Shown in pieces: positions 1-64,000 of a stretch of 64,000 bases of DNA. Each line of letters opens with the position of its first letter. Position 1 is the stretch's first letter. The stretch is from Chrysomallon squamiferum (lineage: Eukaryota; Animalia; Mollusca), in assembly GCA_012295275.1 (NCBI GenBank), contig CM022665.1, positions 19,716,001 to 19,780,000 on the forward strand, written 5' to 3'. Below the pieces are notes generated by a model that was given only the letters and a program-made list of their open reading frames with translations, was not told the DNA's origin and did no database searches. The translations under genes were made by a program, and so were the position numbers.

Positions 1-617
1 CTAAATCTTGATATTTAGACAAATTAGAAATTACTAGCATTTTTAACATAACAAATAATGAACGATGAAGTGGGAGTCATATCCAACAACCTTAAAGAAG
101 TGGAAGTCATACAAATCTTTACAAATTTTCAAAGAGTAGGCTGCGGATCAATACATTAAAGCACTGTTTTGACGCAGATTTGAATTCCACTTTTAAATAT
201 AACACTAACAAAGAAGGTGGAGATAGATAATGTTAGAAGTAAGATTAAAATAAAATGTCAGTAACAGGCAGTTATTAGTCTCCGAAATACAATGGCGGGA
301 ATTTGGCATACTTATATTAAACACTTATTTTCCATTACAGGACGATCAACTATAGCTATCGTGTCTGCAATGGGCAGTTTTCTCTCAGTTTCGCTTAATA
401 AAATTTAGGGTCTTAATATGTAAATCAAACAGTAATCTATTTCTGTGTTATTATAGTCGGTCAGACGTATTTCAGAGAGATGTGTGCTACTTTTCACGTG
501 CTTTTTCTTCCTTTTTTTTTCTTTTTTTAAATTATTATTTATTTAATTTAGTTTTTGTACTGCTGACCATTTCTTCTTATTGTTATTTTGTTTGCTTTTG
601 ACTTTATCATGTTGCTG

Positions 618-653
<36 letters not shown>

Positions 654-1390
654 TTTTTAAGCCCAAAGGGAAAAATGAGCCTTCATCTGAACAAAGATGA
701 CAAATAAGTTCCATTTATTTTCTCTTTGTTAGCTGTATTAGTTGAAGATAATCCTGATGTCTTTTTACACTTACTAAGGAAATCAGGATGGAATGTCTAG
801 TGGGTTTATGTCTGTTCGCCCTGTATCATACAAACCCACTGAATTAGTTTAGTGAACTGCGCCAGCCTATCGAGTCTCGACATTTCTCCTCGAAATGTAT
901 TGGCTCCAAACGCAAACGCTGGCTATCCAATAAGGGATGTTACACATATTAATTATATGGAAGTCACGCCAACTACAAAGTATCAGAAAGCCGTATGTGA
1001 TAGAAGACATTTCATTTCAACTTCTTTAAGTTTGTAGCCAGATCAAACCGGTGTTCACGATTAACGGAGAATTGAGAAAGTTATTAATTGGAAGGTATAA
1101 ACTGAGCGACGCCAGTTCATTCTCCCGTTTGTAACGAACTTTCAAGAGACAAAACTGTTGCAAGTGAGATTCAGTTTATTAATTAGTCGAAGAATTCAAC
1201 CAAGACATTTAGCTGTTTTTTTCTAAAACACAAGGGAAAGGAAGAAAGAATAGAGGAAAAAAAACCACTAAAGGATTTTAAAAAACACTGACTAATACAT
1301 TTCACCTGGACATTTTTGTTTTATCACCTCTACAGCAACTGCTTAGTTGGTGATATCGTGAAGAAAACCACACTTTGTACTCGAAATAAC

Positions 1391-2509
1391 ATGAAGCCAG
1401 TTGCAAGTTCCAATTTGACAATGAATGTCACTGATTCGATGACAAAACCCAATTTAAGCATTTTGTTTCAGGTGGAAGAAAATACAGCGGCCATTGTGGT
1501 GCCCATACTTTTTGGTTTGATATTCATTGTTGGAATCGTTGGAAACGGCACCATCATTTTTATAGTTTTAAGAAACAAAGTTATGAGAAATTTGCCAAAT
1601 ATACTCATCGTAAGTCTTTCAATCGGGGATCTTCTCTTGATTTTAGTTTCAGTTCCTTTTTCGGCGACACAGTTCACTTTCACTTCGTGGCCATACGGAG
1701 AAGCTGTTTGCAAATTCAACTTTTTCATGCAGATGCTTTCGCTCGGTATTTCAATATTCACTCTAACTGCTTTGAGTATAGACAGATATTTCGCCATTGT
1801 GGATCCAATGAGCAAACACACTGGCAATACTTTAGCGAAGCCAGTTATTTTAGTGACTGTTACGTGGGTTTTGTCTGTAGTTTTAGCCATTCCTGACGGT
1901 ATTTTCAGTGAAACTATAGTACCAAACGAATCCAAAGTGCTCGTTTGTTTGTGGAACCCTATCAAATACGGTGAATTGTATACCAAAATACACACAGTGG
2001 TCAAGTTTCTCGTCTATTTCGCTGTTCCACTTGTAACTATTGGCTTCTTTTATCTGATGATGGCAGTGATCCTTGTCAGAAGTGGACGGAGCATGCCGTG
2101 CGAACTGAAAGGTGCTCAAAACCAGCAGAGACAAATTGCAGCACGAAAGAAAGTTGCAAAAATTGTCCTTTCGTTTGTTTTTATATTCTTCCTTTGTTGG
2201 CTGCCGCAGTACATTTACGACATCTGGTACTTTTTTGATGACTCGGAATTCAACCATTTCTGGTACATCTTCAAAATTGCAGCGTTCTGTCTCAAGTTCA
2301 TTAATTCTTGTATCAACCCATTCGCGCTTTATTTACTGAGCAGTCAGTTCCGCAAGTTCTTCAAAAGATACCTGTGTTGTTGCATGCCAAAATCATCCAG
2401 ATACACCAGCCTGGATCAGACGACGACGCTGCAAAATTTTAACAGCGACGTCAGGCGAGCATCCACACAGAACACGATTGCTCACTCAGTGTCGCAGTCG
2501 ATGTGTTAA
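1391..2509 (+). CDS. Class A neuropeptide GPCR, bombesin (GRPR/BRS3)/CCHamide-receptor-like; single coding exon
   Basis: Seven hydrophobic TM segments, GN in TM1, LSIGD in TM2, TLTALSIDRY (family-typical TLTALSxDRY), CWLP in TM6, NSCINPFALYLLS in TM7 and a CCC palmitoylation cluster. N-terminal NLT/NVT/NLS glycosylation sequons follow the first ATG at 1391 (the ORF track start at 1316 is not ATG). Confidence 0.93.
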   Translation: MKPVASSNLTMNVTDSMTKPNLSILFQVEENTAAIVVPILFGLIFIVGIVGNGTIIFIVLRNKVMRNLPNILIVSLSIGDLLLILVSVPFSATQFTFTSWPYGEAVCKFNFFMQMLSLGISIFTLTALSIDRYFAIVDPMSKHTGNTLAKPVILVTVTWVLSVVLAIPDGIFSETIVPNESKVLVCLWNPIKYGELYTKIHTVVKFLVYFAVPLVTIGFFYLMMAVILVRSGRSMPCELKGAQNQQRQIAARKKVAKIVLSFVFIFFLCWLPQYIYDIWYFFDDSEFNHFWYIFKIAAFCLKFINSCINPFALYLLSSQFRKFFKRYLCCCMPKSSRYTSLDQTTTLQNFNSDVRRASTQNTIAHSVSQSMC

Positions 2510-4349
2510 GAAGAATTTTGTGTTATAATTTATTTATTAAATTTTTTTGTTTTGGAAACTATGAATGTGCGCAGCATTTTAACTATAGTCTGCTTTAAAA
2601 AATTAAAAAACGAAAAAACGAAAATTAACACACACACACACACACACACATACACACACACACGCAAAGAAACAAAAGATTTGAAATCTAAGGTAGGTCT
2701 GAAAATATTTATTTTGATATTCTCAACTGAAAATTTTGTCAAATTCCCCATTTGTATTGTGAAATACAAAACAATTAGATGGCAGCAAAATGTTGCTGTC
2801 ATCTTTTATATTACAGTGTTAGCAGAATACTAAATAATTATTATTCTGACATTTGTATTTGTTCGGAATACTTCTAATATAAACATAAAAAATTATATAT
2901 ATTCATGTATAATAATAATAATTAAAAAAAGAAAAAAGAAAGAAATTGAAACATAAAAAAACAAAAAAAAATTCTCTATCTGCTTAGTAGTAAAAACGTT
3001 TTTTAATAATTAGATTATTTATTTATTTATTCCATGCCAGAGTAAGTGAGTTCCCAGTCTAAATGTATTTGTTTGCTTTTTAGTTCTATGCTGAGTGGTT
3101 CGTTTTGATGATTTCACTATGTTTCTGTTATAAGAAAAAGGAAAGGGATACAGACTTTGGATTAAATTAGCAACTACATAATAAAAGAAAAATATTTTAA
3201 AATCATTCGAATTCATTATCGTGTTAACATCTAAGAAAAAATATCTTTTTTTTTTTTTTTTTTTTACTTTATCTTGTGTTAAATGTCAGTGAGAAAAGTC
3301 AGCTGTACGATCATGGGAGAAGAAAACAAGTTTGAATCAATATTTCTTCTTTAGTGATTTTCAAGAGAAATAGTCAGAACACACTGTGATTATTATTTTT
3401 TTTTTCTATTGATAATATATATTCCTTTACTAAAAAGCCAACAAAAAGCAATTAATTAGTCACTCAGCGAAAAGAAAAATATTATCTTTCGCAAAATCAT
3501 TTTTATTCTTGACATAATCCATTTTTAAGAATGTGAACATTTCATTCTGTTGCTGATATATATTTGAATACTTAAACATTTTTTTTTTTTTTTTTTAAGT
3601 ATTTCTTTTAAAAATTTAATTGAAAAATGTATACAGTATTTAATGTAGCTAAAAGTACTATCATATACTTCCACTAACAGAAATATAGTACATGAGGAAT
3701 CTAGTTATTTCGCGGCATGATAATCGAACAAGAAGAACTAATGTCAACATGAAAACCAGAGAGAAATACAGACTGACAGAGAACTGTAACAAGCAGGCAA
3801 ACACAGATGACAAACATGAATAAAAGTATGCGATGAACATTAAATAAACACTCCTACAGATAAAAAAAAAATCACAATAAATAATAGAAATACTCACACA
3901 AAACTTAAATTCTATTTATCAAATTCAGAAAACAATATAGCACGCGCTTTACACATGATGATGTGAGAGATGAAAAAGGCAATAAATTCAGAAAGCAGCC
4001 TGTTATACATAACTTCCCAGAGACTCAACGTATATCAGAGGCATTTCGAAATAAAAAGTCTACATTTTACAATAATGATATAGTTTGATAATTCACATTT
4101 CGATGCTGTGGTAAATATATGGTTGCTTAGCACATGTCTATCACGATTCCTTAATTAGACGATCAAAAAGTTATAAATATTTTCGTACACGAATAGGATT
4201 CTTTTCATTGGTTTGGCAGATGTTGAAAAGGTGTAACTACTTACAATCAGTGAACTCTATTGTTATTTATTATATAAATAATAAATCCATGAAATACCCC
4301 CTCCATAATGTAAAAGACATAATTGATATTCAATTATTCAATTTATGGT

Positions 4350-4403
<54 letters not shown>

Positions 4404-7400
4404 TGTATGTATATTACAAATCTTAAAATATAAAAGATATTTTGTTTTTGTAATATCTGAATTAGACTGTGCAAAGGCTACAATAAATCATAAACTATGT
4501 AATGGAGTTTAATTGATGCCTTATTTTTTAAGTAGTTTCTGAAAGCAATTTTAGAACTGGCGCTTATCTCGTGTACGTCTGTTGTACATTTATTAAAATT
4601 CAGAAATGAAAATCTAGTCGTGATTTTATTAATCAGAAAAAACGGATCCACAGAGAAATAATCCAGCGAAGTATCTGCTTTTGGTAAAATCTTTTTAGTG
4701 ACTAACATTAATTACAGTATCACTGAATTACCAGCTAGTACCAGAGGTCTCTACTGGCAGCAGTTTCATGACGTAGTTTTCAAATCAACAAAAGTTATTG
4801 ATTTAACACTTGTAGTTATTTTATTTACATTAAAGTTTGTAGACATCAAAGTTAACAGATTTTAAAGATCTATATCAAGACGAATCAAACGTTGGATAAC
4901 TAGGATGTGATCAATATCTGTCTTCGTTTTCTCATCATTTTATGTTTGGTTTAACGCTTGACAAGTCTAAGCTGATAACTTTCTCCTATCAGTGAGCTTT
5001 CAGCACCTCACCTCTCTAAGAAAAACGAATTATCCAATGGATGTCTCCTTCTGTCACTCGAGGTTGCTTGTTTTCTAATGCCCATTACTAATACTGTGGG
5101 CTGTTGACTTTTCCTCGCCAATAGGTCTCTAAGGATCTGTAATTTGCAATCAGTAAAAGAAAATTAAATCAGCACCTGCCTTTAGGACAATATAAAACTC
5201 AAGAAAAAGTTTGCATTTCAAACGATAGACGATTTCTGTGTTCAAAATGTTTTTAATAAATGTACTAACCTGAACTCAGGGTTTGATAATTTGGGAAGAG
5301 AAAACTTCATCCTTTAACTGTAAAGCATAACAACAAGAAGAAGAAACAAACGAGAAAGGAGAATTAAAGAAAAAAATAATAACTCGATCAGTCAATAAAA
5401 GTTTAGCAATAATGGTGTCCAAGACAAAACAAAATCATTTTTATAAATTAAAATTTAAAAAAAAAAAAAAAAAAAAAAACGCTATATAGCATCCCCCAAA
5501 TATTCCCCAAGGGAGCTCACTCTATAGTATTTTGCGGCTCTTTACAATGAGCGACAAAGATGATTTGGACGTAATTATTTATGTGAGTTTGATCGAACTG
5601 TCGGCAAAATGCATTGCTATGGTATATTTACAAATAATTATAATTCTTACGAAAACAATATTGTATTAACAGAACGAAGCAGGAATATTACCCTTTCAGC
5701 AGCACTACTTAGTACTGAGTCTTATATTAAAATCATCGACGACTTAATGCCTAGAATTCGACTCATCTGTGTTAACATCGCGAATCTGAAAAGCACTGGT
5801 GAACTTTCTGTTTATTTTGGGGAATAAATTAATCAGTTGTGACACGTCCACTTTAAAAAGTTAATAGTATCGAAATACACACACAGACACAAATATAATT
5901 CTTGTTTACTTTTTCTTTTTATAAATAATAAATAAAGTAATAGAGAGAGAGAAAAAAAAATTGGATAAGAAATAACTATAATAGCATTTATAAGCGGCAT
6001 AAAATCTGTTGTATAATTTACAAGACAATTAATCTTCATATCAATGTTTTTCACTTACTATACAAATTATTATCATTAAGCTGATAGTTAACGAATCACT
6101 ACGTTTAACGCTACATTGAGTGTAGTTAACAAAAATAAATATTGCTTAAATTAAGTTAATTTTATTCCTGAAAATTTTAAATTGTAGTAGGCCTATGAAA
6201 TTAGAATTTGTGTTTGGAGACTCCTACATCGGCATTTGATTAACCATGTAATGCTTTTGATGTTATTTTTGACTCGTCGTTTTGTTGTATTTTACCTTTG
6301 TTTTCACGCAGTAGCCGAAATGTTCTTTTATTCTGATATATCGTTAAACATTCATTCACTCATTAATTCATTTTTAACTCAAAAGAGAAAATTATAATGC
6401 TTCCTTAAATCAAAAAAAAAAAAAAAAAAGCATTTCAGTGCCGACTACCTTGATGATAGGAAGGAAATACTCGTTCATTCGACAAGCCAAAGTGAACATT
6501 AACAATTTTACATAATATTTTATATTTGAACTAGCAGAAAACTATTTATTTAAAATTATTTATTTATTTATTATTATTATTAAAGTAACAGGTACTTAAA
6601 GGAGATAGCAGTGCCAAGAACTGTAAATAAAAACTGTAATGTTTTAAACATCAGATTATAAACATTTAGATATTGTTTCAGAACCCGGACCCGCACTTAC
6701 CTAACCCATACTCCGCCACTCTTTGTTAATATTTAAACGAAAGTTTATACCCTGGTATAGTCTGATCCAGGGCAAAATATACACTGAGGTGTAAAATAGC
6801 CTGGGCTGGTTTATTCCGCGGAGTATGTTTTGGTCTAGAGCAAATAATAACCCATTCTGCGACAGTTATGTCATTTGTAAGTTTTAATTTTTCACTCAAA
6901 CAAATAACTCAATAAATATTCAGTGCTCTTTTTATATACACAAGTTTAGTTCGGCAAAATGTGGTGACGATCTAAAAAAAATCGAACATTTTTTTTTTTT
7001 TTTTTTTTTTTTTATTCGCTTTTCTTACTGTATGTAATTTTCCTATCTTCTGGATATTGCCCCAATTTACAGATTTCAGTTGTTATGCATGTAATGTAAA
7101 TTTCCCTCTGATATTTAATATATGTAGTAACAGAAACAATTTTTGTTTCTTTTTCAGATGTTTTATGAATTAACTTAGATTAAATGTCGAGAGACATTTT
7201 TTTCTATGTGACCTGCGTTATTGATTGTCATTTTAGCTTTCTATTACGTAACACAAGATTGCTAACATAAGCTGCACATGCGCTGCATGCTTTTTGTGTG
7301 AAGTCAACATCTCAGCACCATTCTCTCTTCAGCTTATTATAATATTTTATGTTATTATCCTGCCTTAAACTGATAATTAAATTTGCTTTTGACATTCGTT

Positions 7401-7727
7401 TGAACCAGTTGTTCAGATTTGTTAAATTGTGGAAGTACAAGTTAAGAAACTTGTATATAAACATCTAGCAGCGATATGTTTACGGTTTATAAATATTTTC
7501 TTTATTTCATATGTAATTACTAATGGTAGTACCGTAAATAATAAAAGAAAATAATTGCATTTTATTACTAAAAATATTTTGTTGTGATATTATTTTAAGG
7601 TTATATATATATATATACACATAGGCAAATAATCTCACTAACATGTCGGTCATAGGCACAGTACATTTGTATACAAGTAACAAAAAAATAAAAAACTGAA
7701 AAAAGTAGTTATTATCAATGAATAGAT

Positions 7728-7953
7728 TTTTAAAATAATTCATTTTATGAGAAGTGCCCTAATTGTAATTAAATTTAAAAGTCAAAAATGTTCTGACATT
7801 TTGTAAAAATCTATGTCTATTATTTCTAGAACTTTTATTAAAAAAAAAAAAAAAAAGAACATTTGCTATAGACTATAATTTACATAATGTAATGAAGCAT
7901 TAACAGATTTATTCGGGTAAACTAATTCGGTCTAAATATTTTCACCATTCACT
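7728..7953 (+). repeat. Interspersed repeat, copy 1 (copy 2 at ~30150-30380)
   Basis: Collinear similarity: aaatttaaaagt.aaaaatgttctgacatttt...tatgtctatta.ttctagaa...acataatgtaatgaagc...accattcact. Confidence 0.75.
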
Positions 7954-9084
7954 TTTGAAACTTTCACTAATATTATAAGAAATGCTGGTACACTTTCTAC
8001 TTTTTGTCGGTTGTCTCTTTTGGCAAGAAATACTAGAATTCAGAAAATGAACAATCTGATTATATAGCAAAGACAAAGAAAGGCTTTTTCTGCATTTTAA
8101 CGTTTTATTCCCCCCCCCTCCCCTCAACGCGTTTATCACGTCATAAGAGTGAAGAGAATTTTTGGATCTTCAGTAACGATGTATTTCATAAGAAATGAGA
8201 AATGCTGCTCTTCCATACTAATAACTTTATTTATTATAAAAAAAAACAAAAAACCCTGACATATGACTCATTTTGTGTCATTGATTATAAAAGGTTGGAT
8301 TTTTTAAAGAAAGAAGAAAGCAAGTAATAAAAAAAAAAAAAAAAAAATGTATTTTTTTTTTATATTCACAGCATGAAGGATAATAAGTTTAATAATATAA
8401 TCATTTTCAAAATCATCTAACTGCAAATAAAATGTACGTCGATTTCCCTCGTGCATAAACTGAATTCAAGTAATCACTTCAGCGTTTACAAATAAATCTG
8501 GAATTTATCAATGGAATATGAAAAGAGATTTCATTTTCCGTTATTAAATACAATTTTTATTATGCCGTGCTGATTATAAATTACACTTACTGAAACTGTC
8601 GATATGCGTACTGTTCGATTTCTCAATAACTTGAATAAAAATGTGGGTTATAACTAATTTATGAATTTTAAATACTGTCCAAAGAACATGGTGTTCGTCT
8701 GAGTTCATTATATTCACTTTTTCTCTTAGGTGCGATAAAAAACATGAAATAAAACATGAAAGGACTAACCACAGGCACTGCAGGGGTAGGGTTGAATGGA
8801 TTTGGCTATTAATTCAAAAACGGCGGCTGCTTCTCATCGAAATATTGTGCAGCCGTTTACATTAGCAGAATTTTTAGTGGGTGAGGGTAATCGACGGCAA
8901 AAAGTATCAGAATTGCTGGGTGGGTGGGGGGACGGTTTAATTTTTTTTTTTAAATATAGATCATGGCAGAAAATGCATTATTTTTGCATTCTCGGAAGTT
9001 ATTGACAAGGGAGACAATGATGCTAGTTCCCAGCAGAACGGATCCTCGGAAAAATTAACGACATAGATTACGTTACAGCACATT

Positions 9085-9238
9085 TCTACTGCGCATTACG
9101 TCATGGGACCTGCCATAACTGCAAAAATTTCCTGCAGTTCTCGTTGACACATTCGCGGACGGATCTCGGCAGACATCGTGGGTGCGAACACCCCGTGCGT
9201 ATCAGAGAAGGATTATGGGTCTGTAAGGCGGGGTAAGT
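9085..9238 (+). promoter_or_regulatory. Candidate promoter / first exon with strong donor
   Basis: CpG-rich patch with TGCGCA and CRE-like TTACGTCA (9096-9103), ending in G|GTAAGT at 9233; downstream DNA becomes CpG-poor. Confidence 0.4.
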
Positions 9239-12045
9239 AAATGTTTTTTCATTTTTGTTTGTTTAAATTTTATTATGATTTTCCTTTCTTTCCTATTCTC
9301 GCTATATATTTATAATATTATATACACATCATCTGAGGTTCATTCGGGAATTGAACTTGTGAAGTTTTGTATTTCCAGCGCCACATAATGCTGATTCACA
9401 TACATACTTACGTATGTGCTTTCATACATACAAATACAATTGTGCCAATCGAGGGGAGAAGTGAAATAAAATTACAGTTCACTTACAAATTGATCATATA
9501 AAAATTCTTAAATCATAAATTTAAACTTTAGGCAATACCAAATTTATTTTGACAAAAATGATTGTAACACAACTAAAACTTGTTATTATCAACAGTGAAC
9601 ATAAATTGTGGTAAAGTATTGGATTACTGTGTATAACTCTCATCAATGAACATTTGTCAATTATACAAAAGTTTCTTTAAATAATAAAAAAAGAAAATAA
9701 ATTATGATCTCAAGGACTATTTTTTATTTTTTTTTAACATTTAAATGGCTTCATCAACACCATTGTTTAAAAGACATTAAAAAGTTAGTGACTTGTTTTG
9801 TCTCTCTCAGGGTAATGCAAAGTAAACTATCTGGTCAAAAGGAGGATGGTATCAGTGGATCTTTTTAAATTTGAATAATCTTACATTTATGATATAACTG
9901 GCTTAAAATTAAGAAGACATTTTTTTCTTTTGTTCCCTAAATTGTACAGCTTTCATTTTTGTTTCATTCTGTCTGTGATGCAGCTTTTCTCTTTTTTCCT
10001 TCTGCTATCCTTTATTCTTTTTCTTGTGAAACTGATTAATGTTAAAACATCTTAACATCAAGCCATGGATTTACACTGTATTAACGAGCAGTATATTGTT
10101 TATTTAATGGACAACAGAAATAATATACATTGCAAATGCCTCGTACCAAAATTGACAATGAACTCGCATGCTCTATTTCCATCATAAAAGTTATTGTATT
10201 GCTGTTGTATAGCTGTTAATTTTCTTTTGGCAGACACAAGCACATACTCACAAGTCACACATTAATTACATGCATAAACAAATTTGTGTAGTGTCACACT
10301 AATTATGTACTGTTTGAATACATTATCGACAGATTTATTGTCAGTGATCAGCAGAGAATGCTTGCAAAATAATATCACCATTTATTTGCATCAGCAGAGA
10401 TACACTTAGACACTCAATTCTTGAAAATGGATATCACTTTCATGTCTTTCACCAAAAATAAATCAAAATCACAGAAGCATGGCTCTAGTATTATCAGGAG
10501 CTGCTTCTTGTACTGAAGTAATACTCACTCATCTTTGATTATTCAGCTAAGCAGATTGTAGTTAAATATGAATAGCTATTTAATTAATAAAATATTTTTT
10601 ATTACAGTGTAAACAGCTTTTCTGCTGTAAACATGTCTGTGAGTATGAACTACATGGACTAATGGAGAAAACGGGAATGCCTGATGAAGACTGACTGCTA
10701 GTACAGTGGTAACTGTATAGTTTAAAATTTATTTTCTTATAAATTCAGATATATAAACTGGTATACAGACACATAGTACTGGTATCACAACTCACTTTCT
10801 GTTATTGCTGGTATTGAGCCTTTAAGGCTTTTCAGTGGTTGAAAATTAACTACCTTATTTACAATTAATATTACCATATACTGCACATGTTTTAGTATTA
10901 GCAGTCTCAGAAAGCCAAAATACTGTTTGTGTTGACAACTTGTTATTGCCATAGAAACATTGGTAAAAAGCAGATTCAGTGGATTTGTGAGAGTTTCACG
11001 CCCATTGACTGGTACATTTAGAACTGCACATGGCTTTAAATTCTTTGATAAAAAGAAACTAGTATTTTAATTGATAAAATATATAAAAACTAATCAAGTG
11101 TTTCGACAGTAAAGATTTGTTAAATTAATAATTGTTTATTTTTCTTTTCTTTTACAGATTATGAAGCAACATAAAGAACAATGAAAGCAGAAAATAGATG
11201 CTGTCTACAAAACACATGTACAAACATCATGTGAATATACATGCCGTGGCTTGTATGAACAGTAATAAAAAAACTATATCTTGAGATATTGTGTAAACAG
11301 TTTCATTTTGCATAAAACATTTGTTCTATAAATATTTCTTTAAACAAATCTAACTTTTTATAACAATTATACAAATCTCACGAAATAATAAATGACAATA
11401 CAAAAAAATAAATAAGACAACAAGAAACCAAAACCAAACAGAAACACCTTTAATATATTTTCTCCTCGTCATCCATAAGTGTATACTGATATTTACATTT
11501 GTTTCACAAATTAAAAATATTTTTCTATTTCATTTAAACAATTTTAGATTTATTACTACTAACTTTTTAACCATGAATAGTAACATGTACATATATTTTT
11601 TTGATTACAGGAATTTACCAGACAATCTTTCTCCAAATTTGTGAAAATATGGACATCAAAAATTTAACAAGAAAAAATAGAAAACAGAAGAAAAAAAGCA
11701 AAGACAAGACATTATAAAAGGAAGCCTGAACAGAAGTGAACAAAGCAATAATGAGCAAGCCATAGTTATTAGTAAGTCAAGATAATTTCTGAATTGCTGT
11801 ATTTTATCTACATTGGTATTGTAATGTTAGAATTGGCATTCCTAGTATCCAAGTATGTTAGTATTTTCAACAGACAAATGAAGTTTTATTTATTGCTCTG
11901 TTTAAAAAAGTTGTAAATATTTTTATTATTTTATTTTTTTATTTTATTTTTTTACTTTGATGGGTTAAAATGTCTTTTTCTTCAGTGTTTTTTTTTATAT
12001 GGATTTTTAAAAAAAATTAATTTCATTACTTTTTAAATATTTATG

Positions 12046-12076
<31 letters not shown>

Positions 12077-14968
12077 CTTGCTTGGTTAAAATGTGTTTAC
12101 TTGTATTTTTTCTTTTTTTTTAATTTATAATTTTTAATTTTTTCTGTTAAACCGTTTTAAAAATATTTTGGTTTGATTTCTATTTCTTTTTTTTTTATTT
12201 ACTATTATTATTATTATATAAAAATACTATGTGTACTTACAATTATATTTTCATGGTAAGATTATCAGACTTTTTAATTTTGAAAGAGAAAAGAAAATAC
12301 GAAATAAGATATATATAAAATACAACAGGTAAAAGTATTGTGCTATTTAGTTACTGTATTTTTTTGTTTTTTTTAAAGTACATTTGTATGAACACATAAA
12401 ATATTACATTAGTATCCACTTATGTATCATAAGCACATTTTAAGTGAAGGTGACAACCAGTAATGGAGGAAACTGCTGTTGTTCTCAATGTTTCTTCTAC
12501 AGAATCCTTGTAGTGTAAATTTTACTTTTACTTCTTTACTTCTTTTTAACATTATCATGTAAAGAAAACATTTAACACTACGCTCATATTAAAACATACA
12601 CACCCACACACACACACTCAAAACAAAAAACAGGCACTTATCGTGGTCATGAAAGAATTAACAAAGGCAGTTCATTAGACATCTGGATGATACTAAGATC
12701 ATTAGACATCTGGATGATACTAAGATAAGCTGTTTTAATGGAAACAGTATTGAAAAATACCTTAAAGAATATGAAAATATGAAAGAAAGAGGTTGGTCTG
12801 TTTTCATCAAAAAACAACTTTAAAATATTAAGGTAAAGTGTCTCAATTTTCTTTCAGAACATTTTGTCTGTCTTCTTAAGTGCTAGAATTAATAAGTAGA
12901 AAAATTGACATGTAGCATAGAAATAGATGATTTTTCTAGGGTTATTTTGTCCTAAAACTGAAACTATTTTCTGTTCAGTTTCTCTGATACAAACAGGAGT
13001 CTTCTAGAGGTGTTCCAAAAATAGTAATACATCTTACGTGCTTTTCTGTGTGCAAGATTATTTAAAATATTTCTTGCTGTTTGATCATTGTTGGCTCTCA
13101 TTGTTGGGAAAAAAAGCCTCAGCGTATTGATTCAACAGTTTCCTGTTTTGTCTTCTTTCAGTCAGTACCATTCCACTATATACTACCTATCCAGTCTGTT
13201 CCTTCATATTCCATTCTTCTTGCTGGCCTTCATCTAAACCTTTTCCCTTCTTGTAGTTTTCAAGTGGTGAAATGCAATATCCACAGGTTATATTGTGTTC
13301 AACTCATCTGCTTGTTTTCATGTTCAGTCATATGTTTTCTCTGATTAATCTAGTACATAGTTTCTTCTCTGATACAACCACTGACGAAAAATTGTTTGCT
13401 GTATTTTGTTGAACAGCTTAGTGATGTTTTTAGAAACTAAAAAAAAATGAACAATAAACAACTAAAACAAAAACAAGAATAACCATTAAACAAAGAAGAA
13501 CGTTTGCATTTTGTAAAATTATATATTTTATTTTTACTTCAATCAAAGCATTTCAAATTATTTTTCCATTAACGTTTTTCTTTTTACAAGTTTCTGCCTT
13601 ATGTTGTGTTGTGACTTATTTCTGCTGTACATAATCAGTACATCATAGTAACTTGTAGAAAAGTGATGATGAACTAAACAATTTGGCTTTCTCTCATATG
13701 TATAAATCTATATAAAACAATAGTGATGTGGAACTGCCTGTCTGTTTAATCTAAAGATTGCTAGTACTGTTTGGTGTATACTTTTATTTGAAATATTGTA
13801 TAGTGGTGGGGAGAAACTTTTCACTTTAACAGCAGGGATCATGTGAAGCAGGCTAGTTGTTATGCACAATTAAAAACAAGTCAGATAACATTTTGATTGA
13901 CAGAGTAAATACAATGATTTCACACTTCTAATTTAAATGAACATGTTCCAGAGGAAGAAGCCTAAATTAGGAACAGTCCAGACATTTTAAATATGGATAT
14001 AATGACAACCTTTACAACATAGTGATATTTATTTCAGTTTAACTGGTGGGATAGTATTATTTTCATATTAGTTTTGGATCATATTTTTTCTTTTTTTTCG
14101 GAAAATTCATACATGTAGCTGTGTGGATCTTTGATGGATTTGAATTTTTTCATTGAGTGGTTTTCTCAATTTTAATACTGAAATAAAATAAGAGGAAAAC
14201 AAAATAAGAATTAGATTTTACTTGCTGTAAATATTTTTAATAATTTCTACATAATTTCAGAAAACAAAAATACCTTTTGAGGCAGGTTTGTTTTATTTAA
14301 AATCAATCCTGTTACTTACCAGCAATTAGCATGGCTTGAGCACTGAAAGCTAAAACTTTGATTAGTTTGCAAAATAACTGAAAAGGTTTAGATTTAAATT
14401 TTACTGTTGAGTTATTTAAAAACATTTTGCACACATCAGGTTTGAATTTCAGATTTCCTATAATATAGTAAGTCAATGTAAAATGTATTAGTAACATAGA
14501 TTACAGACAGTTTTACATTAGTAACCTCTTTTTCATTTTCGGTTTTAGTTTTGGCTTAGTTTTCTATTACAAATTTTCTTTTATCAGTTGCAAATAATAT
14601 TTTCAAGATTCCAATTTGTTTTCCAGAGCTCACTCTGTAAGTGGTTTTGAACTTGCATATAAATCTGTTCATTTCATTGTAGTACTTCAACACTGAAACA
14701 GTTTGCATAAATGAATTTTCATATCGAGCTGGTTGTGATGTTTTGTTGTGGGTCCTTGACTTGTGTGGCTTGTTTGATCTGCTTTCATCACCAGGTTCCT
14801 GAAGTTAATTTGCTGCTCAGTTCTTGGATGCTCTTGGCATTGTTTTCTTATCATCCACTCATTCCCAATTATTTTGCTTAATTTTTTATTTTATTTTAAT
14901 AGGATGTGTTTGCTTGTTGTGTTTAATTGTAATTGTTTTAAAAAAAAGAAGAAAAAAATCTCAAACTA

Positions 14969-15200
14969 TCATCTCCTCGAGTTTAATTTGTATTCTGTGT
15001 TCATAATGTAAGTTGTCACTTCAGCGAGGACCATCTCTCTGTATTTCAAGTCTGGTGCTAAGATGTTTTGAAGTGTGAACTCAGTTTTTAGTTCATCCAA
15101 TGTTTTGTGTAAGGTATTTTGTTCCTTGGCAAAAATTGTACAGTGAAACAGGTAGTGTTTCACGGTTTCAAAGAGTCCACAGCTGTAGTTGGGTGATGTG
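14969..15200 (-). mobile_element. Non-LTR retrotransposon (LINE) ORF2 C-terminal relic
   Basis: SPNYSCGLFETVKHYLFHC is a degenerate CCHC zinc knuckle (SPxCxCG..ETxxHxLxxC) followed by a typical ORF2 terminal helix region; no upstream RT, so 5'-truncated. Confidence 0.7.
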
Positions 15201-18200
15201 AAGTTTTCACATTTGAATCTGATTGGTCGAGTAGCTGATTCTGAGTTTGGTAAGATTGTTGTTGTGTAGTTTGTTGGTAAGTGTGATATTAGGTATTTTG
15301 GTGAGTGGTTTAATGCCATTTTTATTATTAGTGACAACTTTTGTGTTGTTATGTGATACAGCTTAAACTACTAAATGACTATTCTCTATCCATTAGAGAA
15401 CAAGAACTCAATATGGATAATTGTTTTATATATGTGTATATATATTACATAAACTAACCCTCAAGGGTAAGATACAGTTAAATCGTATGATTCAAACAAT
15501 ATGCTATAAAACCTAACAGCATTGATATGGAGTGACTCCACTTTGCTGGATGCTATTGTTCTTATATAGAAATCACTGATGTGCACTAATCCCTAGTACA
15601 ATATGTGATTATGGTATAGTCTAATTCAATAAGTAACTTGAAAAAATCATTCAATCACTTCATCGTTCATTTTATTGCATTTGGCAATAATTCGTCATTC
15701 ATAATATCCATTATTTACCTTCAGATTATTGCATGTGACAATAATTTGTCAATCGTAACATTCATTTGTATACATAAATTCAAATTCATATGTAAATTAC
15801 ACATTGTTCAATATTATACATATTGGTCATTAAATTGCATATGGCAATAATTCATCATTCTTATAAATTAGTTTAGTCATTCATAACTTTTGCTGAGCAA
15901 GGTCCAACTGCAGCATTCATTGATAATATAAACTAATTAAGCCTAGATGGTTACTTTCACTTTCTAACTAATCTTTTAATTATTAACATACGTTACCTTA
16001 GTTTTTAAACACAAGTATGTACCACAGAATAACACAAAAATATCCAACAGTAAGCTATTTTCTGTCAATCAATATGTATGTTACATACAAAAAACATTTA
16101 AGCCATAATTACCGTTGCCTGAGTGGTCAGTTGTCTTGTGCAGACGACCTCAGACAACATGTCTCAAGCAGGGCACCAATCAAAGAGATCTCGGTGAAAA
16201 TGTAATCCAACTACTTCTAATCATCATGTGGGAGTTCAGTAAACACCTGCGGCCTTTCTGAATTTACTTAGCGACTTTAATGCCCATTTTGAGTTTGTTA
16301 ATCCCAGTGTTTCTTAATTTTATAAAATAACGGAACTTCCCCTAATTATATAATACAGCTTCTAAATAGCCCGTGTACATCTGCATATGCTCTGTTTAAT
16401 TTTTGTGTATTAACTGGGTAAACATTTAAGAACTGTAAAAATATGAATTATAAACATGATTATACATGATAGTTAAATATTACCATAATATAATAATATA
16501 CTTACAATAAAATGTACCAGACATTCTACTTGAAATGGGCATATAAAAATAAGTGTTTTGTGAATGTTATATAATTCACTACATAGAATACAAAGTTATG
16601 ATTAAAAACAAGCCTGGCCAAGAGGCACTAATGAGGTTCTATCACACACCCCTACCTAGCAAAGAATATTTGCCCTACTTTTAAATGTATGCAAATATTT
16701 GCATTTTCTTTTATTTTCTTGTATTTTCTTGAATATACATGTATATCATAACACAATTTACATCGAACATAGTTGTGGTTCAGTCTTTCTAGATGGGGAA
16801 ACGGTACATCCATACTCCTTCAGGGTCAACAGGCCAGCCAGTAGTCTTCTCTTTTCTCTCTCAATATGTTCATTCAGTCTCTGGTAGGCCTTCTTCATGG
16901 GTCTTGTCATTCCACCTGCTGCCATCTGAAGGATGGTCACTTCAGTGTAGCTCTGCTGTGATGAACTTGTTCAAATGAGGCGTTGTCATCTTGGACAGCT
17001 TGATGTGTCATCCCTCCATGTTGGCCCATCCTTGGGTGTGGATCTAATCTGATAGTGAATAAAAAATAACTTGAGTAATTTCCTCTTGATGGATTGTGGG
17101 TATCAGTCTGTGGTCTGACTTAACACCTTCAAGTCTCCAAGAAATGAGTAGAGAGAAATCTATAGCATCGTTGTGTTCATAGTTGTAAAGATTTAATGCC
17201 AGGTCATAATGAAATCTCTCGAGGTATTAATAGTAGATAGACAACTGACTTTGCAACACTTCCAATGAACAGCATCTCTTTTACTACTCTTGATTGTGAA
17301 CCTATGTCCCTGATACACTAAACTACACCCACCACGTGAATTCAGAATGAATTTCAAATTGACCTGTGCGTTTGCCAGCAGTGCATGATTTATGTATATA
17401 TGCATCACTCACTTGGATAAACATGAATGTGAATGTGCTATCATGATACAACTAGCTATGGTTACTCATTTGAACAGTTTTCATGCGAGTTGTGATCAAG
17501 ATATAAGATTACATCAGGAGATTATAATCTGATTATAACTGCATCGTATACCCTAAGTTAGTGGAACAGACCATAACCTCCTGTGTAATGGACTGTTACC
17601 ATTAATCTGTTCAGGCATCTGGCAAAGTCGGGGTAAACCATTGATAATACTAAACTAATTAAACCTAGATGGTTACTTTCACTTTCTAACTAATCTTTTA
17701 ATTATTAACATACGTTATCTTAGTTTTTAAACACAAGTATGTACCACAGAATAACACAAAAATATCCAACAGTAACCTATTTTCTGTCAATCAATATGTA
17801 TGTTACATACAAAAAACATTTAAGCCATAATTACCGTTGCCTGAGTGGTCAGTTGTCTTGTGCAGACGACCTCAGACAACATGTCTCAAGCAGGGCACCA
17901 ATCAAAGAGATCTCGTTGAAAATGTAATCCAACTACTTCTAATCATCATGTGGGAGTTCAGTAAACACCTGCGGCCTTTCTGAATTTACTTAGCGACTTT
18001 AATGCCCATTTTGAGTTTGTTAATCCCAGTGTTTCTTAATTTTATAAAATAACGGAACTTCCCCTAATTATATAATACAGCTTCTAAATAGCCCGTGTAC
18101 ATCTGCATATGCTCTGTTTAATTTTTGTGTATTAATTGGGTAAACATTTAAGAACTGTAAAAATATGAATTATAAACATGATTATACATGATAGTTAAAT

Positions 18201-21200
18201 ATTACCATAATATAATAATATACTTACAATAAAATGTACCAGACATTCTACTTGAAATGGGCATATAAAAATAAGTGTTTTGTGAATGTTATATAATTCA
18301 CTACATAGAATACAAAGTTATGATTAAAAACAAGCCTGGCAAAGAGGCACTAATGAGGTTCTATCACACACCCCTACCTAGCAAAGAATATTTGCCCTAC
18401 TTTTAAATGTACGCAAATATTTGCATTTTCTTTTATTTTCTTGTATTTTCTTGAATATACATGTATATCATAACACAATTTACATCGAACATAGTTGTGG
18501 TTCAGTCTTTCTAGATGGGGAAACGGTACATCCATACTCCTTCAGGGTCAACAGGCCAGCCAGTAGTCTTCTCTTTTCTCTCTCAATATGTTCATTCAGT
18601 CTCTGGTAGGCCTTCTTCATGGGTCTTGTCATTCCACCTGCTGCCATCTGAAGGATGGTCACTTCAGTGTAGCTCTGCTGTGATGAACTTGTTCAAATGA
18701 GGCGTTGTCATCTTGGACAGCTTGATGTGTCATCCCTCCATGTTGGCCCATCCTTGGGTGTGGATCTAATTGTACAGTGAAACAGGTAGTGTTTCACGGT
18801 TTCAAAGAGTCCACAGCTGTAGTTGGGTGATGTGAAGTTTTCACATTTGAATCTGATTGGTCGAGTAGCTGATTCTGAGTTTGGTAAGATTGTTGTTGTG
18901 TAGTTTGTTGGTAAGTGTGATATTAGGTATTTTGGTGAGTGGTTTAATGCCATTTTTATTATTAGTGACAACTTTTGTGTTGTTATGTGATACAGCTTAA
19001 ACTACTAAATGACTATTCTCTATCCATTAGAGAACAAGAACTCAATATGGATAATTGTTTTATATATGTGTATATATATTACATAAACTAACCCTCAAGG
19101 GTAAGATATAGTTAAATCGTATGATTCAAACAATACGCTATAAAACCTAACAGCATTGATATGGAGTGACTCCACTTTGATGGATGCTATTGTTCTTATA
19201 TAGAAATCACTGATGTGCACTAATCCCTAGTACAATATGCATGATTATGGTATAGTCTAATTCAATAAGTAACTTGAAAAAATCATTCAATCATTCATGT
19301 TCATTTTATTGCATTTGGCAATAATTCGTCATTCATGATATCCATTATTTACCTTCAGATTATTGCATGTAACAATAATTTGTCAATCGTAACATTCATT
19401 TGTATACATAAATTCAAATTCATATGTAAATTATAATTGTTCAATATTATACATATTGGTCATTAAATTGCATATGGCAATAATTCATCATTCTTATAAA
19501 TTAGTTTAGTCATTCATAACTTTTGCTGAGCAAGGTCCAACTGCAGCATTCATTGATAATATAAACTAATTAAGCCTTGATGGTTACTTTCACTTTCTAA
19601 CTAATCTTTTAGTTATTAACATACGTTACCTTAGTTTTTAAACACAAGTATGTACCACAGAATAACACAAAAATATCCAACAGTAACCTGTTTTCTGTCA
19701 ATCAATATGTATGTTACATACAAAAAACATTTAAGCCATAATTACCGTTGCCTGAGTGGTCAGTTGTCTTGTGCAGACGACCTCAGACAACATGTCTCAA
19801 GCAGGGCAGCGATCAAAGAGATCTCGTTGAAAATGTAATCCAACTACTTCTAATCATCATGTGGGAGTTCAGTAAACACCTGCGGCCTTTCTGAATTTAC
19901 TTAGCGACTTTAATGCCCATTTTGAGTTTGTTAATCCCAGTGTTTCTTAATTTTATAAAATAACGGAACTTCCCCTAATTATATAATACAGCTTCTAAAT
20001 AGCCCATGTACATCTGCATATGCTCTGTTTAATTTTTGTGTATTAATTGGGTAAACATTTAAGAACTGTAAAAATATGAATTATAAACATGATTATACAT
20101 GATAGTTAAATATTACCATAATATAATAATATACTTACAATAAAATGTACCAGACATTCTACTTGAAATGGGCATATAAAAATAAGTGTTTTGTGAATGT
20201 TATATAATTCACTACATAGAATACAAAGTTATGATTAAAAACAAGCCTGGCAAAGAGGCACTAATGAGGTTCTATCACACACCCCTACCTAGCAAATAAT
20301 ATTTGCCCTACTTTTAAATGTACGCAAATATTTGCATTTTCTTTTATTTTCTTGTATTTTCTTGAATATACATGTATATCATAACACAATTTACATCGAA
20401 CATAGTTGTGGTTCAGTCTTTCTAGATGGGGAAACGGTACATCCATACTCCTTCAGGGTCAACAGGCCAGCCAGTAGTCTTCTCTTTTCTCTCTCAATAT
20501 GTTCATTCAGTCTCTGGTAGGCCTTCTTCATGGGACTTGTCATTCCACCTGCTGCCATCTGAAGGATGGTCACTTCAGTGTAGCTCTGCTGTGATGAACT
20601 TGTTCAAATGAGGCGTTGTCATCTTGGACAGCTTGATGTGTCATCCCTCCATGTTGGCCCATCCTTGGGTGTGGATCTAATCTGATAGTGAATAAAAAAA
20701 TAACTTGAGTAATTTCCTCTTGATGGATTGTGGGTATCAGTCTGTGGTCTGACTTAACACCTTCAAGTCTCCAAGAAATGAGTAGAGAGAAATCTATAGC
20801 ATCGTTTGTGTTCATAGTTGTAAACTTTTTTTGTTAGGTCATAATGAAACTCTAAAGGTATTAATAGTAGATAGACAACTGACTTTGCAACACTTCCAAT
20901 GAGCAGCATCTCTTTTACTACTCTTGATTGTGAACCTATGTCCCTGATACACTAAACTACACCCACCACGTGAATTCAGAATGAATTTCAAATTGACCTG
21001 TGCGTTTGCCAGCAGTGCATGATTTATGTATATATGCATCACTCACTTGGATAAACATGAATGTGAATGTGCTATCATGATACAACTAGCTATGGTTACT
21101 CATTTGAACATTTTTTCATGCGAGTTGTGATCAAGATATAAGATTACATCAGGAGATTATAATCTGATTATAACTGCATCATAAATCAAACCCTAAGTTA

Positions 21201-23838
21201 GTGGAACAGACCATAACCTCCTGTGTAATGGACTGTTACCATTAATCTGTTCAGGCATCTGGCAAAGTCGGGGTAAACCATTCATTGATAATACTAAACT
21301 AATTAAACCTAGATGGTTACTTTCACTTTCTAACTAATCTTTTAATTATTAACATACATTATCTTAGTTTTTAAACACAAGTATGTACCACAGAATAACA
21401 CAAAAATATCCAACAGTAAGCTATTTTCTGTCAATCAATATGTATGTTACATACAAAAAACATTTAAGCCATAATTACCGTTGCCTGAGTGGTCAGTTGT
21501 CTTGTGCAGACGACCTCAGACAACATGTCTCAAGCAGGGCACCGATCAAAGAGATCTCGTTGAAAATGTAATCCAACTACTTCTAATCATCATGTGGGAG
21601 TTCAGTAAACACCTGCGGCCTTTCTGAATTTACTTAGCAACTTTAATGCCCATTTTGAGTTTGTTAATCCCAGTGTTTCTTAATTTTATAAAATAACGGA
21701 ACTTCCCCTAATTATATAATACAGCTTCTAAATAGCCCGTGTACATCTGCATATGCTCTGTTTAATTTTTGTGTATTAATTGGGTAAACATTTAAGAACT
21801 GTAAAAATATGAATTATAAACATGATTATACATGATAGTTAAATATTACCATAATATAATAATATAGTACCAGACATTCTACTTGAAATGGGCATATAAA
21901 AATTAGTGTTTTGTGAATGTTATATAATTCACTACATAGAATACAAAGTTATGATTAAAAACAAGCCTGGCAAAGAGGCACTAATGAGGTTCTATCACAC
22001 ACCCCTACCTAGCAAAGAATATTTGCCCTACTTTTAAATGTATGCAAATATTTGCATTTTCTTTTATTTTCTTGTATTTTCTTGAATATACATGTATATC
22101 ATAACACAATTTACATCGAACATAGTTGTGGTTCAGTCTTTCTAGATGGGGAAACGGTACATCCATACTCCTTCAGGGTCAACAGGCCAGCCAGTAGTCT
22201 TCTCTTTTCTCTCTCAATATGTTCATTCAGTCTCTGGTAGGCCTTCTTCATGGGTCTTGTCATTCCACCTGCTGCCATCTGAAGGATGGTCACTTCAGTG
22301 TAGCTCTGCTGTGATGAACTTGTTCAAATGAGGCGTTGTCATCTTGGACAGCTTGATGTGTCATCCCTCCATGTTGGCCCATCCTTGGGTGTGGATCTAA
22401 TCTGATAGTGAATAAAAAATAACTTGAGTAATTTCCTCTTGATGGATTGTGGGTATCAGTCTGTGGTCTGACTTAACACCTTCAAGTCTCCAAGAAATGA
22501 GTAGAGAGAAATCTATAGCATCGTTGTGTTCATAGTTGTAAAGATTTCGCTAGGTCATAATGAAATCTCTCGAGGTATTAATAGTAGATAGACAACTGAC
22601 TTTGCAACACTTCCAATGAGCAGCATCTCTTTTACTACTCTTGATTGTGAACCTATGTCCCTGATACACTAAACTACACCCACCACGTGAATTCAGAATG
22701 AATTTCAAATTGACCTGTGCGTTTGCCAGCAGTGCATGATTTATGTATATATGCATCACTCACTTGGATAAACATGAATGTGAATGTGCTATCATGATAC
22801 AACTAGCTATGGTTACTCATTTGAACAGTTTTCATGCGAGTTGTGATCAAGATATAAGATTACATCAGGAGATTATAATCTGATTATAACTGCATCGTAT
22901 ACCCTAAGTTAGTGGAACAGACCATAACCTCCTGTGTAATGGACTGTTACCATTAATCTGTTCAGGCATCTGGCAAAGTCGGGGTAAACCATTGATAATA
23001 CTAAACTAATTAAACCTAGATGGTTACTTTCACTTTCTAACTAATCTTTTAATTATTAACATACGTTATCTTAGTTTTTAAACACAAGTATGTACCACAG
23101 AATAACACAAAAATATCCAACAGTAAGCTATTTTCTGTCAATCAATATGTATGTTACATACAAAAAACATTTAAGCCATAATTACCGTTGCCTGAGTGGT
23201 CAGTTGTCTTGTGCAGACGACCTCAGACAACATGTCTCAAGCAGGGCAGCGATCAAAGAGATCTCGTTGAAAATGTAATCCAACTACTTCTAATCATCAT
23301 GTGGGAGTTCAGTAAACACCTGCGGCCTTTCTGAATTTACTTAGCAACTTTAATGCCCATTTTGAGTTTGTTAATCCCAGTGTTTCTTAATTTTATAAAA
23401 TAACGGAACTTCCCCTAATTATATAATACAGCTTCTAAATAGCCCGTGTACATCTGCATATGCTCTGTTTAATTTTTGTGTATTAATTGGGTAAACATTT
23501 AAGAACTGTAAAAATATGAATTATAAACATGATTATACATGATAGTTAAATATTACCATAATATAATAATATACTTACAATAAAATGTACCAGACATTCT
23601 ACTTGAAATGGGCATATAAAAATAAGTGTTTTGTGAATGTTATATAATTCACTACATAGAATACAAAGTTATGATTAAAAACAAGCCTGGCAAAGAGGCA
23701 CTAATGAGGTTCTATCACACATCCCTACCTAGCAAAGAATATTTGCCCTACTTTTAAATGTACGCAAATATTTGCATTTTCTTTTATTTTCTTGTATTTT
23801 CTTGAATATACATCTATATCATAACACAATTTACATCA
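15136..23838. repeat. Young tandem segmental amplification (~1.72 kb unit plus a 3.63 kb duplication)
   Basis: Near-identical units start at ~15921, 17642, 19554, 21286 and 22993. Segment 15136-15920 recurs at ~18767-19553. Identical short ORFs recur in the ORF track. Confidence 0.97.
16767..17640 (-). mobile_element. FLYWCH/MULE (Mutator-like) transposase relic inside the repeat unit (copies also at ~18489-18766 truncated, ~20400-21280, ~22120-22990)
   Basis: KFILNSRGGCSLVYQGHRFTIKSSKRDAVHWKCCKVSCLSTINT resembles a FLYWCH finger. TILQMAAGG..MKKAYQRLNEHIEREKRRLLAG..TLKEY resembles the C-terminus of animal MULE transposases. The catalytic core is absent. Confidence 0.7.
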
Positions 23839-25059
23839 AATTAGTATAACGAACATAATTTTATATCACATCAACACACTGGTATGAAAGAATCTATCAT
23901 ATAATCTTGCAACAACATGAAAATATTTATATACATGAACATAATACATACATTTGTATGTAAAAAAACAGTTCTGTATCACACGAATACATATGATTGG
24001 TAAGATATGTTTCTATCTTGCAATAATATGAACATAATACATGCGTTATATATATATATATATATAATCTGTATATAAAGCAATTGACTATAGAGGTTAT
24101 AATTACTTTAATCAGATCCAGGAGTGCTACTCATTCGAATGATTTTGACGAAAATGGTTTTGAAGAATTTTCACTGTTGGCTTAGCCTGATTTATTATGT
24201 ATTGTGTTCATGTTATTACAAGATAGAAACTATCATACCAATCATATCATATATATTCATGTGGGCTGAGTGTCTGGCATTCCTGAAAAGATAGTTAATG
24301 TTTTACCATTTTAAATTGTATGCCAATTTTAAGAATGATGAAGTGAGTAAAGTATTATAGTAGTGTTTACTTCCTTTAACTGTTACATTTAACTTTCTAG
24401 TATTACATGGCAATATGGAGCAGATATTATACCTGTGCCACAGTGAACAGGAACAAGGTTACCACATATGACAAGCTGGGCAGAGCCAAAGTCCTTTGTT
24501 AGTTTGTAACTGTTTGAGTTTGTTTACATACAGAGTATGGTGGATAAATAATTTAATGGTTTTGTAATTAAATCTTACATCTGGCTCTGCAATCTGCAAA
24601 CTGATGAGTGGAGAGATTCTGGTCAGTTATCAGCATGTCAACAGGCTTATGTCATGGGTATTTAGAGTATGTTTTGTTGATAAGTTTGCTTCGTCGTGGT
24701 TTGTTTTTTCAATAGCTGATCTGATTTTTACTACCCGGAAACAGTTTAGTGACTGATCGGATTTTTGATCTCTGCAGAGACAAGCTTGGTCCCAAGGCAG
24801 ATGCGAAATATCACAACTTACTGGTTCCTTGTCACTTATTACTACTGGGACAAAAAGATTTAGCCCCAGCAAATAACTTGGAATGGCTACAACCTGTAGA
24901 TGGTTGACTCAGTCTGGCTGGTCCATCTCTTATCAACTGACCCAGAACTTGACTTGTGCTTAAAATTTGAACCATTTGTCCTACCACCCCTATCTATTGA
25001 AAGTCGATTACCAGGTGACTACAAAGCTTGATCACAATGGATTAAAGAGTAGTGATTGG

Positions 25060-25880
25060 TTGTGGCTGCCAATTGGTCACCATTACAGATCTCTTGGTCC
25101 TCTAAATGAACTAGCATAGGCACAGGTAATGATTGTTTAAATTCTTCTAAAATCATTAACTCTTAACTTTCAAACTTATCACCAACATTCTGGGCTCTTA
25201 ACCACATAAACCTGCCTTTTTTGCTAGAAAGGCACATTAAGTTTCGGACTCAGATTTTAAGTTTCTAAACTGCTGTCTATATGCTTCACTGGTGAACTGA
25301 TACTCTTAACACTGCCTCTTTTAATTTTTGATAATCCTTAGAATGCTTGTCACTTAAAGAATTATATATGTCATTGGCCTTCCCTGTTAATCTAAGTTGA
25401 GCTAATAATGATCATTTGTCTTCAGGCCAGTCTAATTGCCTCTCTTCCTTATCTTCTTCAAACATGGGTACCGACCGATATACTTCAGTTTTGAAACTAC
25501 TTGCGCCTGAGTCTGTTTAAGCTACTTTCGCTAGACTCCATTTTATGTTCAAACTCGGTTTTTCTTCCCTTTGCATTTGTTTTTCTTCCAACTGTAATTT
25601 CTTTAATTCTATTTTCTGATTTATAGCCAAACTAGCACTGTAATACAGTCCTCCCCCAGAAATTTCTTCCCTAATTTCACCATCTCCACTTTCCATCTTT
25701 CTCACCTTCCATTTCACTCTTCAATATGATCTCCAAATAATTTGTCTATTATCTTGCGTCTGATCTCAGCTACTGTTTCAGACCCCTCAATTGAAATATT
25801 CCTTTCTTCTGCTAACACTAATAATTCTACCCACTTGCTACACTTAATTTGTGCAATAGTAACTTGATCCAGCAAACCTT
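25060..25880 (-). mobile_element. Gypsy (Gmr1/SCAN-type) gag relic
   Basis: Hand translation with stops and frameshifts: ELLVLAEERNI..AEIRRKII, coiled coil ELKKLQLEEKQ, then LDWPEDK*SLLAQLRLTGKANDIYNSLSDKHSKDYQKLKEAVL..SEAYRQQFRNLK and ELMILEEFKQSLP, matching Gmr1-like capsid motifs. Confidence 0.8.
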
Positions 25881-25914
25881 GTCCGTTGTTGTAGGTATAA
25901 TCAATGGCTCTGGA

Positions 25915-26050
25915 TAAGGGCCAACAGTGTTCTGCCACTCGTCTGGTAGTATCAACTCAGAGAGGTGCTGTGGTACTGGAGGAGTCTTGCATTGGTTGTG
26001 TAAACTGCGCTTGGTGATCTCGAGTGGTAGATGTGCCTGCACCTTTGTCC
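25915..26050 (-). mobile_element. Short MULE transposase fragment
   Basis: HLPLEITKRSLHNQCKTPPVPQHLSELILPDEWQNTVG resembles the pre-catalytic region of FLYWCH-MULE transposases (from recalled family motifs). Confidence 0.5.
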
Positions 26051-29000
26051 GAGCTCGGTTGTGACTTGAGCAAAGATCTGTGATCCAGTGAGTTTACAGC
26101 GTGGTTATGCACAGCATTGCGATACTTGGCATATGAGACAACCTATAAAGACATAATATAACACTAATTAATACCAGAATATGAATTCGGAAATATTGAT
26201 ATTCAAACCTTAAACCCCTCCTATAATTTTTACTGTGATCTGAAGAAATATACAAGATTTTCCTGCCCATCCAATTCAAAAGCATTCATTAACGCATCAT
26301 TGCATTTCAGAAATATAAAATATAAGTAAAATCATCTACAGTGTATGCACCCTTAAACATAGACTGACTTTCTTGGAGCACTTTCACTAAATCTTCATCT
26401 TCCTAGTAGCTAACTTGGTATACAACTGCCTTAGTGACCCCTATAATGGTTACAAGTCTTGAGTTATCTTGTTTCTAAAGTAATAACTACTTTGGTGGTT
26501 TCAGTTGCAAATCAAGCTCCATTGTATCATAGTAAGTTTTCATTGGCCATAATTCAACGACTGGATATCATTTTCTTTCTGCTGTTAGATATTTGCTATT
26601 TTTCTGAAGTGGGCAAGAATGTCTGATCTGAGTTTAAGCAGTCATTTCCATTACACAGTATGTCCTGCTCAGATTTATATCACTTTTTATGATCATTTTT
26701 CAAAAATATATACTTTGATATATACTGTATCAGTGAATTGTGGAATTCTACTCAAAGTGTCACAGGACTCACACCTTTGAACAGCTTGGTTTTATTAAGG
26801 CTTCTAGGGTAACAAGGTGCTTTAATGGCCACCTAACAAGGAATAAATATACTAAATTGATAGACTTACTGATTTATATAGATTGCTGTCTTATCCACTA
26901 GAGAAATAAACACAACACTATTTAAGGTTCACATTAATTATTTAATTGATATACAGGTGACTTGATAATACATTATACAATCATAAAACATACATTTAAG
27001 TAATTTTGATTAATGATATATGAGTAAGGTCATATGGGGAACCAAGACAAAATAATAATCTGCGCGGAGGTCAGATTAAACAAATAAAATTTTAGGTATA
27101 GTAAATGTTACTGACACAGGTTAATTGCACATTATACCCTATCAAAACAAGAACACACAATTGCTTACCATAGTCGTCTGTAAAGACAAATTCATTCAAA
27201 AACATTGGTTTCCCCACCTGACTGAACTCTCATCTTGACGTTTCCTTCACTCTTCCTTACTTCGCTCTCACCGCTTAATTGCCAAATGGCAGCCTTTTTT
27301 AACGACGCCATGGAGTTGAAAAATTAGCAGAAACAATAAAAAGAGCGGATGTGATCATCTGTACAAGTTTTAAAACTTTTTTCTAAGTTTTTGCTGTAAT
27401 AATCTTCTGTTTTAACTTGCTGTTCCTAACATTCCGTGTATCCACACTTTCATTTCTTTAGCTTGTTTCTTTAATATTGTTCTACAGTAACTTGCTGTTC
27501 TGGGAATTCAGGATAACTGCCCCATTATGTTTGCTCAGAACTGAAAGTTGTTAGGTAAAACTTTACTTTCACTACAAAGTCTTCTAATTACTTCTTTGTG
27601 TTACTGTTAAAGTTTTTCAGCAACACGATTCTTTAAGTTTAAATTATTTTCCTTCCACCTGTCTGTTAGTAAACCAATGGGTCCCAGCAAAGTTCTGTCA
27701 CTTTAGGATTGTTTAAGAATTTTCTTCAAAAGTCTGTTAATAAAAAAATCAAGTTTCTTCAAAAATTCTCTTAGCTTTTCTTACTGAAAGACAAGTTACA
27801 GTATCCTTTTCTGTATAAACAGTTCTCTGAAGGAACAATAAGGAAAACTCAAAATTACTGGACATTTTTAGTTCCAAACAGCAGTCTAAAAAATTTAGTG
27901 TCATCAACGTTTATGTATACACACACACACAAGCTAGGAAAAAAGAAAGAGAAAAATGTGGAATAGCATTAAAAATTAAAACTTAGAAAAATAATGTCTA
28001 AAAATCTTAGCATCATTAATTTATTAAAATACACACACAATAAAAAAAAAAAAAAAAAAAAAAAAAATTCTTTCTGCACACAGTTAATCACTCTTAACAA
28101 ATATTAAATATTTTCTTCTTCTTTTTATTATTATTGTTATTTTCTTTTGTTAGAAAAGTAAAATTAGCTTTTTCTTTTGTTTTGTTGTTTACTGCATTAG
28201 TAATCACGACATTCAGATTTAATTTTTCAATGTCTTCTCCATTACTGGAAGTCTAGCTTGGATCTATTAAAATCAATGTCACTTACACCAATTTTAATAA
28301 AACAGTTTTTTGAAAACTTTGATGAATTCATAAGTGTGATTTGTATTTCATCATTATCATTTACAAATTGTTCTATATTAGTGTACCTTATGAATATTTT
28401 ATCTCTTTCTAAATTGCATTTGTTTTTAGTTCAATAAATAAATAATCTTAGTAAATTTGATTGGTTTATGTAACATTTTTTTTTAGAAACTATTATGATA
28501 TACAATTAAAAGAAAATTATCGGTATTTTGCTTTTTTAATTTTGTGTACTTGAAAAATCATCAGATGTATTACTTCTTTCAGCATTTTTATTTTTACTAT
28601 GAAAATAAAGCTATGCACTACTGAATGTAAATGGTTTATTGTTAATTATCTTTGGATAACTTGCATTTTGTGATAAATTACTCATTTTTAATGTTTTTGT
28701 AACCAGTAAGCATTGAGAATGTATGATTTTATTGATACATTACATTTTGTGATATATTGATCATTTTTAATTTACTCTTTTTATTGTATTGCCCATAATA
28801 CATTTTACATTGTTTGCTACAACAGGCAACTGAACAATTTTAATAATTTTAATAATTTATATTTTAAATTTGTACCTTTCTAAAACAATAATTATGCCAA
28901 ATAAGTTTTATATTGTTTCAAACCTGTATTATACACAGTACATATAGATACATAAAACATATTCTGATAACCCCATTATTCATGTTATACTGTTATACTG

Positions 29001-30149
29001 AAAGTATTTTAATAAATGGCATAACTGAATTTCTTGTTTGTTGTTATTAGTGTAGTTATGTGTGCACAAATTAGAGTGTAATTTTATAAATAACAAATAC
29101 AAATGGTTTTACTCTATGCTTTTTGATGTGTATGTGAAATGACAGAAATCAAAGATTGAAAACTCATCAAATATTAATTTATTTGGTCAAAGAATATATG
29201 CTGACTAAAAAAAAAAAAAAACACTGATCACTGTACAACAAAATATTTTAACAGGACTGACAATCTTGACAATAATAATAATAATAAAATAATATTTTTA
29301 TTGATTTGAGCATTTTATAAACTTCCATTACTGATGCATGAATACGAGTTATTTCCCTTAGATTGTTAATTCTCCAAGTAAATTTAAAAATTCAATATAT
29401 TATGTTAATAAGTAAATGAGTTATTTAAAATGTGATTTTTGTAGTAATGGTTCAATATGCCAGTTCATCAACATTCACTGCATTTTCTTTTTTTCTTTAT
29501 TTTTTAATTATTATTATTATTATTTAAATTGTTTCCAAATGATGTTTATATATTTTACTAATCTCCAAACAAACTTACTTGTTATTTTAGAAAGTGAACA
29601 TGGAATATAAATAAATATACATAAGATTAAAGTCCACCATTGTAATAACCAACAATTCCTACATTAGTTTTCACTTTCATTTTACATCACAACATTTTCT
29701 TTCCTTAAACAAGTATCTTTCCATTAATACCAATAATATTTTCTGATGTAATTATTCTACCTACAATTTTTGCTGAAAGAAAGGAAAGGTTTTTCTTTGA
29801 ATAGTATTGTCATTACTGATTCAGCTATAGGTAAAACTTTTGTTTATATAGAAACTGTCTTCTACTAGCATAGAACATTCTGAATTACTTTGTCTCTGTA
29901 CCTCTGTTAATAATTATATTAACTTATAGAATAAGATGAACGTGGGATATATTCACACAGCTACAAACTCTTGTCTTTCGGTATAAATTTCGGCTATCAG
30001 CTATATGTAATGGAATATGAAATGTTAATGACAGTTAATGAAAACCAGTAACACATCTGCTGCATCTTGATAAATATTTCAACATCACTTGGCATGCAAG
30101 TTGCAGAAGTTGTAGTCATTTGAAACAATTCATATCACCAATAAATACA

Positions 30150-30380
30150 TTTTTAAAATATTTATTCATTTTATGAGGAGAGGTGCATTAACTGAAATGA
30201 AATTTAAAAGTAAAAAATGTTCTGACATTTTATAGAAATGTATATGTCTATTACTTCTAGAATTTTGATTATAAAAAAAAAAAGGCAGTATAAAATTTGC
30301 AAAAGATTATAATACACATAATGTAATGAAGCTTAATATATTTATTCAACTAATTCAGTCAAATTTTTTTACCATTCACT
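30150..30380 (+). repeat. Interspersed repeat, copy 2 (copy 1 at ~7728-7953)
   Basis: Same motifs in the same order as 7728-7953. Confidence 0.75.
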
Positions 30381-30869
30381 GTTATTGCATAATTCTCAAT
30401 GTCTACACAAACTTCAGTCTTTTACCATTAGTAAACAAATATAGCTATATACTTATGTTTTTATTCCTTTTAAAATAATATTTACTATTTTAGAATTCTT
30501 GATGTCCACATATACTTCAACATGCCATTGCTCTAAAAGATTTCACTCTGGTGTTGTGAGATGCTGGTGCTGATGTCAACACTCCTATCTTTGTCAGCAA
30601 CAATTTTACCTTTTGAATTAGTCTGAACATTTTAATAAAGACCTTTTTATTACCAGTATCAGTAGCTTCAAATTTATTTACATCAGTATCACTGTAAAAT
30701 ATTTATAACACAAGTGTACCAGTAGATTGTTCTGTATGAAAATGTTCACAACATTAATTGATTAAACACAAAGTTTAAATAGTTTGTAACAATATTTTTG
30801 TTATTTTTTCATTATTAACATGTTAAGTTATTAAATACACAATTTTCATATGAGGCTAAAACAAAAAGA

Positions 30870-30900
<31 letters not shown>

Positions 30901-31659
30901 ATAACCAATAAAAAAAGGACAAAATTCATTCATTTATGTTAAATATTTACACTTAATAGCTGTCAAATAATAATAATAATAATAAAAATAATAATGTCTC
31001 ATCAAATAAACATTCATTCATTTATTTATTCAAATTATGCATCAAATAATAAACTTAAATTTTGAAAGAGGACTATTTTTTTCATATAAAGTTTAGTCAG
31101 GGTTATGTCCCTTTATGTAAAAATTGTTTTAGTTATCGTCACACCATGCTAATTTCATGTTATATTCGTGATTTTGTAATAATTTTATCAGATTTTATAA
31201 CTATAGTGATTGGTATGAGAAATAACTTTCAAAACAAAATGAGTTAATCCTAGTGATTAGAAACAAAATATTTTTTTATGCTGGACATTATAGCTTTAGA
31301 GCATTCACTGGGATGGGAAAAGTTTGCTGGATTCTGAAACCTGACAAACTGAAGAGAAACCTGATCAATATTACATAAGTTTATTACCAGTTTTCACTTT
31401 TCTGAAAATTTCAAATGTATGTGCAACAACTACTTAACCCAGAAGTGGCTAATTCTATCTGTAACCTAACTTGTATCAATGTCATAAATTCAAGATTTAT
31501 TCAAATGAGTGATTTTAAATTTCATCCTAACACTCATTGTAAACATTCCCAAGTTGATGTTTTGGAAATGACAGTAATTAATTTTTTTTATTCTAACACA
31601 TCATAAAACATTTCAACATTTCAAGTTTCTTGAGATAAATAGATAAATAAATGTAATGA

Positions 31660-32296
31660 TAACCGCAACTCTAATCCTTATGCTAACGCTAACCTTATTG
31701 CTAATTCTAACTCTAGCTATAACCTTACTTGTATCAATACGACAAATTAAGGATTTACAGAAATAAAAGTTATTTGAAATTTGATCCTAAAAATAGTTCA
31801 CGTTTTATATGAAACGTCTGTCAACATAAGTAGTTAATTAAATCTAACCCGAACTCTTACCCCAACTCTAGCCATAATCCTTTAATCCTTTAATCCTAAC
31901 CCTCAAACTCTAACCATGAGCCTAACCTCAACCCTAATCATATTCGTAATATTAGTGCTAACCCTAACCATAATGATAATTGTAAACCTAATCTTCATCC
32001 TAATCCGAGTGGTAACTCTGTCCCAAATTTTAACACTGTCCTTTACCCGATCAGAAACTTTAAATGTAAATTACGGATTTGTTGAAATTAAGGCTGTTTT
32101 AAATTGTATTCTAAGATTCGTCGTAAACACTGGCTGGTTAATTTAACGGAAGTTCTTTAAACTGAATTATAACACTCATACCAATTTCGAAACTGTTACA
32201 TGAAAAGTCTTCTGAGATCAACAAATGATTAAATCAAAACGTAATTCTAACGGTAATCACCGTGTTAAATCCCAGCCGTAACCCTAAACCTAACTC
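31660..32296. repeat. Degenerate (CCCTAA)n-like tracts within a larger diverged repeat
   Basis: ctaaccctaacc-like hexamers at ~31660-31725, 31843-32045 and 32240-32296. Confidence 0.6.
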
Positions 32297-33536
32297 ATAT
32301 ATATATATATATATATATACACATACACATGTGGGAGAGATAGAGACATATCACAGATTTTATTGCATCAATTAAAATTATTATTAAATGTTTTTGTATT
32401 GATTTGATGTTTTTAGTTTTGCAACTGTAGAATTTTTATTGTGATTTTGTTTTATGAACCTGGTCAGTTTGTCCTGCTTGGAGACGCCAGAGTTACTATG
32501 TTGTAAATGTTAACATTGCTGTATCAGGAATTAAACTAATACTAAAACTCTTCAGTTGGAAACCCCATCTTATTTGTTATTCTTTAGACAGTGGTATGTA
32601 TTACGTATGTATATTATATCAACCTATCAGTCTCACGAGATCCGCTTGCCTTGCTCCCCCCATCCCGTTACATATACAGTGGTAGGCAGTATAAGCGTAC
32701 TACTTCTACGATGTGTACTATACTGAAGCAGGGGTTGAGAAAGGCTGTAACTCCAACCAAAGGCGTTAAAATAATTTGTTTGATCTTCAAGATAAATACA
32801 CTTTACAAAATCAAATTATTTCTTTACATTCTCTTTTATTTTATTTTTATACAATATTTGTCATTTATAAATACATTTTTCTTATTTAAAAACACGTTAC
32901 AAAAATAAATAAATATAAAAAAATGGGGTGTTTTTTGTGAGGCTGTTACGGATTAATGGTATTTCAGTTAATTTCAGTCGGGAAATGGATTTGAAATACG
33001 AGCAAATTGAGTTACGATACCACTGTATGTATTTTGTTACTGTCAAATTTTGATCACCATGTAGGTGAGTTTCAGTTTTAAAGATATTCATCGTTTTTTT
33101 TTTTTTTTTATGAGGATTCTTGTTTAGTTTAGTTTAGTTTTGTTTTGTTGTTTATTTATTTAATTTTATTTAATTTTATTTATTTATTTATTTATTTTTT
33201 TAAACAGTAATGACATTTATTTCGTTGCTGAAATAAATAAACGGTGAATATATTTACTCTATTTTGTGATTTTTACTGAAATGGATGAAAAAATAAATAA
33301 TAAAATAAACAGGTGTGCACGAGACAGCCGTTCGTTGAAGAGTTAAGTTGAGGCACGCGACTTCGCTCAAAGTATTTAATTTGAAAACTAATACACAAGT
33401 CTAACGGTATGTTTATTGTCTGTGAATCTCATTTTTCATTATTAACCGCTCATTTCCTACTTGAGCGTGCATCTGTCTCAAACACCTGCCCACCTAGCGA
33501 AACACCTGCTATGTGCCCGACGCTCACAGCTAACCA

Positions 33537-33581
<45 letters not shown>

Positions 33582-34612
33582 TATTATTATTATTATTTTA
33601 AACTTTAAATGAATGCAGTAATTTGTGCGTGTGCGCGAGTGTGTTTTATTTCGACGGCAAAGGAACGTGTAAATAAAGTGTGTAAGTGGAGTTTTTCGCT
33701 GTAAATATAGTTTCGATGTGTCTGTATTTATGTGACTAAGTATAGTGTAACAATTTATTTACTTATCCATATATGTTTATATACTAAAACGTCAAAACCG
33801 TATATGGCAGTAAGTTATTTCTCTACTAGTATTAAATTAAACAAACAAATAAATAAATAAACAAACAAAAAACACACATAAACGAACAAACAAACAAACG
33901 AAAATAAATAAATAAATAAATAAATAAATAAAGAAGCAAACAAAGTAACAAAACAAACAAACAAATAAATAAATAAATAAATAAATAAAATTATATTTAA
34001 TAAATTATGATAATGTTGAAGGCAGATGTTCAGGCGCGTGGCCAGGTTTTGTTGGTCTATTTTCATACAGCTGTCGACACCACAAAGGAACTGCGTGTAC
34101 CGCTATGTCGGGACCGATGCTATTCGAGTGTGACCCTCGGGTAGAACAATGTCCGCTTTCTTCCAGTGCAGCGAGCACGCGCTGTCTAGGATAACATTCA
34201 AGCCGCATCCCATGTGTTGCATGCTTTTATTTATATCTAAGTCAGAGCGCGCCAATGTTCCCGACACTAACATAATGGAATTTGTTATTTTTAAAACGAA
34301 CCAACATTTCCTAAACAAAGAGATTTTAAAGACTGTTTAAAATTTCTCATTCCTAATTCACTGGCTACATTTTAAATTTTGATTTAAATTGCAAGTTATC
34401 TTTGAATTTCAATTTCTTCTTCTTCTTGAGAAACATATCTAATGTGGCGTCTTTAGGCGTTTTTTCTTTTTGCTTTTAGTTACAGTATATCAGTTCATTG
34501 CTTTCATTTCTGTGAACTTTTAGAATGTCTTCACTATTTCTATCAAGAACATAAAGCGAATTTTGGTCAAATCACAGACACAGTTTTTTCTTTTTGAGGG
34601 GGTTTCTGTTTC

Positions 34613-34643
<31 letters not shown>

Positions 34644-35114
34644 CTTCCAACAAAACTTTAATGTGATGCTATTTCCAGTCGGCTTTTATTATTCAGCGCT
34701 ATTCGTGCTTCCTTTAATGTTATTATCTGCCTGCGCTTCACCTGTATGTAAATTGGGCTTTAAACGGCTTTATTAACCCTCATAGCACGAGCCGAACGCG
34801 TGCGTCAAGCGTCGCGTGCCATCACATCTGTGCTGTCTTCTCGCGCGGCTGTAATAAAATGTAGGTCACGTGAGGTCATTTACACGTCGTAGGCCTGCAC
34901 TGAACTGCTGAGACAAAGAAAGACGTTCACAAAATGCATTTTATCATTTCACGAACTTTATAAAATCTTTTTATTTACATTCAGTAGGATATTATTAACT
35001 GTTGTCGTATTATCTCACAGGTAGATTATAAGTAGTTGTTAATAACTTACATTACTTGCTAACACAAACAGTGTGCACACTTTTGTGTACATTAAAAAAA
35101 AATAAAAAAATAAA

Positions 35115-35150
<36 letters not shown>

Positions 35151-35482
35151 TAAAAAAATATATATATAGAATGTAATAAATTTATGTATGAACTTGAGCA
35201 GTCGTTATAAATTAAGTAGTCTTAAAAGTTTTATATCTAACGCAATGGCAGACGATCTCCATGTTACAACAGTATGTTATTTTTTCGCTCTTAGGGCCGA
35301 TTTCTCAAACATAGATAACACTTAAACATAGATAATAATAAATCATAGATACTGCCACGTGCGAAATCAGTACCCGGCCGTCACATGTTAATTCCATGTA
35401 CCCGTTTTGGTTTCGTCTTCATGTCTCGTACGAACGGAGAATACTAATTTATTTTAAAAGTACTGGAGTTGTAGTAGATGAG

Positions 35483-35484
<2 letters not shown>

Positions 35485-35541
<57 letters not shown>
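35485..35541. repeat. (CA)n microsatellite
   Basis: Direct reading; other simple repeats at ~2628-2663 (CA), 4351-4412 (TA/TATG), 49334-49402 (GA), 49980-50055 (AAAT) and 51466-51507 (CA). Confidence 0.95.
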
Positions 35542-35544
<3 letters not shown>

Positions 35545-35634
35545 GCACGCGCGCGTATAATATAAAATACACTAGACTTTTTTAGAAATGAGACAAAAAC
35601 ACTAAATCGCCGAGTCAGTTACGTCTTTCATCAC

Positions 35635-35769
35635 AACGATGTTGGTAGACTTCAAACGGTAACCGTAGACATAAACGAATTCATTCAAAAATAATAATAA
35701 ATAAAATAAAAATCGTCAATTTCGGTATGAGGCATTTGCCTCATTTGCCTCAGTGTAGTTACGGCCATG
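35635..35769 (+). repeat. Interspersed repeat / transposon end shared with ~44732-44921
   Basis: agacttcaaa..taac.gtagac.taaac.aattcattcaa ... catttgcctcagtgtagttacggcc at both loci. Confidence 0.7.
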
Positions 35770-36607
35770 GTATATGTAATGTATAGTTCAGGGAATATAT
35801 TTAACCATGTACTATGTATAATTCCTGAAATTTAGTCTGCTATTTCATACATATTCCCAGAAATTGTTTGACCTGTTATTTGTATCAAATTTCCTATCTT
35901 CGTGATAACATGTAACAAAGGTAAGTTGTTCATTGAAATGATAGCGTTTAAGCAATGAGAAGACAGTTGTTTCAATAGTAAATAAGCAAAAAGTAGAGCA
36001 TGGTTGAATAATTTTTCTTCTGCTAATGACTGTTATTAGTAAGCATCTGATAACAGAAATAAAAATAAAATTAGTTACGTGTACTTAAGCTTGTGATGTG
36101 ATCAGAATTTGAGTAACCTTTACTGCCAATATCCAGTGCGTATGTGTGTGTGTGTGTCAGTAAATTTTAATTAGTTATAATGGTTTCTTTTCTTCTTTTT
36201 TAAAATAATCTTTTTTTTTTGTTGTTGTTTTTTTTTTTTTTTTTTTTTTTATTTATCACTGCAATGAAAAAAGATTATTCAAAACATACGACAAGCATGA
36301 TATTAAAAGATAGAATAAACTATAGGTAAATGTTTAAAGTTTTTATTTTGGCTAATTGTGTCCAACACGAGCTGAACAGACTGAGCCAGGTAAATGTGTT
36401 ACCATCAGTTGGTTTTCGTCAGAACTGTTACAAACAAATTATCTTAGTGTGTGATATAGTCAATGTATTGTTGTATTGCAAATGCAGATAACAAATAATA
36501 TTAATATTACCCTTTCAGTGGTTAAACACTTGCCTAGTCTTTACTTGAAGAAGTTATATTTGTTAAAATCAATTGCCTGGATGTTTTGTTATTAAACACT
36601 GAAAAAG

Positions 36608-36708
<101 letters not shown>

Positions 36709-36779
36709 CAGTAACAGTATACAGACATAATCCCAGAAAACGAGGTAATAACAGAAATTATTACATGAAGCAATCAATC

Positions 36780-38200
36780 AACTAAGGAAAGAAAAATCAC
36801 CAGGCCCTGATAGAACCAGCCATGGAATGCTTCAACATCTGGGAAAAAGACAACAAAAATAAATTTGTAAAGATCTGCAATGCAGTTTAGGTCAGTAGAT
36901 CTGTATCACAATCCTGGCGAGAACAAGTATGATCCCAGAAAGGGAAACAACAAATGCAAACCAGACGGCTATAGATCAACTCTAGGCAGACATGAAGTAA
37001 TACAAGCTCCATTTAGCCAGAACAGATCCACTGAAGATCGGGCCACCAATGAAAGAGATTGAGGATAAATTCCAAGAAAGAAAGAAAGAAAAAAAACCCC
37101 ACCAAACAAAACAAACAAAAAAACCCCACAAAACAATCGCGCTTTGCTCTCTGGACAGAAAAAAAAAAAAAAAAAAAAAAATAATAATAATAATAATAAT
37201 AAGTTTGACAAGGTCAGGAGGTAGAGATTGAGGCTAATGAGGTACCAGTGTCAAATATCGTGATATATGTGGATCTGCCTATAATTCATAAATCGAAAAG
37301 CACGTGTCAAGAACCAAAGACAGATACAAAAAAAAAGGAGAAAAGTCTGAAGCACGGTGTACCACAAGGAGGAGTTCTCTCATCAACATGGAATGACATC
37401 CTGGAGAATGACAAATTCAACAGAAACGAAAAAGCCAAAAACCAAGTTTCAAAAATAGTTACTGCATCTGTAAAGTCAACATTCATACAAACTCTAAACA
37501 CAGTAACAGGCCTCCTGTCCGCTAAACTCGGCAACCCCATCAAAACACTCATACATTTGCCATGTTCAGAAGATATGAGGAACACCAGTGCACCGGAGAA
37601 TGACAAACCAAAGCACAGCCGAATGAAGCGTAAACGTTTCATACAACTGGCCGGAGTGATAAAAAAATAGTGATGTAGAATTCACGGACGACATGACCAA
37701 GAAAATCCAGGCACATTGTACAATTCATATATGGAAGAGTCACAACTTTCCAGACAATCAGGAGGCTCTATCATGAATTTTCAGAGCAAAAAGTGAAAAA
37801 AAAAAAAGCTCTTTCACTAGAGTACATTCACAATGCCAACTCACAAGATCAGTGGATTCAGTTTATATTGTTGACACAGCCGAGGAAATGAAACGAAACG
37901 CTTGAGAATACACCGTGACATGTTTGCGAAATTCCGAGTGTGAGGCAGTGGAACATGCATCTTGATTTCCTGAAACGTTTAGAAACTGCTGAAGTCTTAG
38001 GAACAATTTCCTCTGCTCAAGATGGAAGTAAACACAGACATGGATTTATCAGTTTCAGTGATGCAGACTGATGCCGAAAAGATGCTAAAACTAATCCTAG
38101 TATGTCATCAACGGGCTCCATCGCTGAACCCTGTCAAATGTTAGGAGTCCGCCGTACTCCAAAATAACTGTTCCAGGAGAAATCAATTGAAAGTTAGGTT
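36780..38200 (+). mobile_element. Decayed non-LTR retrotransposon (RT + RNase H fragments; Ingi/Nimb/I-group-like)
   Basis: KKSPGPDRTSHGMLQHLG (~36790), HGVPQGGVLSS (~37350), NQVSKIVTASVKSTFI (QNxAxRIITGAxKSTPI-like), and WIQFI-like start of RNase H (~37850); many deletions and stops. Confidence 0.8.
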
Positions 38201-39431
38201 GCAAAAGTCACCCAGGAATTTAAAATTTTAACAAAAGTTATTATTATTATTATTAATATAAATCCATCTCTTGGTTCTCTTCGGAATGTTGGTGAATCCT
38301 TGGACATTAAACACTTCGAAATTTCACAAGTAAACACAGAACAAAAATTGAGAATATAACTGATCACTTATTCTCACCCGAAAAGCATACTGGTGATACT
38401 TCAGTGCCAGAAAACGAACTACCAACAGATATCACGAACAGTCAGAATTTTGTAAGATCTGGGGAATCCTAGGGATAATAACAAAAGTGATTTGCATCCA
38501 TTTAAATGCACTGCGTGGTGTGGTCTAACGACCAAAAGAATTACTGGACGTAATGTAATTGAATATGAAGATGGCAGCGCATGGCACGAATGATTAATCA
38601 AAGAGCTCTGGTTTCTGGAATCATGCTAGTTGATCACACGGATAATGGAGCTTCTGAGGCTAATTCAAGAATTCAGAAACTGCTGGGCCGTCACGTTTTC
38701 CTGATTTGGCGCCTCACAATATATATCTTTTTTTATTTCTTTTATTTTTAAGGGGGCTACCTGACAGATCGTGTTTTCATCAACAAGACTCAGAAAATTC
38801 AGCAGGTCAACACTGCAGAAATTGAAGGGCTGCAGCTAGACTGCTGCTTCAGAAACAAGTGCTGAAAGAAAATTACTGAGAACGTCTGAGCAACATAGAA
38901 TTTTTACCGTTTATGTAAATTTCTCAGTTACCAACAAACATCTATTACATTTTTAAATACTTCTGTGCCTTTCAATACACAATATATTAACATTGAACAT
39001 ATAAATGTGTAATGTGTATGTCCAGTAATAAAAAAATAAAATAAATAAAAAATAAAAATAGTGTAGAATTCTTCAAACGTATAGAGTGTTAACAAAGCAC
39101 TAAGCAAGTGGCTTGTACACACACATTTCGACAGATACGTGTTAATACAGAACCAGCCATATAAACACTGTATTCTGAATGTGAAAAGAATAGAAGACAG
39201 AGGCGGGAGTAGAGAGTGAGTCTGAAAGATAAAACAGAGGGTAGACACTGAAAAATGAAACCCATCTGTAGACACTGAAAGATGAAACAGAGGGTAGACA
39301 ATGAAATAAATCATGTAATAATACGTTTCGTCAGCTGTTCCAAGTCTTGAACCATGTAATGTGCCAGAGGCATGCCCTCTTGACGTCACAACAGACAACA
39401 CGTGCCTAATAAAGAAAACAAAAATATGGAC

Positions 39432-39695
39432 CAGTAGCGACCTATATTTATGGGGGCCCTTTGCAGACGGCAACGATGTCTAGGTAACCGCTGTTATCTT
39501 CTTCACTGACTTGTTCCATAACAGATAACAATAATTAAAATAATAATAATAATAATAAAATAAAAGAGTAACACGGCATCTCAGATTTGGATTACAATTC
39601 TGAAGCAACGTGGATTAAAGATTCTTCTGCGGCCCCTCGGGGTTTAGAGGCTCTGATGCCTAAGCTTCATTAGCTTGATAACAGATCCGCCCCTG
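39432..39695. mobile_element. Possible small non-autonomous DNA transposon (hAT-like ends)
   Basis: Right end GATCCGCCCCTG with GGGGGCCC/GGCCCC subterminal motifs; left end degenerate, no clear TSD. Confidence 0.35.
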
Positions 39696-40146
39696 GTACA
39701 GACACTGGTAGATGGTAATATCGGAAATTACAATTAAAAATGTGAATTATTACAAATACTTAGCGGTATATTTCAAGATTATCCATAGGAATGCAGCACT
39801 CGCAATCACAACGATAAGAGATATGAAAACTCTTTCAAAAAATTCTGTGTGAAGAAACCACGACACTATATAAGGAAGTGTCACGAAAAACAGAAAACTG
39901 TAAAAAAACAAGAGATAAAGAACTGCCAGTCAGTAACTGCAATTGAAACAAATAGTTCAAAAACATTAAAATTTAAAACAATTAAAGAAAAAAAAAAATA
40001 ATAATAATAATAATAAACAGTAAATAAATAAATAAATATAAAATATCCGCGGCCAAAAGAAACTTTCCCATTGAAATTTCAGAAAAACTGAAAAAAAAGT
40101 TCAACAAATGAAAAGCATGTGCAATTATGGTAGGCTGAAAAAAAAA

Positions 40147-40177
<31 letters not shown>

Positions 40178-40207
40178 GAATAATAAAAAATATAAATAAC
40201 TAAAAAC

Positions 40208-40238
<31 letters not shown>

Positions 40239-41060
40239 TTATAATTAAAATAATAATAAAATTTTCAAAAAATTGAAAAAATTAAAGCTTCAGACGGTAT
40301 GTCACACATCCACAGTGACGAAAAATCACACAGGAATGCAATGCATGACGCACGAACAACTCGCTGTTATCGCAGCACGGTTGTTTCCGTGTTGTAATCA
40401 GACAGAAAGAGACACCAGACACACTTTGAACGGCAACATCCACTGAGGTTCGGTATTTGTGGATCTTGCATCTGCGGAATCATTTTTGACAGTGACATCA
40501 TCGTCGCCAAATGGCTTACGTCACAGTGTTAGTCAACAGACCCAACGTTCACGACATAAAGGTTTACAAACCACAGGGAAAAAACTGGGCATTACATTTT
40601 TGAAAATGTAAAAATTGCAGTGCATTATCGCGATTACTAGTGATCAGTTTCTGTGCTGCTATTTCCTTATCATCTGAGATTGACATGGGCCCTGACTATT
40701 GTGTGGGGAATGGTTAACGAAAACATGAAAGCTCAGCGTCCTTCCATTTGTCAAACAACAGCCATGTGGTGTCATTTATCAGAAAACAATGCCAGACCTT
40801 ATTCAGACAAAACTATGATTGATAGTATAGAAGATAGATAGCAAAATGTTAGAACAGGTTGAAAAAGAGAAAGATTGAAATGTCTTACTGAAGATGTGTT
40901 TTATAAATAATATGCAGATAAAATTATTTATAGATCAGATCAGTTTACATCTTTATTCCTGGGATAAGTTACACAATTCCAACATCAGTGTACATGTTAT
41001 GACACTGTTTTCTGTTAACGCTAACTGACAACAACACCTTAAATTCATTTCATCTGCAAT

Positions 41061-41081
41061 TTTATTGGCATGTTATGTACA
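41061..41081 (-). terminator. Candidate cyclin D polyadenylation signal (implies ~2.1 kb 3' UTR)
   Basis: Minus-strand AATAAA at 41066-41061, preceded by TGTACATA (UGUA/Pumilio-type element) at 41081-41074. Confidence 0.45.
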
Positions 41082-42074
41082 TATACAGAAATAATTCATT
41101 ACAAATGTTTTCATTAAACATTTCTGTTGGACAAATGTCCTTCCAGAGATTCACTTGCTGTCTTTTCATTAAAAAAAAAAACAACTAAAATGTTGCAGCC
41201 AAGATTTGACATTGTTTCAAAACACTGAATGTTTTAATGTTGTTTCAAAACATTTAATCTTTAACTTGATGGCCATGGCTGGACATGCATACATCATAAC
41301 TGCTCTATGTACACCATTCATACTTCATGGTGGCGAAGGTCTGAGCCTACATTTCACTTTATTGACAATATCACAAACTCAGCCCAGACCCACTTCCACT
41401 GTTACAGATCCCACGTACTGGGGATTCACGCTGACCATCTCAAAAATAAACATTTAGACACATTTACAATTATCTCTTATTGCTCTTTTCCCTTCTATAT
41501 TAAAAAGCTGAAATACATGTTATCACAGCGGCTCATGTCATGAAAGACAATGTTGCTAACATTAGTATGACATTTCACCTGCTCCCAGCTGAGTAAAGCT
41601 TACAGTGAAACAAACGAGGTAGGAGAAAACATGGTGAGGAAAGCAGAGGTAGAGGAACAGCAGGTAGGTATTATAAATATCATCAGTTACACTACAGTTC
41701 AGTGTGACTAAAAGTTTCTTTTTACAAGTTTGTGACTTACTAATGTTAAGGATTCTTTTACAAGTTTGTGACTTACTAATGTTAACAGTTCTTTTAAAAG
41801 TTTGTGACTTATTAAAATATTACATTACAGTTTCCCTTACATATAAAATGCTGTATAAAGTGTGAATCTTGACTTACTGATAAATATTTGATAATTTGAA
41901 AAATGTATATTACAAAACTTTAGAAAATACTAAATTTTAGTTATATATATATATATATATAACTGTTGTTTCATGTTTTTAAAACAAAAAGGAAAGCACT
42001 ACTTCTAAAGGAATTCGATAGATTTAACTTGCTTTTATCACTCACTTTATAAAACAGGAAACTCAACAACATAC

Positions 42075-42275
42075 AGAGAAATATTACAGACAACAGGGTT
42101 GTTATGACAGAAATATTACAGTCAACAGAGTTGTTATGACAGAGAAATATTAGACAAGAAAGTTGTCATGACATACAGAGAAATATTACACAGACAACAG
42201 AGTTGTTATGACAGAGAAATATTAGACAACAGGGTTGTTGTGACATACAGAGAAATATTACACAGACAACAGCTG
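42075..42275. repeat. ~33-39-bp tandem repeat in the putative cyclin D 3' UTR
   Basis: acagagaaatattacagacaacagggttgttatg-like units, ~5-6 copies; other short tandem repeats at ~41712-41812 and ~42735-43010. Confidence 0.85.
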
Positions 42276-43167
42276 ACATTCAGTGGCAGTAATCAGCTTT
42301 TCACCAAATGTGTAACCAGTCTACAACAATCAATAATCATTGTGTAACTATAATTATTAGTCTACATCAAATAACAGTCATTGCGTAACCACATTAGTTT
42401 ACATGAATAATCATCGTGTAACCATATTAGTGTAAATCAAATAACAATCACTGTCTAACCACGTAGGTCAAAATCGTATAACAAACATTTTCTTTATCAT
42501 AATGTAACCCCCAAAAAACCAGTCATTGTTTTTGTCTACATTTAATAACATAACAAATGTCTTCTTGTTCCATCACACAACCAGAATTCACAAATCCCTT
42601 CTCCCTCTCAAGAGATGTATTCTTGCTCTCATAGCTGTGTCTCTGAACATGGTTCTACTTTCCTTCTGTCTCATAATCAGAACACACCTGTATATACAGT
42701 AAGTGAGATGTGTTTCTCTACACTATCTCCATATAGTGTTCTCTATCAGCCAAATTAAGTAGACTTGAATACAGTTCATAATGTAGTATTTTCTATCAGT
42801 CCAGTTAAGTAGACTTGAGTACAGTCTATATTATTTTATATTAGGCAAATGGAACAGACTTGTATATGGTGTAAAAGTTTGATCCACGAAAGTTAAGAGA
42901 ACTGAAAAGTCTGTTGTGTTGTTTTCTGTCGAGCAAGGCCAGTAGTCTTGAATACAGTCTATAATATAGTATTTTCTATCAGCCAAATTAAGTAGAATTG
43001 AATACAGTCTACAGTGTAAACCTGTTTGGCTCTTTGTTTTTGTTGTTATGCTTATTTCAGATATCATCCACAAACAGTACTGTAATTATTTCATCTCTGG
43101 TTTGCCAAGACAGAAAAAAAAAAAAAAAAAAAAAAAAAAGCTTCAATCCAGTTTTCTCTATGTATTC

Positions 43168-43317
43168 TCATATATGAATGTCTCTTACATCAGTGGGTGT
43201 GGTGGGTTGTTGAGTTAAATCACCAGACTTTGTTGGTGTCTGTGGTGCACTTTCACACACCAACAGATTGGACGATACTGTCTGTTCTACCTGTTCCTGA
43301 CACGACCTCAGACAATC
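43168..43317 (-). CDS. CCND: Cyclin D coding exon 5
   Basis: TTGCAG|[11 protein letters not shown]...[13 protein letters not shown]; translated by hand. Confidence 0.94.
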   Translation of the reverse strand, partial: DCLRSCQEQVEQTVSSNLLVCESAPQTPTKSGDLTQQPTTPTDVRDIHI

Positions 43318-46300
43318 CTGCAACAGAGAAATAACTCAAAATATTACAACCATAACAGTGTCCTTACAAATACACAGTAGCCCACCCTAGTTACAAATAC
43401 AGTGTCCTGCTCTACTTACTGATATATATGGTATACTTAAAACAGTGTCAGTGGTTCACTACAGTCAACAGTGTCAGTGGTTCACTACAGTCAACAATGT
43501 CAGTGGTTCACTACAGTCAACAGTGTCAGTGGTTCACTGCAGTCAACAGTGTCAGTGGTTCACTGCAGTCAACAGTGTCAGTGGTTCACTTTAGTCAACA
43601 GTGTCAGTGGTTCACAACAGTCGACAATGTCAGTGGTTCACAAGTCAACAATGTCAGTGGTTCACTGCAGTCAACAATGTCAGTGGTTCACAAGTCAACA
43701 ATGTCAGTGGTTCACAAGTCAACAATGTCAGTGGTTCACTGCAGTCAACAGTGTCAGTGGTTCACTACAGTCAAGAGTGTCAGTGGTTCACAAGTCAACA
43801 ATGTCAGTGGTTCACTGCAGTCAACAATGTCAGTGGTTCACAAGTCAACAATGTCAGTGGTTCACAAGTCAACAATGTCAGTGGTTCACTGCAGTCAACA
43901 GTGTCAGTGGTTCACTACAGTCAAGAGTGTCAGTGGTTCACAAGTCAACAATGTCAGTGGTTCACAAGTCAACAATGTCAGTGGTTCACTGCAGTCAACA
44001 GTGTCAGTGGTTCACTACAGTCAAGAGTGTCAGTGGTTCACAAGTCAACAATGTCAGTGGTTCACTACAGTCAACAGTGTCAGTGGTTCACTAGTCAACA
44101 ATGTCAGTGGTTCACTACAGTCAACAGTGTCAGTGGTTCACACAAAAGTCAAGTGTCAGTGGTTCACTACAGTCAACAGTGTCAGTGGTTCACAAGTTAA
44201 CAGTGCCAGTGGTTCACTACAGTCAACAGTGTCAGTGGTTCACAAGTTAACAGTGTCAGTGGTTCACTACAGTCAACAATGTCAGTGGTTCACTAGTCAA
44301 CAGTGTCAGTGGTTCACTAGTCAACAGTGTCAGTGGTTCACTACAGTCAAGAGTGTCAGTGGTTCACAAGTCAACAATGTCAGTGGTTCACTACAGTCAA
44401 CAGTGTCAGTGGTTCACTAGTCAACAATGTCAGTGGTTCACTACAGTCAACAGTGTCAGTGGTTCACAACAGTCAAGTGTCAGTGGTTCACTACAGTCAA
44501 CAGTGTCAGTGGTTCACAAGTTAACAGTGTCAGTGGTTCACTACAGTCAACAGTGTCAGTGGTTCACAAGTTAACAGTGTCAGTGGTTCACTACAGTCAA
44601 CAATGTCAGTGGTTCACTAGTCAACAGTGTCAGTGGTTCACTAGTCAACAGTGTCATTGGTTCACTAGTCAATAGTGTCAGTGGTTCACTACCACAGCTG
44701 TAACTAAACTGTGTTTGAGTCATTCACTGCAACAATGTCGGCAGACTTCAAATGATAACTGTAGACTTAAACAAATTCATTCAATGGATATTGTTTCTAT
44801 CAAAATAGAGATTTACATTTTATATTTTTTTAAATAAAATATTTTTACAATAAAATAAAAAACATAATCAATATTGCCAATTTTGTCAGTAGTCATTTGC
44901 CTCAGTGTAGTTACGGCCGTGACTGCAGACAACACTGAATGGTAGTCAATGATGTCAACAGTTCACCAGTCTGTGGTTAATGTTGGGGTGACAAAAACAA
45001 ACAATGTCCGTTAACGTACCACTTCAATGTTTGTGATTTTGTGCAGTTTCAGCAGCAGATCTGAGTCGAGCTGTCGAATCGATGAAAGACCTCGCGCAGC
45101 AGCACCAATACACCCAGCTGCTATCATCGATGGTGGATACAGCATAAATTTACAATCTGAAATTATTTTATATATCCCCATGTAAAAATACTGACATCAC
45201 AGATTTACAGTATTGAATTATTGTATACACCATATACAAATACTTATATCATAAATTTACAATCTGAAATTATTTTATATATCCCCATGTAAAAATACTG
45301 ACATCACAGATTTACAGTATTGAATTATTGTATACACCATATACAAATACTTATATCATAGATTTACTATCTGAAATTATTTTATATAATCATGTGAAAA
45401 TACTGATGGTGAATACAGCACAAAAATATGGTCTAAAATCATTTCAAATATTGGTATTTACAAATATTGATAGCATTGATTTTACACAAATAATTTCACA
45501 TATTATCATATAAAATATGACTGATTTAGTTGTAATGGTTACAACAAGAGTTATAATATTGACTTAGATGTATGACATTGTCCTAACATTCTGAAGGAAT
45601 TTAAAAAAAAAAAAAAATTGTTGACAAAATAATGTTAAGAAAAAGAAAAATCATAGAAGAGATGCATGTGAAAATCAGGTAATATTTTTGCAGGTTTTTC
45701 ATTTTATAATTTAACAGTCACCTTTTATTTGATAGCTAATTTATTTTCTGTATCTAAAGTGTACATATTCTAAAGTCATAATTATTATAAATAGCATTTT
45801 AATTTATTTTAAACAGTATTTTACTATAATGAATTTGTTAGTGTACATTACAATAAATAAAATTTTAATTTATTTTAAGTAATATTTTACTGTAACCACT
45901 CTTATTATACATTACAATAAACACTATTTTACAAACTTTTTTTTACTATTTTACTTTTTTGTAAATTATTTAACAGTATTTAAACAATATTTTATTGTTT
46001 TTCACAAACTATTTTACTGTTTTTCCAAAAATGAAAACATCAATGTTACCTGTACAACATAAAGCTATGAATGTCTGTGTGTGTCTTTTCAGTCTGTCGT
46101 AGTGGTCTTTGTCAAAAATCAGTCGGCTGAGAATCTGTTCAAGGAAATCGTGAGGAGTGATGGCTGACAAATCCCATTTCAGGTAATGAAGAACTAATGA
46201 TTCCATATCCTGCAAGAAACACAGCACAATTGTTTTATATGTGTCTTTGAATGTACCTTTACATCAGAATTGTTATATACATATCTTTGAATGTGGCTAT

Positions 46301-47506
46301 AATCAAAACTGGAATACAATTAAAACTTTTATAATTTACTTATGGTAACTACATTTTGTATATTTGGTTATTTGTCTCCTTATTGTACATTAAACACATT
46401 TATTAACAGATGCATTAAATTACTGTTATTTCAATATCTTAATTTACTAACTAAATTCTAATCAAGATTATTTAACTGTTTAAGAAAATCTAGTGTCTTC
46501 AGGAGTTAAATAAACCAAATTTATTAGATTACTATTTTTCTCCAAGACAACATATAAAATTATACAAGAAAATGGGTATGCATAAATTACAATGTACAAT
46601 TGGAAGATATTTAAAGTGTTCATATAATATATGCTATTTGTGACAAACAGTTTAAGGATTTTGCTAAAACAGATATTGCATTAAAAATAAACTTTACCAT
46701 AAGCTCCTGAAGGCCTATAGAATTGTCTGTGTACACAACTAGTTTTTCTGCTGTTAGTGGGCAGGTTTCTTTCAGCTTGGACGACAAGAACATGCATGCT
46801 GCTCCAAGCAGCTGCAAACTAGTTCTGTGAATAACTTTCACGCACAAAACGCGATCGAGATAGTTCATAGCAAGTGGAAACACCTCTTCCTCACATTTCT
46901 GCTCTTCACAAACCTGTGGGGGGAGAAAAAAATATATGAAAAGATGTATCAAATAACCCATCATTTTACCACGAAGATAATTGCTATATAACATCAGTCA
47001 TACATTTATTAAACAGATAATTTTATATATACATAAGGAAAACGACTGTAATATTAACTAAAGACAATGCAAATTCCTCACTGCATAACAGGACGCCATA
47101 TTGATATATGGCCAACAAAAGTATTTCTAACCTCAACTTGCATTCTCATTTCTAGCTCAGAAATGCAAATTATTATTTACCCCCACCCGTTTATCACAAC
47201 TTAAAATATATATAATTTCCCAAATTCACTAGTAGTAAATTCAGTGAGAAAACAACAAAAGAAAACTTTATGCAGTTTTTAAGTTTTTTGAATTGACCAT
47301 CTCACCTCCAACATCCACCGAGCAACCATCTTTCGCATGTAAGGTTTAATGTCCATTTGAAAACAAGTGAAATAGGAATGCCGTGGAACGTATTTATCCT
47401 CTGTTTGCAATAATGTCTGTAAGACACGTATGTCTTTTAGAAGAACTGGGTCTTCATAAGCTTTCTGAATGCCTTCCGATTCACAACATGCCAATCCCGG
47501 ATCCAT
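43168..47506 (-). CDS. CCND: G1/S-specific cyclin D (5 coding exons, 287 aa)
   Basis: Exons 47506-47306, 46913-46698, 46209-46050, 45156-45020 and 43317-43168, all GT-AG and phase-compatible. LACCE is the Rb-binding LxCxE. The cyclin box reads [32 protein letters not shown], followed by PPSMIAAG, and the protein ends in the [10 protein letters not shown] phosphodegron. Confidence 0.97.
43441..44692. repeat. 24/26-bp minisatellite in cyclin D intron 4 (~50 units)
   Basis: Near-invariant core TGTCAGTGGTTCAC with linkers TACAGTCAACAG / AAGTCAACAA; explains the repetitive ORFs at 43428-44675. Confidence 0.97.
45020..45156 (-). CDS. CCND: Cyclin D coding exon 4
   Basis: TTTCAG|(D)[23 protein letters not shown]...KITNIEV|GTACG; translated by hand, not in the ORF track. 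Confidence 0.93.
45143..45406. repeat. 107-bp tandem duplication (~2.5 copies) spanning the cyclin D intron 3/exon 4 acceptor
   Basis: cataaatttacaatctgaaattattttatat... starts at 45143, 45250 and (diverged) 45357. Confidence 0.9.
46050..46209 (-). CDS. CCND: Cyclin D coding exon 3
   Basis: CAG|[22 protein letters not shown]...FIALCCT-G|GTAAC, 160 nt. Confidence 0.96.
46698..46913 (-). CDS. CCND: Cyclin D coding exon 2
   Basis: CAG|[21 protein letters not shown]...LQELM|GTAAA, 216 nt. Confidence 0.96.
47306..47506 (-). CDS. CCND: Cyclin D coding exon 1
   Basis: ATG at 47506, MDPGLACCE...WMLE, donor GTGAG at 47305. Confidence 0.95.
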
Positions 47507-47629
47507 TGTGACTGTCACTTATGAGCGAAAACTACCTAATTTTCCTCTCTGAATACGTTTAATTAAGCCAGTACACGAAGATGATTAAAATATAAATCCA
47601 GAAAGGTTGTAAATATGAGGTAGAGTCGA

Positions 47630-47800
47630 TTTGATTTGGCCGGTTGCCTCCGAAGACGTGTCCAGCACTTTATGATCAACGGTTTCACAAGCCGGCCAAC
47701 AACCAAATGAATAGCAATTGACGATGTTCAATGGACAAATCTGTCACTGCGCAGGCTCAGTAGGCGTCATGTAGGGAGAATTGCTTCGAACAGTTCGCCA
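47630..47800 (-). promoter_or_regulatory. Cyclin D proximal promoter region
   Basis: CpG-richer stretch just 5' of exon 1, with NRF1-like TGCGCAGGCTCA (~47748-47759) and half-CRE CGTCA (~47765). Confidence 0.5.
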
Positions 47801-48050
47801 GTTTCAATTTTTGTTTTATGCAGTGTCAAAAATTCTATAAAAAATTCGCAAGGCAATTAAAGATATGTATTACTATGCATTGGTGAACTTTTTAATTGTG
47901 CATCGACGAAATTTGTAAAGAAAAATCTTTTTCTTTTCTTCCCCCTGTTATAAATATTCATGAACCTATAGGCTAGCTTTGTAAACAAAGAAGTTTCTTT
48001 CATTTTTTTATTTTTTTTTAACGTCCTCAGACAGTGCACCGAGTACTTTT

Positions 48051-48158
<108 letters not shown>

Positions 48159-49330
48159 CAAAGCAAACGAAAACGTAATCATATAGCATTGGTTTAACTT
48201 AATGCATGATTTTAAAAAACAAAACTATTTATTTATATATTTTATTTATTTATTTATTTTTCATCATCACCATTGTTATCATCGTTGTCGTTGTCAGTAT
48301 TATAATAAATTTTATTTCGTATTTTATTTCGTACATTCCATCACGCTGCCCTACATTCCGACGTTACACTGCCATTAAAATAGATTGTTTTTCATTTTTT
48401 ATTTATACCGTGTTCAGAAAAACGAGACAAATTATATTAGTTGTTCAGATATTATTGAAACAAATAAAACTAACTTATATAACGTATTTTTATCGCCAAA
48501 TTAAATTCTGAATGTAGGTCTATGCTAATTTATGACAATTGTCTATCAGTTGCCGAGCTACACATCTATTTTTAGATCGTCTAAGGCTAGCTAGGTTAGG
48601 TCAATCTGATCCAATCATTATTGGTCTCTTAAACTTTAAGGAAACAAGCCAATGAAGTACCTTGTTTTACAAATAATGTAGAGTAAAATAATTATGTCTG
48701 TGGCTAATCAATGAAAGAAGTTACTACGCTCCGCCCATTTACTATACTGAGAGAGAATATATTTTCTTTCAATCATTTTTCTTTTTTTCTTTATTTTTCT
48801 CTTAAATAAAAGATTTTACTATTATTATTTTTTTTGAAACGTCCTTTATCACCAAAGTTATAATTCGTAATGATGATGACGACCACGACGAAAACAACAA
48901 GAAGAATAATTCAATTTATATAGTCTTCGCGATGACGTCTACACCTCCTCCTCCTCCTACTATGAAACGCTGTCAACGCATAAATTTTATATATAAAAAA
49001 ATAAAAATAAAATAAAGATATAAATAATAATAATAATGACTGATACAGAGGTACAATTACACAAATACCTATTTTTGTATCAACATATACAGCTGGACTT
49101 TAAATACATACAGAATAAATGAATAAATGTTTAATGACAACCCAGCATGAAAAACAGGGTGCCAGACAAATATGAAAATGACTGATATAAAATAAACAGT
49201 TACAGAAAACAGATGTGATTTTCACACACTTCCAGAGATCACTGGTTATAGTTTGATGATTTTCAGTTTCTGGTGTTCTTCAGTCAATAAACAGGTCAGT
49301 ATAAGATTAGAATAGTTAGTACTCTAACAG

Positions 49331-49406
<76 letters not shown>

Positions 49407-49981
49407 GATGATTTTGAGTTTGGGTTATCTCCCTTTTATCTTGTACATGTAGAAATCGGGCAAAAATGTCTATTTTTAAAGTAATGAACGAATAAATATC
49501 AGTGTGCAAAACAAACATTTATTATGATTTATGAAATTAAAACTAATAAATGCTATTTTTGTCATGTCAGAATTTTATTTTTACCATTATATTACTGATT
49601 TTTTAAATACCTTTGTTACTAATTTTCGTTCTCATAGTTTAACATCTTAGTTAACATTTTTTTTTTTTTTTATTACTGTAAATGTATTTGTGTATTACTA
49701 TTTTTTGTTATGTGTAAATGTATTTTGTTACTAGATTTTATTATATAATGTGTTTATGAAAATGTTTATTGAAATTCAAAATGTGTTTACTAGTGTGTCT
49801 ACAGAACAGTAAAATGATAATTTAGTATTTGTTCTTCCGTGTTACTTTTACTTTTGTGTATGGCAACCAAACATTGCAATCTCACAATTTCAGGGATGTT
49901 GCCATGTCACCACTTTGGAGCTGCAGTTGTTATATCATCTTGTATAGTGTACCCAACGACAACGACAACAACAAAAAAAAA

Positions 49982-50052
<71 letters not shown>

Positions 50053-50183
50053 AAATGAAATATTATCGGCTAATCACTGAAAAAAGAAAAAAAGAAAAAA
50101 AAAAGTGTGATAAACATAGTGAGAGTGACCACGTCTGTTCTGAATAAAAATAAACAACAGACTCGGAGACGTTTTACTTTAAC

Positions 50184-50189
50184 TTTATT
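50184..50189 (-). terminator. Candidate polyA signal of the ZF gene
   Basis: AATAAA on the minus strand ~240 nt after the stop, with T-rich sequence further downstream. Confidence 0.5.
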
Positions 50190-50429
50190 AAGTCACGTCT
50201 TAACACACAGACTGCACCGTTTTCTGTAACACATAGTGTTTTTTTTTTTTGTTGTGATAACAATATCTACAAATTATTATTGTGATAACAATACAAATAA
50301 TTATTGTTATGTTTTTGTGATAACAATATCTATAAATAATTACTGTGATCTTTTTGTGATAACAATATTTACAAATGATTATTACGATATTTAGCGTGAG
50401 TGTTCACGTCACTGTTGTGATGTTTTGTT

Positions 50430-50617
50430 TCACGTCATTGTTGTGATGAGGTTCTCCGCATGTTCAGACTGAGAGGTGAGATCATCCTGAGGGATGTCGT
50501 GGATCTCCTCCACAAGAGTGCTGCCATCTAGCGATGACGACGACGTGGCGAGTTCTACGTCGTGTATGTTGTCGTCTCCAATAATCTCATCTTCACCTAA
50601 GGTCATGGTGTCATCAA
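50430..50617 (-). CDS. ZF gene last coding exon
   Basis: CTCTCAG|VDDTMTLGEDEIIGDDNIHDVEL...ENLITTMT*; acidic, phase 1 matches the previous exon. Confidence 0.8.
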
Positions 50618-51462
50618 CTGAGAGTAAAATTGTATATTAGTAATATTTTCTCAGTCATATCATTATTGAGCATAATTCTGAAATATCATTATTACTGAAA
50701 TTACTGAAAAAATAGAACATTACTAAACGTAATTCTGAACGATATCATCACTGATATTAAAACATAACAAAATGTAATTCTGAAATAACATTATTACTGA
50801 AATTAAAACATTACTAACGTAATTTTGAAATAATATTATCACTGAAATTAAAACATAAATAAACGTAATTCTGAAACAGCATTATTATTGAAATTAAAAC
50901 ATTACTAAACGTAATTCTGAAATAATATTATTACTGAAATTAAAACATTACTAAAGGTAATTCTGAACGATATCATCAATGAAATTAAAACATTACCAAA
51001 CATAACTCTGAAAAAAAGATTATACTGAAATTAAAATATTACTAAATGTAACTCTGAAATAATATCATCACTGCAATTAAAACATTACTAAATGTAATTC
51101 TGAAATAACATTATTACTGAAATTAAAATATTATTAAATGCAGTTCTGACATACCATTATCACTGAAAACACTAACAAATGAAACTTGAGGTCAGTGGAC
51201 ACAGTTATTCATGCTCAGTGAGATATAAGTAGCTTACTGACAGGTAACAAATTAACTGTCTGTGATATATATTATGGTTACCAAATACAATAATATTTTC
51301 AATATTCAAGTCCTTAAAAACAATCAGAGATCAGTGTTTGTTTGTTTAGTGTAATACACATTTTTTTTACTGGACGAGTATCACAGTCAAAATAAGTACA
51401 TTCCAACAATGTTTCCCGTTAAAACCCTTTTTTGGTATGTTTAGACTAGAAATTAACCACTT

Positions 51463-51509
<47 letters not shown>

Positions 51510-54500
51510 AGCTAAATTTATACATACACACATATACAAAAACAGATTTATACATACATACATGCAAAAACACACACGCACATACGCACACAAATACACA
51601 CATACCCATACAATTAACAAGAAGCACACATACACACATTAAATTACTGGAATAAAGAAAACAGTGTTAACGTTAGTGACTTTGACTGAAAAATTACACA
51701 GAGAATTAACTGACAAGGACATGTTAAAATTAATTCCGATCACAATGACGTAGTTTGCAGTCTTAATTTGAATACAGCTGTTTATAGAGAATATCTTTCT
51801 GCTTGGCTGAACAGGAATTTGCCAGTGGAACAAGCTGACCTAGTTAACGAGTGTGAGGTAATCAGGTACATCGTCTGCCCCACAATAGTACAACTAGGTC
51901 AGATAACTGCTTCATAGATCAGTCTGTACGTTAACTTCAAATACCTTTAATACAACGCTGATTAGTAAAAACTATACAGCGTGCAGTATAACGGGATTTT
52001 ATGATTATGAGAAAGATGTACAATTACTTAAACCAAATATGGCCGGATTTTGTGATAAAAGAAAGATGCCATAGTAGCTGTTTGGTATACCTGGTAAAAT
52101 ATATAATTGGAAATAACATAGGTATGAACTCAACTTTATTTACTCTCAGGTCATATGAGAATATGTAAATACAATTAATATATCAACATGGTGAGTTTAC
52201 AATAATGTAATTAATAATACAAATATACAGGGGGAAACTGAGGACTGATGAGCCACCCCATAATCTTCTGACTGTGAAATGGTAGTGAGATCTATCCACC
52301 ATGAGTGCAACTACTATACATGTGACTTTCACCCATATTGTTTAGAGAGGATTGGAGCAGTCCATCAACATACCAGTTAAAAAGAAGGTTACTGTCTACC
52401 TTGAGTAATTTTTGTGTTTTGGTTACAGTTTAATTTTAAGGTGATAATATATATTTCATAGATCCTGTAAAGGTTTGTGGTTTTTGTTTGTAATTTCTTT
52501 TGACTTCTAAATACAGTTTTAGTCGTGTGTTTCTATGTGTTTCTATGGCACACTGGGCTAACGTAATGAAGGTGGTGTTGGGGACCAATGAGCCGTTTTC
52601 TGTGGGGTTTGATGAGCCATGTTTGGGTCCCATGGGCAGGTGGCTTATTGGATCCAACTGCATTTCCAAGGAATGTATAGCTATAAAATAAATATTATTT
52701 GATAGATAATTAATTACTGGTATAACCTTTTTTCAAGATAGACTAGAGTGCTGAATCTGGTATAAAGAAAATGCCTAGGAAGAAAGAACAGAAGACAGTC
52801 TGAGGTCACTTCTCAGCAGAGCTAATAGAGAATACTGTTCACTACATCAGTAATCACACAACCAAAAGATAACGAAGACCAGTTTCTCAAAAACTCTCCC
52901 AGGCATACTATGTCATGTGCATTTGTTAACCTGTCCAGGAAGACATAAGCTCAGTCAAGGCAGATTTGATTTGGATGTCCTTGCTGAACCTGCTGTCCTT
53001 GCAAACTACCAAAAGACAGAAGGGAATCATACAATTCAGTGGCAATTTTGATGGATTCAATCTTGAATAAGATTCAGCATTAGTTTAGGACTCTTGAAAT
53101 TACACTGAAACCATGGAGTCAGTAGCAAAGTTTGCCCTAGACAGGAATGAGAAAAAAGAAGAAAAGATTTACATATATGTTGTTTCAAGCTAGTTTCACT
53201 ATTTGAGATCATGGCCCATAGGACCCCAATGGTTGGCTCATTGGTCAATTACCCTGTTTCGTAAGTGTCTCCCATAATGATGTTGTTGAAGGCAACCTAT
53301 CAAACTCTGTATTGCAATTGACAGCAATAATGCCTCTGTAAGCATCAACAGTTTTTCAAACAACAGCTATCAAGGTTTGGGTTAAATGGCCAAATTTTTA
53401 AAAAATGTCTCTTTGGTCCCCAGTTTCCCCTACAATATACCAATATATCAGCCAGAGGATTTGACAAAATTCATGACTAAATTACAGAAAACAGAATGTT
53501 TTTCTAAGGATACCAGCCTTCTTGGAGTTAAATAATTTATAAAACTTACGAATACTTGATTTAGACTGACAGAAAAATGGTAGATAACGGTTCCTTAAAC
53601 ATTGAGTTATCTGTCAGAACTGAACAAATGGTAAGTTAGGGTCTGATACCATGTTTTTCATGTTTAACTACAGTGACACTGGTTTTGTTCTGGATTAATG
53701 TGACTCACACAGACCTAGTGTGAATGTCTTGCTAAAAAAAAATTAGCTGATCTAGATGGATAAATAATAAATATATTAGAGCTAGAAAAACAACAGGACC
53801 ATTTTTTTAGCTAGTAAAGACAAGAAAATGCTCACATTTGTATCACATACACAAAGATAGTCTTAAACATACTGTTCACAATAAACTGAAATGAACTTCT
53901 ATTTTCTAAAAAAACAGTATCAAAAAAAAAAAAAATGTCAGTGGAGTAACAGACAGTGAAAAATAAATTATCAAAAATTAAAATACACCACTGTTTCATT
54001 CACTAAATAAATACATACTTTATTGCAGTATAAATAAATACATGGGTGCAGTATGAATAAATACAGTAGTGCATTATAAATAATATATTAGTGCAATATG
54101 AATAAATATAATTTATATAATATTAGTAAACACAGAAACAATAAACATTTTTACAACAAATAACAAAATATGTTTATTATACCTTCTAGGCCATCAACTT
54201 GTTCTACTGTTATGTCCACTTGCTGTCCATCCACTTGTTCCACTCTGATGTCCACCTGTTGTCCATCCACCTCTATCTGTTGAGGCTCCTGAAACTGCAG
54301 TTCTGGGGGGATCTGAATGGTAGCCCGAGTCACACGTCCGGTTGACGTGGCAATGGCCAAAGCCTGCTCAATCATTAACATATCACATGTCTGCTTCTGA
54401 TGTTCCTGAATAAAACATATAAATACATACATATATAATACATACACATACACACATATATACACATTTTATATAATAAATATGTACAGTACTGTAAAGT

Positions 54501-57500
54501 ATTATTAAGTTACATAAAGTACTGTAAATTATTATTAAGTTACGTAAAGTACTGTGAATTATTATTAAGTTACGTAAAGTACTGTGAATTATTATTAAGT
54601 TACGTAAAGTACTGTGAATTATTATTAAGTTACATAAAGTACTGTAAATTATTATTAAGTTACGTAAAGTACTGTGAATTATTATTAAGTTACGTAAAGT
54701 ACTGTGAATTATTATTAAGTTACATAAAGTACTGTAAATTATTATTAAGTTACGTAAAGTACTGTGAATTATTATTAAGTTACGTAAAGTACTGTGAATT
54801 ATTATTAAGTTACATAAAGTACTGTAAATTATTACTAAGTTATGTAAATTAATACCTGTAGGAGTACTTCTGATTTGAATGCAGAGCCACATCTCTCACA
54901 CACCAAACTCTTGAGATCTGCATGTTTTCGTTCAATGTGTTTTCTGATGTCTGTGAACGTGTAGCCAAAAAATCCACACACCCCACACTTGTAATCCTTC
55001 TGTCCATTATGTCTAAAAAAAAAAAAAAAAAAAACCTGCAACATCTAACTACAAAACAAAATTAATTAACATGTAAACAGTTACACGTGGCTGATAACAC
55101 ACAAACACACTCAAGTTTTCACTGATACCTTTTCACATGAAGTTCTTTATTCTTGATATGACGAAACTGTTTGCCACATACTTCACATGCGTGCTTTGGT
55201 TCTGCATGAATAAGCAGATGTTTTGAGATATCTGACCGTTCACAGCCTCTGCAAACAATAATAACAGTTGTCAAAAACAAGCATAAAAGCATGTTAATAA
55301 ACACTGTATTCTATATAAATTAACATATTTGCTGAATTAAAAATAGTTTTTAAATATTAATATAAATCTGTATTAGTCACCCATTGTTAAACAATGACTT
55401 GCCTCTTGTAATGTACATTATATGATTCATAGGTCATATACAACCATTAGTCTGACAAAGGTGTCATTGAAAATACTTGTTACTACATACATTTTATTGT
55501 TACATGTATGTCAGTGTTGTATACTGTATATTATTATTGTTACATGTATATCAGTGTTGTATACTGTATATTATTATTGTTACATGTATGTCAGTGTTGT
55601 ATACATCTTATTGTTACATGTATGTTAATGTTGTTACATTTTATTGTACATGTATGTTAATGTTGTTACATTTTACTGTTACATGTATCTTAGTGTTGTA
55701 TACACTTAAACTGTACCTATAATCGCAGTGAGGACATTTGAAAGGTTTCTCTGGTTCGTGTATTCGTAAGTGACGTTTCAAATGAGCTTTGCGTGTGAAC
55801 TTTTTTGAGCAGACTGTGCACTCAAAGAGAATTTCAGCTGGCATGTGAACCATCTTGATGTGCATCTTGAGTATGTACTGATCCTGAAATCAACAATCAG
55901 TAAGTCAAAATCTGAAATCACCAATCAGTAATACAATATCTGAAATCACCAACCAGTAATACAAAATCTGAAATCACCAACCAGTAATACAAAATTGGAA
56001 ATCGGAAATCAGTACAAAATCTGATATCAGAAATCAGTAATACAAAATCTGATATCACCAATCAGTAATACAAAATCTGAAATCATTGATCAGTAATACA
56101 AAATCTGATATCACCAATCAGTAATACAAAATCTGATATCACCAATCAGTAATACAAAATCTGAAATCACTGATCAGTAATAAAAAATCTGAAATCACCA
56201 ATCAGTAATACAAAATCTGATATCAGAAAACAGTAATACAAAATTTGAAATCACTGATCAGTAATACAAAATCTGAAATCACTGATCAGTAATACAAAAT
56301 CTGAAATCACTGATCAGTAATACAAAATCTGAAATCACCAATCAGTAATACAAAATCTGAAATCACCAACCAATAATACAAAGTCTGAAATCACCAGTCA
56401 GTAATACAAATCAACCCTAAACCTAACCTCACACAAAAGTATGCTTCACTACTCACCTTGAAGACTCTCCCACACATCTCGCTACTCACCTTGTAGACTT
56501 CCACATCTCACTACTCACCTTGTAGACTGCCACATGTCTCACTACTGACCTTGTAGACTCCCCCACATGTCTCACTACTCACAAATTGTAGACTGCCACA
56601 CATCTCACTACTCACCTTGTAGACTGCCACACGTCTCACTACTCACCTTGTAGACTGCCACACGTCTCACTACTCACCTTGTAGGATGCCACATGTCTCA
56701 CTACTCACCTTGTAGACTGCCACACATCTCACAACTCACCTTGTAGACTCTGCCACACATCTCACATGTACAGCCAACGACGCTGTGTCTCATCATGTGT
56801 CTCTTCATGACATAGCTGTGTTCTGCCTGGAAACCACAGACGTCGCAGTAACAACGTGGATGTGATTCCTGGAACAAGTTCAATGTTCATTTTACTTTTA
56901 TTTCTAGGCTGTGATACAAACAAAGTGTCTTGATTTTTAAAAACAAACATCATTTCCAAAGTATCATACAAACAAAATTTCCTGATTGAGATATAAGCAT
57001 GATTTCAAGACTGTAATACAAACATGATTTTCTAGATTGTAATACAAAAATGATTTTCTAGTGTCATACAAACATGATTTCTAGTCCATTATACAAACAT
57101 GATTTCTAGTCTGTAATACAAACATTTTATCAAGACTTTAGCATGGTATACTTAACAACTGAAAATGATAAATTTTAAAGAAAAGGCTAATTTACAGTAA
57201 AATATGAGAAATTTATTTTATTGTTGTTTATTATCTATGCCAAAACAGAATGAAAGCAAAAAAAAAGAAAAAGGCACCTTGAAGTGCTGATCAATGTCAT
57301 TCTTGTCGAAGCTCAGGTAGGTACAGCACTTACACTTGATCACCTGGTCCTGGTGTGTGCTCAGGTGCTCTTGATACTGGTGAGGAAAACAGGCCTGGAA
57401 ACCACACTCTGCACACTTCAGACGTTCCAAGTCTCCTTCAGATGCCTTTATCCCTGCAGTGAATAAAGAATATTAAATTTTATTATTTAATGCTTGTTGA

Positions 57501-60500
57501 AAAATATCAGCAATATAAGCAAAGAACACAGATGTGATACCTGTTAATTTATAGAAATTAATTTTTGTGTAAAACTAATTTGTTTTTTCAAATACTGTTT
57601 ATTTCTTTGTTACAGAATATTGTTTATTTGTTATTACAAAATATTATTTATTTATTATTACAAAGTATTATTTATTTGTTATTACAAAATACTGTTTAAT
57701 TATTATTACAAATTATTAATTATTATTACATTTGTTTTGGTTATTAAAAATACTGTTTATTTCTTATTGCAAAGTATTATTTATTTATTATTATAAAAGA
57801 TTATTTGTTATTATAAAATATTGTTTATTTTTATTACAAAACATTATTTATTTATTATTACACAGTATTATTTATTGTTATACCTGTACCTATATCAGTT
57901 GGTTCCGTTTTCTATGTACGTGTTTGTGGGTTGTAGTGGGTTTTTTTTAAATTGTTTTTTTTTTAATGTCAACGTGGATTTTTCTATCTGTATCAGTGTT
58001 TCTATCAACATTGGTAGGTTTGTTTTCTATTTGTATTAATGTTTATATCAACACTGCAAGTTTTGTTTTCTATCTCTGTTAGTGTTTCAGTGTTGCTGGT
58101 TGTGTTTACTACACCAGAGGTTATCTACAACCTAACAATGAAAACTGTTTTCTGTGTTTCCTTGACCCCGTTCACTATCAGAGGTCAGATGACTGAAATA
58201 AGTGAGCAGCCACCCACACACATTTTGTAAACCCATTCACAGACTCTGACCTAATCTACAGTCTGTATCTGCCTGTCAGCCACCATACAGGATGTGTACT
58301 GATAGTCTGTTTCAGAAAACTGGTCACACTGAACAGTTAGCAGACGACAATCTAAGTGTACTCTTCACGATTGGAGATTTTAACAACCCTCTGCCATACA
58401 TCTTTGATACACAATCAGTGTGGTTGTTAGTGGGAACAATTACATCTTAGATACACAGTCGTTGTCTTTTTTTTAGTGGGTTAGAGTTTTTAGTTGGTTA
58501 AGGTTTCTGAGTGGGTTAAGTTTATTAGTGGGTTAGGGTTGTCAGAGGGTTAGGGTTGTTAGTGGATTAGGGTTGTCAGAGGGTTAAGTCTGTTAGTGGA
58601 TTATGGTTATCAGAGGTTAAGGTTGTCAGAGGGTTAGGGTTGTCAGAGGGTTAAGGTTGTCAGAGGGTTAAGGTTCTTAGTGGGTTAAGATTGTAAATGG
58701 GTTAAGGTTTTTAGAGGGTTAAGGCTTTTAGTGGGTTAAGGCTTTTAGTGGGTTAAGGTTGTTAGTGGGTTAAGATTGTTAGTGGGTTAGGATTGTCAGA
58801 GGGTTATGTTTGTCAGATGGTTACGATTGTTAGTGGGTTAGGGTTGTCAGAGGGTTAGGGTTGTCAGAGGGTTAAGGTTGTCAGAGGGTTAAGGTTCTTA
58901 GTGGGTTAAGATTGTAAATGGGTTAAGGTTTTTAGAGGGTTAAGGCTTTTAGTGGGTTAAGGCTTTTAGTGGGTTAAGGTTGTTAGTGGGTTAAGATTGT
59001 AAATGGGTTAAGGTTTTTAGAGGGTTAAGGCTTTTAGTGGGTTAAGGCTTTTAGTGGGTTAAGGTTGTTAGTGGGTTAAGATTGTTAGCGGGTTAGGATT
59101 GTCAGAGGGTTATGTTTGTCAGATGGTTACGACTGTTAGTGGGTTAGGGTTGTCAGAGGGTTAGGGTTGTCAGAGGGTTAAGGTTGTTAATGGGTTACGA
59201 GTGTTAGTGGGTTAAGGTTTTCAGAGGGTTATGGCTTTTAGTGGGTTAAGGTTGTCAGAGGGTTAAGATTGTTAAAGATTGTTAGTGGGTTAAGGTTGTC
59301 AGTGGGTTAAGGTTGTAAGAGGGTTAAGATTGTTAAAGATTGTTAGTGGGTTAAGGTTGTCAGAGGGTTCGGGTTGTCAGAGGGTTAAGTTTGTTAGTGG
59401 CTTAAGATTGTCAGAGGATTAGGGTTGTTGGAAGGTTAAGGTTGTTAGTGGGTTAAGATATTTAGTCAGTTAAGATTGTCATAGGGTTACGGTTGTTAGT
59501 GGGTTAAGGTTGTCAGAGGGTTTAAATTGTCAGAGGGTTAAGGTTGTCAGAGGGTTTAAATTGTCAGAGGGTTAAGACTGTTAGTGGATTAAGGTTGTTA
59601 GTGTGTTAAGGTTGTCAGAGTGTTAAGGTTGTTAGTGGGTTAAAATTGTTAGTGGGTCAGAGTGTTAGGGTTGCCAGTGCGTTTCTTATACCCTCTGATC
59701 ACTGAGACAATCACACACAAAAACTTTTAATAAGCTACTTATTTATTAATCTTCAACAATATTTATCAGTTTATAAGAATATTCAACAATATTTATCACA
59801 CTTATAGCAATACCAGTGTTACCAATGTCACTAGTATTTATAGAAATTAACAATATTATTATTATTTAAAGAAACTATCATTATTAATATTTATAGAAAT
59901 CACCAGTATTACTAGTATTTATAGAAATGATCAAAATTATGAGTAGTTATTTAATTACCAATGTTATTAGTATTTATGAAAGAATTTACTGAAATTACCT
60001 TTAAATCCAATATTGATATGAATAACAAATCACAATGTCATCAATATTTATTTAGTTATTAATGTTATTAGTATGAAAACAGTGTAATTATATATAGTGA
60101 AAATGACATATCATTTGTGTTCTATGAATGTGACATACAAGTGATGTGAACTGAGTGTAGTAAACTTACCTATTTTCACCGGATCTTTCTTGGTCAACAT
60201 GGACAACATGTTGTCAGGTATCTGGATGATTGTTGCTTGTTTTGACAGTGCCCCTCCTTCTGACTTTTCTGAAATATCATTAATTACAAGACTGAAACAA
60301 AGTCTGATGTACATGTAAATATGATGCTCCATGTTTTTATTTTAATTTATTATTATTATTTTCTTCTTCTTCTTCTTCTTCTTAAACAAATTCAGGACAA
60401 AAGTGTTTAATGAAATGAAAGTTTTATGCATATTTAATCGTGTGTATTAGGATGCTTTATCATAACATACTATTAAAATGTACTGAGTTATATTACAATC

Positions 60501-62430
60501 TTCATCTTATAACTCCTAGAAATACCAAATAAATAAAAAAAAACATTCCACCAGTAATTTTAAACACAATTTACGGAAGTCTTGCAGTTACTGGTCATTA
60601 TATATAATACAGTATATGATGTTTGTAACATAACAGACAGCAATGCAGTGTTATGTGTAACTATGAAAATAATAGATAGCAATGTAGTGTTATGTGTAAC
60701 TATGAAAATAATAGATAGCAATGCAGTATTAGTGTAACTGAAAATAATTACATTAATACTGCATTGCTATCTGTTATTTTCATAGTTACACATAACACTG
60801 CATTGCTATCTATAAAGCAATGCAGTGTTATGTGTAACCATGAAAATAATAGATAACAATGCAATATTATGTGTAATTATGAAAATAATAGATAACAATG
60901 CAATGTTATGTTAACTATGAAAATAATAGATAGCTATGCAGTGTTATCTGTAACTATGAAAATAATTAATAGCAATGCATTGTTACATCCAAAATACAGT
61001 GTGGAATATGTCTGTTTATTGATGATTTTCATTAACATAGAAAATAACAGTTTAGCACAAATTGCCAAAATGGTACACAAAGGATACCTATACAGCTAAA
61101 ACAGATACTGCATTCCTATATTTTAATGCTAACATACCACTTCATATTCAGGACATACCAAAGCTTAAAAAACATATAACTTTGTTAAGATATGTCAGAG
61201 CAGTGCACGTAGATCATATGCCTATAATGCCTATAATATGCAGTATACAGAATCATTAAAAATGTTTGTGTGCAGTTAATAACTTTGATTCTAGACATCA
61301 AAATGTTTTAGACATAATTCAATGGTTTAGTAACAATGATATCTAGTTATAGTAGAGAAACAATATGTTTACTTAGTTATAGTGGAGTAACAATGATATA
61401 TTTATCTAGGTACAGTGGAGTAACATATGCTATATTTATCTAGTTATAGTAGAGTAACAATGATATGTTTATCTAATTATGAAGTAACAATGATATGCTT
61501 ATCTAATTCTGGAGTATCAGTGATATATTTATCTAGTTATGGTGGAGTAATGTGGTGCTAAACTTCAGAATCATATCTTACTGACTGATTTCATTATGTA
61601 CATAACAGAACATTATAAATCACACAAGAACTCTCTGTATTATCAATAAAACAAACAATTTAAAGCACAGGCCTTTCTCTGAACTGGGCTTTCAGCTTTC
61701 ATGTGTGAATGCAGAGACGTACCTAGACCTTCAACAGCTTCAGTGGCATCAACATCTGTCACAACAGTATCAGTCTGAAGAGTGGCTGGCACCAGCATGC
61801 TGCTGTCTAAAACTGGAAAAAATAAATAAAAATAAGAATAAAAAAACATTTCATGAACTGTAAAAATAAACACTATAAAAGTATTTGTTTGAACTGTTAA
61901 CTGTATGCATAAAGTATCTGAACTGTTAGCTTATGTATAAAGTATTTAAACTTGGCTGTTTTTACATGACAATATATTTAAATATATAAAGTATCTGAAC
62001 TATTAGCTGTATGTATGAAGTATCTGAATGTTAGCTGCATGTGTAAATACTTACTGGAACTGTTGGCTGTGTCTATGGTGAGAGGGGGGTTTTCAGCAGT
62101 GAAGTCTGGGGGCTTCACATCTGTTGTGTCTGTAACTTTGGGTACAATGTGAGGCAGAGTTTTTGCCTGTTGCTGAAAAGCCTGCAGACTGTGAAGACCC
62201 TGTGGAAACAGATATAAAAATTAATTTGAGAAACACTGCTATAGTATCACCTATCTGGAAGATGAATAATATGAACAATTTAACATGTTTTTGTTTTTAA
62301 CTCACCTGCAGGTTTGCCATCATCAGCGTCTGTCCATTAGCAGTGGGGATGATGACTGCAGGTATTGAATTTGTTGTTGTCTGTCCAGGAGGTGGGTAAC
62401 GCCGTGGCCGTCCACGTCCTCTTTTTACTA
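50430..62430 (-). CDS. AT-hook + C2H2 zinc-finger protein, 3' part (11 exons, ~538 aa in window; 5' end upstream of the window)
   Basis: Exons 62430-62306, 62199-62055, 61812-61723, 60268-60170, 57453-57278, 56868-56740, 55883-55717, 55248-55129, 55012-54856, 54405-54183 and 50617-50430, all GT-AG and phase-compatible in one open frame. Contains AT-hook KRGRGRPRR, eight C2H2 fingers plus one C2HC-type finger (linker HEPEKPFKC), and an acidic C-terminus. Confidence 0.9.
50670..51170. repeat. 46-bp minisatellite next to the last-exon acceptor of the ZF gene
   Basis: aattctgaaataatattattactgaaattaaaacattactaaacgt, ~11 copies. Confidence 0.9.
52231..53430 (+). mobile_element. Pogo/Tc1-mariner-like DNA transposon relic in the last intron of the ZF gene
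   Basis: TIRs GGGGAAACTGAGGAC / GTCCCCAGTTTCCCC with TA after the right end. Repeated internal motif GACCAATGAGCC occurs in both orientations. Decayed ORF start MPRKKEQKT at 52771 resembles the pogo N-terminus. Confidence 0.7.
54183..54405 (-). CDS. ZF gene penultimate exon
   Basis: TTCAG|EHQKQTCDMLMIEQALAIA...EQVDGQQVDI repeat...DGLE|GTATA. Confidence 0.88.
54488..54845. repeat. 30-bp minisatellite (~12 copies)
   Basis: aagtactgtgaattattattaagttacgta with two variants; source of the spurious ORF 54383-54892. Confidence 0.95.
54856..55012 (-). CDS. ZF gene exon (fingers 8-9)
   Basis: poly-T TAG|HNGQKDYKCGVCGFFGYTFTDIRKHIERKH...CERCGSAFKSEVLLQ|GTATT. Confidence 0.92.
55129..55248 (-). CDS. 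ZF gene exon (fingers 6-7)
   Basis: TTGCAG|GCERSDISKHLLIHAEPKHACEVCGKQFRHIKNKELHVK|GTATC. Confidence 0.92.
55717..55883 (-). CDS. ZF gene exon (fingers 4-6)
   Basis: TTTCAG|DQYILKMHIKMVH...CTVCSKKFTRKAHLKRHLRIHEPEKPFKCPHCDY|GTACA. Confidence 0.92.
55884..56410 (-). repeat. 28-bp tandem array of the 3' splice site (~18 copies)
   Basis: Sense unit ATTTTGTATTACTGATTGGTGATTTCAG; the last copy is the in-frame acceptor at 55886-55884. Confidence 0.93.
56451..56766 (-). repeat. 29-33-bp tandem array of the exon end + 5' splice site (10 copies including the exonic one)
   Basis: Sense unit GTGAGATGTGTGGCAGTCTACAAG|GTGAGTA. Confidence 0.93.
56740..56868 (-). CDS. ZF gene exon (finger 3 and start of 4)
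   Basis: TTCCAG|ESHPRCYCDVCGFQAEHSYVMKRHMMRH...CEMCGRVYK|GTGAGT. Confidence 0.9.
57278..57453 (-). CDS. ZF gene exon (fingers 1-2)
   Basis: CTGCAG|IKASEGDLERLKCAECGFQACFPHQYQEHLSTH...CKCC...HFK|GTGCC. Confidence 0.88.
58470..59680. repeat. 17-bp telomere-like (GGGTTA-containing) minisatellite, ~70 copies
   Basis: Units GGGTTA(A/G)GGTTGTCAGA / GGGTTAAGGTTGTTAGT; higher-order duplication with 221-bp offset (58631 vs 58852). Confidence 0.93.
60170..60268 (-). CDS. ZF gene exon
   Basis: TTTCAG|KSEGGALSKQATIIQIPDNMLSMLTKKDPVKI|GTAAGT. Confidence 0.8.
60635..60980. repeat. 39-bp minisatellite with an internal inverted segment
   Basis: aatgcagtgttatgtgtaactatgaaaataatagatagc; reverse-complement copy at ~60756-60812. 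Confidence 0.88.
61330..61550. repeat. ~33-bp degenerate minisatellite
   Basis: tctagttatagtggagtaacaatgatatattta-like units. Confidence 0.8.
61723..61812 (-). CDS. ZF gene exon
   Basis: TTCCAG|LDSSMLVPATLQTDTVVTDVDATEAVEGL|GTACG; an alternative in-frame AG lies 6 nt downstream. Confidence 0.75.
62055..62199 (-). CDS. ZF gene exon
   Basis: CACAG|GLHSLQAFQQQAK...DTANSS|GTAAGT; phases fit neighbours. Confidence 0.8.
62306..62430 (-). CDS. ZF gene exon (AT-hook)
   Basis: TACAG|..VKRGRGRPRRYPPPGQ...MMANLQ|GTGAG. Confidence 0.85.
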
Positions 62431-62989
62431 CTGTAAGACACACTCACACATATCACTTTACATAAACACATGTGACTTTATATAAACACATATTATTTTA
62501 CATAAACACAGTATTTTACATAAAAACATTACTTTACAAACACATGTTACTTTATATAAACACATTTTATTTTATATAAATATGTTACTTTAAATAAACC
62601 GATTACTTTACATCAATACAAGTTACTTAACACAAACATGTTACTCAACACAAATATGTATTACATATTATTACATAAAAAGGTATTAAACTATTACATA
62701 AACACATTATATATCATTATATGAACTCCCTTCACATTAGTTCATTATCACATCTACAACTATCATACACTACACAAACATATCATCATTTATAACCAAA
62801 AAACCACCAGAAAATTTTATCTTAAATATTTTATGAAAATCCACAATGAATTTTTTGGTTTTCAAAGTAAAGTAACATAACAGCTGAACAAAAATGCTTT
62901 CACACAACAGGTTTGTAATGTGCTACCCTTTGATATACAGAAAAGAACACTTTATTTCGTAAACTGAAAGGGGTTGCCCTTTAGTTTAA

Positions 62990-64000
62990 ATCCTTAAGTA
63001 CAAATCTTAGATTAAAAGCTTATATTAAAACCTTAGACTAAAGGCTTTGATTAAAGTCTTAGATTAAAAACCTTAGATTAAAACCTTAGATTAAAGCCTT
63101 AGATTAAAACTTAGATTAAAGGCTTATATTAAAGCCTTAATTAAAGCCTTAGATTAAAACTTTAAGAAAAATCTAAGTTTAAAAGCCTATATCAAAGCCT
63201 TATATTTATGCCTTCGATTTAAACCTTAGGTTAATGCTTTAGATTAAAACCTTAAGCTGTATCCTAACCAGGCACGAGCAACACGACACTATTTATATCC
63301 AAACCAGATGCCACTATGACAGTATCAGTTTTGAAACTTTGATCCACTACTGAATACAAGTTAAGCCTATCAGGGTATGTTTTAAAATGTTCTATCATCT
63401 TAATGTGTTTGTGTTTGGAGGGGGAGCTGCTCACCTTCCCCCAAGCCTGGGTAGGATTGGATCTTCCAAGAAGCTTATACCTGCATGTTATTAATAAAAC
63501 ACATACATTACTTACTAAATAAACCTAGAGTTTTCCAATATTCTTCCAGGCATCTTCTTTTCTGTTGTTATCTTCATATTTTGACAAAGAACAATCATAA
63601 AGTACTGGAAACATCTGAACAAGATGGATGAATTGTTTACCTTTGATTTTCATGAACTGGGGGACATAATCTTGTTTGTGATTGGTTAATATATTTTAGA
63701 CACTCGTGTGGTGCAACAAAAAACAGAAAAAATTCCTATCAGTATTGTGTCACACGCTGAGCTAGCTCAAACTGTCGTGCTTTATGTGTGCAGTTAGGAT
63801 GCTGCATTTGAAATCAGTGCTTTCTAAAAAAAAAATCACTTGAGTCGCAAAGCCCTGATAGGATACAGCTTTAGATTAAAACTTAAGTAAAACCCTTAGA
63901 TTAAAAGCTTACATTAAAACCTTAGATTAAAGCCTTAGATTAAAAGCTTAGATTAAAAGCTAAGATTAAAAGCTTAGGTTAAAAGCTTAAATTAATAAAA
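62990..64000. repeat. 12-13-bp satellite (TTAGATTAAAACC-like), interrupted by the Harbinger element
   Basis: Units at 62990-63254 resume at 63871-64000. Confidence 0.9.
63255..63870 (-). mobile_element. Non-autonomous PIF/Harbinger element with MADF relic
   Basis: TIRs AGCTGTATCCTAACCAGG / CCTGATAGGATACAGCT with TTA target duplication (63252-63254 and 63871-63873). Internal minus ORF 63653-63525 reads MKIKGKQFIHLVQMFPVLYDCSLSKYEDNNRKEDAWKNIGKL*, the N-terminal half of a MADF domain. Confidence 0.88.

What the first reader, a model, noticed from the sequence alone, without database searches (positions are those of the whole stretch)
55884..56766. An intron built almost entirely from tandem copies of its own two splice sites
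Seen: the 856-nt intron 56739-55884 of the ZF gene begins with ~9 extra tandem copies of the exon 3' end plus donor, most with a perfect AAG|GTGAGT. After a ~40-nt spacer come ~18 copies of a 28-nt unit ending in TTTCAG or TATCAG with a branch-point-like CTGAT. The outermost donor/acceptor pair rebuilds finger 4 (CEMCGRVYK|DQYILKMHIKMVH). The next donor adds 31 nt and the most distal adds 283 nt, both frameshifting. Inference: the spliceosome must ignore dozens of near-identical decoys, or the arrays act as a copy-number-tunable unproductive-splicing/NMD rheostat, or as a substrate for stepwise splicing.
Basis: partly seen in the sequence, partly recalled or inferred. Interest (0 to 1): 0.8.

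Follow-up and report, generated by a model that had tools for sequence, protein, structure and literature searches.

The report
Intron built from its own splice sites
In a conserved zinc-finger gene of what is likely a snail, 96% of one intron is tandem copies of its own start signal (9 extra) and end signal (18 extra), assembled RNA joins the outermost, real pair, and the copies are likely tolerated repeats of a known kind ("mirage") rather than a control switch, with the end-signal copies predicted to fold into a hairpin.

Summary
The 856-nt intron (56739-55884, minus strand) holds 9 extra donor units, a 37-nt spacer and 18 extra 28-nt acceptor units; together they make up 96% of it. RNA contigs of two runs (one study) join the outermost donor to the outermost acceptor, rebuilding a finger conserved in homologs. 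DNA runs of three studies hold the array ends next to the exons, so the arrays are not an artefact. The intron position is ancient, and a distant ortholog has no arrays. The kind is known: amphioxus 'mirages' and the human F7/CBS/IFI6 donor minisatellites. This scan has already found many on other genomes. Two features are unusual. Both ends of one intron are amplified, enclosing a bypassed, canonical-looking 72-nt core intron. And 17 of 18 acceptor copies are predicted to self-fold more strongly than the real one, suggesting hairpin masking. Most likely a slippage product tolerated by positional splice-site choice. Interest 0.33.

The parts
56740..56868 (-). Upstream exon (129 nt): C2H2 finger 3 and first half of finger 4
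   Evidence: Translation; covered by RNA contigs of X8 and X9 and joined to the previous exon
56733..56765 (-). Authentic donor unit (33 nt: 26 exon + 7 intron bases); used donor at 56739
   Evidence: RNA loose ends show exon end 56740 joined to the next exon
56450..56732 (-). Nine decoy donor units (29-33 nt); donors at 56708, 56677, 56646, 56615, 56582, 56549, 56518, 56489, 56456
   Evidence: DNA contigs of X1 and X5 hold the first units
56413..56449 (-). 37-nt unique spacer; with the innermost donor and acceptor it forms a canonical-looking 72-nt core intron (56456-56385), the inferred ancestral intron
   Evidence: ancestry is inference
55912..56412 (-). Eighteen decoy acceptor units (28 nt; 16 of 18 keep the AG), predicted to fold into a long imperfect hairpin
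   Evidence: DNA contigs of X2 and X5 hold the first units
55884..55911 (-). Authentic acceptor unit: branch-like YTNAY motifs at -22 and -18, T at -10, CAG|G
   Evidence: used in RNA contigs
55717..55883 (-). Downstream exon (167 nt): second half of finger 4, finger 5, start of finger 6
   Evidence: Pfam zf-C2H2 and zf-H2C2_2; RNA; homolog search
50430..62430 (-). Host gene: 11 modelled exons, 538 aa open frame, C-terminal half of a conserved multi-C2H2 protein; the 5' part lies upstream and was not modelled
   Evidence: 83% identical over 533 aa to P0017, Gigantopelta aegis

Best explanation
The intron consists of two independent tandem arrays, one copied from its own donor boundary and one from its own acceptor, which likely grew by replication slippage or unequal crossing-over from a short (about 72-nt) ancestral intron; assembled RNA joins the outermost pair, and the copies are likely tolerated passengers ('mirage' minisatellites) rather than a regulatory device. 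Shown: the anatomy, the outer-outer junction in RNA, the array ends in DNA runs, and the ancient intron position. Inferred: (1) origin at short microhomologies, GTGA at both ends of the 33-nt donor unit and GAT at both ends of the 28-nt acceptor unit; (2) donor choice by position, the first site taken as in human F7, because the decoy donors are not weaker; (3) acceptor choice by exon definition, helped by the real site's better branch motifs, G at +1 and weaker predicted self-pairing; (4) any leak is frameshifted and would be cleared by NMD, which makes the arrays cheap to carry.
For: RNA contigs of X8 and X9 pass from exon end 56740 directly to 55883 and carry the authentic exon-end variant, not the decoy one. 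Finger 4 has no insertion in 34 of 34 homologs that matched my motif, of 88 returned. The acceptor position is the same in 4 of 4 ortholog loci examined, none with an array there; L002 holds the whole 500-nt intron without one. About 45% (4653 of 10382 bp) of this gene's modelled intron sequence is minisatellite, so arrays arise often here. 8 of 9 decoy donors match the donor consensus at 8 of 11 positions against 7 for the real one, and are not predicted to be less accessible, except one or two. Microhomologies. Precedents: only the most upstream donor is used in F7, LMNB2 and PDGF (PMC1557585); mirages do not disturb regular splicing (PMC3087553).
Against: The RNA evidence is two low-depth contig sets (word depth 3-7) from one study; they show the main product only. 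In IFI6 and CBS the nearest pseudo-donors are used as well, so leak is plausible. The folding bias of the decoy acceptors is more than pure neutrality predicts. The branch motif is weak evidence: 4 of the gene's 9 other true acceptors lack a YTNAY at -18 or beyond. No close relative's intron could be read.
Confidence: 0.68

Rival explanations
1. Structure-masked mirage: the acceptor array could expand only because a founding copy gained self-complementarity. The decoy branch points and AGs are buried in a long RNA hairpin, and this masking is required for correct splicing.
For: 17 of 18 decoy units self-fold more strongly than the real unit; the exception has lost its AG. The T>G at -10, carried by 14 of 18 decoys, is the most stabilising of 78 single changes to the real unit, and the consensus unit gains nothing over the real one under DNA parameters. 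The 3 variants shared by five units are all stabilising and the 13 rarer ones all destabilising singly, against 18 of 78 at random; a null keeping the sharing pattern reached the real energy in 1 of 100 runs (16 full-length decoys of 18). Column-permuted arrays: 0 of 100.
Against: Prediction only. The shared variants are two events and the founding change is one. The consensus unit alone is only mildly unusual (3 of 60 permutations; 17 of 400 random triple variants). The far-edge units 56357 and 56385 also fold weakly, and edge units are known to escape homogenisation. The last 5 nt of the real acceptor are not more open (0.02-0.11) than many decoys, and 56217 is nearly as open over -14..-1. 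Palindrome-perfecting mutation and hairpin-driven slippage (recalled) would give the same pattern without selection. A 46-nt array full of TTTCAG words in the last intron does not fold (48 of 60).
Confidence: 0.17
2. Copy-number-tunable unproductive splicing: some transcripts use decoy sites, gain a premature stop and are degraded, so array length tunes the dose of the transcription factor.
For: 169 of 170 donor x acceptor pairings are frameshifted or hold a stop. Decoy donors are consensus-strong. Nearest pseudo-donors are used in IFI6 and CBS. One X5 contig hints at a different third donor unit.
Against: The RNA contigs seen carry the outer junction. There are no arrays in the four distant ortholog loci. 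Stops are expected in any AT-rich repeat. F7 and amphioxus cases show no such regulation.
Confidence: 0.08
3. Nested, inside-out removal: the 72-nt core intron is spliced first and the outer pair is used in a later step.
For: The innermost pair forms a canonical-looking 72-nt intron; the end product would be the same as the one seen in RNA. Intrasplicing is described (search listing).
Against: There are no ratchet points: no acceptor copy is followed by GT. Intermediates would stall as PTC products. The EJC is reported to repress re-splicing (PMC8234774, listing only). F7 minigenes use only the first donor.
Confidence: 0.05
4. Assembly artefact.
For: No read or contig laid spans a whole array, so exact copy numbers rest on the assembly alone.
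Against: DNA contigs of X1, X2 and X5 (three studies) run from the exons into the arrays, with collapsed repeat pieces at up to about 3.6-fold the flank depth. X5 differs from the window at two bases, so it is another haplotype. Unit variants are structured, not identical.
Confidence: 0.02

Closest known systems
Amphioxus 'mirage' minisatellites (Adh3, globins BflGb6/BflGb9, troponin C, PGBD5; PMC3087553 section 16 read, PMC3902484 passages; the original Canestro 2002 paper was not held)
   Same: Tandem copies of a gene's own intron/exon boundary, at either end; many but not all copies keep AG/GT; regular splicing unaffected; edge units diverge.
   Different: Here both ends of one intron are amplified and fill 96% of it; the acceptor unit has no exon part; the animal is a mollusc; the acceptor copies are predicted to self-pair.
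Human donor-spanning VNTRs: F7 IVS7 37-bp, CBS IVS13, IFI6 (6-16), LMNB2, PDGF (PMC1557585; abstract, Introduction, one Results section and Discussion read)
   Same: The first unit spans the exon/intron border, near-identical pseudo-donors follow, and the most upstream donor is used.
   Different: The unit here is mostly exon-derived (26 exon + 7 intron nt, against 4 + 33 in F7), and it is paired with an acceptor array in the same intron; polymorphism and latent function of the copies were not shown here.
Poison-exon / AS-NMD switches and recursive or intra-splicing (recalled; search listing only)
   Same: Alternative products would carry premature stops; nested splice sites exist.
   Different: No use of inner sites seen, no conservation in distant orthologs, no AG|GT ratchet points.

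Membership tests
Mirage minisatellite | Tandem repeat spanning an exon-intron boundary (donor array) | tested here: met
   The unit is 26 exon + 7 intron bases, 10 units
Mirage minisatellite | Tandem repeat spanning an exon-intron boundary (acceptor array) | tested here: not met
   The array ends exactly at the AG (55884) with no exon bases in the copies, only a 3-nt microhomology. It abuts the boundary, as PMC3902484 also describes for PGBD5, so it works like a mirage without being one in the strict sense
Mirage minisatellite | Many but not all copies keep GT/AG signals | tested here: met
   9 of 9 keep GT (7 perfect); 16 of 18 keep AG
Mirage minisatellite | Regular splicing is kept | tested here: met
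   Outer-outer junction in RNA contigs of 2 of 2 RNA runs laid; main product only
Mirage minisatellite | Length instability between haplotypes or cells | tested here: inconclusive
   An X5 contig continues with a unit-1-like third donor unit where the window has a different one; contigs collapse repeats
Mirage minisatellite | Boundary units excluded from homogenisation | tested here: met
   Mean distance real-to-decoy 4.83 against decoy-to-decoy 3.65; a modest difference
F7-type donor VNTR | Most upstream of several equivalent donors is used | tested here: met
F7-type donor VNTR | Pseudo-donors become active when the real one is mutated | not testable with these tools
   Needs minigenes
Regulated AS-NMD switch | Alternative products carry premature stops | tested here: met
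   169 of 170 pairings
Regulated AS-NMD switch | Unproductive isoform is made and stabilised by NMD block | not testable with these tools
   Only low-depth contigs were available
Regulated AS-NMD switch | Element conserved in orthologs | tested here: inconclusive
   Absent in 4 of 4 distant loci, only one with the whole intron; no close relative readable
Recursive splicing | Acceptor immediately followed by a regenerated GT donor | tested here: not met
   0 of 18 acceptor copies are followed by G

The most novel reading that the evidence does not exclude
A two-ended, self-silencing mirage. A short intron expanded twelvefold by copying both of its splice sites. The acceptor side could expand only after a single change made the copies fold into a long RNA hairpin that hides their branch points and AGs, and later variants that spread are those that keep the hairpin. 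RNA structure would thus act as the filter that decides which splice-site repeats can grow, and a perfect-looking 72-nt inner intron is bypassed.
Probability: 0.2. Interest if true: 0.58.

Novelty: new variant of a known kind. Interest (0 to 1): 0.33.

Why it matters
As it stands, it extends a known oddity (mirage and F7-type splice-site minisatellites) to a case with both ends of one intron amplified. That makes it a ready-made natural minigene for an old question: how one donor of 10 and one acceptor of 17 are picked when proximity and intron definition point to the inner pair. If hairpin masking is real, it would give a mechanism for the silence of acceptor-side mirages, which the papers read here do not offer, and a rule for which repeats can expand at splice sites.

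Tried and rejected
No whole genome is held, so there is no genome-wide count of such arrays. No RNA contig entered a decoy unit, but contigs drop rare variants and only 2 decoys per side were in the stretches laid, so this is not used as evidence of absence. Runs X10 and X11 (organism B) hold next to none of the words: no evidence. Contig depth was not used as copy number. Pairing between the donor and acceptor arrays (looping out) is not beyond shuffles (-164.8 against -148 to -171 in 10 shuffles): rejected. Plain shuffle z-scores (-7.1; -12.6) are inflated by the repeat and were not used. Structural masking of decoy donors is not predicted in general (donor unit 35 of 60). Creation of the intron by the duplication is rejected: the position is shared with distant orthologs. 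'Arrays pile up at splice sites in this gene': 5 edges against 2.5 expected (p 0.04), but 3 against 1.2 (p 0.10) without this intron (14 hand-picked arrays): not established. The script crashed after 12 rows, so five arrays were not tested. 54 of 88 homologs did not match my finger-4 motif and were not assessed; 76 of 80 loci (69% identity or less, likely paralogs) were not examined. PMC10078293 passages were uninformative. A two-ended or hairpin-masked case was not found in searches or in scan notes. The library is partial, and the original mirage paper was not held, so it may contain such a case. No supplements were read; the mirage alignments in those of PMC3087553 and PMC3902484 could bear on the comparison.

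Full report
Observation. The minus-strand intron 56739-55884 is 856 nt. It opens with nine extra copies of a unit made of the exon's last 26 bases and the first 7 intron bases: 33 nt in the real copy, 29-33 nt (five of 31) in the others, with 7 of 9 reading AAG|GTGAGT. After a 37-nt spacer come 18 extra copies of the last 28 intron bases; 16 of 18 keep the AG. The arrays fill 819 of 856 nt. TRF reports both, shuffles never approach the motif counts, and it is the only donor cluster in the window.

Host gene. Eleven exons from 62430 to 50430 give a 538-aa open frame with C2H2 fingers. The family is conserved in molluscs, annelids, brachiopods, nemerteans and chelicerates. The closest protein is from the snail Gigantopelta aegis, 83% over 533 aa, so the animal is likely a snail. 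The junction lies inside finger 4; 34 of 88 homologs matched my motif for it and all 34 have no insertion. Four ortholog loci from metagenome contigs (of 80 fetched) have an acceptor at the same codon and no array there. L002 holds the whole 500-nt intron, free of TRF hits. The intron is therefore ancient and the arrays are lineage-specific at that depth.

RNA and DNA. Nine runs from three studies hold the region; the two RNA runs hold about the exon share of its words (0.21-0.22). Contigs of both RNA runs (one study, word depth 3-7) leave the upstream exon at 56740 and continue into the exon at 55883. From the other side they carry the real exon end, which differs from the decoys. This shows the outer-outer product; it cannot measure leak. 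DNA contigs of X1, X2 and X5 run from the exons into the first array units, with collapsed repeat pieces. X5 differs from the window at two bases and may have a different third donor unit. The arrays are real; their exact length rests on the assembly, because only three units per side were in the stretches laid.

How it likely arose. About 45% of the gene's modelled intron sequence is minisatellite. The donor unit is bounded by a GTGA microhomology between the exon and intron +8, and the acceptor unit by GAT at -28 and at the exon start. Removing the extra copies leaves a canonical-looking 72-nt intron. I infer two independent slippage-seeded expansions of a short intron.

How it likely works. 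Only 1 of 170 donor x acceptor pairings keeps an open frame, so leak would be NMD substrate (inference). Decoy donors are as strong as the real one (8 of 9 match the recalled consensus at 8 of 11 positions, against 7) and mostly not predicted to be hidden. Donor choice must therefore be positional, as shown for human F7, where only the first of several identical donors is used and the next takes over when it is mutated (PMC1557585). On the acceptor side the real unit has branch-like motifs at -22 and -18, T at -10 and G at +1. Only 2 of 18 decoys have such a motif at -18 or beyond without an intervening AG, though 4 of the gene's 9 other acceptors lack one too.

Predicted folding. 17 of 18 decoy units self-fold more strongly than the real one, the exception having lost its AG. 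The -10 change is the most stabilising of 78, the three widely shared variants stabilise while 13 rarer ones do not, and a sharing-preserving null reached the real energy in 1 of 100 runs. Against this: these are two or three mutation events; the far-edge units also fold weakly; the real AG itself is not predicted to be more open; the consensus alone is only mildly unusual, and another TTTCAG-rich array in the gene does not fold; and palindrome-perfecting mutation (recalled) could give the pattern without selection. I give required masking about 0.2.

Comparison. Tandem copies of exon-intron boundaries are named 'mirages' in amphioxus, occur at both kinds of boundary and do not disturb splicing (PMC3087553 section 16; PMC3902484 passages). 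Donor-spanning minisatellites are listed for F7, CBS, IFI6, LMNB2 and PDGF. The donor array meets the definition; the acceptor array abuts the boundary and so works like a mirage without strictly being one. Earlier scan notes report many such arrays in other genomes and led me to the mirage papers; none was noted for this genome. I found no two-ended or hairpin-masked case in ten searches, but the original mirage paper was not held.

Verdict. Real and striking, but of a known kind and most likely tolerated (0.68). The rheostat (0.08) and nested-splicing (0.05) readings lack support. The two-ended layout and the predicted masking make it a useful test object. New variant of a known kind; interest 0.33.

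Noticed in passing
window 15100-23900: About five tandem copies of a 1.72-1.91 kb unit, mostly 97-100% identical; three of them hold an open frame like 17196-17408 (minus), which matches the FLYWCH zinc finger (E 3e-6). Possibly an amplified transposon remnant or exon array.
   Followed up: partly
window 50700-51168: 46-nt minisatellite in the last intron of the ZF gene, with about 16 T-rich acceptor-like words ending 82 nt before the real acceptor; it is not a copy of that acceptor and is not predicted to fold.
   Followed up: partly
window 54484-54848, 55487-55704, 61890-62047, 62446-62659: Four more minisatellites of the same gene have an edge 7-15 nt from a splice site; enrichment is not significant without intron 6. 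The 20-nt unit at 55497 folds more than 60 of 60 permutations on the sense strand.
   Followed up: partly
window 58473-59701: 70 copies of a strand-skewed 17-nt unit in intron 4, preceded on the minus strand by an acceptor-like site near 59702 and a short in-frame reading that stops inside the array; could be a cryptic terminal exon lacking the fingers.
   Followed up: no
window 54191-54270: Coding tandem repeat (VDGQQVDI-like, twice) in the ZF gene where Gigantopelta P0017 has one copy.
   Followed up: partly
window 55878: A second AG lies 6 nt inside the downstream exon, and the exon's first 7 bases recur in four decoy units; RNA contigs use 55884.
   Followed up: no
window 55758 and 56883: Allelic differences: a third-codon-position change at 55758 in X9 and X5, and an intronic change at 56883 in X5.
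   Followed up: yes
window 43441-44691: 25 copies of a 50-nt unit (89% matches), outside the modelled gene.
   Followed up: no
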